Origin: Myxococcota bacterium
Lineage (GTDB): Bacteria; Myxococcota_A; SURF-8
Length of the DNA stretch: 64,000 nt
Assembly: GCA_963674735.2 (NCBI GenBank)
Contig: CAXXQS010000002.1
Coordinates: 1,792,001-1,856,000, forward strand
Reading direction: 5' to 3'
Of this stretch, positions 1-64,000 are shown in pieces (position 1 is the first letter of the stretch; each line of letters opens with the position of its first letter). The notes under the pieces were generated by a model that saw nothing but the letters and a program-made list of their open reading frames with translations, had not been told where the DNA came from and ran no database searches. The position numbers were made by a program, and so were the translations under genes.

Positions 1-1
1 G

Positions 2-1255
2 AAGCGTTTCGGTAAACCCGATTCCCAACTGTTGGCCACCTACCTGGCCGACGGCGGTTATGAAGCCGCGAAAAAAGCCTTGGCCATGGATCCCGATGCC
101 GTCATTGAGGAGGTCAAGAAGGCCAATCTGCGCGGCCGCGGCGGGGCGGGTTTCCCGGCCGGTATCAAGTGGAGCTTCATGCCGAAAGACGACGGCAAGA
201 CACACTTCCTGTGCGTCAACGCCGACGAAGGCGAGCCGGGCACCTTCAAAGATCGCGCCCTGATGCGTCACGATCCGCATCAGTTGCTTGAAGGCATCAT
301 CATCGGCTGCCATGCCATCCGCGCCGATTATGCCTATATTTACGTGCGCGGCGAGATGTGGGAAGAAAAAGCCATCCTGGAACGGGCCATCGGCGAATTG
401 CGCGAAAAAAACTATCTCGGCCAGGGCATTTTCGGTACGCAGAAGAACCTGCATATCGCCGTCTGTACCGGTGCGGGAGCGTATGTCTGCGGCGAAGAGA
501 CGGCCATGATCAACTCGATCGAGGGCAAACGCGGGGAACCGCGCCTCAAGCCGCCCTTTCCGGCTCAGGTGGGTGTTTTCGGACTGCCCACCACCGTCAA
601 CAACGTCGAGACTCTCTCCAACATCCCGCACATTCTCAAAAACGGCGGCGACTGGTTCGCCGGGCTGGGCATCGAAAAGGACGGCGGTACGCGCCTGTTC
701 GGCGTGTCGGGTTGCGTGAAAAAGCCGGGGCTCTACGAGTTACCCCAAGGCACCAACCTCAAATACATCATCGAGGAAGTGGCCGGAGGCTTGCTCGACG
801 GCAAAACCTTGAAAGCCGTCATTCCCGGCGGGTCGAGCTGCCCGGTGCTCAAACCCGACGAGATCGATCGGCCGCACAGCTACGATTCCATGCGCGACGT
901 GGGCAGCATGGCCGGGTCGGCCGGGATCATCGTGATTCCCGAGGACACCTGCATGGTGGCCGCCATGACCAACCTGGCCCATTTTTACGCCCATGAATCC
1001 TGCGGCCAGTGCACTCCCTGCCGCGAAGGCACCCACTGGCTGCACCTGATCATTTCGCGCATCGAAGCGGGTGAAGGGGAAATGGAAGACATCGACCTGC
1101 TGTTGGAGGTCTGCCATAACATGATGGGCACCACCATCTGCCCGCTGTCGGATGCGGCAGCGATGCCGATGGAGTCGTTCGTCACGAAATTCCGCGACGA
1201 GTTCGAAGAGCACATTCGCTTGGGACGCTGCCCCAAAAACGGACAGCTGTCGTAG
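2..1255 (+). CDS. nuoF: NADH-quinone oxidoreductase subunit F (5'-truncated by window edge)
   Basis: GRGGAGFP, NADEGEPGTFKDR, GAYVCGEETA, ESCGQCTPCREG motifs; frame is open from position 2. Confidence 0.97.
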   Translation, partial: KRFGKPDSQLLATYLADGGYEAAKKALAMDPDAVIEEVKKANLRGRGGAGFPAGIKWSFMPKDDGKTHFLCVNADEGEPGTFKDRALMRHDPHQLLEGIIIGCHAIRADYAYIYVRGEMWEEKAILERAIGELREKNYLGQGIFGTQKNLHIAVCTGAGAYVCGEETAMINSIEGKRGEPRLKPPFPAQVGVFGLPTTVNNVETLSNIPHILKNGGDWFAGLGIEKDGGTRLFGVSGCVKKPGLYELPQGTNLKYIIEEVAGGLLDGKTLKAVIPGGSSCPVLKPDEIDRPHSYDSMRDVGSMAGSAGIIVIPEDTCMVAAMTNLAHFYAHESCGQCTPCREGTHWLHLIISRIEAGEGEMEDIDLLLEVCHNMMGTTICPLSDAAAMPMESFVTKFRDEFEEHIRLGRCPKNGQLS

Positions 1256-1266
1256 CAGGAGTCACC

Positions 1267-2919
1267 ATGTCCGAAACGGTGAAGATGATCAAAGCCAAGT
1301 TCAACGACGTCGAGTACGAGTTGCCCGCCGGATTGACCGTTCTGCAGGCGGCCCAGCAAATCGGCGTGCCGATTCCGTATTTCTGCTGGCACAAGCATCT
1401 GTCCATTTCGGGCAATTGCCGCATGTGTCTGGTGGAAACGAAGCCCGGCCCGCCCAAACCGGTGGTGGCCTGCGGTACGCCGCTCAACGACGGCATGGAG
1501 GTCTTTACCGAGACCGATACCATCAAGAATGCGCGTCGGGCGGTGTTGCAGTTTCTGCTGCTCAACCACCCGCTCGACTGCCCGGTCTGCGACGAGGCCT
1601 ACGAATGCAAGCTGCAGGACTACACCTACGCGTACGGTCCCGAAGTCAGCCGCTTCGTGCCCTTCCACGATAAGAAGCGCATTTACAAGCGCGAGGATCT
1701 GGGCAAGATGTGGGTGGAGATGAACCGCTGCATCGAGTGCACCCGCTGCGTGCGTTTCCTCAAAGAGGTGGCGGGCGAATACGAGCTGGAGCGCATGCAC
1801 CGCGGCCACAATCTCAAGATCCACACCTATAAACAAGCCTTCGAGTCCGACTTCGCCTTAAATGCCGCCGACCTCTGTCCGGTGGGAGCGCTGGAAGACA
1901 AAAAATATCATTTTTCGGCGCGCAACTGGGATCTCATCAAGGTGCCGTCGATCTGTCCGAGCTGCTCCATCGGCTGCAACATCGAGATCCATTCTCTCGA
2001 CGGCCGCATCCGGCGGTTGCTGCCGCGTGAAAACGAGGCGGTCAACGCCTGTTGGATGTGCGACGCCGGTCGTCACAACTTCGATTTCGTCGCCGACAAT
2101 CGCTTGAGCGGAGCCCAGGCGCGTCTCGACGCCGATCTGGAAGCGGTCGAGTTGGACGCGGCCCTCGATTTCGCCCATGCCAAGCTCGAAGAGGTCCGCT
2201 CGGTGCACGGCGGGGAAACCATCGGTGTTTTGACCTCGCCCTGGATGACCAACGAAGAGCTGTTCGCCGCCAAAAAACTCGGGACGCTGCTGGGCGCGGG
2301 CAAGGTGGGTGTTTTGACCGGTTACAACCATCGCCCGGTGGTGCCGGTGATGTCGGACATTCTGCCCAAGACGCTGGTGAGCGACGACAAGTCGCCCAAC
2401 TCCACCGGCGCGCGGCTGCTGAATCTGACCGAGGGCGAGGAGGAATTCACCTTCGCCCACGAACTGATCACCGCCATCGAAGACGGCAAGATCAAAAGCT
2501 TGATCCTTTTCCACGAGGATCTGCTTGTACGGCCCGACTTCGATTCCACCGCCCTGCGCAAGGCTTTGGCATTGCTGGACTTCCTGCTGGTGGTCTCCAC
2601 CCGGCCGTTGACGGTGGCGGCGCAGGCCCATCTGGTGTTGCCCGCGCAGACCTGGGCGGAAAAGAACGGTACTTTCACCAATCATGGAAAACGCGTGCAG
2701 CGTATCCGCAAAGCGGTGACTCCGGCGCAGAATACCTGGGACGAACTGAGCCTGGTGACGGCTTTGGGCCGCCGCTTCGAGGCGGATTTCGGATACGAGA
2801 CGTTCAAAGACGCCTTCGCCGCAATGGCGGCCGAGGAAGCGGCCTTCGCCGGATTGACGCTCAAAGGCGTCGGTCAGCTTGGGACCGTGGTGCAAACGGA
2901 AAAACCGTCCGCCGATTAG
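1267..2919 (+). CDS. nuoG: NADH-quinone oxidoreductase subunit G (short, 550 aa)
   Basis: FCWH..GNCRMC (2Fe-2S), HPLDCPVC, CIECTRC..CPVGAL, CPSCSIGC..C Fe-S motifs; follows nuoF. Confidence 0.93.
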   Translation: MSETVKMIKAKFNDVEYELPAGLTVLQAAQQIGVPIPYFCWHKHLSISGNCRMCLVETKPGPPKPVVACGTPLNDGMEVFTETDTIKNARRAVLQFLLLNHPLDCPVCDEAYECKLQDYTYAYGPEVSRFVPFHDKKRIYKREDLGKMWVEMNRCIECTRCVRFLKEVAGEYELERMHRGHNLKIHTYKQAFESDFALNAADLCPVGALEDKKYHFSARNWDLIKVPSICPSCSIGCNIEIHSLDGRIRRLLPRENEAVNACWMCDAGRHNFDFVADNRLSGAQARLDADLEAVELDAALDFAHAKLEEVRSVHGGETIGVLTSPWMTNEELFAAKKLGTLLGAGKVGVLTGYNHRPVVPVMSDILPKTLVSDDKSPNSTGARLLNLTEGEEEFTFAHELITAIEDGKIKSLILFHEDLLVRPDFDSTALRKALALLDFLLVVSTRPLTVAAQAHLVLPAQTWAEKNGTFTNHGKRVQRIRKAVTPAQNTWDELSLVTALGRRFEADFGYETFKDAFAAMAAEEAAFAGLTLKGVGQLGTVVQTEKPSAD

Positions 2920-2994
2920 GCCGGGCGTGACAGGCGGCCGCCTTGGGCGTGTCGCCGTGGATCCGATAACGATCCGAGGGAGAGAAGGGAAACC

Positions 2995-3486
2995 ATGGAC
3001 GCGATCATCTTCTGGCCGTTTGCGCTTCTGGCCCTTTTGGGAGCCGTGCTGCTGATCTTCCATAAAAACCCCATTCATTCGGCATTGGCGCTGATCATGA
3101 CGCTGTTTTCGACGGCGGCCCTGTTCGTGATGCTGCATGCCGGGTTCGTGGCGGTGTTGCAGATTCTGGTCTATGCCGGAGCCATCATGGTGTTGTTCAT
3201 CTTCGTCATCATGATGCTCAACCTGCAACGCGAGGAACTGGGGCTCAGGCGGCATGCGGCCAAAAAGATCGTGGCGACCGTCCTGGCGTTGGGGATCGGG
3301 CTCAAATTCGCCCTGGTCCTGACAGCCCAGCTTTTGCCGCGCGCCGAATTGGCGGCGTCCTTCGGATCGGTGGAAAACGTCGGGATGATGGTGTTCAACG
3401 ACTATATGCTGCCCTTTCAGGCGATCGGCGTGCTTCTGCTGTCGGCGGTGATCGGGGCGGTGGTCGTGGCTAAAACGCGGTTTTAA
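2995..3486 (+). CDS. nuoJ: NADH-quinone oxidoreductase subunit J
   Basis: NPIHSAL, QILVYAGAIMVLFIFVIM. Confidence 0.96.
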   Translation: MDAIIFWPFALLALLGAVLLIFHKNPIHSALALIMTLFSTAALFVMLHAGFVAVLQILVYAGAIMVLFIFVIMMLNLQREELGLRRHAAKKIVATVLALGIGLKFALVLTAQLLPRAELAASFGSVENVGMMVFNDYMLPFQAIGVLLLSAVIGAVVVAKTRF

Positions 3487-3507
3487 CCCGCTTGAGCGAG
3501 GTTTGAG

Positions 3508-3825
3508 ATGAGCTGGTTGACGACAATCACGCTGAACCATTTTCTGGTGTTGGCGGTGCTTCTGTTCACGCTGGGCATGATCGGTGTGATGCTGCGCAAA
3601 AACGGATTGATCGTGTTTATGTGCATCGAACTGATGCTCAACGCGGTCAACCTGGCGTTCATCACGTTCGCCGCCATGCACGGCAACGAGGTGGGCCACA
3701 CGATGGTCTTCTTCGTCATGACGGTCGCGGCCGCCGAAGCGGCGGTCGGGCTGGCGGTGTTCGTCGCCCTGTTCCGCAACAAGGTGACGGTCTACGTGGA
3801 CGAAGCGGCGGATCTGAAACTGTAA
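3508..3825 (+). CDS. nuoK: NADH-quinone oxidoreductase subunit K
   Basis: MCIELMLNAVNL, VAAAEAAVGLA. Confidence 0.97.
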   Translation: MSWLTTITLNHFLVLAVLLFTLGMIGVMLRKNGLIVFMCIELMLNAVNLAFITFAAMHGNEVGHTMVFFVMTVAAAEAAVGLAVFVALFRNKVTVYVDEAADLKL

Positions 3826-3861
3826 CAACCCTTCCCGCATGCAAATCGGCGAGGAGCGAGC

Positions 3862-5940
3862 ATGACGCACCACGAATCGGAACATGAAGCGGTCGCCGCG
3901 GCCCCCATCGGGCCCGGACGTATCGCGCTGTGGGTGATCGCCGCCGGACTGGCGGCCCTGTTTATCACCCTGCGGCTGAACCTGAGCGCCGGAATCGACG
4001 TGACCCGCTGGCTGGTCCTGATCCCGCTGATGCCGGCGGTGGCCTGCCTGATCAACGGCGTATTCGTCAACAAGCTGCCCAAACCGCTGGTGACGGCCCT
4101 GGCCGTGGGCTCGGTGGGCGTCTCCTTTTTCATTTCGGTGATTCTGTTCATCCACCTGAAAATCACCGGCGAACCGATCCAGCAGGTGATGTACAGCTGG
4201 ATGGCGGCCGGAGATTTCAGCGTGAACGTGAGCTTCACGCTGGACGGTCTCTCCGGTCTCATGGCGCTGGTGGTCACGGGCGTCGGCTGGCTGATCCACA
4301 TCTATTCGATCGGCTACATGGCCCACGACGAGAGCTATTCGCGCTATTTCACCTACCTCAACCTGTTCACCTTCTCCATGCTGGTGCTGGTTCTGGGCGA
4401 CTCTCTGCCGCTGATGTTCGTCGGTTGGGAAGGTGTGGGTTTGTGCTCGTATCTCTTGATCGGCTTCTGGTTCACCGACAACGAAAAAGCCACGGCGGGC
4501 AAGAAGGCCTTTATCGTCAATCGTATCGGCGACATGGGCTTCGTGATCGCCATGCTGCTGCTGTTCTGGATCGTGGGCGCGCTCGATTACACCACCCTGG
4601 CGGCGCAGGCCAAAACCGTTTCGCCCATGTGGGCCACGGTGATCTGCTTGCTGCTGTTTTTCGGCGCCACCGGTAAAAGCGCCCAGATTCCGCTGTATGT
4701 CTGGCTGCCCGACGCCATGGCCGGTCCGACGCCGGTCTCGGCCTTGATCCATGCCGCCACCATGGTGACGGCGGGTGTCTACATGATCGCGCGGCTGAGC
4801 TTTCTGTTTGTGCTCGCCCCCTCGGCCATGATGACCGTCGCCATCGTCGGCGCGTTGACGGCCCTGTTCGCCGCCACCATCGGCTTGTTCCAGTACGACA
4901 TCAAGAAGGTGCTGGCCTACTCCACCGTCTCGCAGCTCGGCTTCATGTTCCTGGGCGTGGGCGTGGGCGCGTTTGCGGCGGGGATCTTCCACCTGATGAC
5001 GCACGCTTTTTTCAAGGCCTGCCTCTTTTTGGGCTCCGGTTCGGTGATTCACGGCATGCACGGCGAGCAGGATATCCGCAAAATGGGCGGACTCGACAAG
5101 CTGATGCCCATTACCTCGAAAACCTTTTTCGTCGCCTGTCTGGCCATCGCGGGTATCCCGCCCCTGGCGGCCTTCTTCTCGAAAGATGAAATCCTTTATA
5201 AAACTTTCGCCGTGCATTACGGCGCGCCCAGTTGGCTGGGGGCGGCCCTGTGGCTGACGGGAGCGTTGGCGGCGGCCTGCACCAGCTTCTACATGTTCCG
5301 GCTCTATTACCTGACCTTCAGCGGCGAGTCCCGCGCCCCGGAAGAAATCAAGAAGAAGGGCATTCACGAATCGCCCTATACCATGACCATCCCGTTGATC
5401 GTGCTGGCCTTCCTGGCCATCGTCGGCGGCTGGGTCGGCATGCCGCACATCTTCCACGCTCTGCCCAATTACTTCGAGCACAACCTGGAAGAGACGCTGT
5501 CGGTGGCCAACAACGCCGTGGGCGTGGTGCACGGTTCGGCCATGCTCGAATGGGGCCTGATGCTGATCTCCACCGCCATCGCCCTCGGCGGCTGGATCGT
5601 GGCGCGCGCGCTGTACAAAGACGCCCGAAGCGACGTCCCGGCGCGCATGAAAGAGAAATTCGCCGGTATCCACAAGGTGATCTTCAACAAGTACTACGTG
5701 GACGAGGGCTACTTCTACGCCTTTATCCGTCCCACGCTGAACCTGGGCCTCTTTTTGTGGGGCTTTGTGGATACGTATCTGGTGGACGGCGTGCTGGTGA
5801 AGGTGTCGGCCTGGCTGGTGCGGTCGGCCGGTATGGGCCTGCGGCTCGTGCAAACCGGTAACGTGCAGACCTACCTGCTGGCATTCTTGGTGGGGGCGGC
5901 GGCGCTTTTGGCATACCTGTGGCAAGGCACTTCGCTGTGA
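3862..5940 (+). CDS. nuoL: NADH-quinone oxidoreductase subunit L
   Basis: GWEGVGLCSYLLIGFW, GKSAQIPLYVWLPDAMAGPTPVSALIHAATMV; RBS GAGGAG upstream. Confidence 0.97.
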   Translation: MTHHESEHEAVAAAPIGPGRIALWVIAAGLAALFITLRLNLSAGIDVTRWLVLIPLMPAVACLINGVFVNKLPKPLVTALAVGSVGVSFFISVILFIHLKITGEPIQQVMYSWMAAGDFSVNVSFTLDGLSGLMALVVTGVGWLIHIYSIGYMAHDESYSRYFTYLNLFTFSMLVLVLGDSLPLMFVGWEGVGLCSYLLIGFWFTDNEKATAGKKAFIVNRIGDMGFVIAMLLLFWIVGALDYTTLAAQAKTVSPMWATVICLLLFFGATGKSAQIPLYVWLPDAMAGPTPVSALIHAATMVTAGVYMIARLSFLFVLAPSAMMTVAIVGALTALFAATIGLFQYDIKKVLAYSTVSQLGFMFLGVGVGAFAAGIFHLMTHAFFKACLFLGSGSVIHGMHGEQDIRKMGGLDKLMPITSKTFFVACLAIAGIPPLAAFFSKDEILYKTFAVHYGAPSWLGAALWLTGALAAACTSFYMFRLYYLTFSGESRAPEEIKKKGIHESPYTMTIPLIVLAFLAIVGGWVGMPHIFHALPNYFEHNLEETLSVANNAVGVVHGSAMLEWGLMLISTAIALGGWIVARALYKDARSDVPARMKEKFAGIHKVIFNKYYVDEGYFYAFIRPTLNLGLFLWGFVDTYLVDGVLVKVSAWLVRSAGMGLRLVQTGNVQTYLLAFLVGAAALLAYLWQGTSL

Positions 5941-5954
5941 AGGGGTGACTCGAT

Positions 5955-7550
5955 ATGGACCTGCAAGCTATTCCGATTCTGTCGCTACTGACCTTCCTGC
6001 CGCTTCTGGGCGCGCTGCTGGTGGCCCTCATGCCGTCGAAGGAATTCGGCATGATCAAGGTGTTCGCCGTGGCGTGGTCGGCGCTGGTGTTCGTGTTGTC
6101 GCTGCCGCTTCTGGCCGCCTTCGAGCCGGGCACGGCCGCCATGCAGTTCACCGAGATGCAGGACTGGATTCCGGAACTGGGTATCGGCTATCGCGTGGGC
6201 GTGGACGGCATCTCGCTGCTTTTGGTGATGCTGACCACCTTCCTGACGCCGCTGGTGATTCTGTCGGCCTTCTCGGCGGTGGAAAAGGGCATGAAAGGCT
6301 TTATGTTCTCGCTCTTGTTCCTTGAAACCGGCATGCTGGGCACGCTGGTGGCCACCGACATCTTTTTGTTCTACGTCTTTTGGGAACTGATGCTGATCCC
6401 CATGTACTTCCTGATCGGCATCTGGGGCGGAGCCAACCGCATCTATGCCGCGGTGAAATTCTTCATCTACACCATGGTCGGCTCGCTGTTCATGCTGGTC
6501 GCCCTTTTATACCTCTATATGGTGCACGCCGGGCAGTTCGGCGGTTACACCACCGACCTGCTGGCGCTGGCCAAGACCGCCCTGCCAGTCCAGGCGCAGA
6601 TCCTGATGTTCGCCGCCTTCGCGCTGGCGTTCGCCATCAAGGTTCCCATGTTTCCCTTCCACACCTGGTTGCCCGACGCCCATACCGAGGCTCCCACGGC
6701 CGGGTCGGTGATTCTGGCGGGCGTGCTGCTGAAAATGGGTACCTACGGTTTTCTGCGCTTCGCCATTCCGCTCTTCCCGGTGGCGGCCTACTACGCCTTG
6801 CCCTATATCGCGGGGCTGGCGGTGATCGGCATCATCTACGGCGCGTTGGTGGCCATGGTGCAGAAGGACGTCAAACGTCTGGTGGCCTATTCGTCTGTCA
6901 GCCATCTGGGTTTCTGCATGCTGGGCATCGCGGCGATGAACGTGCAGGCCATCGAGGGCTCGATCTACCAGATGCTCAATCACGGTATTTCCACCGGCGC
7001 CCTCTTCCTTCTGGTGGGGGTGATTTACGAACGCCGCCATACGCGGTTGATCAGCGAATTCGGCGGTCTCTCGGCGGTTATGCCCGCCTTCGCCACCGTG
7101 TTCATGATCACCACGCTGAGCTCCATCGGCCTGCCGGGCTTGAACGGTTTTGTGGGCGAGTTTCTGATTCTGGTGGGCAGCTTCAAATCGATGGCCTTGC
7201 CCTACGCCAAAATCTTCACCGTCCTGGCTTCGACGGGCATCCTGCTCGGCGCGGTTTACATGCTGTGGATGTTCCAGCGGGTGATGTTCGGCCCGGTGAC
7301 CAACGAGAAGAACAAGGACTTGAAAGACCTCAACCTGCGCGAGTTCGTGGTGCTGATCCCGCTCGTTCTGTTGATGTTCTTCATGGGTCTTTTCCCCAAT
7401 TATTTTCTGCGTAAGATGGACGCCTCGGTGGAAAACCTGGTGAGCGTGTACCGCGCCAAGGTGACCGCCCAACTGGCCGTCGAATGGCCCGACGAGGCGA
7501 AGCCGCTGACGCTTTCCGAACTGCTCGGAACGTCGGACGACGCAGACTGA
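5955..7550 (+). CDS. nuoM: NADH-quinone oxidoreductase subunit M
   Basis: FWELMLIPMYFLIGIWG, KVPMFPFHTWLPDAHTEAPT. Confidence 0.97.
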   Translation: MDLQAIPILSLLTFLPLLGALLVALMPSKEFGMIKVFAVAWSALVFVLSLPLLAAFEPGTAAMQFTEMQDWIPELGIGYRVGVDGISLLLVMLTTFLTPLVILSAFSAVEKGMKGFMFSLLFLETGMLGTLVATDIFLFYVFWELMLIPMYFLIGIWGGANRIYAAVKFFIYTMVGSLFMLVALLYLYMVHAGQFGGYTTDLLALAKTALPVQAQILMFAAFALAFAIKVPMFPFHTWLPDAHTEAPTAGSVILAGVLLKMGTYGFLRFAIPLFPVAAYYALPYIAGLAVIGIIYGALVAMVQKDVKRLVAYSSVSHLGFCMLGIAAMNVQAIEGSIYQMLNHGISTGALFLLVGVIYERRHTRLISEFGGLSAVMPAFATVFMITTLSSIGLPGLNGFVGEFLILVGSFKSMALPYAKIFTVLASTGILLGAVYMLWMFQRVMFGPVTNEKNKDLKDLNLREFVVLIPLVLLMFFMGLFPNYFLRKMDASVENLVSVYRAKVTAQLAVEWPDEAKPLTLSELLGTSDDAD

Positions 7551-7602
7551 GACGCGCCGCTTTTGGCGGAGCGGACAACGAAGAAGGTAAGGAGCTGACT
7601 CG

Positions 7603-9090
7603 ATGCCGATCGTGTTTACCCCAGCCGATCTGATGCATGTGCTGCCGTGGATCGTAGTCGTGGCCTTCGCCATCGCCGTGCCGGTGCTCGACGTGTTTGC
7701 GCACGCCGAAACCAACCGTGCCTACGCCGGTTATCTGGCGTTGGTGGGGATCGGGGCGGCGTTTGCGCTGACCTTGTGGCAATGGGGCGCGCCCCCGACC
7801 TCGGCTTTCGGCGGGATGCTGCGTGTGGACGCCTTCGGGCTGTTTTTCAACGCGCTGCTGCTGGCGGCGGCGGGTGTGACCGTGTTGCTGGGCATCGGCT
7901 TTTTCCACGAGCACGGCTTGCATCGCGGCGAGTTCTACGGCCTGTTGCTGATGGCGCTGTCCGGCATGATGCTGATGGGCATGGCCAGCGACCTGCTGGC
8001 GTTTTTCGTCGCTCTGGAACTGATGTCGATTCCCATCTACGTGCTGGCGGCCTTCCAACGTCACTTGAATCAGAGCGTGGAGGCGGCGCTGAAGTATTTC
8101 CTGATGGGCGCGTTCTCCACCGCCTTTCTGCTCTTCGGGATCGCCTTCGTATATGGCGCGGTGGGCGCGACCGGTTACGACGCGGTGATGCAGTTCATCG
8201 CGGCCAAGGGCGTGACGGGCTCGGCCTTTTTGCCCCTGGGCATGATTTTCATCCTGATCGGTTTCGCCTTCAAAGTGGCGGCGGTGCCCTTCCACATGTG
8301 GACGCCCGATGTTTACGAGGGCGCGCCGACGGTGGTCACGGGCTTTATGGCCACGGCGGTCAAGGCGGCGGCCTTTGCGGCTTTCCTGCGGCTGTTCATC
8401 ACCGTGTTTTACGACATGAAGCTGGTGGGCTTCGGCTGGTTCCACATCCTGTGGGTGCTGGCGGTGGCCACCATGACGCTGGGTAACTTGACGGCCCTGA
8501 TGCAGGACAACATCAAGCGTATGCTGGCCTATTCGTCCATCGCTCATGCGGGTTATCTGCTGGTCGGTTTTCTTTCCATCACCCGGTCGCCCGACAACAA
8601 CGGCGCGGCGTCGCTCTTGTTTTACCTGGTGGCTTATGCGGCCATGAACCTGGGCGCGTTCGGAGTGGTGATCCTGGCCGGACGGCGCGACAAGGAAAAC
8701 CTGCTGGTTTCGAAGGGCTGGGCGGGCTTCGGCTTCCGCGCTCCGGCGCTGGGTGTCGCCATGACGATTTTCATGCTGAGCCTGGCGGGCGTGCCGCCGA
8801 CGGCCGGTTTCATGGGCAAGTTTTACGTGTTCAAATCGGCCATCGACCAGGGGCTGGTGCTGATCGCCGTGATCGGCGTGATCAACTCGTTGCTGTCGGT
8901 GTATTACTACCTGCGCATCCTGGTTTTCATGTATATGAAGCCCGCCGAAGAGGGCGCGGAGCTTGCGCCGCTTCGGTCCATGCCGGTGCAGGTGGCGGTG
9001 GTGATCGCGGTGGTGGCGACGCTGCAACTGGGCTTGCTGCCGTCGAGCTTCCTGGTTGCCGCGCAGACGGCCGTGCGCTCCCTGTTCTAA
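7603..9090 (+). CDS. nuoN: NADH-quinone oxidoreductase subunit N
   Basis: EAALKYFLMGA, FKVAAVPFHMWTPDVYEGAP, KRMLAYSSIAHAGY. Confidence 0.97.
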   Translation: MPIVFTPADLMHVLPWIVVVAFAIAVPVLDVFAHAETNRAYAGYLALVGIGAAFALTLWQWGAPPTSAFGGMLRVDAFGLFFNALLLAAAGVTVLLGIGFFHEHGLHRGEFYGLLLMALSGMMLMGMASDLLAFFVALELMSIPIYVLAAFQRHLNQSVEAALKYFLMGAFSTAFLLFGIAFVYGAVGATGYDAVMQFIAAKGVTGSAFLPLGMIFILIGFAFKVAAVPFHMWTPDVYEGAPTVVTGFMATAVKAAAFAAFLRLFITVFYDMKLVGFGWFHILWVLAVATMTLGNLTALMQDNIKRMLAYSSIAHAGYLLVGFLSITRSPDNNGAASLLFYLVAYAAMNLGAFGVVILAGRRDKENLLVSKGWAGFGFRAPALGVAMTIFMLSLAGVPPTAGFMGKFYVFKSAIDQGLVLIAVIGVINSLLSVYYYLRILVFMYMKPAEEGAELAPLRSMPVQVAVVIAVVATLQLGLLPSSFLVAAQTAVRSLF

Positions 9091-9170
9091 CCCAATCTGC
9101 AGGCGGGTCGCACTCGCGGCTTTGCGCCTTTTCGCTTTCTACCGGTTGCACCCGGTGACCATTCTGCCCA

Positions 9171-9201
9171 GTGGGGACCCCCGGCCCGTAAGGGCCGGGT
9201 C
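9171..9201. repeat. GC-rich hairpin downstream of nuoN (REP-like or terminator stem)
   Basis: CCCGGCCC-GTAA-GGGCCGGG (9180-9199) preceded by GTGGGGAC; no U-tract. Confidence 0.5.
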
Positions 9202-9247
9202 GAGGTTTATGGGGGAACCGCATCGCGGAAGGCTGCGCTTGTAATCG

Positions 9248-9274
9248 TGGAGCCCGTCGAGGGTGCACGCTGGA
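9248..9274. repeat. Left imperfect inverted repeat bounding the low-GC gene (partner 10621-10645)
   Basis: TGGAGCCCGTCGAGGGTGCACGCTGGA vs reverse complement of partner TGGAGCCCGCCGTAGGCACGCTGCA. Confidence 0.6.
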
Positions 9275-9278
9275 ACAA

Positions 9279-9460
9279 CACGGCGTTTCAATTCTAAGCT
9301 TTTCACCATTTTCCACCCACTATAATTCGGCTTACGGGTGCCATGGGCCAAGCCTTTGGCTTGCCCATGCTGTTTTCACGGGCAAACCTGACGGTTTAGC
9401 CCGTGCCACCCATCACCAATCGAAGATAATTCGAGACTCAATCAGAATTGAAACGCCCTA
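9279..9460. mobile_element. MITE copy 1 (182 bp)
   Basis: 14-bp perfect TIR GGCGTTTCAATTCT (9282-9295 / 9444-9457); 10-bp flanking direct repeat GCTGGAACAA (9269-9278, 9461-9470); inverted second copy at 54920-55102. Confidence 0.9.
9336..9411. repeat. Inverted REP-like palindrome doublet inside the MITE
   Basis: GGGTGC-CATGGGC-C-AAGCC-TTT-GGCTT-GCCCATG and, inverted, GGGTGG-CACGGGC-T-AAACC-GTCA-GGTTT-GCCCGTG. Confidence 0.8.
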
Positions 9461-9505
9461 GCTGGAACAAACAATACATAGACAAAATTATATTACTAAG
9501 CATAA

Positions 9506-10600
9506 TTGCTACATGAATCACAAAAACGTAGAGTGGGGATGATAGATATTATTCTGAATTCCTTAAATGAGATTATTAAAAAAACAGTCTCGGAGTTGAT
9601 AACGATCATGTTTGACTTCATTAAAACGTCTGCGGCTTTCTGCGCCATTATTGCTGGAATATTTGTTGCTTATAATCATTTATTCAGCTTTAGCGAGTTA
9701 CCTACATCTGATCGTATTTTTGGTGCCTTGCAACCTAGATCGATTGGTTCTATTAAACTGGATGCCGCTTCCGGTGGACAGTGGGAAGTAATCCTGCATG
9801 CGCTGGAAGACACCACTGAAGAAAGCAAGTTTTTCGAAAGATCCATACTTGCTTTCGCCTTTCCTATCCACGTTTATTTTATAACCGTGGGTGATGATAA
9901 TTCATATTCTGATGCTGAAAATGAAGGCATTGATGATTACATGGTTCTTATGTTTCTAAGTCGTGGATCGGTGTTTGTAAATTATATGATAAGAGTATTT
10001 TGTTCTGTAACAAGCAGTTCCATTTTTCGTGACACCTTAATTATCTTGCCCGACGAGATCGATAATCCGTATTTTGCGATGCACAATAACCTGCTTATCG
10101 GAAGTACGAGTTTGGAAATGATCAATGATCAATTGACGAGAATTGCAGATATTTGGGAGAAATCACCGAGGTCCAAAGCCAGACAAAATTATGGACTAAG
10201 TGAAAAATATATGAAAGAACATGTGGTAGTCTCTATGACGTCTCATGATATCAAAAGTGTTGTCGAATTAGTCAAAGGAGAAAATGGTAGAAATGATTTG
10301 CTCGAAGAAAATTGTGGTGATGATTCTCAGGGTGATAAAAAATGCCTAGCAACCAAGGTTCTTTTTAGTATGGTTGAAAATTGTAAGCGGTCGAACTTTG
10401 AGGGAAGTATTACCTATAAATCAGAATTAGCGGGTAACATTACATGTTGCAATGATAGAAAAGACTCAAGAAATAACCAGGAAGCAATGTATCAGATAAT
10501 AGCCCTGCTCAAGTCCGATCATGAAGGTGTTGAATTTGAAATAGGCGAAACCGTATTTGACAAAGAAGTGAGGCATCGTCTGAAGTTTCATATGAAGTAG
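9506..10600 (+). CDS. Hypothetical low-GC protein with N-terminal hydrophobic segment (start may be ATG 9539)
   Basis: 364-aa ORF, markedly AT-rich versus flanks; no motif recognised. Confidence 0.7.
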   Translation: MLHESQKRRVGMIDIILNSLNEIIKKTVSELITIMFDFIKTSAAFCAIIAGIFVAYNHLFSFSELPTSDRIFGALQPRSIGSIKLDAASGGQWEVILHALEDTTEESKFFERSILAFAFPIHVYFITVGDDNSYSDAENEGIDDYMVLMFLSRGSVFVNYMIRVFCSVTSSSIFRDTLIILPDEIDNPYFAMHNNLLIGSTSLEMINDQLTRIADIWEKSPRSKARQNYGLSEKYMKEHVVVSMTSHDIKSVVELVKGENGRNDLLEENCGDDSQGDKKCLATKVLFSMVENCKRSNFEGSITYKSELAGNITCCNDRKDSRNNQEAMYQIIALLKSDHEGVEFEIGETVFDKEVRHRLKFHMK

Positions 10601-10620
10601 CCTTTAACTATATTTCAACC

Positions 10621-10645
10621 TGCAGCGTGCCTACGGCGGGCTCCA
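10621..10645. repeat. Right imperfect inverted repeat bounding the low-GC gene
   Basis: Reverse complement matches 9248-9274 in 9-bp and 8-bp exact blocks. Confidence 0.6.
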
Positions 10646-10672
10646 GACCCTAAAAGCTCCCCTTCGCCTCTG

Positions 10673-10685
10673 CAAGTTATTGATA
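10673..10685 (-). promoter_or_regulatory. IHF-like binding site
   Basis: Minus strand TATCAATAACTTG is a full match to WATCAANNNNTTR. Confidence 0.5.
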
Positions 10686-11120
10686 TTAAAAGAAGAAAAC
10701 CCGATTTTAGCGGCGAATGGCAGTCGTATCTCGACGCCATTCGGGTGAAACTGAAATACCCGTGTTATTTCAACGAGATAAATCATCCTCTCTCGATTAT
10801 GTCTAATATAATATATTATGTATATAGTAGCGAGGTCTGCTTTTGCGCCCGAAATCAGGCTGTCCGGTGGCGCTTTCGGACTGAAGGCCTGAACGACCGG
10901 CACGAATTCATCCCCGATTGACGGGGCCTCTCGCATTTAAAGCGAAATCGGGGAGAGAGCGGACGGCCATCCTCCGAGCAACGGCGGTCGAGGAAGCAGC
11001 GGTGCAGGTGTGACGTATTACGGCAATCCTAGTAAAGCCAGGGGATTCCTACTTTACCCCCCGGCGTGCGGCTGAAAAAGCCAATGATTTCGCGAAAAGC
11101 GGCAACGGCGCAGCGGGCGT

Positions 11121-11146
11121 ATCGAGCGCATCGAGCGCATCGAGCG
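11121..11146. repeat. Short tandem repeat (ATCGAGCGC x~3)
   Basis: atcgagcgc atcgagcgc atcgagcg. Confidence 0.8.
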
Positions 11147-11237
11147 AAAATAAGGGGAAACCGGCCACGCGGTGCAAACGCGCAGGCGACGCAAAACGCG
11201 AAAAACGCCCCGGCGAACAGGCGGCGTCCGCACGGCT

Positions 11238-12149
11238 TCAGACTTTGGATCGCGGGTGGGCTTTTTCATAGATGCGCCGGATGGCGGCACGGTCGAGATG
11301 GGTGTAAATCTCCGTGGTGGCGATGTCGGCGTGCCCCAACAGCGCCTGCACCGCGCGCAGATCCGCTCCGCCTTCCAACAGGTGCGTGGCGAAACTATGG
11401 CGCAAAATGTGGGGACTGATGCGCCGCTTCAAGCCCGCCTTCAAGGCCAACTTGTCCAGCAGTTTGGTGATTGCGTCGCGCGTGAGCCGCCGCCCGCGCA
11501 CCGATACAAACAGCGCCGGACTCAACTCCACCCCGCGTAACAGCGTCGGTCGCGCATGGGTGAGATAGGAGTCAAGAGCCTCCAGCGCCGCGTCGCCCAG
11601 AGGGGCCAGACGCTCCTTGCCGCCCTTGCCGAAAACCTTCAGCAGGCCCGCCTGTGCGTCGAGATGCTGCAGATTCAGGCCCACCAGTTCCGAGACGCGC
11701 AGCCCGCCGCCGTAAAGCGTTTCGACGATCGCCGTGTCACGCAGGCCCAGCGGCGTGTCGCGTCCCGGCGCTTCCAGCAGACGCTCGACTTCGTCGAACG
11801 ACAGCACGTGGGGTAACGGTCGCGGCAGTTTGGGCGGAGCCAGATCGGGAGTGGGGTCGTGCTCGCAGCGGCGATCCTTCACCAGAAAACGATGGAACCC
11901 GCGAATGGCGCTGGTCATGCGGGCGCGCGTGCGGGGCGACAAACCGCGCGCGGCCAGCTGCTGCAGGTAGGCCGACAGCTTTTCGCGCGTCGCCGCAGCG
12001 GGGGACTCGATTGCTTCCTGTAACATATAGGATACATAGACGGTCAGGTCGCGGCTGTAAGCCGCCAGGGTGTTGGGCGACAGACGGCGCTCCACCTTCA
12101 GGTGAGCCAGGTAAAGATCCAGTGCACGGTCCCAGTCGATGGGCCCCAT
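11238..12149 (-). CDS. xerD: Site-specific tyrosine recombinase XerD
   Basis: LSPNTLAAYSRDL, GLRVSEL, GKGGKER, SPHILRHSFATHLLEGGADLRAVQALLGH, TTEIYTH, HPR. Confidence 0.92.
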   Translation of the reverse strand: MGPIDWDRALDLYLAHLKVERRLSPNTLAAYSRDLTVYVSYMLQEAIESPAAATREKLSAYLQQLAARGLSPRTRARMTSAIRGFHRFLVKDRRCEHDPTPDLAPPKLPRPLPHVLSFDEVERLLEAPGRDTPLGLRDTAIVETLYGGGLRVSELVGLNLQHLDAQAGLLKVFGKGGKERLAPLGDAALEALDSYLTHARPTLLRGVELSPALFVSVRGRRLTRDAITKLLDKLALKAGLKRRISPHILRHSFATHLLEGGADLRAVQALLGHADIATTEIYTHLDRAAIRRIYEKAHPRSKV

Positions 12150-12173
12150 TTTCGTCGCTCCTTGCTTGCGCGA

Positions 12174-13073
12174 TCAATCCTGTCCGGACTGCCGCATCTG
12201 AATCGACTCGGGTTCCCGCAGCGGGATGGGTTCCTCGATGACCCGCGCCTCGTAGTCGCGGCCGTGCTCCAGAAGCTCCAGGTCGTAAAGCGAGGACATG
12301 GCGCGCACGATACCCAGCGGCGCGACGCGTTGGTGGGACCACAGTTCGACGATGGTATCGCCCGACGAACTGTAGCGCCCGCGCACGGCGTCGAAGCGGC
12401 CCGCTTCCACTTCGAGGCGTTCCTTGCCCAATTCGACGTAGCGGCCGGGATGTTTTTGACTGAGCGTGTATCCATACCCGGCCGGACGCAGCTCCACCGG
12501 CGGATGGTCGCCGGTTTTGACGATCAAGCGATGTACCGGCGGCGCGCTCAGATTCTCCGGATCGTACAGGATACGCAAAACCACCGGCACACCCGAGCGG
12601 CTTTCGGTGGTGATTTCCAGCCAGACGGCGCTTGAGGAACGGCTCGGTTCGGGTCCGGCGACACCCACTTCGATTTCGCGCACGCGGCGCGTGAGCTTGT
12701 CTTCAAAACGGTAGCGGGACCATACGCCGGGTGTCAGTCGCAGGCTGGGCGAGAGTTCAAGCAGAAGAGTTGAGGGCGAAGCCGCGTTCGCGGCAGCGCC
12801 CGAGGCGCGGCCGTTGCGTTTTCTCGCCCGGCGGGTAGCTGGCGTGCCTTCGTCGGGGGCTGCCGCCTCGACGGACGTCGCAGGATTGCCGGACGGTGCA
12901 GGAATGTCGGACGGCGTGTCGGCGGTCGGCGCATGTTCCGCGCTTGGAGTTGCCTCGACGGCGGGGAGTGGGGCGTCGACGGTTTGCGCCAGCGAAACCG
13001 GCATGAGCGATACGCAGGCCCAAAGGAGAAACACGATGGACGCAAACCGCGCGAGAATCCGTTTACCGCTCAT
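12174..13073 (-). CDS. Exported hypothetical protein with Pro/Ala-rich linker
   Basis: Signal-peptide-like N-terminus, low-complexity linker, beta-rich C-terminal domain (EVEAGRFDA); overlaps the TolC stop. Confidence 0.75.
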   Translation of the reverse strand: MSGKRILARFASIVFLLWACVSLMPVSLAQTVDAPLPAVEATPSAEHAPTADTPSDIPAPSGNPATSVEAAAPDEGTPATRRARKRNGRASGAAANAASPSTLLLELSPSLRLTPGVWSRYRFEDKLTRRVREIEVGVAGPEPSRSSSAVWLEITTESRSGVPVVLRILYDPENLSAPPVHRLIVKTGDHPPVELRPAGYGYTLSQKHPGRYVELGKERLEVEAGRFDAVRGRYSSSGDTIVELWSHQRVAPLGIVRAMSSLYDLELLEHGRDYEARVIEEPIPLREPESIQMRQSGQD

Positions 13074-14463
13074 CGTTGGCCTCCACTTGCAGGTACAGAC
13101 CGAGGCGCTGCCGCAAAGTCAGCACGCTCAGTTTTTCGCTCAATTCATCCACGGCCAGAGACTGTTCGGCCTGCAACAAGGCGGTCGAGGCGTCGAGCAT
13201 ACTGAGGTTGTCGGCCAGGCCCACGCCGTATTGACGTTTGATCAGGCGGTAGTTTTCCTTGGCCAGTTCGGCCTTGGTGCGGCTGGCGAGAAGCTGGGAA
13301 TGGGCATCCTCCCGTTTCAACCAGGCTTCGCGCACCTCGTTGGCGATCTGGTCGCGCAAACGGCGGCTGGCCAGACGCGCCGAGCGGATGCGCGAGCGGC
13401 GTTCGCGGATATCGGCGATTTTGCGGCTACCCTCGAACAACGGCCACTCGGCGACGAACATCACGCGCCAACTGGTTTCATCGCCCGAAAAGCCGGAGGC
13501 GCTGGTCCAATCATAACTGCCTTGAACGTAGGTATTGGGGAGAAAGCCCAGCCAGGCTTCCAGCTCGCTGCGTTCGGCGATGGCGATAGTCTGTTCGGCG
13601 GCGCGCAAATCTTCGCGGGTTTCCACGGCTTGTTTCACCCAATCTTTTTTCTGCGCTTCGGGAAGGGCGGGTGCGGCGGGCGGCGTCAGAACCAGCGGCG
13701 GTGTCACCCCGATCAGAAAGCCGAGGGCTTGTTGAGCCAGCTGATAGCCGGTATGGGCCTGGATGCGCACTTTTTCCGCGTCGGCGCGTTCCATTTTGGC
13801 GCGCAAAACGTCCACCTCGATGCCCGCCCCCACCTTGAACCGATTTTGGGCCAGTTTGAGGTATTCATCGGCGCGTTCGAGCCCTTTTTCGGCTACGGCG
13901 GTGAGCTTTTCGGCTTGTACCACCGCGTAATAGGCGGCCGCCACCGCGTAAAACAATTCGGCGCGGGCGTGGCGTGCCTGGCGGCGGGCGGTTTGATAGG
14001 ACGCATGTCCGTTGATGATGAGCGGAATGCTGCGCGGGCTCAACAGCGTCATGCTGGCGGTCAACCCGGCGCTGCGCATCCAGCGTTCCTGAATGACGAT
14101 CTGCCGGGTGGCGGCCAATTCGTCGCACAGCGCTTGATCGCCGGCGGTGCAGCCCGCGTCCAGCGCCGCCAAGTCGCCGTCGGACGGTAATTTCACTTCG
14201 CTGTCGTTGCGCGTGATGGCGGCATTGGCTCCCAGATTGGGCAACAGCACCGACCAGGCGCGTTGGATCCCCACTTCGGCGCGCAAAACCACTTCGTCGA
14301 TTTCTTTCAGATCCGGGTTGTTGGCGGCCGCCAGTTTGAGTGCGTCATCAAGCGTCAAGGCTTGTGTGTCGGTCGCCCCGGCCAAGCCGAGCGGAGCCAG
14401 CCAAAGCAAGGTCGAAACCAGCAGCGTCCATCCGTATAAACCGATTCGAGTTCCAGCAACCAT
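13063..14463 (-). CDS. TolC-family outer membrane protein
   Basis: LTLDDALKLAAANNPDL, VAAAYY, RFKVGAGIEVDVLRA, YGVGLADNLSMLDA; RBS GGAGG. Confidence 0.9.
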   Translation of the reverse strand: MVAGTRIGLYGWTLLVSTLLWLAPLGLAGATDTQALTLDDALKLAAANNPDLKEIDEVVLRAEVGIQRAWSVLLPNLGANAAITRNDSEVKLPSDGDLAALDAGCTAGDQALCDELAATRQIVIQERWMRSAGLTASMTLLSPRSIPLIINGHASYQTARRQARHARAELFYAVAAAYYAVVQAEKLTAVAEKGLERADEYLKLAQNRFKVGAGIEVDVLRAKMERADAEKVRIQAHTGYQLAQQALGFLIGVTPPLVLTPPAAPALPEAQKKDWVKQAVETREDLRAAEQTIAIAERSELEAWLGFLPNTYVQGSYDWTSASGFSGDETSWRVMFVAEWPLFEGSRKIADIRERRSRIRSARLASRRLRDQIANEVREAWLKREDAHSQLLASRTKAELAKENYRLIKRQYGVGLADNLSMLDASTALLQAEQSLAVDELSEKLSVLTLRQRLGLYLQVEANDER

Positions 14464-14687
14464 CGTCGATCGCCTCCATATTGGGTTTTCGCTTCGCGGA
14501 GCTTAGCATTTTTAGCTTTAAAAGGCTACCGTTGAGCTTAAGGACAAAACGCAGGAGATTTCGCCCCTGCGCCATTCGGTCGACAGGATCGAATCCGAAT
14601 CTGCAATATTGGGGTAATCTCCTTGAAATTATAGAGGAATTGTTCCGGAAACGGAACGCAATTGCCGGGTGTTCGAGCTAAATTAAC

Positions 14688-14715
14688 TTGCCTTTTTCTT
14701 AAAAATCCCTATCAT
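14688..14715 (+). promoter_or_regulatory. Possible sigma70-type promoter for 14776 gene
   Basis: TTGCCT-N16-TATCAT. Confidence 0.35.
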
Positions 14716-14775
14716 GGTGGCAATGGGGGAAGGGGCCGTTTCGGGGGTAAGCATCATTTGGCTTGATGGAAAGAA

Positions 14776-15462
14776 GTGATGAGTCAACACCAATTCGCCA
14801 TTCGAGTAAATGGCCGAACGCTCGGCGTGAAAGACGTGCAGCAGCTGGCCCGTCTGATCACGAAGGGATCGTTGGGTCCGAACGATAAGGTTTTCAGCCT
14901 TTCCGACAAGCGCTGGCTGTCGGCTACGGATATTCCCGGCTTGAATGCGCGGCTTGAAGGCGGCGGCGAGTCGGATGTCTTCACGATCGACGAAGACGAT
15001 ATTCAGGTCGAGCCGGTTGTAGAAGCCGCTCCGATCAAACCTGAACCCATTTCAGTCAAGCCTAAAGCCGATGCCGTGGCGGTCGATCCCGATCGTACCC
15101 TCACCGGTCAGGCGCTCAACTCTCTGCTCGACAATCTGGACGGGGGTGTGGAAGAAGAAAGCGAAAGCATCAGTCCCAGCGAGCCGTCTCTGTCATCCAA
15201 GACCATTCACAAAATGTCTTCCTCCAATAAACGCAGCACCCGGCTCACCGATGCCGTGGTGGCCGCGAAGGTTCCCAATCCCGAAGGGCGTCGCATCGGC
15301 TTGGACAAGGCCGCCGTCTTTGTGGCCGTGATGGCTTTGTTGTTCGGGATGGCGGTCGGCTTGTTCGGCTCCACGCTGGTTCTTTCCAACGGCGATGGAC
15401 AAACGGGAGCCGCCATTTTACAGGCCCAAACGCCGAGTTCGTCGTCGAGCGACACCAACTAA
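14776..15462 (+). CDS. GYF_2/DUF4339-like membrane protein
   Basis: N-terminal G...L..LI..G.L.P.D.V....W..A.D.P pattern, acidic linker, C-terminal TM helix. Confidence 0.65.
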   Translation: MMSQHQFAIRVNGRTLGVKDVQQLARLITKGSLGPNDKVFSLSDKRWLSATDIPGLNARLEGGGESDVFTIDEDDIQVEPVVEAAPIKPEPISVKPKADAVAVDPDRTLTGQALNSLLDNLDGGVEEESESISPSEPSLSSKTIHKMSSSNKRSTRLTDAVVAAKVPNPEGRRIGLDKAAVFVAVMALLFGMAVGLFGSTLVLSNGDGQTGAAILQAQTPSSSSSDTN

Positions 15463-15779
15463 ACGAAATCACGAAAAAACAAGTGGGGGAGAGCCTGCCG
15501 GAAAGGCGGGAATCAGTGGCTTTGCCTTGTTTGGCATCTGTGGCGATCGCGATAAACCAGCGGATTGCCGTTTTGCCTGATTTCGCTCATTGTCGGAATC
15601 GATTTGTACGATTAACCTATACATGAGGTGCCAATTATTGCTTGGATGTGTTAATAATATGTACAGACAGAAAAATAAAATGTAAATAATTAAAATTTAT
15701 GCTTGAAATGTCGATATGGATATTGTACAGTGTAGTTGGGTGGAAGAAGTATCACCCGCGCAGGAAAGAGAGGTAGGTT

Positions 15780-16517
15780 ATGATCGGAACATATCGATAT
15801 GCCATTCGGCGCGGCCCCAAAACGTATGGTATCGAGAATCTGGATTTACTTCGCGATCTGGCCAACCGGCGAAAGATTGTCCCCCAGGATTTCATCTATT
15901 CCTATGAGAGGGGCGAATGGATCCGGGCCGGTTACCTGTTCGACCTGTTCGACATCTTCAATTTCCAGAGCCACGGCGGCCTGGTCAGCGGTCCTCCGCC
16001 GAAGGAGCGGCTGAGTGCGCCCGAGTTGATGGAATCGGAGAAAGTGGGGCTCAAGGATGGCAGCTCGCGTCTGACGGCTCCCCAGTATCGCGCCCACCGT
16101 TCGCCGCCGAGGGCTTCTTCTCCGCCGGCTTCGAAACTGGCAACGGATCTGAGTCGTTTGTTTGACGACGTTCTTCCCGAACAACGCCACCCGGTTCCGG
16201 TGGAGGAGGAATTCGAGTTGTCCGACGAAAAATTTTACGAGGCTTTGCAGTCGACCGGCTACCATCCCAAGACCGCGACCTCTCTGATCGGAGAGGAAGA
16301 GATCGTCGATATGGATTCGGCTGAAAAACGGCGCTGGATGCCGGTTAGCGGGACGACCGTCGCGTTATTGGCGTTGTTGGTGATTGCCGTGGCCGGAGCC
16401 TTCGGCTTCTATGCCGGGAAAGCGCTCAATGAAGACAACATCCCGCGCTTCGCCGTGCTGGAGTTGAGCGAGAGTGGTTGGTCGGCTCGGCCGCTGCCGA
16501 TCCGCGACATCAACTAG
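15780..16517 (+). CDS. GYF_2/DUF4339-like membrane protein (same architecture as upstream gene)
   Basis: YG.....LRDL....I.PQD.IY.....W..AG pattern, linker, C-terminal TM; RBS GAGGT. Confidence 0.65.
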   Translation: MIGTYRYAIRRGPKTYGIENLDLLRDLANRRKIVPQDFIYSYERGEWIRAGYLFDLFDIFNFQSHGGLVSGPPPKERLSAPELMESEKVGLKDGSSRLTAPQYRAHRSPPRASSPPASKLATDLSRLFDDVLPEQRHPVPVEEEFELSDEKFYEALQSTGYHPKTATSLIGEEEIVDMDSAEKRRWMPVSGTTVALLALLVIAVAGAFGFYAGKALNEDNIPRFAVLELSESGWSARPLPIRDIN

Positions 16518-16624
16518 CGCCTGCTCGTGTGGGGAGTGGGCTGAAAAGAAACGGCGATCCAGCCTGAATCGGCCGGACCGCCGGGAGCGTTGTTCATCGA
16601 CGAGCGCGTTCGCGCATATGCATC

Positions 16625-17971
16625 CTAATCAAAACTGGGGGCGTTGGTTTGCAGCCAGGTGACCACCTGTGCGAGCTGATCGTCATTGGCCAGCATGGCG
16701 TCGTGGCCCAGCGCCACGAGGGTGTTGATGGCATCGTTGCAGTCGCCCTGGAAACTCTGGTTCAAACACTGCGTGGTAAAGGGTGTCATGGCGATGCTGA
16801 TGTTGGATACCACGTTGCGCCAGGTGATGCCCCCGCCGTCTTCCACGCCGTAAGGCGTTTCATCGACATCGGCGGTGGCCGGGTCGCCGTTGAGGTTCCA
16901 CTGCACGCTGTTGGTGCTTTGCAATTGCCCCGCGTAAGCCGGATACATTTCCTGATAGCCGACGCCGGCCAGCAGGTTGATCAGGGCCGCGTTGGTGCCG
17001 TGGTTCGCGCCCCCCATCAGGACCACGTCGCGTACGTACTGGTTTCCGTTGCCCGCCGCGATATACTGGCGGGTGCTCAAGGCTCCCATCCCATGTGCGA
17101 CGATGTCCACTTTTTCGCAGCCGGTTTCGGTAAGCAGGGTTTGAACGGCCGCCGCCAGTTCGATGGAATGGGTGATATTGCTGTCTACCGCATTGGTGTA
17201 ATCGATGGCGAACATGTACGAATCGGGATAATTGGCCGCTTCCAGCTTGTCTTTCATGCGGTTCCAGTCGCCGGGTCCGCCCGCAGCCTGGTGGACCATC
17301 ACCACCGGATCATGATCCCACAGATAGGCAAAGCCGTGTTCCAGGGACGCCTGGTCCGCCCCACGCTGCACCGTTACGGTATGGCTGCCGATGTACTGGG
17401 CATCCGCCGGTGGGAAGGTGGCATCGGCGCTGGTGGACGACAGCACGTTGACGGCGGTGGCCTGAATCGGGCCCACCATGACCGTCATGCCGGTTTGGAA
17501 ACCGGTGCCGGTAATCGTAACCGGGTGGGAGAAATTGTAATGGCCGTTTGCCGGTGAGACCGCCGTGATGCTGAGCACGCCCGGATCGGTGTCGCCATCG
17601 GTGTCGCCATCGGTGTCGCCATCGGTATCGCCATCGGTGTCGCCGTCGGTGTCGCCATCGGTGTCGCCGTCGGTGTCGCCATCGGTATCGCCATCGGTGT
17701 CACCGTCGGTATCGCCCTCGGTGTCGTCGTCCGTGTCGCCGTCCGTGTCGTCACCGTCGGGATCGTCACCGTCGGGATCGTCGCCGTCGGGATCGTCGCC
17801 ATCGGGATCGTCGCCATCGGGATCGTCGCCGTCGGGATCGTCGCCGTCGGGGGATTGGTCGCCGTCTATGTCGCCGTCACTACTGCTGTCGCTATCGCCG
17901 CAAGCGGTCAGGCCGCAGCAAAACAGACAGAAAGCGATGAGTAGAACAAGGGGTAAACGGGTATACAGCAT
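16625..17971 (-). CDS. Lipoprotein: DGD repeats + IPT/TIG-like domain + lipase-fold domain lacking the catalytic Ser
   Basis: Lipobox LTAC; ITAVSPANG..VTITGTGF; PVVMVH, KVDIVAHGMG, GGANHGT; start ATG 17971 with RBS GAGGT. Confidence 0.8.
   Translation of the reverse strand: MLYTRLPLVLLIAFCLFCCGLTACGDSDSSSDGDIDGDQSPDGDDPDGDDPDGDDPDGDDPDGDDPDGDDPDGDDTDGDTDDDTEGDTDGDTDGDTDGDTDGDTDGDTDGDTDGDTDGDTDGDTDGDTDPGVLSITAVSPANGHYNFSHPVTITGTGFQTGMTVMVGPIQATAVNVLSSTSADATFPPADAQYIGSHTVTVQRGADQASLEHGFAYLWDHDPVVMVHQAAGGPGDWNRMKDKLEAANYPDSYMFAIDYTNAVDSNITHSIELAAAVQTLLTETGCEKVDIVAHGMGALSTRQYIAAGNGNQYVRDVVLMGGANHGTNAALINLLAGVGYQEMYPAYAGQLQSTNSVQWNLNGDPATADVDETPYGVEDGGGITWRNVVSNISIAMTPFTTQCLNQSFQGDCNDAINTLVALGHDAMLANDDQLAQVVTWLQTNAPSFD
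17585..17878 (-). repeat. Coding tandem repeats DGDT (12 bp, ~13 units) and DGDDP (15 bp, 6 units)
   Basis: ggtgtcgccatc and gggatcgtcgccgtc units on the + strand. Confidence 0.95.
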
Positions 17972-18149
17972 AGTCACCTCTCCAAGCAAAAGGGAGTTGC
18001 AAAGCGCCGGATGACATCAAGATGTTGACGGATTGCGGTACGTAAACAGCGCAACGAATCTAGTTTATCTTACATGTGAAAGCGTTGCCGCGCAAGCCAA
18101 TGTGAGACTTTCCGATGCTACAAACAGCCTCGGATCGGTTGGAATCGAG

Positions 18150-18506
18150 CTAGGCCGCCAGCCAGACGCGCGCTGCATAGGAAATCAGCAGCGAGAACAG
18201 CAGGTACAAAAGCGAGACACCGATGCCGCCCGCGTAAGAGGTTCCCAGAATCAGCGTGAAACCGGCCGAAGCCAGAAGAAAAGCCACGATCGTGCCGTAG
18301 GTGGGCACCAGCATTTCGCCGACCTGATACAAGATGGCGCTGATCAGCAAGGCCAAGGCGCACCACAGAAAGCCCGTTCGCTTGGCGGCCATCCACATGG
18401 CGGCGAGTTTTACCGGGACCACCAGGATGATGACTTTGATGACTAGAATCAAAATCGTATACAACCCGTTCGCGTCCAGACCCAGACCACGCAATTCGTT
18501 GAACAT
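18150..18506 (-). CDS. Small multi-pass membrane hypothetical protein
   Basis: 118 aa, about 4 hydrophobic segments, RBS GGAGG. Confidence 0.7.
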   Translation of the reverse strand: MFNELRGLGLDANGLYTILILVIKVIILVVPVKLAAMWMAAKRTGFLWCALALLISAILYQVGEMLVPTYGTIVAFLLASAGFTLILGTSYAGGIGVSLLYLLFSLLISYAARVWLAA

Positions 18507-18727
18507 CGATCATCCTCCCAACCCAGCCCCACCGGGCGCCATGTTTACCTGCAGCGTATGAGTGGCAGTATGCCTTTCCAGGGTGGCGGCGTCAATGCCA
18601 AAGCACGCTTTTTATGGGTCGGGAAGTTGCTGTTGTGGCGCGGATGCGTTAGAATATCCAATCGGAAACAGGTGCGTATTCTCCAAGCAGTCCACGTACC
18701 GACCCATTCGAGTCGGAGGGAGGCGAG

Positions 18728-21220
18728 ATGCATAGGTGGAGCCTTTTGGACATGACGAAACGCTTGCGTGTGGGACGAGACGGCCGTGTCTTGATCGTGG
18801 CCGTCTGCTCGGCGCTGTTTTTCATGGGTGTCGCAACGGCCGCTCCTGCGGATACGGAAACCCCGACCGACGCGGCGGTTGAAGAAGCTCCGGCCGACGA
18901 TGCGCCCGTTGATGGTGCGGCTATCGCCCCGGTCGAGCCGGTCGATCCGCACCTGGTGATGGCGCAGGCCAAACAGGACTGCGAAATCGGCGATGCTTCG
19001 GCGTGTCTGGCGGTGGGCGAATCGCTGATGATGGGCCGGGCGGGTGTGCAGGACGACAAAGCGGCGCGCCGCTGGCTGCACATGGCCTGCACCGAAAACC
19101 AGTATGGCGGGTGCTATTACCTGGCCGTGCTGTTGGAATACGGTCGGGGCGGGGGAACCCAACCCATCGATGCGGCCAAGCTGTTTAAAAAAGCCTGTCT
19201 GGGCGGTGTTCCCGATGCTTGTCTGGCTATCGCGCGTGTGCGACGCAGTGGCAATGGCGCTCCCAGCGACAAACCCAAAGCGCGTCGGTTGTTTCAAAAG
19301 GCCTGCCACGGACGCAATGCCGAAGCGTGTTTGCGTTTGGGAGAAATGGCGGCGGCGGGTGAAGGCGGAAAGACGGACCGCGATCTGGCGGTCGATCTGC
19401 TCGGTTACGCCTGCGAACGCAGCATCGATGAAGGCTGCTGGCGCAAGGCGGTGCTGCTCGAAGAAATGGATCAGTTCGATGAAGCGCGCTCGTTGTACGG
19501 CTTCAGTTGCGATGTGGGCATCGCGGAGGGCTGCTTGTCGTTGGGTATGATGCTGGTGGAGGGTCGCGGCGGCGATACCGATCCGGCCTCGGCGCGTCAA
19601 CGTTACCTGCAAGCCTGCGACGGTTCGATTTCGGAGGGCTGCTGGCGTTTGTCGCTGATGCACCGCGACGGGATCGGCGGCGAGGTCTCGGCTCCGCAGG
19701 CCCGGTTGTATGCCCTGCGCGCCTGTGATGGCGGCGAAGCGGCGGGCTGTCTGGAACTCGGGCGGGTACTCGATACCGAAACGGCTTCCCCCGCCAAATT
19801 AGGCGAGGCCCGGCGACGTTATTCCAAGGCCTGCGAAGGCGGTATTTTCGAAGCCTGCGCGCGTCTGGCGGACATGCAGGCCGGGGGGCGCGGCGGCAAA
19901 GCCGATACCGAAGGAGCCGAGCGTCACTATGTCATGGCCTGCGACGGCGGCGATCTGGAAGCCTGCTTCTCGTTGGGGCATTTGCTCGATCGTCCCGATG
20001 CGTCCGCCAACCGCCTGATTCGGGCGCGAAAAGCCTATGGACTCGCCTGCAATGACGGCGGGGAAGGCAACATCCCCGAGGGCTGCAGCCGTTTGGCCAG
20101 CCTGCAGGCGGCGGGACGGGGCGGCGCACTCGACATGCGCAAAGCGCGCGGCAATTTCGAGTTGGCCTGCAAAGCCAAAGACAGCCTGGCCTGTTTCCAA
20201 TTGGCGGGCTTGTTCCTAAGCGGCGACGGCGGCGAGAAAGATACCGCCCGTGGCCTGCAAGCCTATGGCGAGGCCTGTACCGGCGGCATTCCCGAGGCCT
20301 GCCACCGCTTGGACGGTCTGACCACCGGAGCAAATAAAAAGAACGAACGTGCCTTGGCACGCAACGGCCTTCTGGCGGCCTGCGACGGCGGCGATATGGG
20401 CGCTTGCTTTTACCTGGGCGACTCCTACGATACCGAGCGGTCAAACGTCGATGAGCAACGCGTGGGCCGTACCTATTTCCAACGCAGTTGCAACGGCGGC
20501 GAATCGGAAGCCTGCGTGCGTCTGGCCTTGATGCTGGTGGCCGGTCGCGGCGGGGTCTCGGACTCGACCGGTGCACGCGAGGCCTTTAAAAAGGCGTGTG
20601 TTCATGGGGGCAATCCGGGCGGTTGTTTTTACTACGGCCAGATGCTGGCGGATGGGACGGGCGGCAAGAAGGACGCAGCCGAGGGGCGGCGCATGTTGGA
20701 GCTGAGTTGCGATAACGATGTGGCCGAAGGCTGCTTCTTTCTCGGACATATGCAAAGCAACGGCGAGGGCGGCATCAAAGACGCCTCTCTGGCGCGAAAT
20801 TCTTACCTCAAAAGCTGCGACCGCGGCATGGCCGCGTCGTGTGCGCGTCTCGGCGAAATGTGGCGCAACGGCGAGGGCGGCGAAAAAGAAGCCCGGCGCG
20901 CGCGCGGGTATTACCGGCGTGCCTGCGTCAACGGCAACGACCCGGATGGCTGTGTGGTTTACGGACAGCTCTGGCGTGTCGGCGAGGGTGGAAAAGCGGA
21001 TCAAGAGCAGGCAATGCGCTATTTCACGCGAGCTTGCAAGGCCGATTACGCCCCCGGTTGTCTGAGTGAGGCGGAATTGCTGGAGCGCACGGCGCAAGGC
21101 CCAATCGAAGCCGACAAGGTTCGCAATCTATACCGCCGTGCCTGTGAATTGGGCGAGGAGTCGGCCTGCGTGAAAATCGGCGCTCCCAAGCCGCAACCGG
21201 CGGCCGACGATCTCGAATAG
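18728..21220 (+). CDS. Secreted Cys-rich Sel1-like repeat protein
   Basis: Signal peptide; 21 repeats of (A/S)C-x7(-11)-C..L(G/A) counted by eye. Confidence 0.9.
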   Translation: MHRWSLLDMTKRLRVGRDGRVLIVAVCSALFFMGVATAAPADTETPTDAAVEEAPADDAPVDGAAIAPVEPVDPHLVMAQAKQDCEIGDASACLAVGESLMMGRAGVQDDKAARRWLHMACTENQYGGCYYLAVLLEYGRGGGTQPIDAAKLFKKACLGGVPDACLAIARVRRSGNGAPSDKPKARRLFQKACHGRNAEACLRLGEMAAAGEGGKTDRDLAVDLLGYACERSIDEGCWRKAVLLEEMDQFDEARSLYGFSCDVGIAEGCLSLGMMLVEGRGGDTDPASARQRYLQACDGSISEGCWRLSLMHRDGIGGEVSAPQARLYALRACDGGEAAGCLELGRVLDTETASPAKLGEARRRYSKACEGGIFEACARLADMQAGGRGGKADTEGAERHYVMACDGGDLEACFSLGHLLDRPDASANRLIRARKAYGLACNDGGEGNIPEGCSRLASLQAAGRGGALDMRKARGNFELACKAKDSLACFQLAGLFLSGDGGEKDTARGLQAYGEACTGGIPEACHRLDGLTTGANKKNERALARNGLLAACDGGDMGACFYLGDSYDTERSNVDEQRVGRTYFQRSCNGGESEACVRLALMLVAGRGGVSDSTGAREAFKKACVHGGNPGGCFYYGQMLADGTGGKKDAAEGRRMLELSCDNDVAEGCFFLGHMQSNGEGGIKDASLARNSYLKSCDRGMAASCARLGEMWRNGEGGEKEARRARGYYRRACVNGNDPDGCVVYGQLWRVGEGGKADQEQAMRYFTRACKADYAPGCLSEAELLERTAQGPIEADKVRNLYRRACELGEESACVKIGAPKPQPAADDLE

Positions 21221-21386
21221 GGAGGAGCCGGGCTCCTTCTCAGATCCGGATGGCGTCTCCGGTCGGTCAGAATCCAATCCGCCAGCTTGAAATGGGGGAA
21301 ATACGTCGGAGGCGTCGGTGTTTTTCGTTGGAAGTGTTCATATTCTTAACGCAATCAAAAAAATATGTAAAATAGAGTCTTTTTTT

Positions 21387-21413
21387 TCAAGACTTTTCCA
21401 ATTATGCCGATTA
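21387..21413 (+). promoter_or_regulatory. Sigma28 (FliA) promoter of flagellin
   Basis: TCAA-N15-GCCGATTA vs consensus TAAA-N15-GCCGATAA. Confidence 0.8.
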
Positions 21414-21458
21414 CCTAATTAGTAGGGTGTGCCAGCACCAAGATAAACTGGCTAGGCA

Positions 21459-21479
21459 AATCGGCAAGGGATGCCGATT
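21459..21479 (+). promoter_or_regulatory. Putative CsrA-binding hairpin in flagellin leader
   Basis: AATCGGCA-AGGGA-TGCCGATT with GGA in the loop; second ACGGAGG overlaps the RBS. Confidence 0.6.
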
Positions 21480-21498
21480 CCCGATCACGGAGGACACG

Positions 21499-22320
21499 AT
21501 GGGATTCAAAATCCAAAATAATCTCCAAGCCGTATCTTCGTTAAACAACGTCGAAAAAACCCAAAAATTGATGAGCAAGCTGGTGGAGCGGCTGGCTTCG
21601 GGTGAACGGAGCAGCAGCGCCGCCGACGACGCGTCGGGAATGGCCGCCTCCTCGCGGATGCGGGCAGAGGTGGCATCGATGGAAGCCGCTTCGCGCAACA
21701 TTCAGATCGCCGAGACGACCGCCCAGGCGGCGGACGGGGTGATCAACCAAATCGAGCAGATGGCCGAGCGCATGCGTGAATTGGCCGTACAGGCGGGGCA
21801 TGTGGGAGCCGACCGGAACGCGCTCGACGGCGAGGCGCAGCAGCTCATGGCGGAAATGAATCGCACGGCCGCCTCGGCTTCGTTCAACGGCGAACCGCTG
21901 TTCGATGGCAACTTCAGCCAGGCGATACAAGTGGGCGGTGAAAACAATGCCGACAGTCGCATCGAGATGTCTCTGCCGAACCTGAGCACTCAGGCTTTGG
22001 CCGGCGGGCAGGCGTTCAGCGTCAATCTGCAGTCGCCCGAAGGGGCGCGCGCCGCGCTCGACAGCATCACCAGCGTGCTCGACACCCTTTCCGAGAGCCG
22101 CGGTGAAATCGGCAGCATCAGCAATCGTCTGGCGGTGGCCGAAACCAACCTGACGGTGCAGATCGAAAACAAGGTGGCCAGCGAGTCGGTGATTCGCGAC
22201 GCGGATATCGCCAGTGAAATCGCCGACTTCACCAAAACGCAGATCATGCAGGACGCCAGCTTGGCCATTCACGCGCAAGCCAGCGTGGCCCCGGCCAAGG
22301 TTCTCGAACTGCTGAAGTAA
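21499..22320 (+). CDS. fliC: Flagellin (minimal, 273 aa)
   Basis: ERLASG..AADDASG, RMRELAVQA, FNG..LFDG, IQVG, RGEIGSISNRL, SVIRDADIASE, VLELLK. Confidence 0.88.
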   Translation: MGFKIQNNLQAVSSLNNVEKTQKLMSKLVERLASGERSSSAADDASGMAASSRMRAEVASMEAASRNIQIAETTAQAADGVINQIEQMAERMRELAVQAGHVGADRNALDGEAQQLMAEMNRTAASASFNGEPLFDGNFSQAIQVGGENNADSRIEMSLPNLSTQALAGGQAFSVNLQSPEGARAALDSITSVLDTLSESRGEIGSISNRLAVAETNLTVQIENKVASESVIRDADIASEIADFTKTQIMQDASLAIHAQASVAPAKVLELLK

Positions 22321-22368
22321 ACCCGTTCGCAGGACTTCCCAGTCCTCACGACAAAACGGCCCTTATGT

Positions 22369-22392
22369 GCCCCCTTATCGGGGGCTTTTTTT
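22369..22392 (+). terminator. Rho-independent terminator after flagellin
   Basis: GCCCCC-TTATC-GGGGGC followed by T7. Confidence 0.85.
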
Positions 22393-22653
22393 GTGAATTC
22401 CATCGAAAAAGACCGGGAGTCGGGTGGGACTCCGATCCTCGATCCGGCTTGGAGTCGCGGAAACGAGTGTGTGTGGCGGTTTGTTTGGATGCTCTCTGCA
22501 TTGATGTTAAACAATGTTATCGTTTCGTATAGAAATGGTGTAACTATTTGCAGTTGCTAACTAATTTAAAAATTATATTAACTATAGCGCTCTGTGTAGG
22601 AGAGCGAAATGTGAAGAGAAGGAAGAACTTGGGCTTGCCGCGCCTCTAAGCTG

Positions 22654-22671
22654 TTGGTATGCTTTCCGCAT
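22654..22671 (+). promoter_or_regulatory. Putative sigma54 -24/-12 promoter
   Basis: TTGGTATGCTTTCCGCAT has GG-N10-GC spacing; AT-rich IHF-like tracts at 22541-22570. Confidence 0.45.
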
Positions 22672-22707
22672 CGTGTACGACTTTGGACCCTGGACAGGAG
22701 GATTGCC

Positions 22708-22920
22708 ATGAAAAAGCTGTTGGCCATCGCGATTGTGGCGCTGTTTCTCGCGCCGACCTTCAACGCCGTTGCCGCTGAAAAAGCCCCCGCTTTCAAGAAA
22801 GCCCCCGTGGTGAAGAGCGATGATCAGGCGCGCCACAAGATTCATCCGCAGATGGATCGCCAAAACCACGAGCCGCCCTATGTTCGCTGGCTCAAGTGGC
22901 GGATGCACCACGCGCGCTAA
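22708..22920 (+). CDS. Small secreted peptide (70 aa)
   Basis: RBS AGGAGG; MKKLLAIAIVALFLAPTFNAVAA signal peptide. Confidence 0.8.
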   Translation: MKKLLAIAIVALFLAPTFNAVAAEKAPAFKKAPVVKSDDQARHKIHPQMDRQNHEPPYVRWLKWRMHHAR

Positions 22921-23077
22921 GCGGTACTTCCCGGCTCCTGCGGCGGGCGGTCCGAGCCGCCTGCCGACTTTCCCCTCTAAGCGACGGATACCGCCGGTAT
23001 CCGTTGCGCTTTCATGTGTTGATTAACCGAGACATTTCAGACGGTGGGCGTTTTGTCGCGTTCATCGCGCGGGTTGC

Positions 23078-25369
23078 TCAATGGGCCGCCAGCGGATCGT
23101 CGAGAGGTTCAAGGCCGTCGCCGCACTCGTTGGGACCGAGGGCTTGGACGACCCGCTTGAAGCGGTCGCCGCGCTGGTAATATTTTTCGCCCGCCGGAGA
23201 GGCGCAGGCCGGGGAGAACAACACGGCTTCACCGCTGCGGGCGTCGTCGGCGGCGGCGCGGGTGGCGCTTTCCAGATCGGTGTAGCGTTTGACGGAAATC
23301 GGGGGGGCCAACGCGCAAAAAGCGGCGTCGAGGGCAGACGCCACGTCGCCGAACAGGTAGGCGGCGGCAACGCGTCCGCTGCAGGCGCGCGCGACGTCAT
23401 CGAAGGCGGTGCCCTTGTTGACGCCGCCGGCCACCAGTCGAATGGGCATCGTGAGCGCTTCGACGGCCTTGATGGTGGCGTCGGGATTGGTGCCCTTGGA
23501 GTCGTCGTAGAAATCCACCCCCTGGTGGCGGTGGAAGTGTTCGATGCGGTAGCGCACGCCGCTGAAACCCTGCACCACGTCGGTCAGCGTGCTATCCGAA
23601 ACCCCCAGCAGATAGGCCGCCAAGGCCGAGCCCATCAGGTTTTCCAGGTTGTGTTCGCCGGTGAATCGGCGGGTATGCATGAACGCGGGAAAGCGCCATT
23701 CGGGCCGCGCGCCGTAGCGCAGCACCAGGTCGGGACCCTCGATAAACGCGCCGTGCTCCAGGCGTCGACTGCGCGAGAAGGGCACCATGCGGGCGCGGCA
23801 GCCTTGGGGCAACAGCGTGTTGACGATGGGTTCCGAATCGATGTTGTAGACGGCGAAGGCGGCCTTGTCCAAGAGGGTGAACAGCCGTCCCTTGGCCAGG
23901 GTATAGCCGCGCAGATCGCCGTGGCGGTCGAGGTGATCGGGGGTGATGTTGAGCAGGATGGCCGCTTCCACCGGCAGGGCGGTCAGCTCTTCCAGCTGAA
24001 AACTCGACAATTCGATGGCGCAGACGGAGTTTTCGCCGAGCTTGGGCAGATCGTCCAGAACGGGACGGCCGATGTTGCCCACCAGATGCACGTCGCTTCC
24101 GTATTCACGCTCGAAAAAGCGGTGCGTCAACAGGGTGGTGGTGGTTTTGCCGTTGGTGCCCGAGATGGCCACCTTACGGCCGGGAGCGCGGCGTAAAAAG
24201 AGATCGATGTCGCCCATCACCGGCACGCCGCGACTGCGAGCACGGGCGAATGCGGGGCGATCGGCCGGAACGCCCGGTGAGCGCAGGACCACATCGGCGC
24301 GCCACACGCCATCGAGATACTGTTCACCGGTGATGATTTCAAGGTCGTGAAAGGTGGGGGCCGCGTTTGCAACGTCGCGCTCGATTGCGAGACGGGCTGC
24401 GGGGTCGGCGTCGCGCACGACCAGCCGCGCGGGCCGGTGGCGCAACACGTGGCGTAACAGGCTGCGGCCCGTCGCGCCATAGCCCACGATCTCGACCTGC
24501 TTGCCCGAAAGATCGTTGCGGATGTCCACCTGACGTACCTGGAAGCGGTCGCCCAGGCCCATGCGGGTCAGTTGGGCGATGATGTCCGCCTGCGGGCCGT
24601 TGGTGAAAATACGCGCCGTGTTTTTAGGGGCGTCGCCGTTTGTGTTCGCAGGCGCGTCGAGGGCGCGCACCTTCAGGTAGTCGCGCACGAAGTAAGCCAG
24701 CGAGATGGCCGGATTGATGATGGCGCAGGCGGGACCAACCGCCTCCCGGATCTCGTCGGCGAGACGCGGAAAATGGGTGCAGCCCAGAAACAGGGCGTCC
24801 GGGGGCGGGTCGAGCTGCGGCCCCAGAACCTCGGTCACCGATTGGCGGCGCAACGCGCTTTCGCGGATCGGGTCGGGATCGGGACGTTCCACCCGCTGCA
24901 CCCAGCCTGCCGCCGGAAGACTCACCGTTTGCGCTTCGGGCAGGATTGCGTTGAGCAGGCGCGGATAGACGCCGCTTTCCATCGTGAGGCGCGTGCCCGT
25001 CAGCAGCACCCGTTTGGGTCGACAGGCCACCAGTTCCAAAAGCGCACCCGCCGAGGCAATGGGCACAACATCCACCCCGGCGCGGCGCAGATGCCGTTTG
25101 AGCGGATGGGACTCGGGCAGGGCGTCGAAGACGACCGAGGCGGTATGGCAGGCGATGACCAGCAGTTTGACCCGTCGCAGCAACATGCCCTCGATGATCT
25201 CGCTTAAAAAACGCTCGATTTCTGCGGCCCGGCGCTCGCCGTAGGGATTGTTAACCGTATCGGCGAAATAGTAGATCTCTTCATCCGGTAGAATGCGTTG
25301 CAGTTGGTCGAGCAACTCCAAACCGCCCACGCCGGAATCGAAAACTCCGATGCGATCGTGACGATTCAT
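23078..25369 (-). CDS. murI-murD: Fusion of glutamate racemase (MurI) and MurD-type ligase
   Basis: IGVFDSGVGG, IACHTAS, LGCTHFP; then SPGVP, GTNGKTTT, ELSSFQLE, NITPDHLDRH, DSKGTN, SPACAS in one uninterrupted frame. Confidence 0.92.
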   Translation of the reverse strand: MNRHDRIGVFDSGVGGLELLDQLQRILPDEEIYYFADTVNNPYGERRAAEIERFLSEIIEGMLLRRVKLLVIACHTASVVFDALPESHPLKRHLRRAGVDVVPIASAGALLELVACRPKRVLLTGTRLTMESGVYPRLLNAILPEAQTVSLPAAGWVQRVERPDPDPIRESALRRQSVTEVLGPQLDPPPDALFLGCTHFPRLADEIREAVGPACAIINPAISLAYFVRDYLKVRALDAPANTNGDAPKNTARIFTNGPQADIIAQLTRMGLGDRFQVRQVDIRNDLSGKQVEIVGYGATGRSLLRHVLRHRPARLVVRDADPAARLAIERDVANAAPTFHDLEIITGEQYLDGVWRADVVLRSPGVPADRPAFARARSRGVPVMGDIDLFLRRAPGRKVAISGTNGKTTTTLLTHRFFEREYGSDVHLVGNIGRPVLDDLPKLGENSVCAIELSSFQLEELTALPVEAAILLNITPDHLDRHGDLRGYTLAKGRLFTLLDKAAFAVYNIDSEPIVNTLLPQGCRARMVPFSRSRRLEHGAFIEGPDLVLRYGARPEWRFPAFMHTRRFTGEHNLENLMGSALAAYLLGVSDSTLTDVVQGFSGVRYRIEHFHRHQGVDFYDDSKGTNPDATIKAVEALTMPIRLVAGGVNKGTAFDDVARACSGRVAAAYLFGDVASALDAAFCALAPPISVKRYTDLESATRAAADDARSGEAVLFSPACASPAGEKYYQRGDRFKRVVQALGPNECGDGLEPLDDPLAAH

Positions 25370-27984
25370 GGAGTGGCTTCCTTGTTTTCAACGGTGGCTT
25401 GAGATTCGGTCAAGGTTTGAATTTTCCGTTTCAGATCGGGGTGGCGGTCGCCGAGATTCCAGGCGCGTTGGTAATGCATCAGGGCCTGCTTGACGTTTTC
25501 CTGCGCTTCGAAAGTGGCGGCGATACGTCGGTGGATGCCGCTGTTTTGCGGCTCGTAAACGAGGGCCTGTTCATACTCGCGCCGGGCGTCGGTGAAGCGG
25601 CCGCGTGCTTCGTCGATTTCGGCCGACAGGATAAAGGCGTTGGTGCGGTTCGAGGGGTGTTTCCAGGCCACCCCGTAAATGCGTAAGGACAGATCCTCGG
25701 CTTCGTCCAGGCGCCCCAGTCGGATCAGGGCGCGCGCCTCATAGAACCATGCGCCCAGATTGATGGGTTTGTAACGTTCGGCGCGCTTATACCAGATCAG
25801 GGCTTGCTCGTATTCGGCACGCCGGAAAAAGATTTCCGCCCGTAATTGGTAGCCTTCGTGCTGCTTGGGGAAATGACGGATGAGCCGATCGGCCACCTGT
25901 TCGGCGCGTTGCAACTCCCCGTTGTCGAGATCGATCTTGCCGATCAGGAATTCGATTTCCCGGTCGTTGCCGTCTTTGTCGGTGTGGTCGGCCAACAGGC
26001 GGCGCGCCGGGGCGTAGGCGTTGTGTTGCACCAGGAAACGCGCCAGTTCCACGCAGCGTTCCCGATTGTCGGTGACGGTTTGAATCAGCTCCTCCGGCCG
26101 CAGGCCGACCCGCAGCATGTCGCTCCACAAGTCGGCGAGCGGGATGTGGGCCTCGGTTTTTTGCAGGGCTGTCCGATACGCGTTCGTTGCGCTATCGCGG
26201 TTATCCATCTGGGCCAGCGCGCGGCCGAGATAGCGATCGACCAGCGGATCGCTGGGATTCAATTCACCGGCCTTGCGCAGGTGTTGCAATTTCAACGGCA
26301 ACGCGCTGTACGAGCCGGACGGGTAGCGTTGCGAGGCCAGTAGATGCAGGTAGAAATCGGCCGGGTGACGCTTCAAGGTGGCTTGCAGGCGCTCATCGAA
26401 GGCTGCCTGCGGTGTGGTGGCATCATAGACTGCGGCATGCAGGCGCGCCTGATCGCGGGGCAGGCGATAGCGAATCCAGGTCGCTTCGCCGACCAGCGCC
26501 GTGACGACCGCCACCAGTGTAAACACGATCAAAAGCCCGGTCGGCAACGCGCGCGCCTTAAACCAGCGGCTGGGTTCGCGTTCCGTAATCCGCAGCGTCA
26601 GCATGCCCAGCATGGCCATGAAGGGGACGGCGATGGCGAAGGTGCTCAGATTGAAATCGACGTAATTGTGAATGGCGATGACGAACAGAGCGCAGACCGT
26701 AGCCATTTCGATGCGCTTCAAATGCCGCCGTCGCAGAATCAGGATGAACGCCAGGGCGATCGACAGCACAACCAGTCCGCCCACCACCAGCCCCGATTCG
26801 GCCAGGGTTTGCAAAACGATGTTTTCGGGGTAGACGAACAGGCGGTCGTGGCGGGTGGTTTTGTAGATGGGGTAGGCGACTTTGAAGCTTTCCGCCCCGA
26901 TGCCGGTCAGCGCGTAGCGGTGCGCCAGGTCGGCCGTGTCTTCCCAGAGAGTGGGTTTGGCCGATACCGCCGACCCGGCTTCGTCTTCGAGCACGGCGAA
27001 TTCATGAGTGATTTCGTGCAGCGCCAGCCAGGCCGACAAAAGCAGAACGGCCAAAACCGCCGCCTGCACCCAGACGATCTTGCGGCGGTCGGTTTTGCGT
27101 CGCCACATCAAAATCGCCAATAACGCCTGTCCGGCGATGAAAGCGATGATACCCCCGCGTGAAAGCGACAGAAACACGCCCACCGACGTGATGATGGCCA
27201 GCACCAGAAAAACCAGCCGCTGCTGGCGGTTGACGGATTTGAGGGCGAAGCCGATTTGCAGCGGGACGCACATGCCCAGAAAACCGGCCAGATTGTTGGG
27301 ATTGACGAAGCTGGCGAAGAAGAAGGGCGGCTCCTGGGCGAAGGGAATCAGTCCGAATACTTTATCGAGTCCCAGCGACTTCTGAACGAAGCCGATCATG
27401 GCCAGTAAAAAACCCATCACGGCCAGCGTTTTCAAGAAGCGCATCATGCGTTCGTCGTGGGCCAGGAGGTTACCGCCCAGCAGATACACCATCAGCAGGG
27501 TGAAAAAGCCCGAAACCCCCAGCCAGGTTTCGACCGGATCGAGCGAGAGCGGCCGCCATTGCCCTTGGCCGTAAAGACCGAGGGATTCCAGCGAGATGCG
27601 GAAGATGCGATCGGCTTCGGGCGACAGCGAGGCCAGCAGGCTTTGCGGCAGCGGCATAAGCTGAAAGAGCGTGAACAGCGCCCCGCCGAGTAAGACGATG
27701 AACAGCCCGGTGGTTTTCAAGCGCACGTCCGCAAACAGGAGTTGGACCACGTAGGCGGTGAACAGTCCCGTGATGACGAGACGGGCCGCGAACATGGGCC
27801 AGGGCCGAGTGGTGGTGGTGCCGAGCATCAGTGGCAGCAGGACGACCAGAGCCAATAGGCCGATTTCGACGATGTGCTCGATGCGGCCCGGCTGTACCAA
27901 GTCGCGTGTGCGGCGGTTGCGGCGTTTGGTCACTTTTTTGAGCGGCATAAGGCTGCCTTGGCTCGGGTTTAGCGAACGGGCCAA
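25366..27984 (-). CDS. O-antigen ligase/Wzy_C-family membrane protein with C-terminal TPR repeats
   Basis: SFVNPNNLAGFL, SLSRGG, TGIGAESF, PENIVLQTLAESGLVVG, HNYVDFNL; TPR-like helices in the C-terminal ~350 aa. Confidence 0.87.
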   Translation of the reverse strand: MARSLNPSQGSLMPLKKVTKRRNRRTRDLVQPGRIEHIVEIGLLALVVLLPLMLGTTTTRPWPMFAARLVITGLFTAYVVQLLFADVRLKTTGLFIVLLGGALFTLFQLMPLPQSLLASLSPEADRIFRISLESLGLYGQGQWRPLSLDPVETWLGVSGFFTLLMVYLLGGNLLAHDERMMRFLKTLAVMGFLLAMIGFVQKSLGLDKVFGLIPFAQEPPFFFASFVNPNNLAGFLGMCVPLQIGFALKSVNRQQRLVFLVLAIITSVGVFLSLSRGGIIAFIAGQALLAILMWRRKTDRRKIVWVQAAVLAVLLLSAWLALHEITHEFAVLEDEAGSAVSAKPTLWEDTADLAHRYALTGIGAESFKVAYPIYKTTRHDRLFVYPENIVLQTLAESGLVVGGLVVLSIALAFILILRRRHLKRIEMATVCALFVIAIHNYVDFNLSTFAIAVPFMAMLGMLTLRITEREPSRWFKARALPTGLLIVFTLVAVVTALVGEATWIRYRLPRDQARLHAAVYDATTPQAAFDERLQATLKRHPADFYLHLLASQRYPSGSYSALPLKLQHLRKAGELNPSDPLVDRYLGRALAQMDNRDSATNAYRTALQKTEAHIPLADLWSDMLRVGLRPEELIQTVTDNRERCVELARFLVQHNAYAPARRLLADHTDKDGNDREIEFLIGKIDLDNGELQRAEQVADRLIRHFPKQHEGYQLRAEIFFRRAEYEQALIWYKRAERYKPINLGAWFYEARALIRLGRLDEAEDLSLRIYGVAWKHPSNRTNAFILSAEIDEARGRFTDARREYEQALVYEPQNSGIHRRIAATFEAQENVKQALMHYQRAWNLGDRHPDLKRKIQTLTESQATVENKEATP

Positions 27985-28961
27985 CGCCCGTCGGCGATCA
28001 GTTCGGCAACGCGCGGCGCGTGATAGGTGAGGATCAGATCCGCCCCGGCACGCTTGATGGCCGTCAACGATTCGGTGATGCTGCGGTCGCGGTCCAGCCA
28101 GCCACGGGCGGCGGCGGCCTCGATCATGGCGTATTCACCGCTGACGGCGTAAGCCGCCACCGGCACGCGCGTGGCATCCTTCACGCGCCGGATGACGTCC
28201 AGGTAGGCCAAGGCGGGCTTGACCATCACGATATCGGCTCCTTCTTCCACATCCTGGGCCACCTCGCGCAGGGCTTCGTCGGCGTTGGCCGGGTCCATCT
28301 GATGCGAGCGGCGGTCGCCGAAGGCCGGAGCCGAGTCGACGGCGTTGCGGAAGGGTCCGTAAAAGGCGGAGGCGTATTTGGCGGCATAGGACATGATGGG
28401 CAGCATGTCGAAGCCTTCCTCGTCCAGGGCGGAACGAATGGCCGCCACGCGACCGTCCATCATGTCGGAGGGGGCGATCAGGTCTGCGCCCGCCCGCGCA
28501 AAGGAGACGGCCGAACGCGCCAGCAGCGGCAGGGTGGCGTCGTTGTCGATGGCTTCGCCGTTGAGCAGGCCGCAGTGGCCGTGGGAAGTGTATTCGCACA
28601 GGCAGACGTCCGCCGCCAGCAGAAGCGGCAGCCCGGCCGCTTTGAGTTTGCGCAGCGCCTGTTGCACGATACCCTCGTCGTCGTAGGCCCCCGAGCCGCG
28701 CGGGTCTTTTGCGGCGGGAATGCCGAAGAGAATGAGGGACTTGAGGCCGCGCTCCACCAGCCGTTCGGCTTCGGGGATCAAGCGGTCGAGGGAAAGTTGG
28801 TACTGGCCCGGCATGGAGGAGATTTCGCGCTTGATGTTGGCGCCGTGATGCACGAACATCGGATACATCAGATCGTTGAGCGTGACGGTGGTCTCGCACA
28901 TCAGATCGCGCATGAGTGCCTGCTCGCGCAGACGTCGGAAACGTTGAGTCGGAAACGGCAT
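27969..28961 (-). CDS. hemB: Porphobilinogen synthase
   Basis: DVCLCEYTSHGHCG, APSDMMDGRV, MVKPAL; start reassigned to ATG 28961. Confidence 0.96.
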   Translation of the reverse strand: MPFPTQRFRRLREQALMRDLMCETTVTLNDLMYPMFVHHGANIKREISSMPGQYQLSLDRLIPEAERLVERGLKSLILFGIPAAKDPRGSGAYDDEGIVQQALRKLKAAGLPLLLAADVCLCEYTSHGHCGLLNGEAIDNDATLPLLARSAVSFARAGADLIAPSDMMDGRVAAIRSALDEEGFDMLPIMSYAAKYASAFYGPFRNAVDSAPAFGDRRSHQMDPANADEALREVAQDVEEGADIVMVKPALAYLDVIRRVKDATRVPVAAYAVSGEYAMIEAAAARGWLDRDRSITESLTAIKRAGADLILTYHAPRVAELIADGRWPVR

Positions 28962-28995
28962 ATTTGCGTCCTTTTCGGGGTGGTCCCGCTCCCCT

Positions 28996-29691
28996 CTATT
29001 CTTTGTAAAGATAGCCCCGACCGCGCACGGTAATGATATGTTGCGGGTTGTCGGGGTTGCGCTCAAACAATTTTCGCAGACGGACGATGAAGTTGTCAAC
29101 CGTTCGTTCGGTGGGCGACGCCTCCATGCCCCATACTTCTTCTAGAATGTCGGCGCGGGTGAGGATCCGGCCGGGGTTACGCACGAACAATTCGAGCAAC
29201 AGCGCCTCTTTTTCCGACAGCCGCGTCGATCCCTCGCTGTTTAGGCTTTCGCGGGTTTCGAAGTTGACCGTAAAGGTTCCGATTCTGGCATGACGATTGG
29301 AGGGCAATTCGCGCGAGCCTTGACTGCGACGGATAAGCGCCCGCACGCGAGCTAAAAGCTCTTTCATATCGAAGGGTTTGGTGAGGTAGTCGTCGGCTCC
29401 GGCATCCAGCCCGGTCACTTTGTCGAAGACGTCGGCGCGGGCGGTGAGCATCAGAATCGGAGTGCCGATATCCTGGCTGCGCAGGCTTGCGGCCACCGCG
29501 AAGCCGTCCATGCCCGGCAGCATCACATCCAGCACGACCAGGTCGAAAGGGTCGCCGGACAGATTGTCGGCCACTGCGTCGCCACGTGTCAGCCACGTGA
29601 CGGCATAGCCTTCGTGGCGCAGGTTGAGCTGCACCATTTCGCCGATCAGGGTGTCGTCTTCCACCAAAAGGATGCGGGGTTCCATACTCAT
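28996..29691 (-). CDS. OmpR/PhoB-family response regulator
   Basis: LLVEDD, LDVMLP, GADDYLTKPF, RTVDNFIVRLRK, TVRGRGY. Confidence 0.95.
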   Translation of the reverse strand: MSMEPRILLVEDDTLIGEMVQLNLRHEGYAVTWLTRGDAVADNLSGDPFDLVVLDVMLPGMDGFAVAASLRSQDIGTPILMLTARADVFDKVTGLDAGADDYLTKPFDMKELLARVRALIRRSQGSRELPSNRHARIGTFTVNFETRESLNSEGSTRLSEKEALLLELFVRNPGRILTRADILEEVWGMEASPTERTVDNFIVRLRKLFERNPDNPQHIITVRGRGYLYKE

Positions 29692-29693
29692 TG

Positions 29694-30842
29694 TCAGTCC
29701 CGGTTGAACGTGATGGTAAAGCGGCTGCCGCGTCCCGGTCCGTCGCTGGCGGCGGTCAGGCGCGCTCCCATGGAGCGCAGCAGCTCAGGGACGATGAAAA
29801 GCCCGAGGCCGTAGCCGCGCGCATCGCCGATGGTTTCACCGTTGCCGCGCCGAAATTTCTCGAACAAAGCGGCCTTGTCCGACTCATTAAACCCGATTCC
29901 CCGGTCGCTGACCTCGATCGATACCGTATCCGCCGCGATCGTGACGGCGACCGCCACTTCGGGATCGGCGGGCGAGTATTTGAAGGCGTTGTCGAGCAGG
30001 TTGTGCATCACCTGGCGCATCAAATCGGGGTCGGCTTGCACCGTGGCTTCATCGCCGCCGCTACTTGTGAAACTGGACTGCTGCGTGGGAAAGATCTGGT
30101 TGCGGCGCTCGACGAACTCGCGCGTTTCCGCCACCAGCTTTATCTCGCGCAGGTGTGCCGAAAAAACGTCGCGTCCGAGGCGGTTGGCCATCAGCACGTT
30201 TTCCAAAAGGCGCTGCAGGCGCGCGGTTTCGGTGAGTCCCAAGCGGGCATAGCGCGGGATATCCGCTTCGCCGACCGTGTGCGCCGCCAGGGTTTCCAGA
30301 AGCGCCCGGACTCCCGCCAGCGGGGTCTTCAGCTCGTGGGAGACGGCCTGGAAAAAAGTTTCCATCTCTCGCCGGTTGCGTTGTTCGGTGGCCAGCAACC
30401 GGTGGAAGATGAGAATGCAGACGCCGATCAACAAAAGCAGTAGAACACCCTCGCCGAAGATCATCAAGCGTCGCCGTTGGTGTTTCCGGCGAAGTTCGTC
30501 GAGTGCGGGGGCCTGGGTGCGCAGGGCCAAGGCGGGCCACTTGGGGGTGAGCACATAACTGTAAAGGCCTTCGGCCGTTTCGGCGGCGGGTACGATTTCG
30601 AAAGGACCGTCGAAGGCTTTCTGTTCGCGCGGATCGAGGTCGCGGTGCCCCAGTTCCACCGCCTGCAGTCGCGCTTTGGCGGCCAGTTCGGACAGGCGCA
30701 CCCGGTGCAGCGTCTGCACTTCCGACCAATGCAGGATGAACCACCACGAGCCCAGCGCCACAAGCAGCAGCAGCGAAACGCCGAAGAGCAGGTTGGGACC
30801 GCTCAGCAGGCGGCGCGGGTCGATGGGGGTGTGGTGTCGCAC
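29694..30842 (-). CDS. Membrane sensor histidine kinase
   Basis: Two TM helices around a short loop; SHELKTPL, NLLDNAFKY, DRGIG, GYGLGL. Confidence 0.93.
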   Translation of the reverse strand: MRHHTPIDPRRLLSGPNLLFGVSLLLLVALGSWWFILHWSEVQTLHRVRLSELAAKARLQAVELGHRDLDPREQKAFDGPFEIVPAAETAEGLYSYVLTPKWPALALRTQAPALDELRRKHQRRRLMIFGEGVLLLLLIGVCILIFHRLLATEQRNRREMETFFQAVSHELKTPLAGVRALLETLAAHTVGEADIPRYARLGLTETARLQRLLENVLMANRLGRDVFSAHLREIKLVAETREFVERRNQIFPTQQSSFTSSGGDEATVQADPDLMRQVMHNLLDNAFKYSPADPEVAVAVTIAADTVSIEVSDRGIGFNESDKAALFEKFRRGNGETIGDARGYGLGLFIVPELLRSMGARLTAASDGPGRGSRFTITFNRD

Positions 30843-30856
30843 AAAGACTCCCGTCT

Positions 30857-32140
30857 TTAGTTTGCGGCCAAGGTTTCACGCCAGGCGGCGGCCAGTCCGC
30901 GAAGCTGTTCGGGGGTGTGCGCGGCCGACAGAAACGCGACCTCCCAGGCCGACGGCGCGAGGTAATAACCCCGATTGAGCATGGCGCGATGGGCGATATT
31001 ATAGCGCGAAATGGCCGTTTTCGCCACCCGGTCGGAGCGGCGCGGCATCTCGCCCTCGGCCAGATGCAGCCAGGCGATGGACCCGACCCGGCGGCTGTTG
31101 AAAAACGGAATTTCCGCTTTTACGGCCGCGCAGGCCTCATCGAGTACGCCACCCAGCCGTTCCAGGTCTTCGTAGATGCGGCCGTCCTGCAAAATGCGCA
31201 GGGTCGCGGCTCCGGCCGCCATGGCGACGGGATTGCCCGAGAGCGTGCCTGCTTGATACACTGCTCCGTTGGGGGCCAGCTTTTCCATCAATTCCGCCGA
31301 CCCGACCACCGCGCCGACCGGCATGCCGCCGCCGACGATTTTGCCCAGCGTCACCAGATCGGGCCGGATGTTCACGGCGTGCATGTAGCCGCCGAAGCGC
31401 AGACGCAGCCCGCTGATGACTTCGTCGAAGATGAGCAAGGCGTTGTTTTTGATGGTGATTTCGCGTAAAAATTGCAGGTATTCGGGGCGTTGTTCGAGCA
31501 GGCCCGAGTTGGCGGGCAGGGGTTCGAGAATCACGGCGGCGATCTGTCCGGCGTTTTCGGCGAACAGACGCTCCACGGCGGCTTCGTCGTCCAGCGGCGC
31601 AACCAGCGTTTGTGCCGCGATGGCTTCGGGGACGCCCGCGCTGGAGGCGATGCCTTGGGTGATCAGGCCGCTGCCCGCCTCAACCAGCAGGTGATCGGCG
31701 TGGCCGTGGTAACAGCCCTCGAACTTGATGATTTTGGGGCGGTCGGTGGCTCCGCGCGCCAGGCGAATGGCGGTCATCACCGCCTCGGTGCCCGAGCTGA
31801 CGAAACGCACCCGCTCGAATTCGGGAAAGGCGGCGAGTACAAGCTCCGCCAGTTCGATTTCGCGGACCGAACAGGCGCCGAAACTCAAGCCTTCTTCCAT
31901 CGCTTCGCGTGCGGCGGTCAGAACGGTCGGGTGGGCGTGGCCCAGAATCAGCGGTCCCCACGACTGGCAGAAGTCCACCAACTCGTTGCCGTCCGCATCG
32001 GTAACGGTGGCTCCGTGACCTTTTTGGAAGAACACGGGATCGCCGCCCACGCTGTTGAAGGCGCGCACGGGGGAATTCACGCCGCCGGGCATCAACTGCC
32101 GGGCGCGTTCGAACAAGGCTTTCGATCGATCATTTTTCAT
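30857..32140 (-). CDS. hemL: Glutamate-1-semialdehyde 2,1-aminomutase
   Basis: MPGGVNSPVRAF, SGTEA, FDEV, GKIVGGGMP, YQAGTLSGNP; start ATG 32140. Confidence 0.96.
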   Translation of the reverse strand: MKNDRSKALFERARQLMPGGVNSPVRAFNSVGGDPVFFQKGHGATVTDADGNELVDFCQSWGPLILGHAHPTVLTAAREAMEEGLSFGACSVREIELAELVLAAFPEFERVRFVSSGTEAVMTAIRLARGATDRPKIIKFEGCYHGHADHLLVEAGSGLITQGIASSAGVPEAIAAQTLVAPLDDEAAVERLFAENAGQIAAVILEPLPANSGLLEQRPEYLQFLREITIKNNALLIFDEVISGLRLRFGGYMHAVNIRPDLVTLGKIVGGGMPVGAVVGSAELMEKLAPNGAVYQAGTLSGNPVAMAAGAATLRILQDGRIYEDLERLGGVLDEACAAVKAEIPFFNSRRVGSIAWLHLAEGEMPRRSDRVAKTAISRYNIAHRAMLNRGYYLAPSAWEVAFLSAAHTPEQLRGLAAAWRETLAAN

Positions 32141-32182
32141 GTCGTCTCCCGTTCCGAAAGAAAAGGATATCGGTATCATGGT

Positions 32183-32935
32183 CTATTTCGGTGTGCGGTG
32201 CAAGAGTTGCCGCACCGCTTCGCCCAAGGCCTCCGTGTCGGTAGCGCGGGCCAATGTCGGTGTCCATCCAATCTGCCGTAGCGCCTCGGCGGTGGTGGTT
32301 CCGATGGCCACTACTCCCACACGCGGCGGGTTGGGGTTGTGTCTGCGGTAGCGCGTGACGGCGCTGGGGCTGGCGAAGACCGCCACATCCACCGATTCGC
32401 CGATCGGCGGCACGGGCACCGCGCGGTTTTCATAGACCGTCAGCGGATAGATCAAGTGCCCCGCTTCCGCCAACGCCCGCGACGCCGCATCACGGCTGTT
32501 GCTGCCGCGCACAGCCAGGATGCGACTCTTCGGCGACAGCTTGGGCCCTAGTTGCGCCGCCAGCTGTGCGCCCGTGGCCGGGTCGGCAACCTCTGTGACC
32601 GGCCAGCCGTAGCGCTCGATTTCGGCCGCCGTGGCCGGACCCACGGCTCCCACCTGCGACGGCGCATCGGGTATACCATGCGACTGCGTGGCCCGCCACG
32701 CGAAAAAACCTTTCACGCCATGGCGACTGGCGAACAGGGCCGCGTCGAGGTACTCGGGCAGAGCGGCCGCTTCGTCGAGATCTGGATTGCGCAAACGGAT
32801 GTCCAGCGCAGGCGCTTCGAGCACCCGCAGGCCGCTTGTTTCCAGCAAGGTTTTCAACGCGGCGTTGTCTTCCGCCCGGCGCGTCAGAACGACGACGCCT
32901 ACAGGCCGAAGGGTTGTGCGATCGCTCCCTGCCAT
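32183..32935 (-). CDS. hemD: Uroporphyrinogen-III synthase
   Basis: VVLTR, FASRHGV, AVGPATA, VYEN, FASPSAV, AIGTTTA; follows hemC. Confidence 0.88.
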   Translation of the reverse strand: MAGSDRTTLRPVGVVVLTRRAEDNAALKTLLETSGLRVLEAPALDIRLRNPDLDEAAALPEYLDAALFASRHGVKGFFAWRATQSHGIPDAPSQVGAVGPATAAEIERYGWPVTEVADPATGAQLAAQLGPKLSPKSRILAVRGSNSRDAASRALAEAGHLIYPLTVYENRAVPVPPIGESVDVAVFASPSAVTRYRRHNPNPPRVGVVAIGTTTAEALRQIGWTPTLARATDTEALGEAVRQLLHRTPK

Positions 32936-33858
32936 GTCGCTTCTTCCTCCTTGCCGTCGAGCACCGCCGCCATACGTGCATAGGCGGCTTCCAGAACATC
33001 CTCGTCGCGGGTCGCTTCGACCATCGTCGCGCGCCAGACGCCTGTGGCGTCTTCGTGACCGAGACGAACGGTGATTTGGTGATCGTCGATGACGGCCCAG
33101 GCCCCGAAGGCCGTGTGACAGCCGCCCTCGAAACGCGCCAGCAGACCGCGTTCGAGGGTCACAGCGCGGAAGCTCGTTTCGTCGTGGAAACCTTGCAACC
33201 GCTCCCGCATGAGGGAATCACCCTCGCGAATTTCGAGACCCAGTACGGCCTGTCCCGCCGCCGGCAGCCACACGCGCGGGTCCAACTCGTAGGCCAGCAA
33301 ACCGTCCAGCGACAAACCGAGGCGGTCGATGCCCGCGCGCGCGATGATGATGGCGTCGTAGTCGCCCCGGCGCAGTTTGTCCAAGCGCGTGGGGACGTTA
33401 CCGCGCAGCATGAGCGGTTCGAGATCGGGGGCGAAGCGGCGCACCAGAGACTGGCGACGCAGGGACGTTGCGCCCAGCTTGCCGCCCGCCTTCACCGGCA
33501 GGGGACGTCCCGGCGCGTGCGCAGCGGGATGCACCAGCAGCAGATCGGCCACCGCCGCGCGTCGGCTGACCGCCCCGAGGGCGAGTCCGGCGGGCAGAGT
33601 GGTGGGCAGATCTTTCAACGAATGCACCGCCAGATCGACGCGTCCGGCCAAGAGCTCGTCTTCGATCTCCTTGGTGAAAAAGCCTTTGTCCGCCTGCCCT
33701 TGCAGCGATTGATCCAAAAAGCGGTCGCCCGCCGTTTTGATGATGATGATATCCGCGCCGCCCGGCAGCGCGGCCGCCACGTGGTCGGCCTGCCAACGGG
33801 CCAGTTGACTGCCGCGCGAGCCGATCACCGGCCGGGGCTGTACCGCCTCATTCGTCAT
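32899..33858 (-). CDS. hemC: Hydroxymethylbilane synthase
   Basis: GSRGSQLARWQ, KGFFTKEIE, VHSLKDLP, RGNVPTRL, EGGC. Confidence 0.95.
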   Translation of the reverse strand: MTNEAVQPRPVIGSRGSQLARWQADHVAAALPGGADIIIIKTAGDRFLDQSLQGQADKGFFTKEIEDELLAGRVDLAVHSLKDLPTTLPAGLALGAVSRRAAVADLLLVHPAAHAPGRPLPVKAGGKLGATSLRRQSLVRRFAPDLEPLMLRGNVPTRLDKLRRGDYDAIIIARAGIDRLGLSLDGLLAYELDPRVWLPAAGQAVLGLEIREGDSLMRERLQGFHDETSFRAVTLERGLLARFEGGCHTAFGAWAVIDDHQITVRLGHEDATGVWRATMVEATRDEDVLEAAYARMAAVLDGKEEEATWQGAIAQPFGL

Positions 33859-35071
33859 TGGGTTTCTCCGAGGTCTGATGAATCGAATCGAAAATGGCGT
33901 TGGTGTAATCGCGCACCGCCCCTCGCAGGCGGAAGGTCAGCCGCCGCCGTTGTTCCTCCGTGAGGTTGGGCAGTTCCTCCGCGATGACCGCCGGGATGAT
34001 ATCGTGAATGGTGCGCTCGTGCTGGTCCTGGGCGGCTTGCAAAACCGTGACCAGATCGCGTTCGCGGCAGAAACGTTCGAACTCGTTTAAAAGCCCGTCG
34101 AGGATATCCTCCACCTGGCGCACCTTTTCGATGTCGCGCGCTTTGAGCCAGATGGTGGATTGCAGGCGGTCGAGGTCGGTGAGGGTGACGCCGTCGAGCT
34201 TCCCCACGGCGGATTCCACTTGCAGCGGGATACCCAGATCGACGACTTCCAGCGGATGGTCGCTCGGGCGCGCGGCGATCATGGCGGGAGTGATCAGGGG
34301 CTCGAAAGCGCCGCTGCACACCACCACGGCGTCGGCGCGGGCGAGCAGTTCGGGTAAGCGGTCGAGCGGCTCAATGGCATCGCGGGCGAGCGGATTGATG
34401 CTGCGATTGGCCACCGTCAGCGCCCATTTCGTGCGCACGCGCAGGCTTTGGGCCACCTGCCGTCCGATGGCGCCATAGCCGACGATCAGCACGGCCGCGG
34501 AAGACTGGGGGTCGAGTTTCTGTGACAGGTAACGCACGGCGGCGTCGTGGACGCCGCGCAGACTGAGATCGGCCAGCTGGATGTGCTTGGTGTCGCGCGT
34601 CGCCCGTCCGCAAACGGAGCCCAGTCCGTTCAAGATCACCGAGGAGCGTTTGAATTGGCGAGCCACGTTGAAGGCGCAGTGAACCTGGGTGGCGATCTGC
34701 CGTTCGCCGATGACGAAGGATTCGAGCCCGGCCGTAACGTGCAGCAGATGTCGTGCCGCTGCGGAGCCGACGAAGGTGTAGGGCTCGGGAACCTTTTCCT
34801 GTCCGCTGCGTTCCTGCAGAATACGGATCATCTGGGCGCGTAGAATCTGGGCGGTCCAGTCGGGGGTCTCGGTGGAGGCGATCCACTCGTTGCGGTTGCA
34901 GGTGTTGAGCACCGCCAGCCCGTTGAGCATGCCGCCTTGGTCCAGACGCCGGGCCAGTTCTTCCTGCTCGTCCGTTTTGAGGATCAACCGGGCGCGCCAG
35001 CCCGCCGAGGCGCGGCGAAAATCGTAGCCCACCACGGCCAGGGGAATGTTAATCTGTCCGTTCGTCGCCAT
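33848..35071 (-). CDS. hemA: Glutamyl-tRNA reductase (divergent)
   Basis: TCNRNE, GLESFVIGERQI, GYGAIG, VANRS, DLGIP. Confidence 0.85.
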   Translation of the reverse strand: MATNGQINIPLAVVGYDFRRASAGWRARLILKTDEQEELARRLDQGGMLNGLAVLNTCNRNEWIASTETPDWTAQILRAQMIRILQERSGQEKVPEPYTFVGSAAARHLLHVTAGLESFVIGERQIATQVHCAFNVARQFKRSSVILNGLGSVCGRATRDTKHIQLADLSLRGVHDAAVRYLSQKLDPQSSAAVLIVGYGAIGRQVAQSLRVRTKWALTVANRSINPLARDAIEPLDRLPELLARADAVVVCSGAFEPLITPAMIAARPSDHPLEVVDLGIPLQVESAVGKLDGVTLTDLDRLQSTIWLKARDIEKVRQVEDILDGLLNEFERFCRERDLVTVLQAAQDQHERTIHDIIPAVIAEELPNLTEEQRRRLTFRLRGAVRDYTNAIFDSIHQTSEKPNDE

Positions 35072-35073
35072 GG

Positions 35074-36447
35074 CTATCGGTCCCGATCCGCCGCCGCCAG
35101 GTCGGCCAGAACCATGTCGGCCGCCTGCCGTCCGCTTTCGGCGGAGTCGTTCATACCGACGCCCGACAGGTAGTTGCCCGCCAGAACCAGCGCGCCCAAT
35201 TCGGCGGTTCGTTCCTTCAGTTGTGCGATGCGGTTGAGGTGGCCGGGCACCATCTGCGGAATCGCTTCGGCGTGGCGCAAAACGCGGGTGAAAACCGGTG
35301 TCATGCGCCGCCCTAGAATGGCTTCCGTGTCGGTGAGCGCCGCTTCGATCAGGGCCGCGTCATCGAGGCTGAGGGCGTCGGCGTCGAGCACCCCGCCGAT
35401 GTAAAAAGACAGCAACTCGTGGCCGTCGGGGGCGCGTTCGGGGTAGAGCTTGGACATGAAGATGCAGCCCAGGCTGCGGATGTTTTGTCCGCGCGGTACG
35501 AGGAAGCCGAAGCCGTCGGGGACGGCCGTCGCATCGTCGCCGCCAATCCCCAGGTGCACCACCGCCATGGGCGCCATTTCGACTTGCCTGAGCAGCGTTG
35601 CCATTTCGGCCGAAACCGGATCGATCAACGCCGCCGCTTCACCGGGCGGGATGGCCAGCACCACCGAACGCGCGTGGTATTCGGCCACGTCGGTGCGGAT
35701 GAACCAGTGGTCGTCGAGACGTTTCAGGTGTCGCACCGGTTCGTCGGTCTGCACGGCGGTGCCCAGATCCTTCGCCAGGCGGTCGGTGAGCACCACCATG
35801 CCGCCGCGAAAACTGAACAGCCCGCGCCGCTTGGGACGATCGGGGCGAGCCTTGCGCTTGGCTTTCATGTAGCGTCGCGCTCCGCGGATCATGCTTCCGG
35901 CGTCGCGTTCCCAGCGCCACATTTTCGGAAAGGCGTCGCGTGCGCCCAGGCGTTCCGGGTCGCCGCCGTAGATGCCCGAAACGAAGGGACCGATCACCCA
36001 CTTCGTCGCTTCGTCTCCCAAGCGGCGGCGGAAGAAGTCGGCTGCGCTTTCCTGCTCGCGCGCTCCGCCCGGAATCAGCGGCTCGGCCATGAGACGCAGC
36101 TTGGCTCCCATGCTGAGCAGGCCGGTGGTAACGAAAGAACCGGGACTCATGGGCAGGGGATTCAAGCGCCCGTTGCGCCAGATGTAACGCGCCTGACTGA
36201 CGGGTGCGGCCGCGACCACGTGGTCGTTCATTTTGAGGTCGTCCACCAGATCCCACACCGCGTCGGCGCTGGGGATGAAGCTGTGCGGGCCCATGTCGTA
36301 GGTGTAGCCGTCTTCGCTCACCGCGCGCAGATTGCCGCCCGGCTGTGCGTAGGCTTCCAACACCAGAACGTCCAGCCCTTCGCGTTTGAGTTGCCAGGCG
36401 CAGGACAATCCCGAGATGCCTCCGCCGATAACCAGAACGTCTTTCAT
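35074..36447 (-). CDS. hemY: HemY-type protoporphyrinogen/coproporphyrinogen oxidase
   Basis: VIGGGISGL, MGPHSF, SGIYGGDP, GFGFLVP, AIPQ, AGNYLSGVG; ATG 36447 overlaps the hemH stop. Confidence 0.9.
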   Translation of the reverse strand: MKDVLVIGGGISGLSCAWQLKREGLDVLVLEAYAQPGGNLRAVSEDGYTYDMGPHSFIPSADAVWDLVDDLKMNDHVVAAAPVSQARYIWRNGRLNPLPMSPGSFVTTGLLSMGAKLRLMAEPLIPGGAREQESAADFFRRRLGDEATKWVIGPFVSGIYGGDPERLGARDAFPKMWRWERDAGSMIRGARRYMKAKRKARPDRPKRRGLFSFRGGMVVLTDRLAKDLGTAVQTDEPVRHLKRLDDHWFIRTDVAEYHARSVVLAIPPGEAAALIDPVSAEMATLLRQVEMAPMAVVHLGIGGDDATAVPDGFGFLVPRGQNIRSLGCIFMSKLYPERAPDGHELLSFYIGGVLDADALSLDDAALIEAALTDTEAILGRRMTPVFTRVLRHAEAIPQMVPGHLNRIAQLKERTAELGALVLAGNYLSGVGMNDSAESGRQAADMVLADLAAADRDR

Positions 36448-37430
36448 TCCACCCCCTCCTGTTGTATCTCCCGCAGGCTTCGGCGCAGCCGTTCCGCCAG
36501 CCCGTCGATGAAAAGCGGGTCGGTTTGCACGGTGGGAATGCGCTCGAAGCGCCGGATCCCCGCCTTTTCGGCCAGGGTGCGCAGTTCGATATCGAGTTCG
36601 TAAAGGGTTTCGATGTGCTCGCTGACGAAACTGACCGGAACCAGCACGATGTCTTTGACGCCCTTGGCGCCCAGTGCGGCGACGGTCTCGTCGAGATAGG
36701 GTTTCATCCAGGTAACCGGTCCCAGGCGGCTTTGAAAGGCCAGCGTCCAATCGATCCCTTCGGGCAGGCGTTGGCGGATGGCCGCCACGGTGGCGTCTAC
36801 CTGCTTGGGGTAGGGGTCGCCCTTGTTCACCATGCGCTGGGGCAGGCCGTGGGCCGAAAACAGCAGCGTGGGGTGGTCGAGATAGGGTAGACGCGCATCG
36901 ATCTGACGCGCCATGGCCTCGGCGAAGCCGTCGAGATCCGCGAAGCCGTCGATGGGCTTGACCTGCAGCCCGGCCGCCTCGGCTTCCTGCGTGAAGCTTT
37001 GCAGCGCCGCCCGGCTGGTTGCGCCGCAGGCCTGCGGATAGAGCGGCAAGGCGAAGACATGCGTAACGCCTTTCGCCTGCAACTCGCCGATGGCTTGAGC
37101 GGCGCGCGGGGCGGAGTAACTCATGGCGAGCGTCACCGGCCAGCCTTTGTCGGCCAATGCCGCCTCCAGCGCTCGGGCCTGATCCTCGGTTTGGGGCACC
37201 TGCGGCGAGCCGCCGCCGATTTCGCGATAATGCGGGGCCACTTTGGGAGCGCGTTTGCGGGCGATGCGTCGCGCCAGGGCCCGGCGGACAAAGCCGATGG
37301 GGATGCCCGTCACCGCCGGATCGGACAGCAACTCGGTTAAAAAAGGTTCGATGTCGTCCAGACTGCGCGGACCCCCCATGTTGAGCAGCACCACGCCCCA
37401 GTTCGTTTCCGTCTCCGGCGCTGTTTTCAC
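36444..37430 (-). CDS. hemH: Ferrochelatase
   Basis: LLNMGGP, PLYPQ, FSAHGLP, GDPY, FQSRLGP, FVSEHIETLYELD. Confidence 0.95.
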   Translation of the reverse strand: MKTAPETETNWGVVLLNMGGPRSLDDIEPFLTELLSDPAVTGIPIGFVRRALARRIARKRAPKVAPHYREIGGGSPQVPQTEDQARALEAALADKGWPVTLAMSYSAPRAAQAIGELQAKGVTHVFALPLYPQACGATSRAALQSFTQEAEAAGLQVKPIDGFADLDGFAEAMARQIDARLPYLDHPTLLFSAHGLPQRMVNKGDPYPKQVDATVAAIRQRLPEGIDWTLAFQSRLGPVTWMKPYLDETVAALGAKGVKDIVLVPVSFVSEHIETLYELDIELRTLAEKAGIRRFERIPTVQTDPLFIDGLAERLRRSLREIQQEGVE

Positions 37431-37441
37431 CCTTGCCTCCT

Positions 37442-38845
37442 TCAGACCGTTTGGCTATAGCGCCGTTGTGCGAGGTCGCGCTCCAGGTAGCGGTCGAAAA
37501 CCATGCAGATATTCCGAATGAACGCGCGTCCCAGCGGCGAGACCGTCAGCCGCCGATCCCGGATCTCCAACAGGCCGTCGTCCACGAAAGGGGTCAGGCG
37601 CTGAAGCTCGTCGGCGAACACCGCCTGTGGATCGAGGGCCCAGCGTTGCCCGAAGGCGGCCAGATCCAGGGTGAAGTTGCAGAACAGGTCGATGATGAGC
37701 GCGCGCCGCATGGCGTCGTCGTCGCTGAGCAGAAACCCGCGCTCCAGGGGCCGTTGCCCGTTTTTCAGGGATTCGGCATAGGCGTCGAAATTTTTTTCGT
37801 TCTGAGCGTAGCTGCGCGCCACCGACGAGATGGCCGAGACGCCGAAGCCTACCAGGTCGAGCCCGCGCCGGGTGGTGTAGCCCATGAAGTTGCGATGCAG
37901 CGTGCCGTCGAGCAGGGCTTTCGTCATTTCGTCCTCGGGACGCGCGAAGTGATCCATGCCCACGGGGACGTAACCGGCCTCGGTGAAGGCGTCGTAGGCT
38001 TCGCCGAACAGGGCCAGCTTTTGTTCGGGCCCGGGCAGGTCGGGGCGCTCCAGGATCTTCTGATGCCCTTTCATCCAGGGAACATGGGCGTAGCTGTAGA
38101 GCGCGATGCGCGAGGGAGCGATGGCGATGCAGCGGGCGGCGGTGTCGCGCATACTTTCGGGCGACTGGCCCGGCAGGCCGTAGATGAGGTCGAAGTTGAT
38201 GGCGTCGTGTCCGGCCGCTCGCAGGCGCTCGACCAGGTCGAGGGTCTGGGCGTGGCTCTGGCGACGATGCACGATTTCCAGCACCCGTTCGTTGAAATCC
38301 TGCACGCCCATGGAAAAGCGGTTGAAGCCGTGGGCCACCAGGACGTCCACGTGTTCGGGGACGACCGTGCGCGGGTCGATTTCGATAGCCAGTTCCGCCG
38401 TCGGGCTCGGGCGGTAGAGGGCGAAGAGCCGCGTCAACAGGCGGTCGAGGCGCTCGGGGCTGAGGAACGTCGGTGTGCCGCCGCCCATGGAGAGCTGCTC
38501 CAGCGGGCGGGCGGGATCGATCAGCCCGGCGGTAATGTCGAACTCGCGCGCCAGGTCGTCCAGGTAGGCGTCGGCGGCTTCGGGTTTGGAGGCGATGTGC
38601 GTGAAACAACCGCAGAAAAAACAGCGTTCGCGGCAGAACGGAATATGCAGGTAGACGCTGATCGGCTCGCCGTCGGTGTTCCCGGCTTTCCAGCGCGCCT
38701 CCAACTCGGCGCGATCCACCTCGGGGGTGAAATGCGGCGCGGTGGGGTAGCTGGTGTAGCGCGGACCGGCGGTGGCGTAGCGGGCGGCCAGCTCGGGCGG
38801 CACGCGGGCCGGATTGGGCGGAACGGGGAAGGGGCTGTGCGACAT
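37442..38845 (-). CDS. hemN: Oxygen-independent coproporphyrinogen III oxidase
   Basis: GPRYTSYPTA, HIPFCRERCFFCGC, GGGTP, GMDHFA, HRNFMGY. Confidence 0.95.
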   Translation of the reverse strand: MSHSPFPVPPNPARVPPELAARYATAGPRYTSYPTAPHFTPEVDRAELEARWKAGNTDGEPISVYLHIPFCRERCFFCGCFTHIASKPEAADAYLDDLAREFDITAGLIDPARPLEQLSMGGGTPTFLSPERLDRLLTRLFALYRPSPTAELAIEIDPRTVVPEHVDVLVAHGFNRFSMGVQDFNERVLEIVHRRQSHAQTLDLVERLRAAGHDAINFDLIYGLPGQSPESMRDTAARCIAIAPSRIALYSYAHVPWMKGHQKILERPDLPGPEQKLALFGEAYDAFTEAGYVPVGMDHFARPEDEMTKALLDGTLHRNFMGYTTRRGLDLVGFGVSAISSVARSYAQNEKNFDAYAESLKNGQRPLERGFLLSDDDAMRRALIIDLFCNFTLDLAAFGQRWALDPQAVFADELQRLTPFVDDGLLEIRDRRLTVSPLGRAFIRNICMVFDRYLERDLAQRRYSQTV

Positions 38846-38846
38846 C

Positions 38847-39878
38847 TCACTCTCCCAAGCGCGTGACTTCGTCCACGAACACGCGCACGCCCTCGATGGG
38901 GGTGTCGGGCAGAACGCCGTGGCCGAGGTTGAAGATATGGCCGCGCCCGCCGCGCATTTCGGCGTGCAGTTCGCGCACGCGCCGCCGGATGTAGGCTTCG
39001 GAGCCGGTCAGTTCCAGCGGATCGAGATTGCCTTGCAGGGGGACGGCGTCGTTCGTGCGTCGTCGCGCATCGGCCAGGCTGACGCGCCAATCCACGCTCA
39101 GGACATCCGCCCCGCTTGTCGTCATGTCTTCCAAAAGGCCGCCCACGCCGTTGACGTAATAGATGACCGGCACGCCGCTGGGTTTGAGGTTTTCGACGAT
39201 GCGCGCCACGGCGGGTAGGGCGAAGCGGCGGAAGTCGGCCGGGGACAACTCGCCTGCCCAGGTGTCGAACAGCTGCAGCGCGTCGGCTCCGTGTTCGATC
39301 TGCATGCGCAGATAGCCTGTGACGGTGTCGACCAGACGATCGAGCAGGCTTTGCAGGAATTCCGGTTCCTGGGCGGCCAGACGTTTGATGCCACGGAAGC
39401 GCTTTTCGCCGCCCCCGCCCTCGACCATATAGGTGGCCAGGGTGTAGGGCGCACCGGCAAAGCCGATGAGCGCCATATCGGGACCGATGCCGTCGCGGAT
39501 GGCGTCGAGCGCCTCACCTACATAGCCCAGTTCCCGTGTAATGTCGGGTTCATGCAGGTGCTGCAGGGCGGCTTGCGAGTCGATCAGTGGCGCAAGCGTG
39601 GGTCCGCCGTCGGGGTAGTCGACGGTGATCCCCATGGCTTCCGGCACCACCAGGATATCGGAAAACAGGATGGCGGCATCGAGCGGGAAGCGGCGCAGCG
39701 GTTGCAGGGCCACTTCGCGCGCCAGCTCCGCCTTGTGGCAGACGTCCAGAAAGGAATGTCGGCTGCGTAACTCCAGGTATTCAGGCAGGTAGCGTCCGGC
39801 CTGGCGCATCACCCATACCGGCGGGCGGTCCACCGCTTCACCTCGGCAGGCGGCGCAAAATCGTTCACGTCGGTTCAT
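38847..39878 (-). CDS. hemE: Uroporphyrinogen decarboxylase
   Basis: WVMRQAGRYLPEY, AAILFSDIL, QLFDTW, QGNLDP, FNLGHG; start ATG 39878. Confidence 0.96.
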   Translation of the reverse strand: MNRRERFCAACRGEAVDRPPVWVMRQAGRYLPEYLELRSRHSFLDVCHKAELAREVALQPLRRFPLDAAILFSDILVVPEAMGITVDYPDGGPTLAPLIDSQAALQHLHEPDITRELGYVGEALDAIRDGIGPDMALIGFAGAPYTLATYMVEGGGGEKRFRGIKRLAAQEPEFLQSLLDRLVDTVTGYLRMQIEHGADALQLFDTWAGELSPADFRRFALPAVARIVENLKPSGVPVIYYVNGVGGLLEDMTTSGADVLSVDWRVSLADARRRTNDAVPLQGNLDPLELTGSEAYIRRRVRELHAEMRGGRGHIFNLGHGVLPDTPIEGVRVFVDEVTRLGE

Positions 39879-39917
39879 GCATACCTTCTCTCTCCCCCAA
39901 GCCTGTCCCAAAACAGG

Positions 39918-39959
39918 ATTATAGCGAAATTCCGCGACGATATGTCACGGTTTTGTCAT
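39918..39959 (-). promoter_or_regulatory. hem operon promoter with an 11-bp-period direct repeat
   Basis: Minus strand ATGACA-N5-GTGACA-N19-TATAAT. Confidence 0.6.
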
Positions 39960-40009
39960 GAACTTGAAATGATGGTTAGTTGGTGAAAATATCCTATTAT
40001 TTCAATGTC

Positions 40010-41203
40010 TTATTCCGTTGTCCCCGTTCCCTCCAAGCCGACTTCCAGGCGCGGTTGCAGCGGATCGTCGGTTTCCAGGATCAAATCTTCGCTGAAATAC
40101 TCGGCGGCGGTGGGGGTGAAACGGACGCTCAGAGCGAGATTTTCCGAGGGCGCGAGGACGACCGGCCAGTTCCAATCCACCAACGAGAAGGGGCCGTCCA
40201 CCGCCACCTCGGCGCTCAAACCGCTGAGGCTGCCACTGCTGGCGATGTTGGTGAAGTTGAGCGATAGATCGCGACTCGTACCCAGTTCCACCTCGCCGAA
40301 ATCGAGGGCGTCGGGATTGACGGAGGCTTGCCCGCCTTCACTGCCGCGTCCGTAGAGCGCGATGGTCCATTGCGGTTGGTCGGGATCGTTGGAGACGAGG
40401 CGTGCCTCGCCGCTGTACAACTCGGCCGCGCCGGGGTTGAAATTGATAATGACGGTGGTGTTTCCGTCCGGCGGAACCTGCGTGGCGGCGAAGGCTTCTT
40501 CCAGGAAGAACGCGTTCGCGGAAAGCGTGATATCCAGGGATTCCAGATCGAGATTGGTGGTGCCGGTATTGCCGATCACGAGTTGGACCTGCCCCGTTTG
40601 TCCCACGCGCACCACCTCGAAATCCAGTTCGTCGGGGGCGTTGAGTTCCGGGCGGCCCAGGTTCGGTTCCTGACACGGCAGGCCGGGGCCGTAGATGCCG
40701 AACGTCGAGATTAAGGTCGTGAGCACGTCGTCGACTTCATTGACCTGCGAATCCAGATAACTCCAGGGAGAGGCGCCGTCGGAGGGGGTCCACGCCTGCA
40801 TGCGGCTTTCGTCGCGCAGTCCGCTGCAGGTCGCTTCCAGATCGTCGGTCAGCAGCACCAGCGCCGCATCCATGGAATAGGGCAGGCGCAGTTCGGCGGG
40901 CTTGGCCAGGGTGGTTCCGGCGGGCAGCAGTTCGATGAAAAACGCGGCAGGCAGAACGGTTTCGTATTGCGTCCCACTGGGTCCGTCCACGGTGGCGATG
41001 CGGATGGTCAGTTCGGTCGCCAGCGCACCGGCGGGAATGGACAGGCTTTCGCCGTTGGGGCCGTCCACCACGCCTCCGGCCGGTCCGATAAGACCGGCAG
41101 GCGTTTCGTCGTCGCCATCCGACCCGCAGCCGAACAGCGTGATTCCCATCACGAACAACAGGGCCATTAACCGGTAACGGCTTGCCAGGTTCGATCGTTT
41201 CAT
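40010..41203 (-). CDS. Lipoprotein with ZU5-like and two Ig-like (ASPM-SPD-2-Hydin type) domains
   Basis: Lipobox LFGC; IGPAGG..LSIPAGAL; two repeats of PD.LDF..V..G..N..F.P..NDP. Confidence 0.75.
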   Translation of the reverse strand: MKRSNLASRYRLMALLFVMGITLFGCGSDGDDETPAGLIGPAGGVVDGPNGESLSIPAGALATELTIRIATVDGPSGTQYETVLPAAFFIELLPAGTTLAKPAELRLPYSMDAALVLLTDDLEATCSGLRDESRMQAWTPSDGASPWSYLDSQVNEVDDVLTTLISTFGIYGPGLPCQEPNLGRPELNAPDELDFEVVRVGQTGQVQLVIGNTGTTNLDLESLDITLSANAFFLEEAFAATQVPPDGNTTVIINFNPGAAELYSGEARLVSNDPDQPQWTIALYGRGSEGGQASVNPDALDFGEVELGTSRDLSLNFTNIASSGSLSGLSAEVAVDGPFSLVDWNWPVVLAPSENLALSVRFTPTAAEYFSEDLILETDDPLQPRLEVGLEGTGTTE

Positions 41204-41239
41204 CGTGCACCTCGTCGGGCGGTCGAATCCGCCGGTTGG

Positions 41240-43372
41240 TTATAGATCCCGGTAACAGGTGGTCCGGTTGCGGCCGTTGCGTTTGGACTGATACAGGGCC
41301 ACATCGGATTTTTCCAGTAAATCTTCTTTCTTGCGCGTGTCGTCGGGGAAGACGGCCAAACCGGCGGAGGCGGTGATCTGGAATCGCCCCGATTCGGTTT
41401 CGAAGGCCAGTTCGCCGATCTGATCGCGCAGTTCCTCGGCCTTTCCGAAGGCCTGCTCGGCATCCGCGCCATCGAGCACCACCACGAATTCCTCCCCGCC
41501 CACGCGTGCCACCAGATCGATCTTGCGCATGGATTCACGCAGCACGCGCGATACGTCGCGTAGTACGATGTCGCCCACCGGGTGGCCGTAGGTGTCGTTG
41601 ACGCGCTTGAAGTGGTCGATATCCATCATGACGATGGCCAGCTTCTGTTCGTGGCGCTCCGCGCGCGACAGGATTTCGTCGATGCGCTCCTCGAAGTAGC
41701 GTTTGTTGTAAAGCTTGGTCAGGCCGTCGGTGGTGGCCATCTGTTCGAGCTGCTCCACCATGGTGGAGTTTTCCAGGCTGACGGCGATCTGGTTGGCGAT
41801 GATGCCGAAGATGTGCTGCAACTCTTCGGTGAAGAACTCGGGCTGTGAACTGACCATCACGAACGCGCCGGAGGTCTGGGCCATGACGTTGAGCGGCACC
41901 ACCAGAAGCGAGCGGACGTCGTTGAGACGCTCGTCCGGGGTAAAGATGGTGGGGCGTCGCGGCAGGTTGTCGAAACTCTGGTACACCAGCATCTGGTTGC
42001 GCCGCACCACCCAGTCCACCAGATTTTTTTCGCCCTCGAACACGGCGCTCAGCAGCCCGGCATTTTCGGGCCAGCAGGAGGCGATTTCGTATTCGTGCGG
42101 TTGGTCGCGCTTCATCACGATGGCCCCGAAATCGAAAGGCGCGATACGTTGCGTGGTGTCGAGCGCGGTCCGCAGCACGTCTTTGGTGCCCAGGGTTTTC
42201 GACAGCGCCTTGGAGGCCTCGGCCAGATGGTAATAGGCGTTCTGGTTTTTATCGAGGTTGCGCAGCAGGTCTTCGTTGACCATGGCGCGATGCACCTGTT
42301 TGGCGGCGATGGCCAGCACGTCCAGCTCCGCGTCGTCGAAGGGCCGTTCGTCGAGGCGGTCGACGACCAGCAGTCCCAGCACGTGTTCGTCGTTGAGGAT
42401 CGGCATGGCGCACACGGCCCGTACCTGTTCGTCCTGGCGGTAATAACCCAGTTGCCGTGCCGCCCAGGGGCCTCCGGCCAGACGCACCGGCTGACGCGAA
42501 CGCAAGGCCCCGTGCAGAATACCCAGGTCGGCCGAAAATTCGCCGTGCACCAGCAGGCGCGAGTCGGTGCAGGCTTCCACGTTCTTGAGAATGCGGCGTT
42601 CTTCGTCGTACCACATGACGGCGCAAGTGTAGGCTCTCAAGGCCAGGTATTGCTGGTTGAGGATGTCCTGGAGGACGTCGTGGATTTCGAAGTAAGCCGC
42701 CAGATCGTGCTTGCTGTCGTGGTTGAGTTCGGTCTGATCGGGTCGCGAAGTGTCGAGCAGGCGAAAACGGCGGGCTTCCTGCTTGATGTCGCCCATGATG
42801 CGCGCCAACTGGGTTTCGGCGCGTTGACCCTGCACGCCTTTGTCCAGGCGGCGCATCAGGGCGTTGAGCGAGCCGAACAACAGCAGAAACAGAATCTGGG
42901 CCGCCACTGCTCCGGGGCGTTCCATCAGCAACCCCTGCGCCAGCGGGACCAGAAGCGCCAATCCGCAGGCCAGCGCCAAAGCCACGGCCCCCGCCAGCGG
43001 TTGCAGAAAGACGGTCAGCACCGCTACCGCCAGATATAAAAGGGGCGTCATGGGCGAATCGAGGCCGCCGGTGATGGCGATCAGGACGAAAAAGAAAATC
43101 ACGACCAGGATGGCGGATTCCACCGAGCGGCGGCGTCCCAAACTCTCGCCGTTGGTGTGCACGTAGGCGTAGCCGAGATAAGCCAGCCGTCCCATCGGAT
43201 ACAGCAAAAAGACGGCGGCCGCCGCGAGCGCCAGCGGACCTTCCGGGCGGCCCGAAATCACGCCGCCGATCAACAGAATCGCCGCGACGAGCGCCAGCCC
43301 GAACGACAGGCCACGCTCCAGCCACACTCGGAGGGGAGGGGTTGTTTTTCCCGGATTCCGCTTTGCGTCCAT
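41240..43372 (-). CDS. Membrane diguanylate cyclase (TM-GAF-GAF-GGDEF)
   Basis: ~6 TM helices, two GAF-like segments, TDGLT, DIDHFK..NDTYGH..GD, RKID I-site, GGEEF. Confidence 0.92.
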   Translation of the reverse strand: MDAKRNPGKTTPPLRVWLERGLSFGLALVAAILLIGGVISGRPEGPLALAAAAVFLLYPMGRLAYLGYAYVHTNGESLGRRRSVESAILVVIFFFVLIAITGGLDSPMTPLLYLAVAVLTVFLQPLAGAVALALACGLALLVPLAQGLLMERPGAVAAQILFLLLFGSLNALMRRLDKGVQGQRAETQLARIMGDIKQEARRFRLLDTSRPDQTELNHDSKHDLAAYFEIHDVLQDILNQQYLALRAYTCAVMWYDEERRILKNVEACTDSRLLVHGEFSADLGILHGALRSRQPVRLAGGPWAARQLGYYRQDEQVRAVCAMPILNDEHVLGLLVVDRLDERPFDDAELDVLAIAAKQVHRAMVNEDLLRNLDKNQNAYYHLAEASKALSKTLGTKDVLRTALDTTQRIAPFDFGAIVMKRDQPHEYEIASCWPENAGLLSAVFEGEKNLVDWVVRRNQMLVYQSFDNLPRRPTIFTPDERLNDVRSLLVVPLNVMAQTSGAFVMVSSQPEFFTEELQHIFGIIANQIAVSLENSTMVEQLEQMATTDGLTKLYNKRYFEERIDEILSRAERHEQKLAIVMMDIDHFKRVNDTYGHPVGDIVLRDVSRVLRESMRKIDLVARVGGEEFVVVLDGADAEQAFGKAEELRDQIGELAFETESGRFQITASAGLAVFPDDTRKKEDLLEKSDVALYQSKRNGRNRTTCYRDL

Positions 43373-43379
43373 CAAGTTC

Positions 43380-44222
43380 TCACTTCTCTTTCATCATCGG
43401 GTTGTGTGACGGGTCGCGATCCCAGCGCATTGCCGCATAGCCCACCACGTAATCGCGACGGCCCGAAACGTCGGCGCTGGTGGTGTAGGCCACCTCCGTT
43501 GCGTGAACGGCTCCCAGCGCGCGGGCGGCGACCATCGCCGCGGTGGCGGGCAGCACGCCGCACATGGTGATGTCGTGACGCGTCACCGTATCATAAAGCC
43601 CTTCCGGGTCCAAGGCCTGCAGCTTTTCGCGGGCCTGTTCGTCGTGGCGCAGTACGCGGTTGTAATCCGATTCGTGGCTCATGTCACTCGACGCCACGAT
43701 CAGGGTTTCGTCGGATTGGCGGCGGATGACCTCGGTCAGCGCCAGCGCCAGATCGCGTGTTTCCTCGAAAGCGAGACGCCCCAGCCGAAGCGGCACGATG
43801 CGGACGGCCGGATTGCGTGCTTTGAGAAACGGCAGCTGAATTTCGATGCTGTGTTCGTCCATATGGGCGGCGGGGTCCGCCTCGATCAGAGGCGATTCGT
43901 CAAGCAGCGCGGCGGCGAAAGCGGCGTCCACCGGCAGCGCGCCCAGGGGAGTCCGCCAATGTCCGTCCGGCCACAAGGCCGCCCGCGCGCCCCCGGCCCG
44001 GTGTTGCGGACACAAAAGCACCACGCGCTCGGGGATCACCACCTGGGCGTAGAGCGCACCGGCGGTGGGCCCGGAAAAGCTCCAGCCCGCGTGGGGGACC
44101 ATCACCGCGGTGGCCGGGGTCGGTGCGGCACGGCCGGTCAGATAGCGGTCGAGTTCGCGGCGCGCGGCCGTTTCTTCGATCGGGTACCATCCCTGCTGGG
44201 CGAAAATGGGATCGCGTTGCAT
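43380..44222 (-). CDS. MEMO1-family protein (AmmeMemoRadiSam protein B)
   Basis: PHAGWSFSG, EHSIEIQLPFL, ASSDMSH, ITMCG, VVGYA; start ATG 44222. Confidence 0.9.
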   Translation of the reverse strand: MQRDPIFAQQGWYPIEETAARRELDRYLTGRAAPTPATAVMVPHAGWSFSGPTAGALYAQVVIPERVVLLCPQHRAGGARAALWPDGHWRTPLGALPVDAAFAAALLDESPLIEADPAAHMDEHSIEIQLPFLKARNPAVRIVPLRLGRLAFEETRDLALALTEVIRRQSDETLIVASSDMSHESDYNRVLRHDEQAREKLQALDPEGLYDTVTRHDITMCGVLPATAAMVAARALGAVHATEVAYTTSADVSGRRDYVVGYAAMRWDRDPSHNPMMKEK

Positions 44223-44244
44223 GGCGGTTCCTTTTTCGTTGTGT

Positions 44245-44655
44245 TTATTGCTCCTGAGTCGCGATGGCCAGACGGGCGAAGCCGGCCGCCTTGGCGGCAT
44301 CCATCACCTTGACCACCAGTCCGTGAAACACCTCTTCATCGGCCTGCACGATCACCGTTGCATTCGGCGAATCGGCGACTTTCGATTCCAGAATCGCCGC
44401 CAGTTCTTCGAGCGTTACCGGCTTGTGTTCGAAAACGATACTCCCCATGTCATCCACCGCTACCACAATATCGCTGGGTTGGATCATCGTGTCGGAGGCC
44501 GAAGCCTTGGGCAGATTGACATCCAGACCCGGACTGTTGACGAAGGTGGTGGTGATCATGAAAAAGATCAGCAGCAAAAACACCACGTCGATCAGCGGGG
44601 TGACATCCACCAGGATGTCGATGCGGCGGCGGTTTCGTTCGCTCTTGAAATCCAT
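44245..44655 (-). CDS. exbD: ExbD/TolR-family protein
   Basis: TPLIDVVFLLLIFFM, VNLP, IVQAD, VVKVMD; start ATG 44655. Confidence 0.88.
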   Translation of the reverse strand: MDFKSERNRRRIDILVDVTPLIDVVFLLLIFFMITTTFVNSPGLDVNLPKASASDTMIQPSDIVVAVDDMGSIVFEHKPVTLEELAAILESKVADSPNATVIVQADEEVFHGLVVKVMDAAKAAGFARLAIATQEQ

Positions 44656-44656
44656 G

Positions 44657-45262
44657 TTACGGTCGCTCCGACAGCCGGTCGGCCAGGTCCAACGACACTT
44701 CTTCCATTTCCAGAACCAGTTGATCCACCCGGCCCAGCAGGTAGCGATAGGCCATGTAGGCGGGGATGGCCACCACCAGTCCGGCGGCGGTGGTGATGAG
44801 CGCCTCCCAGATGCCCGAGGCCAATACACGCGGATCGCCGACGCCTTCGGTGGTGACTTTCTGGAAGACCTCGATCATGCCGGTGACGGTGCCCAGAAGC
44901 CCCATCAGCGGACTCACCGAGGCGATGGTGCCCAGCGCGTTGACGTAGCGTTCCAGGTCGGCCGCCACGGATTTTCCGGCTTCCTCCATCAGTTCCTTGA
45001 GACGGTCGCGCGATTTATTGGCATGCTTGAGTCCGGCGATCAAAATTACCGAGACGGCGCTGGGGTTTTCTTCGCACAGGACTTCCGCTTCGCTGACCTT
45101 GTTTTCCGTGGCCAGATCGCGCACGCGCTCCACCAGCCGCATGGGAACGATGCGGTCGTGCCGGAGCGACCACAGCCGCTCGAACAGAATCGCCAGGGCG
45201 AAAACGCCTCCGGCGGCGATGAAGTACATCAGCGGCCCACCCTTGACCATGACATCCAGCAT
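44657..45262 (-). CDS. exbB: MotA/TolQ/ExbB proton channel protein
   Basis: GG..M, LGTIASVSPLMGLLGTVTGMI, GIWEALITTAAGL. Confidence 0.88.
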   Translation of the reverse strand: MLDVMVKGGPLMYFIAAGGVFALAILFERLWSLRHDRIVPMRLVERVRDLATENKVSEAEVLCEENPSAVSVILIAGLKHANKSRDRLKELMEEAGKSVAADLERYVNALGTIASVSPLMGLLGTVTGMIEVFQKVTTEGVGDPRVLASGIWEALITTAAGLVVAIPAYMAYRYLLGRVDQLVLEMEEVSLDLADRLSERP

Positions 45263-45282
45263 TCCGACTCCTTACATGCGGA

Positions 45283-45894
45283 TCAACGCAGCCGTCGATC
45301 CACGTCCGCTTCGAGATCCTTGAGTTTGATTGCGCCCAGATAGCCTTTTTCGAGCCGTCCCTGCGGATCGATCAGCAGGGTGACGGGAAATTCCTTGATA
45401 AAGCCATACGGGGTTTCACCCGTGGCGGTTTTTCCGGCCGCGAGATAGACCGGGTAATGGATGCCCAATTGTTCGACGAAGGCTTCCACCAGAACGGCGC
45501 CGTTTTTGTCGAGCGAGACCCCCACCACTTCCAGGCCTTGTGCGTGATAGCGTTGGTACAGTTTTTCGATACGCGGCATCAAAAACTGACTGGGGGTGGC
45601 CCAGGTGGCGAAAAAGTCGATCAACAGCCACCTTCCGGCATAGTTTTTCAGGTTTACCGAATAGCCCTGTAGATCGACCAACATCAGTTGCCCCGGTAAA
45701 TATTCCCCCGAAATCGATCCGGCCCGACGTCCCGGTACGCGGTCGGGTTCGTCGGTGAGCCCCAGCCGCTGGGCCAGTTCCTCGGAACTCGGACCCGGTC
45801 GGCGCAGGCCGCGCCGAGGCTCGGTAGAGCGGCAGGCCGTGGTCAACAGCAACACCGCCAGTACACCGATCATGATAAGACCCGATATCCGCAT
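45283..45894 (-). CDS. TlpA-like thioredoxin-fold lipoprotein without CxxC
   Basis: Lipobox-like TTAC; LIDFFATWATPS, VVGVSLD, FPVTLLIDPQG. Confidence 0.8.
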   Translation of the reverse strand: MRISGLIMIGVLAVLLLTTACRSTEPRRGLRRPGPSSEELAQRLGLTDEPDRVPGRRAGSISGEYLPGQLMLVDLQGYSVNLKNYAGRWLLIDFFATWATPSQFLMPRIEKLYQRYHAQGLEVVGVSLDKNGAVLVEAFVEQLGIHYPVYLAAGKTATGETPYGFIKEFPVTLLIDPQGRLEKGYLGAIKLKDLEADVDRRLR

Positions 45895-46039
45895 GCCCTC
45901 TCTCCGTACCCATGAAGGACGAATATCATAGCATATCGTAACAGAGCCTGCCGCTTTTTTGCCGCTTTCCGGGCCGGGGGGTGGACGCAGCGCTTATCGC
46001 TTTGTTTTCACACGGGTTTGAACGGTTTCGGGCCTGCGC

Positions 46040-47680
46040 CTAAACGCCGGTTTTGAGGAAGAGGGTGAACACGCTGCCGCGACCCGGTCGGCTGTCGAGC
46101 ACGATGTCGCCGCCCATGCGGATCAGCACGTCGCGCACGAACGAAAGCCCCAGTCCCGAGCCTTTACCGGCGGTTTTGGTGGTGTAGAACATCTTGAACA
46201 GGCGCGCCTGTTCGTCTTCGGAAATGCCGCGTCCGTTGTCTTGAAAGGCCAGTCCGGCGAAGCCGGGACGGCTGGTGTCGAGAGCGAGGGACAGCCGTCG
46301 GTCGTCGCGCGGGGTTTCGGCGAGTTCGTCGATGGCGTTTTCGATCAGGTTTTTGATAACCTCGATCAGCAGCACCCTATCGGCGCTCACCGGCGGCAGG
46401 CGGTCGAGGCCCGGCCAATCGACGGCGATGGTGATGGGCGCGGCGAAGTCGTCGAAGAGCGCGAGGGCGGACTCGACGGCGGGTCGCAGCGGTTGGGTTT
46501 CGATGTTGAGCGGGCGCGGTTTCATCATGCCGATGGCCGATTCCAGGTATTCCACGTTGCGGCGGATCACCTCCACCGGGTCGCGGCGGCTTTCTGCGGC
46601 CGGGCGGATGCGTCCGAGCTGACGCTTCAGGGTGGCGATGGGACCGGCCATGGAGTGAAACCCGACCCGGAAGAGCTTTTCCATGCGGCCCACGACTTTA
46701 ACGAAGTTTGTGAGTTCACACAGGATTTCTTCGTCTTCCGCACTGAACGCACCGGGTTCGGGGCTTTCGACGTTAAGGATGTGGGTGACCGAGCCGCCCT
46801 GCAAAACCGGCACCGCCAGCTCGCTTCCCTGCAGATTGCCCAGGCGGTCGTCGTAGCGGCCTTCGCGTCGCAAAACGGAGATATCCGGTACATTGACGGG
46901 TTTGCCCGAGTGGGCCGCCGCGCCGCTGACCGATTTTTCGGGCGGAACGTCGGGGCGGGCGAGGTCGTCGGGATGGGTGGAGGCCACGATGGTCAGGTGG
47001 TCGGTGGCGACATCGTAGGTGAGAATCTGTCCGAAGGCGGCATCGGTGAGGTCGCAGACGGTGCGCACCAGGGCACCGTAGACGCCGCCGGGCGAGCCGA
47101 TGGAGTCGGCCAGCGCGCCGCTCATGTGCAGCAGTTGGCGTTGCCGTTCGGAGACGATCACCGCCGCCGCCGCCCCGGTGGCCAGAAATTCCAGTATCTC
47201 CAGGTGGGTTTCGTCGAAGGCGTCCGGGCGCGTGTTTTCGTAGTTCACGACCCCCAAAATGCGGCTGCCCGCGTAAAGCGGCACGGTGATTTCAGCGCGT
47301 TGTTTTGGGAAAACCGCCAGGTAATGGCGCGCGGCCGGGTGGCTGTCGGGCTTGGCGATATCCGGGACGACCGCCGCCTGGCGGTTGGCCACGACCCAGC
47401 CGCACACGCCGTTGGCGAGCGCCAGTTTCACGCCCACGTCTTCGGGATCGGTGGAGGCCACGATCTCGAACTGCCCGCCGCGAATCAGCAAAAACTGCCC
47501 GATGGTGTCGGCGGGCATGAGTTGGCGCACTTCTTCGATGATGGTGTCGAGAATGGCGGCCTGGCTGAGACTGCTGGACGCCAGCATCTCGTTCATGCGG
47601 TTCAGAATATGATTGACCTGTCCCACCGCGTGCAGCAATTCCGTCGCGCGGCCGATCAGGCTTTTTGCGGGACCATTCAT
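46040..47680 (-). CDS. Cytoplasmic GAF-GAF sensor histidine kinase
   Basis: Two GAF-like repeats (GVCGWV..EITVPL; SVSG..ELAVPV), FHSMAGP, NLIENA, DNGRG, FYTTK, GSGLGL. Confidence 0.88.
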   Translation of the reverse strand: MNGPAKSLIGRATELLHAVGQVNHILNRMNEMLASSSLSQAAILDTIIEEVRQLMPADTIGQFLLIRGGQFEIVASTDPEDVGVKLALANGVCGWVVANRQAAVVPDIAKPDSHPAARHYLAVFPKQRAEITVPLYAGSRILGVVNYENTRPDAFDETHLEILEFLATGAAAAVIVSERQRQLLHMSGALADSIGSPGGVYGALVRTVCDLTDAAFGQILTYDVATDHLTIVASTHPDDLARPDVPPEKSVSGAAAHSGKPVNVPDISVLRREGRYDDRLGNLQGSELAVPVLQGGSVTHILNVESPEPGAFSAEDEEILCELTNFVKVVGRMEKLFRVGFHSMAGPIATLKRQLGRIRPAAESRRDPVEVIRRNVEYLESAIGMMKPRPLNIETQPLRPAVESALALFDDFAAPITIAVDWPGLDRLPPVSADRVLLIEVIKNLIENAIDELAETPRDDRRLSLALDTSRPGFAGLAFQDNGRGISEDEQARLFKMFYTTKTAGKGSGLGLSFVRDVLIRMGGDIVLDSRPGRGSVFTLFLKTGV

Positions 47681-47732
47681 GGCGTTATCTCCCTGCGACC
47701 GCAGCCTGCGGCTTGCGCCGGGCGGTCGTTTG

Positions 47733-48212
47733 TCAGTCGCCCCATTCGTTGGAGGGCGGGAAGGGCATGCGGGCCAGACGCTGTTTGGCGTCTTGGGCGC
47801 GTAAAACGGCCTCGGACACGACGCGCAGCAACTCGCTGTCGTCGGTTTCCAGCTTACTCAGATAAACGGCTCCCTGGCCGCTCATCCGGGTGGCGCGTTT
47901 GATCGAGGGCAGGCTGGTGAGGATAATGGCCTGGGTGGCCGGATAGTGTTCGCCGATATGCCGATAAAGCTCTTCACCGGCGAAATCACTCATCTTTCCA
48001 GTGAAGTCGGGCATGGTCATATCGATGACGGCGACGGCATAGTCGCCGGTTTTGAGCTGTTCGCGGGCCGCGTCTCCCCCGGCGGCGCTGTCGATCGGGT
48101 ACCCGAGTTCGGTCAGTGCTTCTTGATAGTCCGCGCGCACGTCCGCATCATCATCCACCACCAGCAACCGCCATTTGGGCTCGTTCATGTCCGCCTCCAT
48201 TGCCACTGTCAT
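47733..48212 (-). CDS. Single-domain response regulator (start may be 48188)
   Basis: LLVVDDD, IDMTMP, ILT, YLSK. Confidence 0.85.
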   Translation of the reverse strand: MTVAMEADMNEPKWRLLVVDDDADVRADYQEALTELGYPIDSAAGGDAAREQLKTGDYAVAVIDMTMPDFTGKMSDFAGEELYRHIGEHYPATQAIILTSLPSIKRATRMSGQGAVYLSKLETDDSELLRVVSEAVLRAQDAKQRLARMPFPPSNEWGD

Positions 48213-48369
48213 CAGGGTCTTTTATGCTAGCACTCCCACTCGGTTGCGGCAACCGCATTTTGCAGGTCGGCGCGCAAGGAAAAGTGAGAGTCGGGTATCT
48301 TAACGGGATTATTGAGAAAATCGGCATGGGGGCCGCTTTCGAATCCCGGGTCTTTTAGGTACCAATTTC

Positions 48370-48398
48370 TTTACATTCGGGGGGGACGCTCCTATAAT
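48370..48398 (+). promoter_or_regulatory. Sigma70-type promoter for lepB
   Basis: TTTACA-N17-TATAAT. Confidence 0.65.
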
Positions 48399-48458
48399 GA
48401 ACCGTTTTTCTTTCGGTGGATGGATTGAAACCTCCGTGTCGGTAAGGACAAAACTGAC

Positions 48459-49349
48459 GTGAAACGCGATGTGAAAAAGCTGGAACGGAAGACGCGCTAC
48501 CTGATGAAGGAAGCGGGCCGCATTTTACGAAAGTGGCGCAAAAAACTGACCGCGGCGCAGCTCGAACCGCTGGCGCTGGCCATGCTCGGGTATCGTCAGG
48601 CGCTGGAGGACGACGATCCGGTGGCGTTGAACCAGGCGGCCAAGCATCTCGAACATCTGCTCGACGGCGAGTTCGCCTTCGCCCGTAAAAGCGGCCTGCG
48701 CGATTGGGCGGAGTCGCTCGGTATCGCGTTGATGATCGCGTTGTTCTTGCGCGCGTTCGTTCTGGAGGCGTTTAAAATTCCGTCCGGCTCCATGATTCCC
48801 ACCTTGCAGGTGGGCGACCATATTTTCGTCAACAAATTCACCTACGGCATTCGCCTGCCGGTGGTGGGCAAGCGCATCGTACAATGGGCGCAGCCCGAAC
48901 GCGGTGACGTGATCGTGTTCGCCTATCCCCACGATCCCGACAAGGATTACATCAAGCGGGTGATCGGCATTCCCGGCGACCGCATCATCGTGGACGGCCA
49001 GGACGTGTATGTCAACGGCGAGCGCATCATTCAGAGCGATGCTTCTCCTTATACTTATGTGGATGAGAACAGCGGCGATCATCGCCAGTGCCTGCGCCAT
49101 CAGGCGGTGCTCGGCAACGCCCAGTTCACGACCATCTACGATCCGTCGCGCCGTCATCCGGTGGCGGAATATCGCGTGAAGGCCAAGCACCTGTTCGTCA
49201 TGGGCGACAATCGCGACAACAGCGCCGACAGCCGCACCTGGGGGCAGGTTCCCTTCGACAACATCAAAGGGCGCGCCCTGGTGGTCTGGTGGTCCTATTC
49301 GGGCCGCAGCGGCGTTCGGCGCGACCGCATCGGCCACCTGATCGACTGA
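48459..49349 (+). CDS. lepB: Signal peptidase I
   Basis: IPSGSMIPTL, RGDVIVF, YIKRVIG.PGD, MGDNRDNSADSR. Confidence 0.95.
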   Translation: MKRDVKKLERKTRYLMKEAGRILRKWRKKLTAAQLEPLALAMLGYRQALEDDDPVALNQAAKHLEHLLDGEFAFARKSGLRDWAESLGIALMIALFLRAFVLEAFKIPSGSMIPTLQVGDHIFVNKFTYGIRLPVVGKRIVQWAQPERGDVIVFAYPHDPDKDYIKRVIGIPGDRIIVDGQDVYVNGERIIQSDASPYTYVDENSGDHRQCLRHQAVLGNAQFTTIYDPSRRHPVAEYRVKAKHLFVMGDNRDNSADSRTWGQVPFDNIKGRALVVWWSYSGRSGVRRDRIGHLID

Positions 49350-49353
49350 CGCC

Positions 49354-50148
49354 ATGGCCACTCGCCGCGCCGCCGCCGACTCGCAATTGGCGTTGCCGCT
49401 TCCCCGGCGACGCAAAGCCGCCGCGCGGGCGGACGCCGGTCTTCCCGAACCCACCCTGGAGCAGAAACGGCATTTTCAACGCATCCTCGATCGTGAAGCG
49501 CAGCGGCCCTGGCGCGTGATCTGGACCAACAATCGCAGCACCATGATTTCGTATCGGCGCGACCGGCAGCCGCCCGTTTTGCGGCTGCATCGCCTGTTCG
49601 CCGTCGCGCCCGAATCGGTTTGGGTGGGGATCGTGCATACCATCGAGGGCCGTCGACGCGGCTGGCCCGCGGCGGTGGACCGCTTGATCGCCGCGCACAT
49701 CGACCGCATACGCGCCGCCGCGGAGCGTCGCCACGCTCCGCTACGCCCGCAGGGCGCGGTCTACGACCTGACGGCGCTTTTGGCCAAGTTGAACAAGGCG
49801 TACTTCCAAAAACGCATTCACGCGCGTGTGGGTTGGATGTCGGCTCCGTCGCGGCGGCAGGTGTCGGTGAAACTGGGCAGTTACGCGGAGGAGAGCGACA
49901 CCATTCGGTTGCATCCGGTTTTGGATCAGCGGCAGGTGCCCGCCTACGTGGTGGAGTCGGTGCTGTTCCACGAGATGGTGCATGCGCTATTGAAGACGCG
50001 TATGGTTAATGGAAGGCGCATTGCCCACGGGCGCGACTTCAAGGCGCTGGAGGCGTCGTACCCCAAGCTGGAGCAGGCGGAACGCTGGCTGGAACAGCAT
50101 CAGGCCTTGCTGATGCGCGGAGCGCCGCGTCGTCGCAAAACGGGGTGA
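49354..50148 (+). CDS. SprT-like zinc metalloprotease
   Basis: LNKAYF, LGSY, IRLHPVLD, HEMVH, HGRDF. Confidence 0.8.
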   Translation: MATRRAAADSQLALPLPRRRKAAARADAGLPEPTLEQKRHFQRILDREAQRPWRVIWTNNRSTMISYRRDRQPPVLRLHRLFAVAPESVWVGIVHTIEGRRRGWPAAVDRLIAAHIDRIRAAAERRHAPLRPQGAVYDLTALLAKLNKAYFQKRIHARVGWMSAPSRRQVSVKLGSYAEESDTIRLHPVLDQRQVPAYVVESVLFHEMVHALLKTRMVNGRRIAHGRDFKALEASYPKLEQAERWLEQHQALLMRGAPRRRKTG

Positions 50149-50154
50149 AGGGTG

Positions 50155-50685
50155 GAAGACCTGTTTGCGCTCGATGCGTCGGATGCGCGGTTGTGTCGCC
50201 CGGCCCGTTTCGTCGCGGATTCGCTTGCTGCGCGTTATGCGCCGTTTTTTCGCTCCCTTTTGGCCTGCGTGTTTTCCGGCAGGATGAAATCCGATAGGAA
50301 AACCGAGAATGCCGTAATACGTCACACCTAAGACGGGGGTCCGTGCGCCGGGCTGGATCGGCGGTGCATCGGGAACCGGAGTCACTGCGGGTTGGAAACG
50401 CGTGATAGCCCTGTGAATAAAGAACAAATCGTGTTCGGGCTCTGCGACTTCCGGGTGGGCGTGACGGTGTCATAATCAGTCAAATGATGAAAAGGGGAGG
50501 AATCGTAAGGTATAGCTAGAATAGTATATTGAATAGAAAACTTAGGATCGCCAAAGTAGGTGTTGTATCTCGTTGAAATAACAGGGAAATCCCGTATATG
50601 ACGAAGACGTCGTGGAGATGGCCGGGGAGAAGACGGGCGAAGTCGGTAGAAACAGACCCGATATCAGGGGCTTACGCAGACTACC
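50155..50685. repeat. Dispersed non-coding element, copy B (inverted relative to copy A; boundaries approximate)
   Basis: CGCTCGATGCG (50168-50178), TGCCGTAATACGTCACACCT (50310-50329), TATCTCGTTGAAATAACA (50566-50583). Confidence 0.8.
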
Positions 50686-50729
50686 CCCCCCGGATTATCG
50701 CTGTTTCGGGCGGGTGGAGAAGCGGCGCG

Positions 50730-51062
50730 TCAGGTCTGCGGCGGTTTATCCGCATCCACCAGCGGCTCCAACTCGACCAGCGTTGCGCCCCAGCTTCCCG
50801 CGCCTTGGCCGCCCAACTCGAAATGACGCACGTAAGGCAGCCGTTCCAGCAGCGCCTGCACGCCGCGACGCAGCACGCCCTTGCCCTTGCCGTGCACCAC
50901 GCGCACCTGCAGAATGCCGCGCTCGCGGCAGGCCATGAGGTAATCGGGCAACAGTTCCTTCACCTCGGCGGGGCGAAAGGTGTGCAGGTCCAGTTCGCCG
51001 TTGATGGGGATTTCCACCGTTTCCGGTTCCCAGAACTCATCGTCGGGGGGATCGTAGGGCAC
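50730..51062 (-). CDS. Stand-alone Smr-domain protein
   Basis: LDLHTF, VVHGKGKGVLR, WGAT; GTG start 51062 with RBS AAAGGA. Confidence 0.88.
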   Translation of the reverse strand: MPYDPPDDEFWEPETVEIPINGELDLHTFRPAEVKELLPDYLMACRERGILQVRVVHGKGKGVLRRGVQALLERLPYVRHFELGGQGAGSWGATLVELEPLVDADKPPQT

Positions 51063-51225
51063 GTTGTAATCCTTTACAAAGCCGGACGGGAGCTTGGTTC
51101 CAGCGGAAGGGCTTCTTGAGTCGGCAAGAATGAAGATGGGCAACAAGTTGCCCCTCCTTCCCTGGAAAAAACAGAAAGGCTCCGTGTTGGAGCGCGTCTC
51201 CGTCGGGTTCCGGCATCGGCACCGT

Positions 51226-52812
51226 TTAATAATAACGGAATCCGTCGCCGGATTCCAGTGTCAAACCGTGGTCGCGGGCGGTGTCGAAATACGAACCGTC
51301 GCTCAGGCGAAGTTGCCCGGAAATCCCCACACGAATGGCCGCCGGTCCCGCCACCGGGCAGGCGTGCTCGCAACTGCCGCAGCCGTTGCAACGCGCTTCG
51401 TCCACGAACGGCCGCCGGTCGCCGCCGGGGATTTCCTTCCAGGTGATGGCGGCGTACGGACAGTTTTCGTCGCAGACAAGACAGTAGCGTCCCTGTTCCC
51501 ACACTACGCAGCGGCCCGGATCGATGACGGCGTTGCCCAGTTTGGCGTAAGGCTTTTCCTGAAAACTCAGTTCGCGGATGGCGTTGGTCGGGCAGACGAT
51601 TCCACACGCGTTACAGGTGGGCTCGCAGGGGCCGAGGCGCAAAACGGCCATGGGCGTCATCACGCCCGCCGGACCCGCCTCGAACCAGGCCGGTTGCAAG
51701 CAGTGTGTGGGACAGGCCTGCATGCATGCGCCGCAACGTACGCAACGCGCCAGAAAATCGGGTTCGGGCAATGCACCGGGTGGCCGGATCGTGTGTTCGT
51801 CGGCTAAAAGCGAGGTCGGATGGTGCCCCAGCCACAGCGCGCCCAGCGTTCCCGCGCCGACTGCTCCCAAAGCCTGACGACGCGAGAGATCGAGCCCGGC
51901 CTTGCGGGATGGGGTCGCGGCGGGGGCGGAATCCGTTTCCGACACGGTGGATAGGGCGCTTAGGGGAACGAAGTCGGTGACGTGCAGGTGGCAGTCGGGC
52001 ACGCAACGTCCGCACTGGATGCATTCTCCCGGGTCGTATCGACGGCGGTCGGTAGCGTCGATGGCCCCGGTTTCACAGGTGCGGCCGCATTTACCGTCGC
52101 CGTCGCAGGCGATACCGACGCGCCGACGCATGACAGAAAAACGCGCGAACAGCCCGAACAGCGCTCCCAGCGGGCACAAGCTGCGGCAGTAGAAACGCCG
52201 TTGATAGCGCCCCAGCCACAGCAGTGCGAACAGAAACAGCAGTGCGACGAACCCGCCGCCGTTGAGAAAAGCCGGGTTAAGGGTGGTGCGTGCCAGTCCC
52301 ATAAAACCGGCCCATTCGAGCAGCGGCCGCGCGAGATCCAGCAGGCCGTTGCCGCCGATGAGCACCAGCGGCCAGAGCGCCCAGGCCACCAGACGGGTCA
52401 TCCAGCACAGGGGATCGAGCCAGTAAACCAGCCCCTGACCGAAGAGCGCGGCGACCAGGATCAGCAGCAGAAAAGCGTATTTGACACCCCGCCACAGGCG
52501 CGCGTCGTTTTTCAGGCGGCGCTTGCGACGGCGGCCGAGCAGGTCGTCGCCGAGTTCCAGGCAGGTGCCCAGCGGACACATCCAGCCGCAGAAAAAACGG
52601 CCCAAAACCAGCGTGAGGCCCAGCATGGCGAAGCCGATCACGAGAGCGGGCAGCCAAACCCGCCCCGCCAGAGCCGCTTGAATCGACACCAGCGGGTCGA
52701 GACGCAGAAAGATGGCGGACGCGTCCGATTCGGGCGGCTGGTAAAGCGCCAGCACGCTCAGGGTGACGAAAAGCGCCAGCATGAGCAGTTGAATGGAACG
52801 GCGAAGAGTCAT
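51226..52812 (-). CDS. Membrane polyferredoxin (NapH/MauN-like + NapG/MauM-like)
   Basis: GRFFCGWMCPLG, RFYCRSLCPLG, IRPPGA, multiple CxxCxxCxxxCP motifs. Confidence 0.9.
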   Translation of the reverse strand: MTLRRSIQLLMLALFVTLSVLALYQPPESDASAIFLRLDPLVSIQAALAGRVWLPALVIGFAMLGLTLVLGRFFCGWMCPLGTCLELGDDLLGRRRKRRLKNDARLWRGVKYAFLLLILVAALFGQGLVYWLDPLCWMTRLVAWALWPLVLIGGNGLLDLARPLLEWAGFMGLARTTLNPAFLNGGGFVALLFLFALLWLGRYQRRFYCRSLCPLGALFGLFARFSVMRRRVGIACDGDGKCGRTCETGAIDATDRRRYDPGECIQCGRCVPDCHLHVTDFVPLSALSTVSETDSAPAATPSRKAGLDLSRRQALGAVGAGTLGALWLGHHPTSLLADEHTIRPPGALPEPDFLARCVRCGACMQACPTHCLQPAWFEAGPAGVMTPMAVLRLGPCEPTCNACGIVCPTNAIRELSFQEKPYAKLGNAVIDPGRCVVWEQGRYCLVCDENCPYAAITWKEIPGGDRRPFVDEARCNGCGSCEHACPVAGPAAIRVGISGQLRLSDGSYFDTARDHGLTLESGDGFRYY

Positions 52813-53756
52813 ACGGTCTTTTTGAACACGTTCAGGGTGGAAATGTCAAGCGAACCGAGTTGATGCTCGGCGGCATAGACCAGAAACGGAATATCCTGGG
52901 GCTTGTAACCCTTGCCGCCGTAAGGGGCCAACGTGAGGCCGTAGGCATCCACCGATACCGGGTTGACGCCCGCCAGGACGGTGTCGAGGGCGTCGATGCG
53001 CCCCGGCCCGCCCGGTCCGCCGGTGACGAGTGCGCGCGTGGCGTCGAGCAGGGTGAGTTTGGGGCGGATGAAGGTGGCCATGTCGGCGATGGCCTGATGC
53101 AGGTTGACGGCCACGTGCCAGTAACGGCGGTCGAGCACCGCGCCCATCCAGTTTTTCATGCCGAAGCTCACCTTGGCGGAGCCGTGCGACTTGGCTACCG
53201 GGGCGTTGATCACGCAGTCGGCGTCCAGAATATCGACGGCCACGGCGGCTTTCTTGAGGGCTTTGCCGCGTGGAATGGCGACCTCGCGGAAGAAATTGTC
53301 GCGGGTGATGGTGAATGCGTAGGTGTCGTCGAGCCCCTCGACGGCTTTGGCCACTCCGCAAGCGCCCAGGGCGACATCGGCCTTGTGGCAGGGATTGTCG
53401 AACACCATCACGCGCTTGGCCCCGGCTTCCAGCGCCAGTTCGGCCAGGGCGCGGATGACGCGCGGGTCGGTGGTGGTGGCTTTTTCGGGGGCGTTGCCGA
53501 AGCCCATGTTGGGTTTGATGGCCACTTTGTCCCCCTTGGAGACGAAGCGACTCATGCCGCCCAATGCGGCGACGGCGGCGCGCACGTTTTTCGCCGGGTC
53601 GGGGCCTTTGATCAGCGCAAGATCGGGAATCGCCTTGGCCGGGGCGGTCGGTTCCTGTGCCCAGGCGGCGCGAAAGGGCAGCAGTTCGGCGGAAAGCCGG
53701 GCGGACAAGCCACCGACGGCGGCCAGTTTGAGGGCGTCACGGCGGGTAAGTGGCAT
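52809..53756 (-). CDS. Tat-exported DUF362 protein
   Basis: TRRDALK signal; LGGM..FV..GD.V.IKPN, TTDP, KSH, MKNWMG, GPGG; start ATG 53756. Confidence 0.88.
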   Translation of the reverse strand: MPLTRRDALKLAAVGGLSARLSAELLPFRAAWAQEPTAPAKAIPDLALIKGPDPAKNVRAAVAALGGMSRFVSKGDKVAIKPNMGFGNAPEKATTTDPRVIRALAELALEAGAKRVMVFDNPCHKADVALGACGVAKAVEGLDDTYAFTITRDNFFREVAIPRGKALKKAAVAVDILDADCVINAPVAKSHGSAKVSFGMKNWMGAVLDRRYWHVAVNLHQAIADMATFIRPKLTLLDATRALVTGGPGGPGRIDALDTVLAGVNPVSVDAYGLTLAPYGGKGYKPQDIPFLVYAAEHQLGSLDISTLNVFKKTV

Positions 53757-54004
53757 GGCGGTCTCCCTGGTTGGTTGCGGATCCTGACGTTGCCGTTTTA
53801 CTGTATCGGAAGCGGAGCCGGAAACCAGGATTTTTATCATAACCGACCCGGTAAGACTTAAGAGGGTTTCGACTCGCCGTTTTTTTCCGTTTTTTCACGA
53901 GCGATCGTAAAAAATCACACAATTCGAATGGACCCTCGACCGTATTTGCCGGTATGATAGCGCCGCGATCGAGCCGAAATACCGAATCAACGACGGGATG
54001 GGAC

Positions 54005-54922
54005 ATGACGATACGTGAACCCGAACTTCGAACCCTTACGCGGCCCGACGGCAAGCTGGCTTATTGGGAGTGGAAGCAGGCCGGTTCCGCCGCGCCGCTC
54101 TTGCATTTCGCCCACGCGAACGGCTTCAACGGCTTTACCTACCGGCGCTTGTTGGGACGTCTGGCCCAGCGGGTCCGTGTGTGTGCTTGGGACGCGCGCG
54201 GCCACGGCCGCTCGACCCTGAACCGCGATCCGGCCGGATTGACGTCGTGGGATGTATATCAATCTGATTTAATTGCGCTTTTGGATTCGTTTGGCGAACC
54301 GGCGGTTTTGGTCGGGCATTCGATGGGCGGCACGGTGAGCCTGGAGACGACGGCGGCGCGGCCCGATTTGGTGCGCGCCCTGATCCTGATCGATCCGGTT
54401 ATTTTCCCCTATTTCTGGCTGCAAATGTGGGGCTTGTTCAAAAATCTGGGTCTGGGTCAGCGCATTCCCATCGCCGCCCGGGCGGCCAAACGGCGTGCGC
54501 TTTGGCCGGATCGCGACACCCTGTTCGACAGCTACCGCCGACAAGCGGTCTTCGGCGGCTGGCCGGACGCCTGGTTACGCGATTATATCGCGGGCGGCAC
54601 GACGGACCGTGCCGATGGCCGGGTGGAACTGAGTTGTCGGCCCGAGTGGGAGGCGCGCAGTTTCGCCACCTTGTCGCACAAAGCGTGGGCGCGCATGCGC
54701 GGCGTGCGTGTGCCGGTGCTGGTGCTGTGCGGGGCGCGTAGCGATACGTTCCTCCCGGCGGCCCGACGGCGCATTCAACGGGTGCTGCCCCAGGCGCGGG
54801 TGGTTTGCGTGGAGGAGGTGGGCCATTTCGTTCCGATGGAAGCCGCCCAGCGCGTACAGACCGAAATCGAAGGTTTTCTTGCCGATCTGCCTGAGATGGC
54901 GGGCGGGCCGGAAGCGGCGTAG
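54005..54922 (+). CDS. Alpha/beta hydrolase
   Basis: HANGF, DARGHGRS, GHSMGG, LIDP, GHFVPME; stop codon supplied by the MITE. Confidence 0.9.
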   Translation: MTIREPELRTLTRPDGKLAYWEWKQAGSAAPLLHFAHANGFNGFTYRRLLGRLAQRVRVCAWDARGHGRSTLNRDPAGLTSWDVYQSDLIALLDSFGEPAVLVGHSMGGTVSLETTAARPDLVRALILIDPVIFPYFWLQMWGLFKNLGLGQRIPIAARAAKRRALWPDRDTLFDSYRRQAVFGGWPDAWLRDYIAGGTTDRADGRVELSCRPEWEARSFATLSHKAWARMRGVRVPVLVLCGARSDTFLPAARRRIQRVLPQARVVCVEEVGHFVPMEAAQRVQTEIEGFLADLPEMAGGPEAA

Positions 54923-55102
54923 GGTGTTTAACTCTGATTTTAGTCTCGAATCATCTTCGATTGATGATGGGTGGCACGGGCTAAACCGTCAGGTTTGCCC
55001 GTGAAAACAGCATGGGCAAGCCAAAGGCTTGGCCCATGGCACCCCGTAAGCCGAATTATCGTGGGTGGAAAACGGTCAAAAGCTTAGAATTGAAACGCCG
55101 TG
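54920..55102. mobile_element. MITE copy 2 (183 bp, inverted relative to copy 1)
   Basis: About 11 differences from copy 1 by manual alignment; flanking direct repeat GAAGCGGCG (54911-54919, 55103-55111). Confidence 0.9.
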
Positions 55103-55213
55103 GAAGCGGCGGCATGTCCTTGACTTCAGGTGGAAAAGGCAAGTAAACTCGGAGCGACTATCCTTAGAATCAAAAGTCAATATGGATCACGTTCGACGAA
55201 GTGGAGCAAAACA

Positions 55214-57631
55214 ATGAAACCAACTCTGTTCAAGGTTGCCGCTGCGGCTTTGCTGCTGGCATTTCTCGTCATGTTGGGCGCTTGCGATTCGGGTGGCGTA
55301 GACCCGGCTTTGCCCGACATCCCGGTTCCGGTCGACAAAAAGGAACTGAACGCCGAATGCAATCCGGGTGCGCCGTCTCTGGACGCCTTGTCCCCGGCCG
55401 GTCATGAAGCGGACGCCAGCCGCGCGGTTCTGCCCAACGGGCAAGCCATCACTCCGGCGGGAAAATGGCTGTTGACACGCAAATTCCCCTGGGGCCTGGC
55501 GCTGTCGAGCGACGGCACGCGGGCGTATGTGTCCAACGGCGACGGCATGGCGCTGCAGGTGATCGATCTGACGGGCGACGACCCGGTGCAGAAGCAGCTG
55601 TTGTCCATCAACGCCGCCCATGGCCTGGCGCTCACGGCCGACGACGCCACCTTGTACGTCTCGGGCGGTCCGGATGCGGATGTCAAGGTGCTGGATGTCA
55701 GCGGCGAAACGGCGACGGTGGTCAAGACCATTGCGCTGGAAGGCTATATTTCGGGTTTGGTTCTGAGCGCTGACGAGAGCACGCTCTATGGCCTGACGCC
55801 GACCCAGAGCCGTCTGTTCAAGGTGAACCTGTCCGACGACAGCTATACGGCCGCCACGGTGGGGCACTATCCCTACGATGTGGTGCTGACCGCCGACGGT
55901 GCGACGGCCTTCGTGTCCAACTGGGGGCGGTCGAGCGTTTCGGTGGTGGATACGGCGACCATGCAGGCGACCGACACTATCGAGGTGGAAAAAAATCCCG
56001 AGGGCATGGCGCTGGTGGAAGACGGGGCTTACCTGATGGTGACCAACTCCGATTCGGATTCGATCAGCATCATCGACGTGGCCGCGCTGACGGTGGTCGA
56101 GACGCTCGACCTCGATCCCGATCTGCCGGAGCTGAAGGCCTGGTCGCCCAATGCGGTGGTGGTCCATCCGGCCGCCGACGCGCACCGTGCCTACGTGGCT
56201 TCGGCCGACCACAACGCCATCGAAGTGATCGACACCGCCACCTGGGATATTCTGGGGTCCATTCCCACCGCCTGGTATCCGGTGCGTCTGGCCATGACGG
56301 CGGACGGCTCCCAGCTGGCGCTGGTCAATGCCAAGGGCTGGGGTTCGCGCACCGATCAGGCGACCAGCCACGGCATCTACGGGTTGTTCCAGATTCTCGA
56401 CACCCCCGCCAACCAGACGGAACTCGAAGGACACACGCGGCGGGTGAACGACAACAACGATATCGTGTTGGGTTTCTACCCGGATAACGATTGCGACAAT
56501 CGGGTGCCGGTGCCGCTCAACGAAGACGAGCGCTCGGTGATCGAACATATCGTGTTGATCGTGAAGGAAAACAAAACCTACGATCAGATTCTGGGCGATC
56601 TGGTGGGCGACGAGGGCGACGACTGGCACGACCCCGAATTGACCATGTTCGGGGAAACGGTGACGCCCAACGGCCACGCCATTGCGCGCCGCTGGGTGGA
56701 CATGGTGAATTTCTACTGCGACAGCGAGGTGTCGTTGCAGGGCCACATGTGGACCACCCAGGCCGATTGCAACGATTACACGGAAAAGCTGCGTTACGAC
56801 CGCTATCCCATCACGGGTGTCGATCCGGCCACCATCACCGAAAACGGTTCGATCTTCACACATCTGGACGACAACGGCATCAATTTCCGGGTTTACGGCG
56901 AAGTGGTCAATTTCGCCTTTGACGAACTGGAGAAATGGCGCGACAAGATCGATCTGAAGTACCCCTTCTGGTCCCAGGGCGTCACCGATGTGGCGAAGGC
57001 CACCGAGGTGATTCGCGAGTGGGATCTGGCGGTGGAAACCGGCGACGAGCGGCTCTTCCCGCCCTTCATCTACATCGTGTTGCCCAACGATCACAACTTC
57101 GGCAACAAGCCGGGCAAACCCACGCCGTCCACCATGGTGGCGGATAACGATCACGGGATGGGCATGCTGCTGGACTGGCTGAGCCATTCGCCGTTCTGGG
57201 AGAAAACGCTGTTCATCGCCATCGAGGACGATGCGCAATCGGGCTTCGATCATCTCGACCCGCACCGCTCGGTGTTCTTCGTGGCCAGCCCCTGGGTGAA
57301 GCGCGGCTTGTTGAGCGAGGTGCATTACTCGATTCCGTCGATCTATCGCACCATGGATCTGATCTTCGGAATTCCGACTTTGAACAAAAACACCTACATG
57401 GCACCGCCGATTCTGGATATCTTCACCGACGAGCCCGATTACACGCCCTACGAGGCCATCGTCCCCGATGTGCCGTATGAGATCGTGCCGGAAGATTCGC
57501 GGATTGCCCCGGAGTTGGAGGAGCACGACTGGTCGTTCTTCGACGGCAAGAAGGGGCTGGAGCATGTGCTGTGGCGGATGACCAAGGGCGACAAGCCGAT
57601 TCCGTCTTACGCCAAGTGGCTGGACGAGTAG
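55214..57631 (+). CDS. Lipoprotein: YVTN beta-propeller + phosphoesterase/alkaline-phosphatase-like domain
   Basis: Lipobox LGAC; (Y/F)VSN/MVTN repeats; IVKENKTYDQILGD, TPN.H, LPNDH, ADND, EDDAQ.G.DH.D.HRS. Confidence 0.85.
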   Translation: MKPTLFKVAAAALLLAFLVMLGACDSGGVDPALPDIPVPVDKKELNAECNPGAPSLDALSPAGHEADASRAVLPNGQAITPAGKWLLTRKFPWGLALSSDGTRAYVSNGDGMALQVIDLTGDDPVQKQLLSINAAHGLALTADDATLYVSGGPDADVKVLDVSGETATVVKTIALEGYISGLVLSADESTLYGLTPTQSRLFKVNLSDDSYTAATVGHYPYDVVLTADGATAFVSNWGRSSVSVVDTATMQATDTIEVEKNPEGMALVEDGAYLMVTNSDSDSISIIDVAALTVVETLDLDPDLPELKAWSPNAVVVHPAADAHRAYVASADHNAIEVIDTATWDILGSIPTAWYPVRLAMTADGSQLALVNAKGWGSRTDQATSHGIYGLFQILDTPANQTELEGHTRRVNDNNDIVLGFYPDNDCDNRVPVPLNEDERSVIEHIVLIVKENKTYDQILGDLVGDEGDDWHDPELTMFGETVTPNGHAIARRWVDMVNFYCDSEVSLQGHMWTTQADCNDYTEKLRYDRYPITGVDPATITENGSIFTHLDDNGINFRVYGEVVNFAFDELEKWRDKIDLKYPFWSQGVTDVAKATEVIREWDLAVETGDERLFPPFIYIVLPNDHNFGNKPGKPTPSTMVADNDHGMGMLLDWLSHSPFWEKTLFIAIEDDAQSGFDHLDPHRSVFFVASPWVKRGLLSEVHYSIPSIYRTMDLIFGIPTLNKNTYMAPPILDIFTDEPDYTPYEAIVPDVPYEIVPEDSRIAPELEEHDWSFFDGKKGLEHVLWRMTKGDKPIPSYAKWLDE

Positions 57632-57643
57632 GAGGTTCAGAAT

Positions 57644-59392
57644 ATGAAAACACGTAATCAACACGCTTGGTTCTGGCTGGTCGCGCTGATGCTTCTGCTC
57701 GTAACGGGATGCGGCGGTGGTGGCGGGACGGATGTGGACGGCGATCTGGATAGCGCGCCCGACGGCGACACGGACGGGGATGATCCCGACGGCGATACCG
57801 ACGGAGATGACCCCGATGGCGACAGCGACGGCGACGCGGAGGGCGAAGAACCGCCCGACGTGGAAGAGTTGGTGGAACAGGGCTATTTCTGGCTGGAGAA
57901 CGGCGAAGCGGCCTTCGCCGCCGACATCTTCGCCGAGGCCTTCGCCGTCGTCCCGGACGATCAACGCGTGCGCTTCGGCTACGCGTTGTCCGAATCGATG
58001 GTGGGTTTCGAACTCCTGTTCGATGTGGCACTGGGTGCCATGGCGGGCCAGCTCAGTTCGAAGCCCGTCGAGATGGGCCCCGATGGGCCGGTCTGGAAGG
58101 ACGGAGACGACAGCCTCAACGAATGGTTCGATGAAACCCTGCAACAGGTTTTCTCGCTGATCAATAACCAGTTCCTGTTCGCGGTGGAATTGTATGCGCC
58201 GCTCAAAGAGACGGGCGGGGTGTCGATCACCGTCAACAAGATTCCGTTCTACCTGGCCATGCAGCACGAATCGTGGATCCAGGGCGAAATCGACGACGCC
58301 GATGTTTACATGTTCGACGGCATCGCGCGCCTGATGGCCGGGCTGTTCGAATTTTTGCAGGCGCACGGCCTGGAAACCGATCTCGGGACGGCCATCAGCG
58401 TGGGAGCGGAGCTGGTCAAGGGCGACGCCAATCTGCAGAGCATCCTGGGGCTGGTGACGTTCCTGCTCAACGCCAACGACGGTTTCCTGGATTTCAACGC
58501 GGAAGGAAGCGCCCGCATCGCCAACAGCCGCGCGTTGTTGGTCGGCGCTTTGGACGACCTGCTCTTGGCGGCGGCGGCGGCCGAAGCCGAGCTGGAAACC
58601 GACCGCGATCAGAGCGACGACATCTTCGTGGTGGAAGATGACGACGGAATCAGCATGAGAATGAACCTGTGGAGCTGGGAAACGGACGACGAGAGCGGCG
58701 AGCCCGTGGCCGATTTGACCGAACTGACCTTGATCGAGCCGTCGGTGCTGGTGGCGGCCAGCGAAGTCAAAGCGCAGATCGAAAACGGCGGCGACGCCCT
58801 GCCGTTCTCCACCCACTACATTCCCTTGGTGAGCGCGGCGGCCATCGTACCCATCGGGTTCGGCCTGCTCGAGGCTTTCGGGGTCGATCTCGGATTGGAT
58901 ATCGCCATCGTGTCGCCGTCGGTTTTGGCGGGCTTGATCGGCACCTTCGTTAATCTCGACGTGGTGGCCCTCGATCTGAACGCCTACTACGCCGACCCGG
59001 TTCCGCTCAGGGACATGCTGCCCGAGTGGACGACCGACCGGGGTACCTGGGACAACATGCTGATCATGGAATGGGAATGTCCGGCGGAACTGGATGACGA
59101 CGTGCCCGATGGCGCGGGCGGCTTGCTGTGCGCCGGTGGCGACGAGACCCTCGTCGATGCGGAGCATTTCAAGGACACACCCTATGAAATTCCGCTCGAC
59201 GACAAGTTGCTGGGAACCCCCTACATCGCTTTCCGCGATCCCACTTTCGGCGGCATGCTGTACGTGGACGTGGAAGCGCTGGATCTGGACGGCTACGACG
59301 ATGACGCACGCTGGGTTCCGGCGGATCAATTCAACCTCAATGCGGCGCTGGGCAAGATTCTGGCGCGCATCGGGAGCCTGATCGGAGACTGA
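57644..59392 (+). CDS. Acidic hypothetical lipoprotein with DGD repeats
   Basis: RBS GGAGG, lipobox VTGC, DGD-repeat linker (57730-57840). Confidence 0.8.
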   Translation: MKTRNQHAWFWLVALMLLLVTGCGGGGGTDVDGDLDSAPDGDTDGDDPDGDTDGDDPDGDSDGDAEGEEPPDVEELVEQGYFWLENGEAAFAADIFAEAFAVVPDDQRVRFGYALSESMVGFELLFDVALGAMAGQLSSKPVEMGPDGPVWKDGDDSLNEWFDETLQQVFSLINNQFLFAVELYAPLKETGGVSITVNKIPFYLAMQHESWIQGEIDDADVYMFDGIARLMAGLFEFLQAHGLETDLGTAISVGAELVKGDANLQSILGLVTFLLNANDGFLDFNAEGSARIANSRALLVGALDDLLLAAAAAEAELETDRDQSDDIFVVEDDDGISMRMNLWSWETDDESGEPVADLTELTLIEPSVLVAASEVKAQIENGGDALPFSTHYIPLVSAAAIVPIGFGLLEAFGVDLGLDIAIVSPSVLAGLIGTFVNLDVVALDLNAYYADPVPLRDMLPEWTTDRGTWDNMLIMEWECPAELDDDVPDGAGGLLCAGGDETLVDAEHFKDTPYEIPLDDKLLGTPYIAFRDPTFGGMLYVDVEALDLDGYDDDARWVPADQFNLNAALGKILARIGSLIGD

Positions 59393-59422
59393 CTGATCGC
59401 GCGTTGTTGAAATTTTCAACCG

Positions 59423-59464
59423 ACAAGCCCCGTGGCGCAACTGATACGCACGGGGCTTGTTTTT
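59423..59464 (+). terminator. Rho-independent terminator
   Basis: ACAAGCCCCGTG...CACGGGGCTTGT followed by T-tract. Confidence 0.8.
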
Positions 59465-59492
59465 CAAAGAGACTTTTTTCGCGGGAGATAGC

Positions 59493-61337
59493 GTGACGGA
59501 CGGGATAGCGGGTTTCATTCGGTCGTATTTCAATCGGGACTTTTTCCGATATCTGGTTGCGGGGGGCAGCGCCGCGCTGGTCAACTGGACGGTTTTTTTC
59601 GTCTGCTTTCACCTGCTGGGATTGTCGTACGTGCTGTCGGGCGTCGCGGCCTTTGTAATTGCGTGGACGGTCAACACCGCCATCACGGTGCGCTATGTCT
59701 TTCACAAGCGCGACCGTTTCGCCTTTCAAACCAGCCTGCTTCTGATGCTGATCGTCAGCCTGATCGGCGCGCTGCTGGATGTCTCGTTGCTGGGAGTGTT
59801 TTACAAGACGGTCGGCGTGCCCGCCATGCTTTCCAAGGTGATCGCCTCGGGGCTGGTGCTGGGTTGGAACTACACCGCCCGCAAATACTTCATCTACAGC
59901 CCCAGTGCGGACGGCCCCGCCGAAGCCCCCGGCGATGCGGTGTTCGATTCCTTCTTTGCGCGTTTGCGCGGCTCGTTCATCGGACGCCACGCCGCCTGGC
60001 TTCTTCTGCTGGCCGTGTTTGCAGGCGGACTGCTCGGGGTGCAGCTTTATCTGGACGCCCAAACGCCGTCCCATGGCTGGAACGAAATTCTGCCGGGCAC
60101 CGACGCCCACGAGTACCACCGCTTCGCCTACAATCTGTCCAAGGGGCGCGCCTATTCCTACGAGGTGCCGCGTCACGACCGGGCGGCCATGTTTGCCCCG
60201 CTGCTCGATGAAAACGGAGCGCTCAAGCCCCATTTCGCCGCACTCGAACGCTTCGTGGTGGACAAACCCGACGACGCTTTGGCCCCGACGGCTGCGCGCT
60301 CACCCGGTTTCCCCTGGTTTTTGGCCGCTACCTACGCGGTGATGGGAGAAAACGGAGTGGCGGCCATGCGCGTGATTCAGTGCCTGGTGGCCGGTCTGGC
60401 CGCGTGCCTGGTGCTGTTGGCGGCGGGTCGTATCCGGCGCGGGCTGTTTGTGGCGGTGGCGTTGGGGGGCTTTGTCTTCAACGACCTGATTTATGAATTT
60501 TGCGCCCAGATTCTCACCGACGCCTGGGCGGTGTTGTGGCTGGGGCTGGCCTTCGTGCTGGCGGCGGCCAATACCAAACGGCGGCTGTGGCTGGACGCCC
60601 TGGCGGGGGCCGTTTTGGCTTTCGATCTATTAGTGCGCCCCAATCACGGTTTGATTCTGCCTTTCTACGGCCTGTTCATCTTGTGGGAAACGCCCGGCTG
60701 GACGGACAAGTTCAAGCGCGGGGCGGTTTTCGGCGTGGCGTTTGCCCTGGTTCTAACCCCTTGGGTCGTCCGCAACTACGCTCAGTTCGACGCCTTCGTG
60801 CCCTTCTCGACTCAAGGCGGACAAACCCTGGCCACCTACAACTGCGATGCCGCCTACGCGCGGCGCGGCAACTGGGGCGGAAAAATATCCCCCGAGGTGC
60901 AGGCCGACCTGGCGAAAATCAGCAACCCCATCGAGCGGCAGGCCTATTTCGTCAACCATTTCAAAGCCTGGGTGACAAACAATCCGGGCAAGATGGCCGA
61001 GATGGTGGGCTGGCGCACGTTGACCGCCTGGTTTTCGGGGCTTTACTCCATCGCCGATCAGGAATTCCGCCTGCGGCGTTTGCCCCTGACCCTGGTGTTG
61101 ATCTTCCTGCCCTTCGGACTGTGGTTCGGGCGGCGCGAACGCTGGGTACGCATCGCCTTTCTGTACCTGCTGGCCTATCAGATCAACTCCTGGCTGTTTA
61201 CCGGGCAGGTGCGCTACCTGATCCACTACCAGGTGGTGCTGGTGTTGTTGGCCGCACGTGGAGTGGTGGGGGTGCTGAATCCGTCGGCCGTTACCGGCTG
61301 GGGGAACTCTGTTGCCGACAAGGAGGGACAGCCATGA
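59493..61337 (+). CDS. GtrA-like domain fused to GT-C (ArnT/PMT-like) glycosyltransferase
   Basis: FFRYLVAG..A..VN..F..KVIA..WNY..RKYFIY, then DAHEY, RSPGFPWFLA, ILTD, LVRP, PWVVRNY, RY. Confidence 0.78.
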   Translation: MTDGIAGFIRSYFNRDFFRYLVAGGSAALVNWTVFFVCFHLLGLSYVLSGVAAFVIAWTVNTAITVRYVFHKRDRFAFQTSLLLMLIVSLIGALLDVSLLGVFYKTVGVPAMLSKVIASGLVLGWNYTARKYFIYSPSADGPAEAPGDAVFDSFFARLRGSFIGRHAAWLLLLAVFAGGLLGVQLYLDAQTPSHGWNEILPGTDAHEYHRFAYNLSKGRAYSYEVPRHDRAAMFAPLLDENGALKPHFAALERFVVDKPDDALAPTAARSPGFPWFLAATYAVMGENGVAAMRVIQCLVAGLAACLVLLAAGRIRRGLFVAVALGGFVFNDLIYEFCAQILTDAWAVLWLGLAFVLAAANTKRRLWLDALAGAVLAFDLLVRPNHGLILPFYGLFILWETPGWTDKFKRGAVFGVAFALVLTPWVVRNYAQFDAFVPFSTQGGQTLATYNCDAAYARRGNWGGKISPEVQADLAKISNPIERQAYFVNHFKAWVTNNPGKMAEMVGWRTLTAWFSGLYSIADQEFRLRRLPLTLVLIFLPFGLWFGRRERWVRIAFLYLLAYQINSWLFTGQVRYLIHYQVVLVLLAARGVVGVLNPSAVTGWGNSVADKEGQP

Positions 61338-62302
61338 CGAATCCGGTCGAACGATCCGCCGCCGACGAGCGGGTGTGGCGCAGCGGCCACGGCGTGACGG
61401 TGTTGATTCCCTGTTACAATGAAGCCGTGACCATCGCCAAGGTGATCGAGGATTTCAAGCGCGAACTGCCCGCCGCCGAAATCGTGGTGTACGACAACAA
61501 CTCGACCGACGACACCGCGCGTATCGCTCGCGAACACGGGGCCACGGTACGGCGCGAGGTGCGTCAGGGAAAGGGCTTCGTGATCGCCGGGATGTTCCGG
61601 CGCGAACTGGCCGACTATTTCGTGATGGTGGACGGCGACGATACCTACGAGGCCGCCAGCGTGCACGACCTGCTGCGGCCGGTGGTGGAGGGCGATGCCG
61701 ACATGACCGTGGGGGCACGGCTCAAAGAATTCAGCGAGACGTCTTTCCGGCGCTTTCACGTTTTCGGCAACAACCTGGTGCGCTCGTTGATCAACACCAT
61801 CTTTCGCAGCGATCTGACCGACATTATGTCGGGTTATCGCGCCTATACCGCCGAGGTGGCCCAGTGCACGCCCGTGGTGGCTTCCGGTTTCGAGGTCGAA
61901 ACCGAAATGACCTTGCAGATGCTGTATCATCATTTCGTGATCAAGGAAGTGACCACGCCCTATCGCGAGCGCCCGGCGGGCAGCTACTCGAAGCTCAACA
62001 CCTTTTCCGACGGTATCCGCGTGATTTTCAAAATTCTGGGTATCTTCAAATCGGCCAAACCGCTGACCTTTTTCGGACTGATCGGGATTTTCTTTTTCCT
62101 GATCGGGATGATGCTGGGGGCGGTGGTGATTTACGAATACCTGGTTTACAGCTACATCTTCCGCGTTCCCACCGCGATTCTGGCGGCCAGCTGCGTGCTG
62201 CTGTCGTTTTTCTCGGTGAGCGTGGGACTTATCCTGCACACGGTGAATTTTCGCATGAAGGAACTATACGATGTTCTACGCAAAATGCACCGTGCGCCCT
62301 GA
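61334..62302 (+). CDS. GT2 polyprenyl-phosphate glycosyltransferase (GtrB/Dpm1-like)
   Basis: VLIPCYNE, YDNNSTD, QGKG, VDGDDTY, DIMSGYR, GFEVETE, SKL, two C-terminal TM; ATGA overlap with upstream gene. Confidence 0.92.
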   Translation: MTNPVERSAADERVWRSGHGVTVLIPCYNEAVTIAKVIEDFKRELPAAEIVVYDNNSTDDTARIAREHGATVRREVRQGKGFVIAGMFRRELADYFVMVDGDDTYEAASVHDLLRPVVEGDADMTVGARLKEFSETSFRRFHVFGNNLVRSLINTIFRSDLTDIMSGYRAYTAEVAQCTPVVASGFEVETEMTLQMLYHHFVIKEVTTPYRERPAGSYSKLNTFSDGIRVIFKILGIFKSAKPLTFFGLIGIFFFLIGMMLGAVVIYEYLVYSYIFRVPTAILAASCVLLSFFSVSVGLILHTVNFRMKELYDVLRKMHRAP

Positions 62303-62390
62303 GCGGGGGGGGGGCGAACGGCGGTGGTGGTAAATCTGGGCCGGGTGCGCGGCCGGGAATGAACGCCTCCCCACGCACCCGACGCAACGG

Positions 62391-62549
62391 CTAAAAGAGG
62401 GCGTAGATAAACGGCGCCAAGGCTGAGCTTTCGGTAAACACGATCAGCGCACCCAAGAGCAGCAGCATCAGAATAATCGGCGCGAGCCAGAATTTTTTAC
62501 GAACTTTGAGGAACCCCCAGAGTTCTTTTACGATGGAAACGGAACCCAT
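62391..62549 (-). CDS. DUF5989-family small membrane protein (52 aa; absent from the ORF track)
   Basis: MGSVSIVKELWGFLKVRKKFWLAPIILMLLLLGALIVFTESSALAPFIYALF; RBS AAGGA. Confidence 0.88.
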   Translation of the reverse strand: MGSVSIVKELWGFLKVRKKFWLAPIILMLLLLGALIVFTESSALAPFIYALF

Positions 62550-62645
62550 GGTTATCACATCCTTTGTTTTTCAAACGCTCGATATTCCTGATATACCTTA
62601 TCTGTAGGGTAATCGGCAACCCTTTTTACTCTGGAAATAAGAGCC

Positions 62646-63929
62646 ATGTGTGCCGCTTCATCATTCCGAAAAACATTCAACGCCGCCGAAACCGGTTCCG
62701 ACCGGCCGCGTATTGCCTATCTCACCACCTATTTTCCGGGCTTGACCGAGACCGCCGTCATCAAAGAGATGTATGAAGTGGACCGCAGCGGGTTGGCGGT
62801 GGAAGTGGTGGCCCTGCGCGGTGAGTACGACGGCGTATTCGATGAAAAAGCCTTGCGCTTCAAGGATGTTACCCAGCATTTTGACCGGCGTGCGCTGTTG
62901 CGTGGGTGGCTTGAACACAGCCGCTTGCTGGCCCGGGCGGATCGTCGCTACCTCGCTATTTTGCGGCAGGTGGCCACCGAGAGCGGGTCGGCGATTTTGG
63001 CTGCCAAGAATTTCGCCGCCGTGTTATTCGGTCTGGCTTTCATGCGCGGGTTTGAAAAACGGGGCCTGCGCTATCTGCACGCCAATTTCGGCACCTATCA
63101 GGCCACCAGCGCCTGGGCGATCCACCGCCTGACGGGCATTCCCTACGGCTTTACCGTTCACGCCCACGAAATTTTCGTTTCACCCTCCCTGATGCGCGCC
63201 AAACTGGCCGACGCCGCTTTGCCGGTGACGATTTCCGACTATAATATCCACTACATGCGCGAGCGACTGGGCTTGTCCACCGAACGCGTCGAGCGCATCC
63301 GCTGCGGGGTGGATCTGTCGCAGATTCCGTTTTCCGCGCGTCCGAAACGCGACATACCCTTGATTCTGGGCGTGGCGCGCCTCGATCTGATGAAGGGCTT
63401 CGAATTCCTCATCGACGCGGCGGGGATTTTGAAGACCCGCGGGATTCAAACGGAAATCGAGATTATCGGCCGTGACGACGGCGGACGCATGGCCGCCTTG
63501 CAGGCCCGCGCCGAAAAAGCCGGGGTGGCGGAGGTTCTGACGCTTCCAGGCGTGGTGTCCCAGGACGAATTATGGGCCGCCTATCGACGCGCGTCCATCT
63601 TCGCCTTGCCCTGCATCACCGCCCCCGACGGCGCGCAGGATGGGGTTCCGGCCACGTTGATGGAGGCCATGGCGGCGGGCGTCCCCACGGTGAGTGCGCG
63701 GACCAGCGGCATTCCCGAGCTGGTAGTGCATGGTGAAACCGGTCTTCTGGCCGACCCCGAAGACGCGGCGGGTCTGGCGGATCAACTGCAACGGCTCATC
63801 CGGGAACCGGCGTTGGCTGCGCGTCTGGCCGAGGCCGGACGCGAGAAAGTGGCGCGGGAATACGATAGCGCCGCCAATGCCCGGCAACTCGCCGCCCGCA
63901 TCCGCGCCGTGATCGAGCAGAATCACTAG
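62646..63929 (+). CDS. GT4 glycosyltransferase (WcaL-like)
   Basis: IAYL...FP...ET, FTVHAH, CGVD, VARL..KG, DGVP..LMEAMA.G, SGIPELV. Confidence 0.9.
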   Translation: MCAASSFRKTFNAAETGSDRPRIAYLTTYFPGLTETAVIKEMYEVDRSGLAVEVVALRGEYDGVFDEKALRFKDVTQHFDRRALLRGWLEHSRLLARADRRYLAILRQVATESGSAILAAKNFAAVLFGLAFMRGFEKRGLRYLHANFGTYQATSAWAIHRLTGIPYGFTVHAHEIFVSPSLMRAKLADAALPVTISDYNIHYMRERLGLSTERVERIRCGVDLSQIPFSARPKRDIPLILGVARLDLMKGFEFLIDAAGILKTRGIQTEIEIIGRDDGGRMAALQARAEKAGVAEVLTLPGVVSQDELWAAYRRASIFALPCITAPDGAQDGVPATLMEAMAAGVPTVSARTSGIPELVVHGETGLLADPEDAAGLADQLQRLIREPALAARLAEAGREKVAREYDSAANARQLAARIRAVIEQNH

Positions 63930-64000
63930 CCTTCCGGCCGATCCTCTCCCGCTTATTCCCGGTCAACATTCCGATTGGTTTCGATTGTGATGTGAGGAAA

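What the first reader, a model, noticed from the sequence alone, without database searches (positions are those of the whole stretch)
9336..9411. REP-like doublet with compensatory changes nested inside the MITE
Seen: two inverted GGGTG-tagged hairpins differ by paired changes (CATGGGC/GCCCATG vs CACGGGC/GCCCGTG; AAGCC/GGCTT vs AAACC/GGTTT) and keep the same single-base bulge. This core is identical in both MITE copies while the differences fall in the flanks. Known: REP/REPIN doublets are substrates of HUH RAYT transposases, whereas TIR+TSD elements use DDE enzymes. Inference: a hybrid element in which a REPIN hitchhikes on a MITE, or a MITE that distributes a structured RNA/DNA signal.
Basis: partly seen in the sequence, partly recalled or inferred. 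Interest (0 to 1): 0.75.

Follow-up and report, generated by a model that had tools for sequence, protein, structure and literature searches.

The report
REP hairpin pair riding a MITE
A small jumping DNA element carries a pair of hairpins that belong to a second, unrelated kind of mobile repeat, and the same hairpin family has also ended up inside other unrelated jumping elements, suggesting one genomic parasite can hitch rides on another.

Summary
Observation confirmed. 9336-9411 is a tags-outward pair of bulged hairpins inside a 182-bp element with 17-bp TIRs and a 10-bp target duplication. A second copy (54920-55102, minus strand) has its own 9-bp duplication. The hairpins belong to a multi-copy REP family of deltaproteobacterial, Myxococcota and Acidobacteriota MAGs. 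There they mostly lack TIRs, and they flank RAYT genes at 4 distinct loci. The 'compensatory' differences are ordinary variants of that family, so they do not show selection inside the MITE. Core-versus-flank conservation is suggestive in the window (P 0.002-0.055) but did not hold for the unselected hairpin of another REP-carrying MITE family (p=0.67). The same REP doublet sits in three other, unrelated TIR-bounded carriers (one family of 8 sampled copies, two single elements). Best reading: a REPIN was captured by a DDE-type MITE and is copied as a passenger. A REP inside a MITE is published (Coxiella QMITE2). I found no report of repeated capture of one RAYT-linked REP family. Free REPs, a RAYT and the partner transposase in this host remain untested.

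The parts
9269..9278 (+). left target-site duplication of copy A (10 bp)
   Evidence: exact repeat at 9461-9470
9279..9295 (+). left terminal inverted repeat of copy A
   Evidence: 15 of 17 match to the right TIR
9296..9335 (+). left internal arm of the MITE (AT-rich, non-REP)
   Evidence: conserved in copy B with 3 substitutions and one G-run indel at its edge; no match in 77 loci
9336..9369 (+). REP 1: GTGC-tagged bulged hairpin
   Evidence: 29 of 36 identical to the REP downstream of the RAYT in L009
9370..9376 (.). 7-nt spacer of the doublet
   Evidence: shortest spacer among the doublets listed (others 11-100 nt)
9377..9411 (-). REP 2: GTGG-tagged bulged hairpin
   Evidence: 33 of 37 identical to the REP upstream of the RAYT in L009
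9412..9443 (+). right internal arm of the MITE
9444..9460 (-). right terminal inverted repeat of copy A
   Evidence: its -35-like hexamer at 9448 forms a weak outward promoter-like match, 9 of 12
9461..9470 (+). right target-site duplication of copy A
54911..54919 (+). target-site duplication of copy B (9 bp), hydrolase side
   Evidence: repeat at 55103-55111
54920..55102 (-). copy B of the MITE (183 bp); its first three bases supply the stop codon of the alpha/beta-hydrolase ORF 53954-54922
54969..55003 (+). REP 2 in copy B
55011..55044 (-). REP 1 in copy B
55103..55111 (+). second target-site duplication of copy B

Best explanation
The core is a REPIN (a tags-outward REP doublet) of a GTGG/GTGC-tagged, RAYT-associated REP family. 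It entered an ancestral non-autonomous TIR element once, probably by RAYT-mediated single-strand insertion (inferred). Since then it has been copied as cargo whenever a DDE transposase acting in trans moves the whole 182-bp unit, leaving 9-10-bp duplications at the TIR ends. Shown: the anatomy, the duplications, the REP identity and the RAYT association in other genomes. Inferred: the order of events, the enzyme, and passenger status. The differences between the two hairpins are inherited family variants. The identical cores of A and B are most simply recent common ancestry plus few mutations, with possible mild constraint or conversion.
For: (1) Duplications flank the TIRs in both copies and differ between them. 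In the control, 0 of 227 random positions had an inverted repeat scoring >=10 together with a duplication >=7 bp. 14 of 22 distinct tags-outward doublets outside the window showed no TIR-plus-duplication frame. (3) RAYT genes flanked by these hairpins occur at 4 distinct loci in 3 genomes. 3 of 4 pass the NF047646 cut-off; the fourth is interrupted by a stop and was scanned as a fragment. The only PDB match of the L009 protein is E. coli TnpA-REP, 4ER8, E=1.7e-8. (4) In L009 the REP upstream of the RAYT is 33/37 identical to hairpin 2, and the one downstream shares hairpin 1's tag and 5' arm (29/36). (5) The same REP family is nested in carriers with unrelated ends. One is a ~316-bp family in one MAG (8 of 10 sampled loci; 6 full length, 90-94% identical to L025). 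One is a 295-bp element with an 8-bp duplication in the same MAG (L055). One is a 156-bp element with an 8-bp duplication and decayed TIRs in another MAG (L038). Their non-REP parts share no significant similarity. In that first MAG a similar doublet also occurs without a clear carrier (L046). (6) The unselected hairpin in the 316-bp family decays like the flanks.
Against: No free REP, RAYT or DDE transposase was found in the window. No empty carrier (TIRs without a doublet) and no autonomous partner was found anywhere, so capture-into-MITE is not shown directly. The window's own core-versus-flank asymmetry (P 0.002-0.055) leans towards constraint rather than neutral cargo. L055 and L038 are single copies. 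L055's duplication is palindromic. The 316-bp family's duplication could not be resolved because its ends are quasi-palindromic. The scan was truncated, so the sample is partial.
Confidence: 0.62

Rival explanations
1. The carrier arose by internal deletion of a full-length IS that already held the REP doublet in its non-coding end, or of a TIR-bounded transposon carrying a whole RAYT locus whose gene was then lost. The doublet never inserted into a MITE as such.
For: The doublet has the same tags-outward geometry as REP-RAYT-REP loci, and its two halves resemble the upstream and downstream REPs of L009. MITEs often derive from IS deletion (PMC3184786, passages).
Against: No TIR-plus-duplication frame was found within 1.5 kb of any of the 4 RAYT loci. 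No DDE transposase was found among 104 of 121 ORFs next to the hairpins. Free doublets mixing the two tag types are common, so no RAYT deletion is needed to explain the pairing.
Confidence: 0.2
2. The doublet is functional and selected cargo. It is kept because it acts as an RNA stem-loop at gene ends or remains a RAYT substrate that is converted or repaired, so the MITE distributes a regulatory or RAYT-landing signal.
For: 0 of 11 differences fall in the core. Copy B sits at the 3' end of a gene and supplies its stop codon. REPs are reported to stabilise mRNA and terminate transcription (PMC3479197, passages). The family shows strong stem covariation.
Against: There are only two copies, and P rises to 0.02-0.055 under reasonable recounting. 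There is no terminator-like T-run after the hairpins. The unselected hairpin of the 316-bp family has stem-breaking changes at the flank rate. Covariation was measured across free REPs, on 40 hand-picked rows.
Confidence: 0.13
3. The reverse direction, as proposed for QMITE2: the hairpins are part of the MITE, and free copies are truncated MITEs.
For: This is the reading in PMC5896051 (section 8). In the window the hairpins occur only in the MITE.
Against: The hairpins flank RAYT genes and occur in carriers with unrelated ends. No locus shares the window's non-REP arms.
Confidence: 0.03
4. The identical core is partly an assembly artefact: repeat collapse homogenised the two copies.
For: The longest identical stretch (80 nt) is about the size of assembly k-mers (inference). 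The origin of the window is unknown.
Against: Each copy has distinct flanks and its own duplication, and differences lie 4-5 nt from the core. This would affect only the core-versus-flank claim, not the nesting.
Confidence: 0.02

Closest known systems
QMITE2 of Coxiella burnetii (PMC5896051; I saw the abstract, section 8 in full and search passages; figures and supplements not seen)
   Same: About 170-190 bp, TIRs, unique 7-11-nt direct repeats, contains a GTAG-class REP, REP-only versions exist without TIRs, and it overlaps the 3' ends of genes.
   Different: The authors treat the REP-only copies as truncated MITEs. In the passages I searched the paper does not mention RAYT (0 occurrences). 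Here the REP is tied to RAYT loci and found in several unrelated carriers. Sequence relatedness to QMITE2 was not tested.
GTAG-tagged REP dimers inside longer palindromes (A. variabilis GTAG-15, H. neapolitanus CGTC-1; PMC3733652, parts 1-2 of 8 and passages read; Figure 1 consensus sequences and supplements not seen)
   Same: A REP dimer enclosed by an outer inverted repeat; head-head dimers are the usual form; the GTGG tag variant is described.
   Different: No target duplications or MITE status are reported in the passage. A C at tag position 4 (39 of 83 hits here) is not among the degeneracies listed in the text. I could not see whether this family equals one of their 24.
REPIN-RAYT system (PMC3116915 and bioRxiv 10.1101/2021.07.10.451892, passages; E. 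coli TnpA-REP, PMC3479197, passages)
   Same: Two inverted REPs with a short spacer, a 5' tetranucleotide tag, a bulged stem, extragenic positions, and a RAYT flanked by the same REPs.
   Different: Those passages contrast REPINs and MITEs as separate life histories. Here one is inside the other, and the tag is GTGG/GTGC rather than GTAG.
IS4-family (IS4Sa-like) or ISAs1-like derived MITEs; Chunjie of Geobacter
   Same: 9-10-bp duplications. The left end starts CA with T at position 9, fitting the IS4Sa row (DR 8-10) of PMC2266710 Table (passage). Chunjie is 178-235 bp with 9-bp DRs (PMC3184786, passage).
   Different: The right end starts TA. No partner transposase was found. The resemblance to ISAs1 ends is recalled, not tested. 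The Chunjie sequence was not compared.

Membership tests
REP (GTAG superfamily) | 20-40-nt imperfect palindrome that folds as a hairpin | tested here: met
   11-pair structure 99.3% paired over 40 hand-picked rows, 5 pairs with changes on both sides
REP (GTAG superfamily) | unpaired GTAG-like tetranucleotide 5' of the hairpin | tested here: met
   GTGG 44 and GTGC 39 of 83 unique hits. The pattern fixed GT, allowed A or G at position 3 and C or G at position 4. GTGC departs from the variants named in PMC3733652.
REP (GTAG superfamily) | multi-copy and extragenic | tested here: met
   met in other genomes; in the window only 4 hairpins, all in the two MITE copies
REPIN-RAYT system | two REPs in inverted orientation with a short spacer | tested here: met
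REPIN-RAYT system | RAYT gene flanked by the same REPs | tested here: met
   met in 3 other genomes
REPIN-RAYT system | RAYT and free REPINs in the same genome as the element | not testable with these tools
   none in the 64-kb window; host genome not among the 77 loci and not otherwise available
REPIN-RAYT system | binding and cleavage by the RAYT, dependent on tag and bulge | not testable with these tools
   needs a bench assay
MITE | TIRs, short, non-coding | tested here: met
   182 and 183 bp; TIR 15 of 17 in A, decayed in B
MITE | target-site duplication unique to each insertion | tested here: met
   10 bp and 9 bp, different sequences
MITE | cognate autonomous IS sharing the TIRs | tested here: inconclusive
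   none in the window, the 77 loci, plasmids or phages; host genome not searched
IS4 family (IS4Sa) derivative | CA------T ends and 8-10-bp DR | tested here: inconclusive
   left end and DR length fit; right end begins TA; transposase not seen
Rfam structured RNA | match at gathering score | tested here: not met
   0 matches in the window; only sub-threshold chance hits in 9050-11300

The most novel reading that the evidence does not exclude
Nesting is a recurring strategy rather than an accident. One GTGG/GTGC-tagged REPIN family repeatedly colonises unrelated DDE-type MITEs (four carriers seen in three genomes) and spreads by a second, RAYT-independent and much faster route. That would blur the published REPIN-versus-MITE contrast and could keep REPINs multiplying after RAYT loss. 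Also, if tag bases 3-4 set the cut site as in E. coli TnpA-REP, the two tags predict two different cleavage dinucleotides (CC and GC) served by one RAYT.
Probability: 0.3. Interest if true: 0.68.

Novelty: new variant of a known kind. Interest (0 to 1): 0.45.

Why it matters
How REPINs spread is still poorly understood. If REP doublets can be amplified by ordinary cut-and-paste transposases once they sit inside a MITE, then REP copy number in some genomes reflects DDE activity rather than RAYT activity. QMITE2-like elements would then be read the other way round, as captured REPs. The family also offers a RAYT with two natural guide tags, a ready test of the guide-pairing rule. If the nesting is only chance insertion into tolerant intergenic DNA, this is a tidy but minor example of nested mobile DNA.

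Tried and rejected
Known RNA or tRNA: none.

More hairpins or TIRs in the window: fuzzy search and an unfiltered covariance-model search found only the two copies. The next hit was E=0.056 and only 16 nt long.

Partner IS: whole element against plasmids gave no match, and against phages only short chance hits. The two ends against plasmids gave short chance hits, none covering the terminal bases with a matching second end. TIRs with up to 3 mismatches in 77 loci: none.

TIR-bounded RAYT transposon: none at 4 loci. DDE transposase beside the hairpins: none in 104 of 121 neighbouring ORFs. The 17 left out were the 3 RAYTs already scanned and 14 others; 10 loci had been skipped beforehand as duplicates or as the Rhodobacterales hits.

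Five Rhodobacterales loci (L016, L020, L048, L060, L077) and L017 have a broken outer stem and are treated as non-REP matches. They remain in the 83-hit tallies.

Conservation of the first hairpin in the 316-bp family (1 of 34 variable columns, p=0.005) was rejected as evidence because the scan pattern selected it. My first HUH motif search missed the RAYTs and was corrected. An 8-bp direct repeat on either side of the core (E about 0.3) was not taken as an inner duplication.

Host taxonomy could not be looked up. Metagenome and viral contig collections stayed unchecked.

Literature searches: MITE, REP sequence, TIR, ISAs1: 0 papers; REPIN, RAYT, MITE: 6 papers; REP, nested, MITE, TSD, RAYT: 34 papers, 20 listed, none on this topic by title. 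None showed repeated capture of one REP family by several MITEs. The library lacks most subscription papers, and unseen figures and supplements of PMC3733652 may already list this REP family.

Full report
Observation. The stretch 9336-9411 holds two inverted hairpins with tags pointing outward, each with a 7-bp lower stem, one unpaired base and a 5-bp upper stem. The fold is far beyond shuffles (z=-5.96 as DNA, 0 of 200). The core lies in a 182-bp element (9279-9460) with 17-bp TIRs matching at 15 positions and an exact 10-bp duplication. A 183-bp copy at 54920-55102 on the minus strand has a different, 9-bp duplication. No other copy, free hairpin, RAYT or DDE transposase was found in the window (50 of 183 listed ORFs scanned). 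Rfam has no match.

Core versus flanks. All 11 differences between the copies fall outside the 76-nt core (P=0.002; longest-run test P=0.016). Dropping the 4 events clustered at B's right end gives 0.010 and 0.055. Counting the G-run indel at the core's edge as inside gives 0.020. This is suggestive, from two copies only.

What the hairpins are. Most come from Thermodesulfobacteriota/Desulfomonilia, Myxococcota, Acidobacteriota and Chloroflexota MAGs; five Rhodobacterales hits and L017 look like non-REP matches. None is the window's genome, and none shares the element's non-REP arms. The hairpins occur singly, in arrays and as tags-outward doublets between ordinary genes. Four distinct loci in three genomes have a RAYT gene between two such hairpins, tags outward. 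Three pass the NCBIfam REP-associated tyrosine transposase cut-off; the fourth is interrupted by a stop codon. The L009 protein's only PDB match is E. coli TnpA-REP. In L009 the upstream REP is 33 of 37 identical to hairpin 2, and the downstream one is 29 of 36 identical to hairpin 1 with the same tag and 5' arm. Across 40 hand-picked hairpins the stem is 99.3% paired, with changes on both sides at 5 of 11 pairs. In the 83 unique scan hits, the upper-stem pair that the pattern left free to mismatch was G-C 74, A-T 6, G-T 2 and A-C 1. So the hairpins are REPs, and the differences between them are family variants that exist outside any MITE. For E. coli TnpA-REP, the bulge and the 5' tetranucleotide are needed for binding and cleavage, and tag bases 3-4 pair with the cut site (PMC3479197, passages). 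That explains by analogy why the bulge is kept. Here the tag is GTGG (44) or GTGC (39) of 83.

What the carrier is. The duplications lie at the TIR ends, so the last move of each copy was of the whole element. From established knowledge that is the mark of a DDE transposase, not of an HUH enzyme. The left end and duplication length fit the IS4Sa row of PMC2266710 (passage), but the right end does not fully fit. No partner was found, so the family stays open.

Recurrence. A search for TIR frames around the fetched hairpins and alignment of their flanks showed three more carriers with unrelated ends. The first is a ~316-bp family in one MAG (8 of its 10 sampled loci; 6 full length, 90-94% identical to L025; duplication unresolved). 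The second is a 295-bp element with an 8-bp palindromic duplication in the same MAG (L055). The third is a 156-bp element with decayed TIRs and an 8-bp duplication in a Syntrophobacterales MAG (L038). A related doublet in the first MAG has no clear carrier (L046). In the control, 61 of 227 random positions reached an inverted-repeat score of 10 and 9 reached 12, but 0 of 227 combined a score of 10 with a duplication of 7 bp or more. The inverted-repeat score alone is therefore weak, and the two single elements rest on the duplication. Overall 8 of 22 distinct doublets outside the window lie in such carriers and 14 do not. In the 316-bp family the hairpin not selected by the scan varies as much as the flanks (9 of 34 against 53 of 230 columns, p=0.67) and includes stem-breaking changes, which argues for passenger status.

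Mechanism. Most likely (0.62) a REPIN entered an ancestral MITE and is now copied with it in trans by a DDE transposase. The anatomy, duplications, REP identity and RAYT link elsewhere are shown. The order of events and the enzyme are inferred. Rivals: derivation from an IS or RAYT transposon that already held the REPs (0.20; no TIR frame around 4 RAYT loci, and no DDE gene among 104 of 121 neighbours); selected functional cargo (0.13); REPs as truncated MITEs (0.03); assembly collapse affecting the identity claim (0.02). Local effects: copy B supplies the stop codon of an alpha/beta-hydrolase and removes its last three codons. Both copies lie just upstream of promoter-like sites of the next gene. 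Neither hairpin is followed by a terminator-like T-run.

Comparison with what is known. QMITE2 (PMC5896051; abstract, section 8 and passages) is a MITE of similar size with 7-11-nt direct repeats and an internal GTAG REP, so the architecture is published, though read there as REPs being truncated MITEs. PMC3733652 (parts 1-2 of 8 and passages) notes REP dimers inside longer palindromes; its consensus figure and supplements were not visible, so this REP family may be one of its 24. REPIN papers (PMC3116915 and bioRxiv 10.1101/2021.07.10.451892, passages) set REPINs and MITEs apart. PMC10969869 was seen as passages only. My searches found no report of one RAYT-linked REP family nested in several unrelated MITEs, within a library that lacks most subscription papers.

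Verdict. It is a new variant of a known kind, interest 0.45. The bolder reading, that nesting is a recurrent RAYT-independent route of REPIN spread, has probability about 0.3 and interest 0.68.

Noticed in passing
window 54920-54922: The end of MITE copy B provides the TAG stop of the alpha/beta-hydrolase ORF 53954-54922; without the insertion the protein would run three codons further.
   Followed up: yes
window 10795-10827: An AT-rich quasi-palindrome about 400 bp from a XerC/XerD-like integrase gene (11238-12149) resembles a dif site by recalled consensus. GC skew does not flip there.
   Followed up: no
window 9506-10600: A low-GC ORF of 364 aa with no Pfam match lies directly downstream of copy A, with its own promoter-like site at 9479-9506.
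   Followed up: partly
window 9172-9265: A GC-rich stem-loop region between the last complex I gene and copy A; no Rfam match.
   Followed up: partly
window 10760-10785 and 50561-50586: A 26-nt inverted repeat pair (88%) in two AT-rich intergenic regions, possibly a shared protein-binding site.
   Followed up: no
window 9322-9329 and 9426-9433: An 8-bp direct repeat on either side of the core within the MITE; not significant on its own, but it could mark an older inner insertion.
   Followed up: partly
L007, L010, L025, L030, L057, L061, L064, L071; L055; L038: Three further TIR-bounded carriers of the same REP doublet family, unrelated to the window's element and to each other.
   Followed up: yes
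L021:2894-3890; L024:1137-1846; L072:3001-3349: A RAYT locus with a five-REP tandem array including one GTAG-tagged unit; a RAYT interrupted by a stop codon; and a shrunken RAYT remnant between two REPs, which may be steps from RAYT locus to REPIN.
   Followed up: partly
L027 and L044: Single REPs sit about 20 nt from what looks like a tRNA gene end in two related MAGs.
   Followed up: no
window 17550-17900 and 57737-57850: Coding tandem repeats of 12, 15 and 27 nt giving Asp/Gly/Thr-rich linkers in two large ORFs.
   Followed up: no

Follow-up and report, generated by a model that had tools for sequence, protein, structure and literature searches.

A single gene in the window, the 64,000-nucleotide stretch of Myxococcota DNA analyzed here, joins a glutamate racemase (MurI) to a full MurD, and the fused protein is probably a housekeeping bifunctional enzyme for the second stem-peptide step of peptidoglycan. 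The gene lies on the minus strand (23078..25369; C2:1,815,081-1,817,369) and comprises 763 codons and a TGA stop, with AAGGAAG ahead of its ATG start. The initial annotation, which named no strand, had described one 763-aa frame, and this was confirmed by translation of the minus strand and by Pfam domains: Asp_Glu_race (aa 28-218), MurD-like_N (aa 290-386), Mur_ligase_M (aa 402-585), and Mur_ligase_C (aa 608-722). The protein is made up of a MurI module (aa 1-275), a 14-aa linker, a MurD module (aa 290-742), and a 21-aa tail; motif positions were checked by translating the exact coordinates. An AlphaFold2 model reached a pTM of 0.71 and a pLDDT of 86.9, with the C-terminal tail at low confidence. 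A docking prediction that paired MurI (aa 1-280) with MurD (aa 286-763), each taken from one and the same alignment, scored 0.00, the mark being 0.32.

The initial annotation had raised the possibility of an error at the junction. Contigs from sequencing runs X1 and X2, which represent one sample and possibly the window's own source, crossed the junction region (24000-25400) with 0 differences and 0 indels; run X3 gave no single piece that covers this entire stretch, and no RNA source was listed for it. Moreover, nine of the ten species genomes of the order, representing different assemblies, contain the same full-length fusion, and so do 16 protein clusters that derive from several sources and are 46-61% identical. 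The fusion is therefore genuine, and chance or artefact is excluded. We found no evidence for an assembly or frameshift artefact that united two adjacent genes, and the probability of one is negligible given the recurrence of the in-frame junction in these genomes and clusters and a linker (FQVRQVDIRNDLSG, 24503..24544, minus strand) in which R279, D282, R284, and G289 are invariant in 16/16 fusion proteins.

The MurI module (24545..25369, minus strand) carries the motifs of a glutamate racemase and ends just past an FTNG motif (aa 255-258). Alignment to solved racemases showed that D11 and S12 (in DSGVGG), C74, T76, E161, C197, and H199 are kept. Both catalytic cysteines, as claimed initially, are present on translation (C74 in IACHTAS and C197 in GCTHF). 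A Foldseek comparison returned the racemase fold (TM 0.83-0.90, rmsd 2.5-3.5 Å, eight listed racemase entries). Nevertheless, the module did not reach the cut-off of the NCBIfam glut_race model (TIGR00067, 146.65), scoring 130.6 bits as a protein and 133.9 bits in a genome search; the orthologous MurI halves of G004 (166.4) and G008 (148.6) pass, while those of G009 (139) and G006 (123.6) fall below. The initial annotation had also noted CHT in place of CNT (N75H, 25142..25150, minus strand), which puts a His at the substrate-site Asn. This replacement is present in the window protein but is not a trait of the fusion: 14/16 fusion proteins have CNT, only the window protein and P0002 have CHT, and CN(T/S) was found in all 20 stand-alone MurIs of the phylum. 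Compared with known MurI/RacE enzymes (such as 3HFR, 2GZM, and 1ZUW), the fusion racemase has the common fold, the catalytic Cys pair, and the DSGxGG, GCTH, and FxTxG motifs, but differs in being joined to MurD, in having His at position 75, in its sub-cut-off NCBIfam score, and in a six-residue insertion near aa 84-96.

The MurD module (23144..24502, minus strand) scored 322.4 bits against the NCBIfam murD model (TIGR01087, cut-off 211.95; 324.4 bits in a genome search), and its best structural match had a TM of 0.74. Like known MurDs, to which it is ~30% identical, it is a three-domain Mur ligase with a P-loop (GTNGKTTT, aa 404-411, window 24137-24160), a D-H pair, the Lys of the carbamylated position, DDSKGTN, GGxxKG, and SPACAS. 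The P-loop, D478-H479, and K493 align with E. coli K115, D182-H183, and K198, and K625, T627, K652, and S724 are also kept. Unlike known MurDs, the module sits behind MurI and is encoded away from the dcw cluster, has PxGxKY after SPACAS where the known form is (L/F/W)DxFxx(F/Y), and is followed by a conserved 21-aa tail. The altered C-terminal motif reported initially was thus verified as a remodeled D-Glu-binding loop (SPACASPAGEKYYQRG, 23168..23215, minus strand), one residue shorter than the canonical SPACAS(L/F/W)Dx(F/Y)xx(F/Y)xxRG. On E. coli numbering, L416 is replaced by P, Q418 by G, N421 by K, and F422 by Y, and F419 is deleted. Since the loop that faces D-Glu has lost one residue and begins with Pro, D-Glu binding cannot match that of E. 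coli MurD exactly. The canonical loop is present in 104/104 stand-alone hits and in 19/19 assessable MurDs of the same phylum. By contrast, the shortened loop together with the tail (23081..23143, minus strand, ending ...DDPLAAH) is found in 16/16 fusion proteins and in 0/123 stand-alone MurDs examined; P725, G727, K729, and Y730 of the loop and D758, P759, L760, and A761 of the tail are invariant in all 16.

In the genome, the fusion is the only match to TIGR01087 above the cut-off, the others being murC, murF, murE, and an Mpl-like fusion, and the single match to TIGR00067; these sole-copy counts rest on a genome of 94% completeness, which leaves some room for an overlooked second murI or murD copy. 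A PF01177 search gave one additional weak match, which, from its motifs, we take to resemble PanB. No D-amino-acid aminotransferase was found in the genome (best score 35 bits, cut-off 277). The dcw cluster (~C2:1,952,800-1,969,700) is ordered ftsI-murE-murF-mraY-ftsW-murG-murC-ddl-...-ftsA-ftsZ and lies about 136 kb from the fusion, in agreement with the earlier placement of the gene outside this cluster. There is no murD between mraY and ftsW, which are 7 nt apart. Among relatives, the fusion is the sole MurD above the cut-off in 5/5 genomes tested, and the sole MurI match sits in the fusion in 4/4 fusion-bearing genomes tested. The search for separate murI and murD genes, suggested at the outset, hence returned the fusion alone. 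The initial annotation had envisaged that the fusion might prove both common and the sole housekeeping MurD; it is the sole MurD but is not common, occurring in only the nine genomes above among 401 sampled from the phylum. Fusions of this type are rare and restricted to a single small group of Myxococcota without cultured members. In the source names consulted, clade members are called just "MurD", so that their genomes would seem to be without a glutamate racemase.

An exhaustive search identified two further MurI-MurD fusions, both metagenomic: P0123 (761 aa) and P0127 (718 aa). Their domain order is alike, MurI then MurD, but they are 36% and 29% identical to the fusion, respectively, and have a canonical MurD loop, other linkers, and no DPLA tail. 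These two had been missed by a word-indexed search with MurI (aa 1-280) among proteins of 419-1336 aa, which returned 13 clade members, P0121 (PF01177 only), and P0122 (BKACE, racemase, and metallo-beta-lactamase domains), the last two lacking MurD. In a MurD tree, P0123 and P0127 each pair with a stand-alone MurD, away from the fusion clade, which itself is apart from 19/20 MurDs of the same phylum, its stem being long at 0.85 substitutions per site. This placement on a long branch, in a quick tree (LG+G4, SH-aLRT only, midpoint root), cannot tell horizontal transfer of the MurD half from accelerated evolution.

Next, we considered whether the fusion performs the ordinary D-Glu step. The initial annotation had raised the possibility of a second copy with changed specificity; in that case, the ligase would add another D-amino acid (such as D-Asp or D-Gln) supplied by the fused racemase. 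The remodeled loop in all 16 fusion proteins and the CHT of the window protein are what such a specialization might produce. However, no other murD or murI was found in the genome or in the tested relatives, hence the fusion must serve the ordinary D-Glu step; moreover, T627, K652, S724, and D478 are kept, and CHT is a minority variant. The copy counts largely refute a specialized second copy, and we regard it as very unlikely. Another route would resemble that of MurD2 and MurL, with the ligase adding L-Glu and the racemase-like half epimerizing the nucleotide-bound L-Glu. Its basis is the altered loop and the analogy to the alternative pathway of Xanthomonas, in whose MurD2 position 416 is changed too, according to the parts of PMC8788868 available to us. 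In the same review, the positions of E. coli D182 and K348 are reported as the D-Glu/L-Glu switch between MurD and MurD2; MurD2 has Glu197 and Arg358 there, and an Asp and Lys pair turns it into a D-Glu ligase. In the fusion, these positions are occupied by Asp478 and Lys652, a pair of the D-Glu type that is invariant in 16/16 proteins. Furthermore, MurL is described there as ATP-dependent and without known domains, unlike a MurI-type racemase, and the racemase half has the usual motifs of a free-glutamate site. Taken together, an L-Glu route is extremely improbable.

A stronger competitor, to which we give somewhat less than even chances, is that the two halves are merely strung together, with co-expression and equal amounts as the sole gain: D-Glu would be freed and then rebound, and the loop and the tail would be products of neutral drift. 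The long stem in the MurD tree is compatible with general divergence, and P0123 and P0127, with their canonical loops and no tail, indicate that a MurI-MurD fusion needs neither feature. In addition, several Mur chimeras join non-consecutive steps, with stability or stoichiometry proposed as the benefit (PMC10214165, as far as the text was accessible). Against drift, the loop, the DPLA tail, and the linker residues R279, D282, and R284 are invariant across the 16 divergent fusion proteins, which points to purifying selection.

The preferred reading, a housekeeping bifunctional enzyme, can be outlined as follows. The N-terminal module would turn L-Glu into D-Glu as a glutamate racemase that relies on two cysteines and needs no cofactor, and the C-terminal three-domain MurD would use ATP to activate UDP-MurNAc-L-Ala before D-Glu is added. 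In an ancestor of the order, murD probably left the mraY/ftsW slot and joined murI in frame via the short conserved linker, the fused gene now presumably being the sole source of both activities. We infer that both halves are active. The fusion would fix a 1:1 stoichiometry and set D-Glu production beside its only consumer. A direct hand-off of D-Glu between the halves is plausible, and, more speculatively, the shortened loop and the conserved tail could be adaptations that serve such a transfer or let the two halves regulate each other. A more elaborate scheme combines a closed D-Glu economy with docking of the tail. Here, the racemase would pass D-Glu directly to a ligase with a rebuilt lid (PxGxKY, one residue shorter), racemization would take place only with the ligase loaded, and a free D-Glu pool would be absent; the DPLA tail may, in addition, dock on the probably cytoplasmic TPR domain of a translationally coupled Wzy_C membrane protein, which would put the D-Glu step at the membrane. 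Taken jointly, these proposals are unlikely to hold.

No comparative evidence for cooperation between two enzymes is stronger than their natural fusion. Our literature searches found no paper that describes a MurI-MurD chimera. In the accessible text of Shirakawa et al. 2023 (PMC10214165), the chimera types are MurE-MurF, MurC-Ddl, MurC-MurB, MurG-MurC, MurD-FtsW, and MraY-MurG; MurI-MurD is not among them, and the main text that we could consult contains neither "MurI" nor "racemase" (0 occurrences). That survey left out proteins from unidentified species, by which MAG proteins such as the fusion would drop out. Like the surveyed chimeras, the MurI-MurD fusion is a lineage-restricted single polypeptide of two peptidoglycan-precursor enzymes, and, like MurE-MurF, it pairs enzymes that share a metabolite. 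The MurF'-Alr of Phocaeicola dorei, in the portion of PMC13726279 seen, also combines a Mur-ligase-type module with a racemase that supplies a D-amino acid, and its racemase kinetics are modulated by the ligase-like part. There, however, the racemase is a PLP-dependent alanine racemase and the ligase comes first, the opposite order to our fusion; MurF' is ligase-like and coexists with a canonical MurF in some lineages, whereas both halves of the fusion appear catalytically complete and are sole copies. NCBIfam has a model named "bifunctional MurF/alanine racemase" (NF008897). As separate proteins, M. tuberculosis MurI and MurD interact specifically in a fragment-complementation assay (PMC3605390, seen in part), and the MurD substrate UDP-MurNAc-L-Ala activates E. 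coli glutamate racemase, according to the part of a review at hand (PMC3037491). The chimera is a fused counterpart of both relationships, and offers a single-chain object for the matching of D-Glu supply to use and for early peptidoglycan substrate channeling. In Verrucomicrobium, MurI and MurD are separate, with no fusion of both (PMC4803751). PMC6927343 held nothing useful on UDP-MurNAc activation and the Asn.

Immediately upstream of the fusion, on the same strand, another gene (25366..27984, minus strand) encodes a membrane protein of 872 aa that carries a Wzy_C domain (O-antigen-ligase-like) and, at the C-terminal end, TPR repeats; the stop codon of this gene overlaps the start codon of the fusion (ATGA). 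This gene is the upstream neighbor in 6/9 fusion-bearing genomes. It was rejected as an obligate partner, as it is not upstream in G008, G002, and G005 and as homologues are present in fusion-free genomes (22/41 genomes overall). The upstream position in G008 is taken by an IS110 transposase gene. On the other side, a perfect 12-bp hairpin (22981..23007, no strand assigned) lies ~70 nt past the fusion stop, without a T-run on the minus strand.

The fusion gene (23078-25369, minus strand) is a single open reading frame of 763 codons, whose ATG start codon is preceded by AAGGAAG and overlaps the upstream gene's TGA stop (ATGA). Its product carries the Pfam domains Asp_Glu_race (aa 28-218), MurD-like_N (aa 290-386), Mur_ligase_M (aa 402-585) and Mur_ligase_C (aa 608-722). 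It scored 322 bits against the NCBIfam murD model TIGR01087 (cut-off 212) and 130.6 bits, below the cut-off of 146.65, against the glut_race model TIGR00067. The C-terminal part aligned over its whole length with the solved P. aeruginosa and E. coli MurDs (E 1e-47 to 1e-49), and 23 glutamate racemases of solved structure aligned with the N-terminal part (E down to 3e-27). In an AlphaFold2 model (input of 16 homologues, mean pLDDT 86.9, pTM 0.71), the MurD part matched solved MurDs with TM up to 0.74, and the racemase part matched solved glutamate racemases with TM 0.83-0.90; none of the solved structures among the matches listed covered both halves. The racemase half terminates after an FTNG that is invariant in the 16 clade members, followed by the 14-residue junction FQVRQVDIRNDLSG (R279, D282, R284 and G289 invariant in the clade alignment), and the MurD half starts at K290. 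Translation of the frame reproduced exactly the two motifs read in the initial annotation, CHT (aa 74-76) and SPACASPAGEKYYQRG (aa 719-734).

The fusion is real. It is present at full length in nine of the ten species genomes of this order of uncultured Myxococcota, G009 among these nine being truncated by a contig end, and a collection of 5.8 billion proteins held 16 fusion clusters of 46-61% mutual identity from several sources. Furthermore, contigs from two runs of one sample, possibly the source of the window, spanned 24000-25400 and hence the junction with zero differences.

It had been proposed that the fusion is possibly a second copy with changed specificity. In the host genome (94% complete, 5.26 Mb in three contigs), no TIGR01087 match other than the fusion exceeds the cut-off; the remaining Mur-ligase matches are murC, murF, murE and an Mpl-like protein. 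TIGR00067, too, matches the fusion alone; one further PF01177 match is weak and lies in an ORF whose motifs suggest PanB. A search of the same genome for a D-amino-acid aminotransferase returned none (best 35 bits versus a cut-off of 277). The dcw cluster lies ~136 kb from the fusion and reads ftsI-murE-murF-mraY-ftsW-murG-murC-ddl-...-ftsA-ftsZ, with a gap of just 7 nt between mraY and ftsW, the normal site of murD. Likewise, the fusion is the sole MurD above cut-off in all five relatives tested, and the sole MurI match lies within it in all four fusion-bearing genomes tested. Since it stands alone as both MurD and MurI in its own genome and the relatives tested, the fusion is, judged by gene content, not a second copy but the housekeeping enzyme. 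We also noted that the dcw cluster (L008, G000:C2:1950001-1970000), besides having no murD, has no murB beside murC/ddl, and that its ftsA frame, at just 219 aa, matches the FtsA model over the first half.

Among 401 sampled genomes of the phylum there were ten matches at E <= 1e-70, nine of them the order's fusions and the tenth to the MurD part only. Stand-alone MurD matches were found in the other 31 same-phylum genomes of the first sample and in G007, most of these genomes also having a separate MurI match. G007 (95% complete) is the order's sole genome without the fusion; its stand-alone MurD has the canonical loop and shares a contig with a second Mur-ligase match, and a profile search of this genome gave no glutamate racemase match. 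When 1.84 billion representatives were searched exhaustively with HMMER, the best 150 matches included four MurI-MurD proteins; with the 150th match at 219 bits, the count is at least four. Two belong to the order's clade, and the others are P0123 (761 aa, GC-rich, linker of ~60 aa) and P0127 (718 aa, AT-rich). Hence at least two distant lineages besides the order have this architecture, yet it is very rare. A quick tree was built from 90 MurD sequences, leaving out representatives of more than 520 aa and any lower in rank than P0176. In it, the 16 clade members formed one group (SH-aLRT 100) on a long stem of 0.85, a branch with support 97 separated 19 of 20 same-phylum MurDs from this group, and P0123 and P0127 were each placed beside a stand-alone MurD, with support of 92 and 97.

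Of the two unusual motifs, CHT occurs only in P0001, the window's protein, and P0002; 14 of the 16 clade members have CNT, and all 20 same-phylum stand-alone MurIs have CN(T/S). We read CHT as a recent substitution in two genera rather than as a trait of the fusion. The Asn of CNT presumably contacts substrate. The altered D-Glu loop of MurD, by contrast, was borne out as a clade trait: all 16 members are non-canonical, with SP(A)(S/C)ASPxGxKY(Y/T/H)(Q/G)RG (SAVGASPAGTKYYQRG in P0016), whereas stand-alone MurDs are canonical, namely 104 of 104 among the matches listed (83 by pattern, 21 by eye) and all 19 same-phylum MurDs that could be assessed, that of G007 among them (the stretch retrieved from G010 stopped short of the motif). 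Both unrelated fusions, P0123 and P0127, keep the canonical loop. The clade's loop has 10 residues where the canonical form has 11; relative to E. coli MurD (numbered as the 2JFF index minus 1), L416 is replaced by P725, D417 by A, Q418 by G727, N421 by K729 and F422 by Y730, and F419 is deleted. The gamma-carboxylate is probably bound by the main-chain NH groups of L416 and F422; if so, Pro725 would remove one donor, for which the invariant K729 might substitute. According to a review, Asp182, Lys348, Ala414 and Leu416 lie near D-Glu, and whether MurD2 uses L-Glu or D-Glu is switched by having Glu/Arg or Asp/Lys, respectively, at positions 182 and 348 (PMC8788868). The counterparts of Asp182, Lys348 and Ala414 in the fusion are D478, K652 and A723, all of the D-Glu type, which leaves the suggested change of specificity unsupported.

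Most likely, the racemase half would convert L-Glu to D-Glu and the ligase half would ligate D-Glu onto UDP-MurNAc-L-Ala. Fusion would set a 1:1 ratio of the two activities and put the only D-Glu producer beside its only consumer. This working fits a specific MurI-MurD interaction reported in M. tuberculosis (PMC3605390) and the reported ~100-fold activation of the E. coli racemase by UDP-MurNAc-L-Ala (PMC3037491). The clade proteins also end in a 21-residue tail, closing with a DPLA that is invariant in the clade alignment; the tail is modelled at low confidence by AlphaFold2 and, by sequence comparison, absent from stand-alone MurDs and from P0123 and P0127. Channelling of D-Glu between the halves is putative, and so is a role of the rebuilt loop and tail in it.

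Mur chimeras as such are known: a 2023 survey that left out unidentified species describes MurE-MurF, MurC-Ddl, MurC-MurB, MurG-MurC, MurD-FtsW and MraY-MurG, and its main text mentions neither MurI nor a racemase (PMC10214165). The MurI-MurD pairing is thus not among the surveyed types, and we found no description of it in the literature searched, which covered few subscription journals; clade members P0003 and P0005 are named only "MurD" at source. For alanine, a comparable pairing of racemase and Mur-ligase-like module is known in MurF'-Alr (PMC13726279). As a naturally occurring single polypeptide, the fusion offers a model of MurI-MurD coupling.

The fusion is the last gene of a minus-strand heme-biosynthesis run (hemE to hemB). 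The near-complete heme operon (27969-39911, minus) comprises hemE, hemN, hemH, a protoporphyrinogen-oxidase-like gene, hemA, hemC, hemD, hemL and hemB, interrupted between hemL and hemB by a response-regulator/histidine-kinase pair, an arrangement repeated in G001, G003 and G004. Directly upstream of the fusion lies a gene (25366-27984, minus) that is predicted from the ATGA overlap to be translationally coupled to it and encodes a membrane protein of 872 aa with a Wzy_C (O-antigen-ligase-like) domain and TPR repeats at the C-terminus. This gene holds the same place in six of the nine fusion-bearing genomes (the window's, G001, G003, G004, G006 and G009) and not in G008, G002 and G005; homologues also occur in fusion-less genomes. 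In G008, an IS110-family transposase gene (L022:6699-7652) stands in its place. A crude hydropathy count gave 12 membrane spans and placed the N-terminus inside, which suggests that the TPR part would be cytoplasmic; binding of the DPLA tail by this part is purely speculative. A perfect inverted repeat (22981-23007; 12 bp, loop of 3 nt) lies about 70 nt beyond the fusion stop, on its downstream side, without a T-run on the minus strand, and the next gene, on the opposite strand, encodes flagellin. Outside the window, the same contig carries another peptidoglycan-related fusion, an 845-aa ORF (G000:C2, locus L005:1129-3666, minus) whose N-terminal part resembles a PBP4B/beta-lactamase-type serine hydrolase (aa 21-338, 129.7 bits, below cut-off) and whose C-terminal part (aa 380-839) resembles an Mpl-like murein-peptide ligase, at 376 bits versus a cut-off of 388.7.
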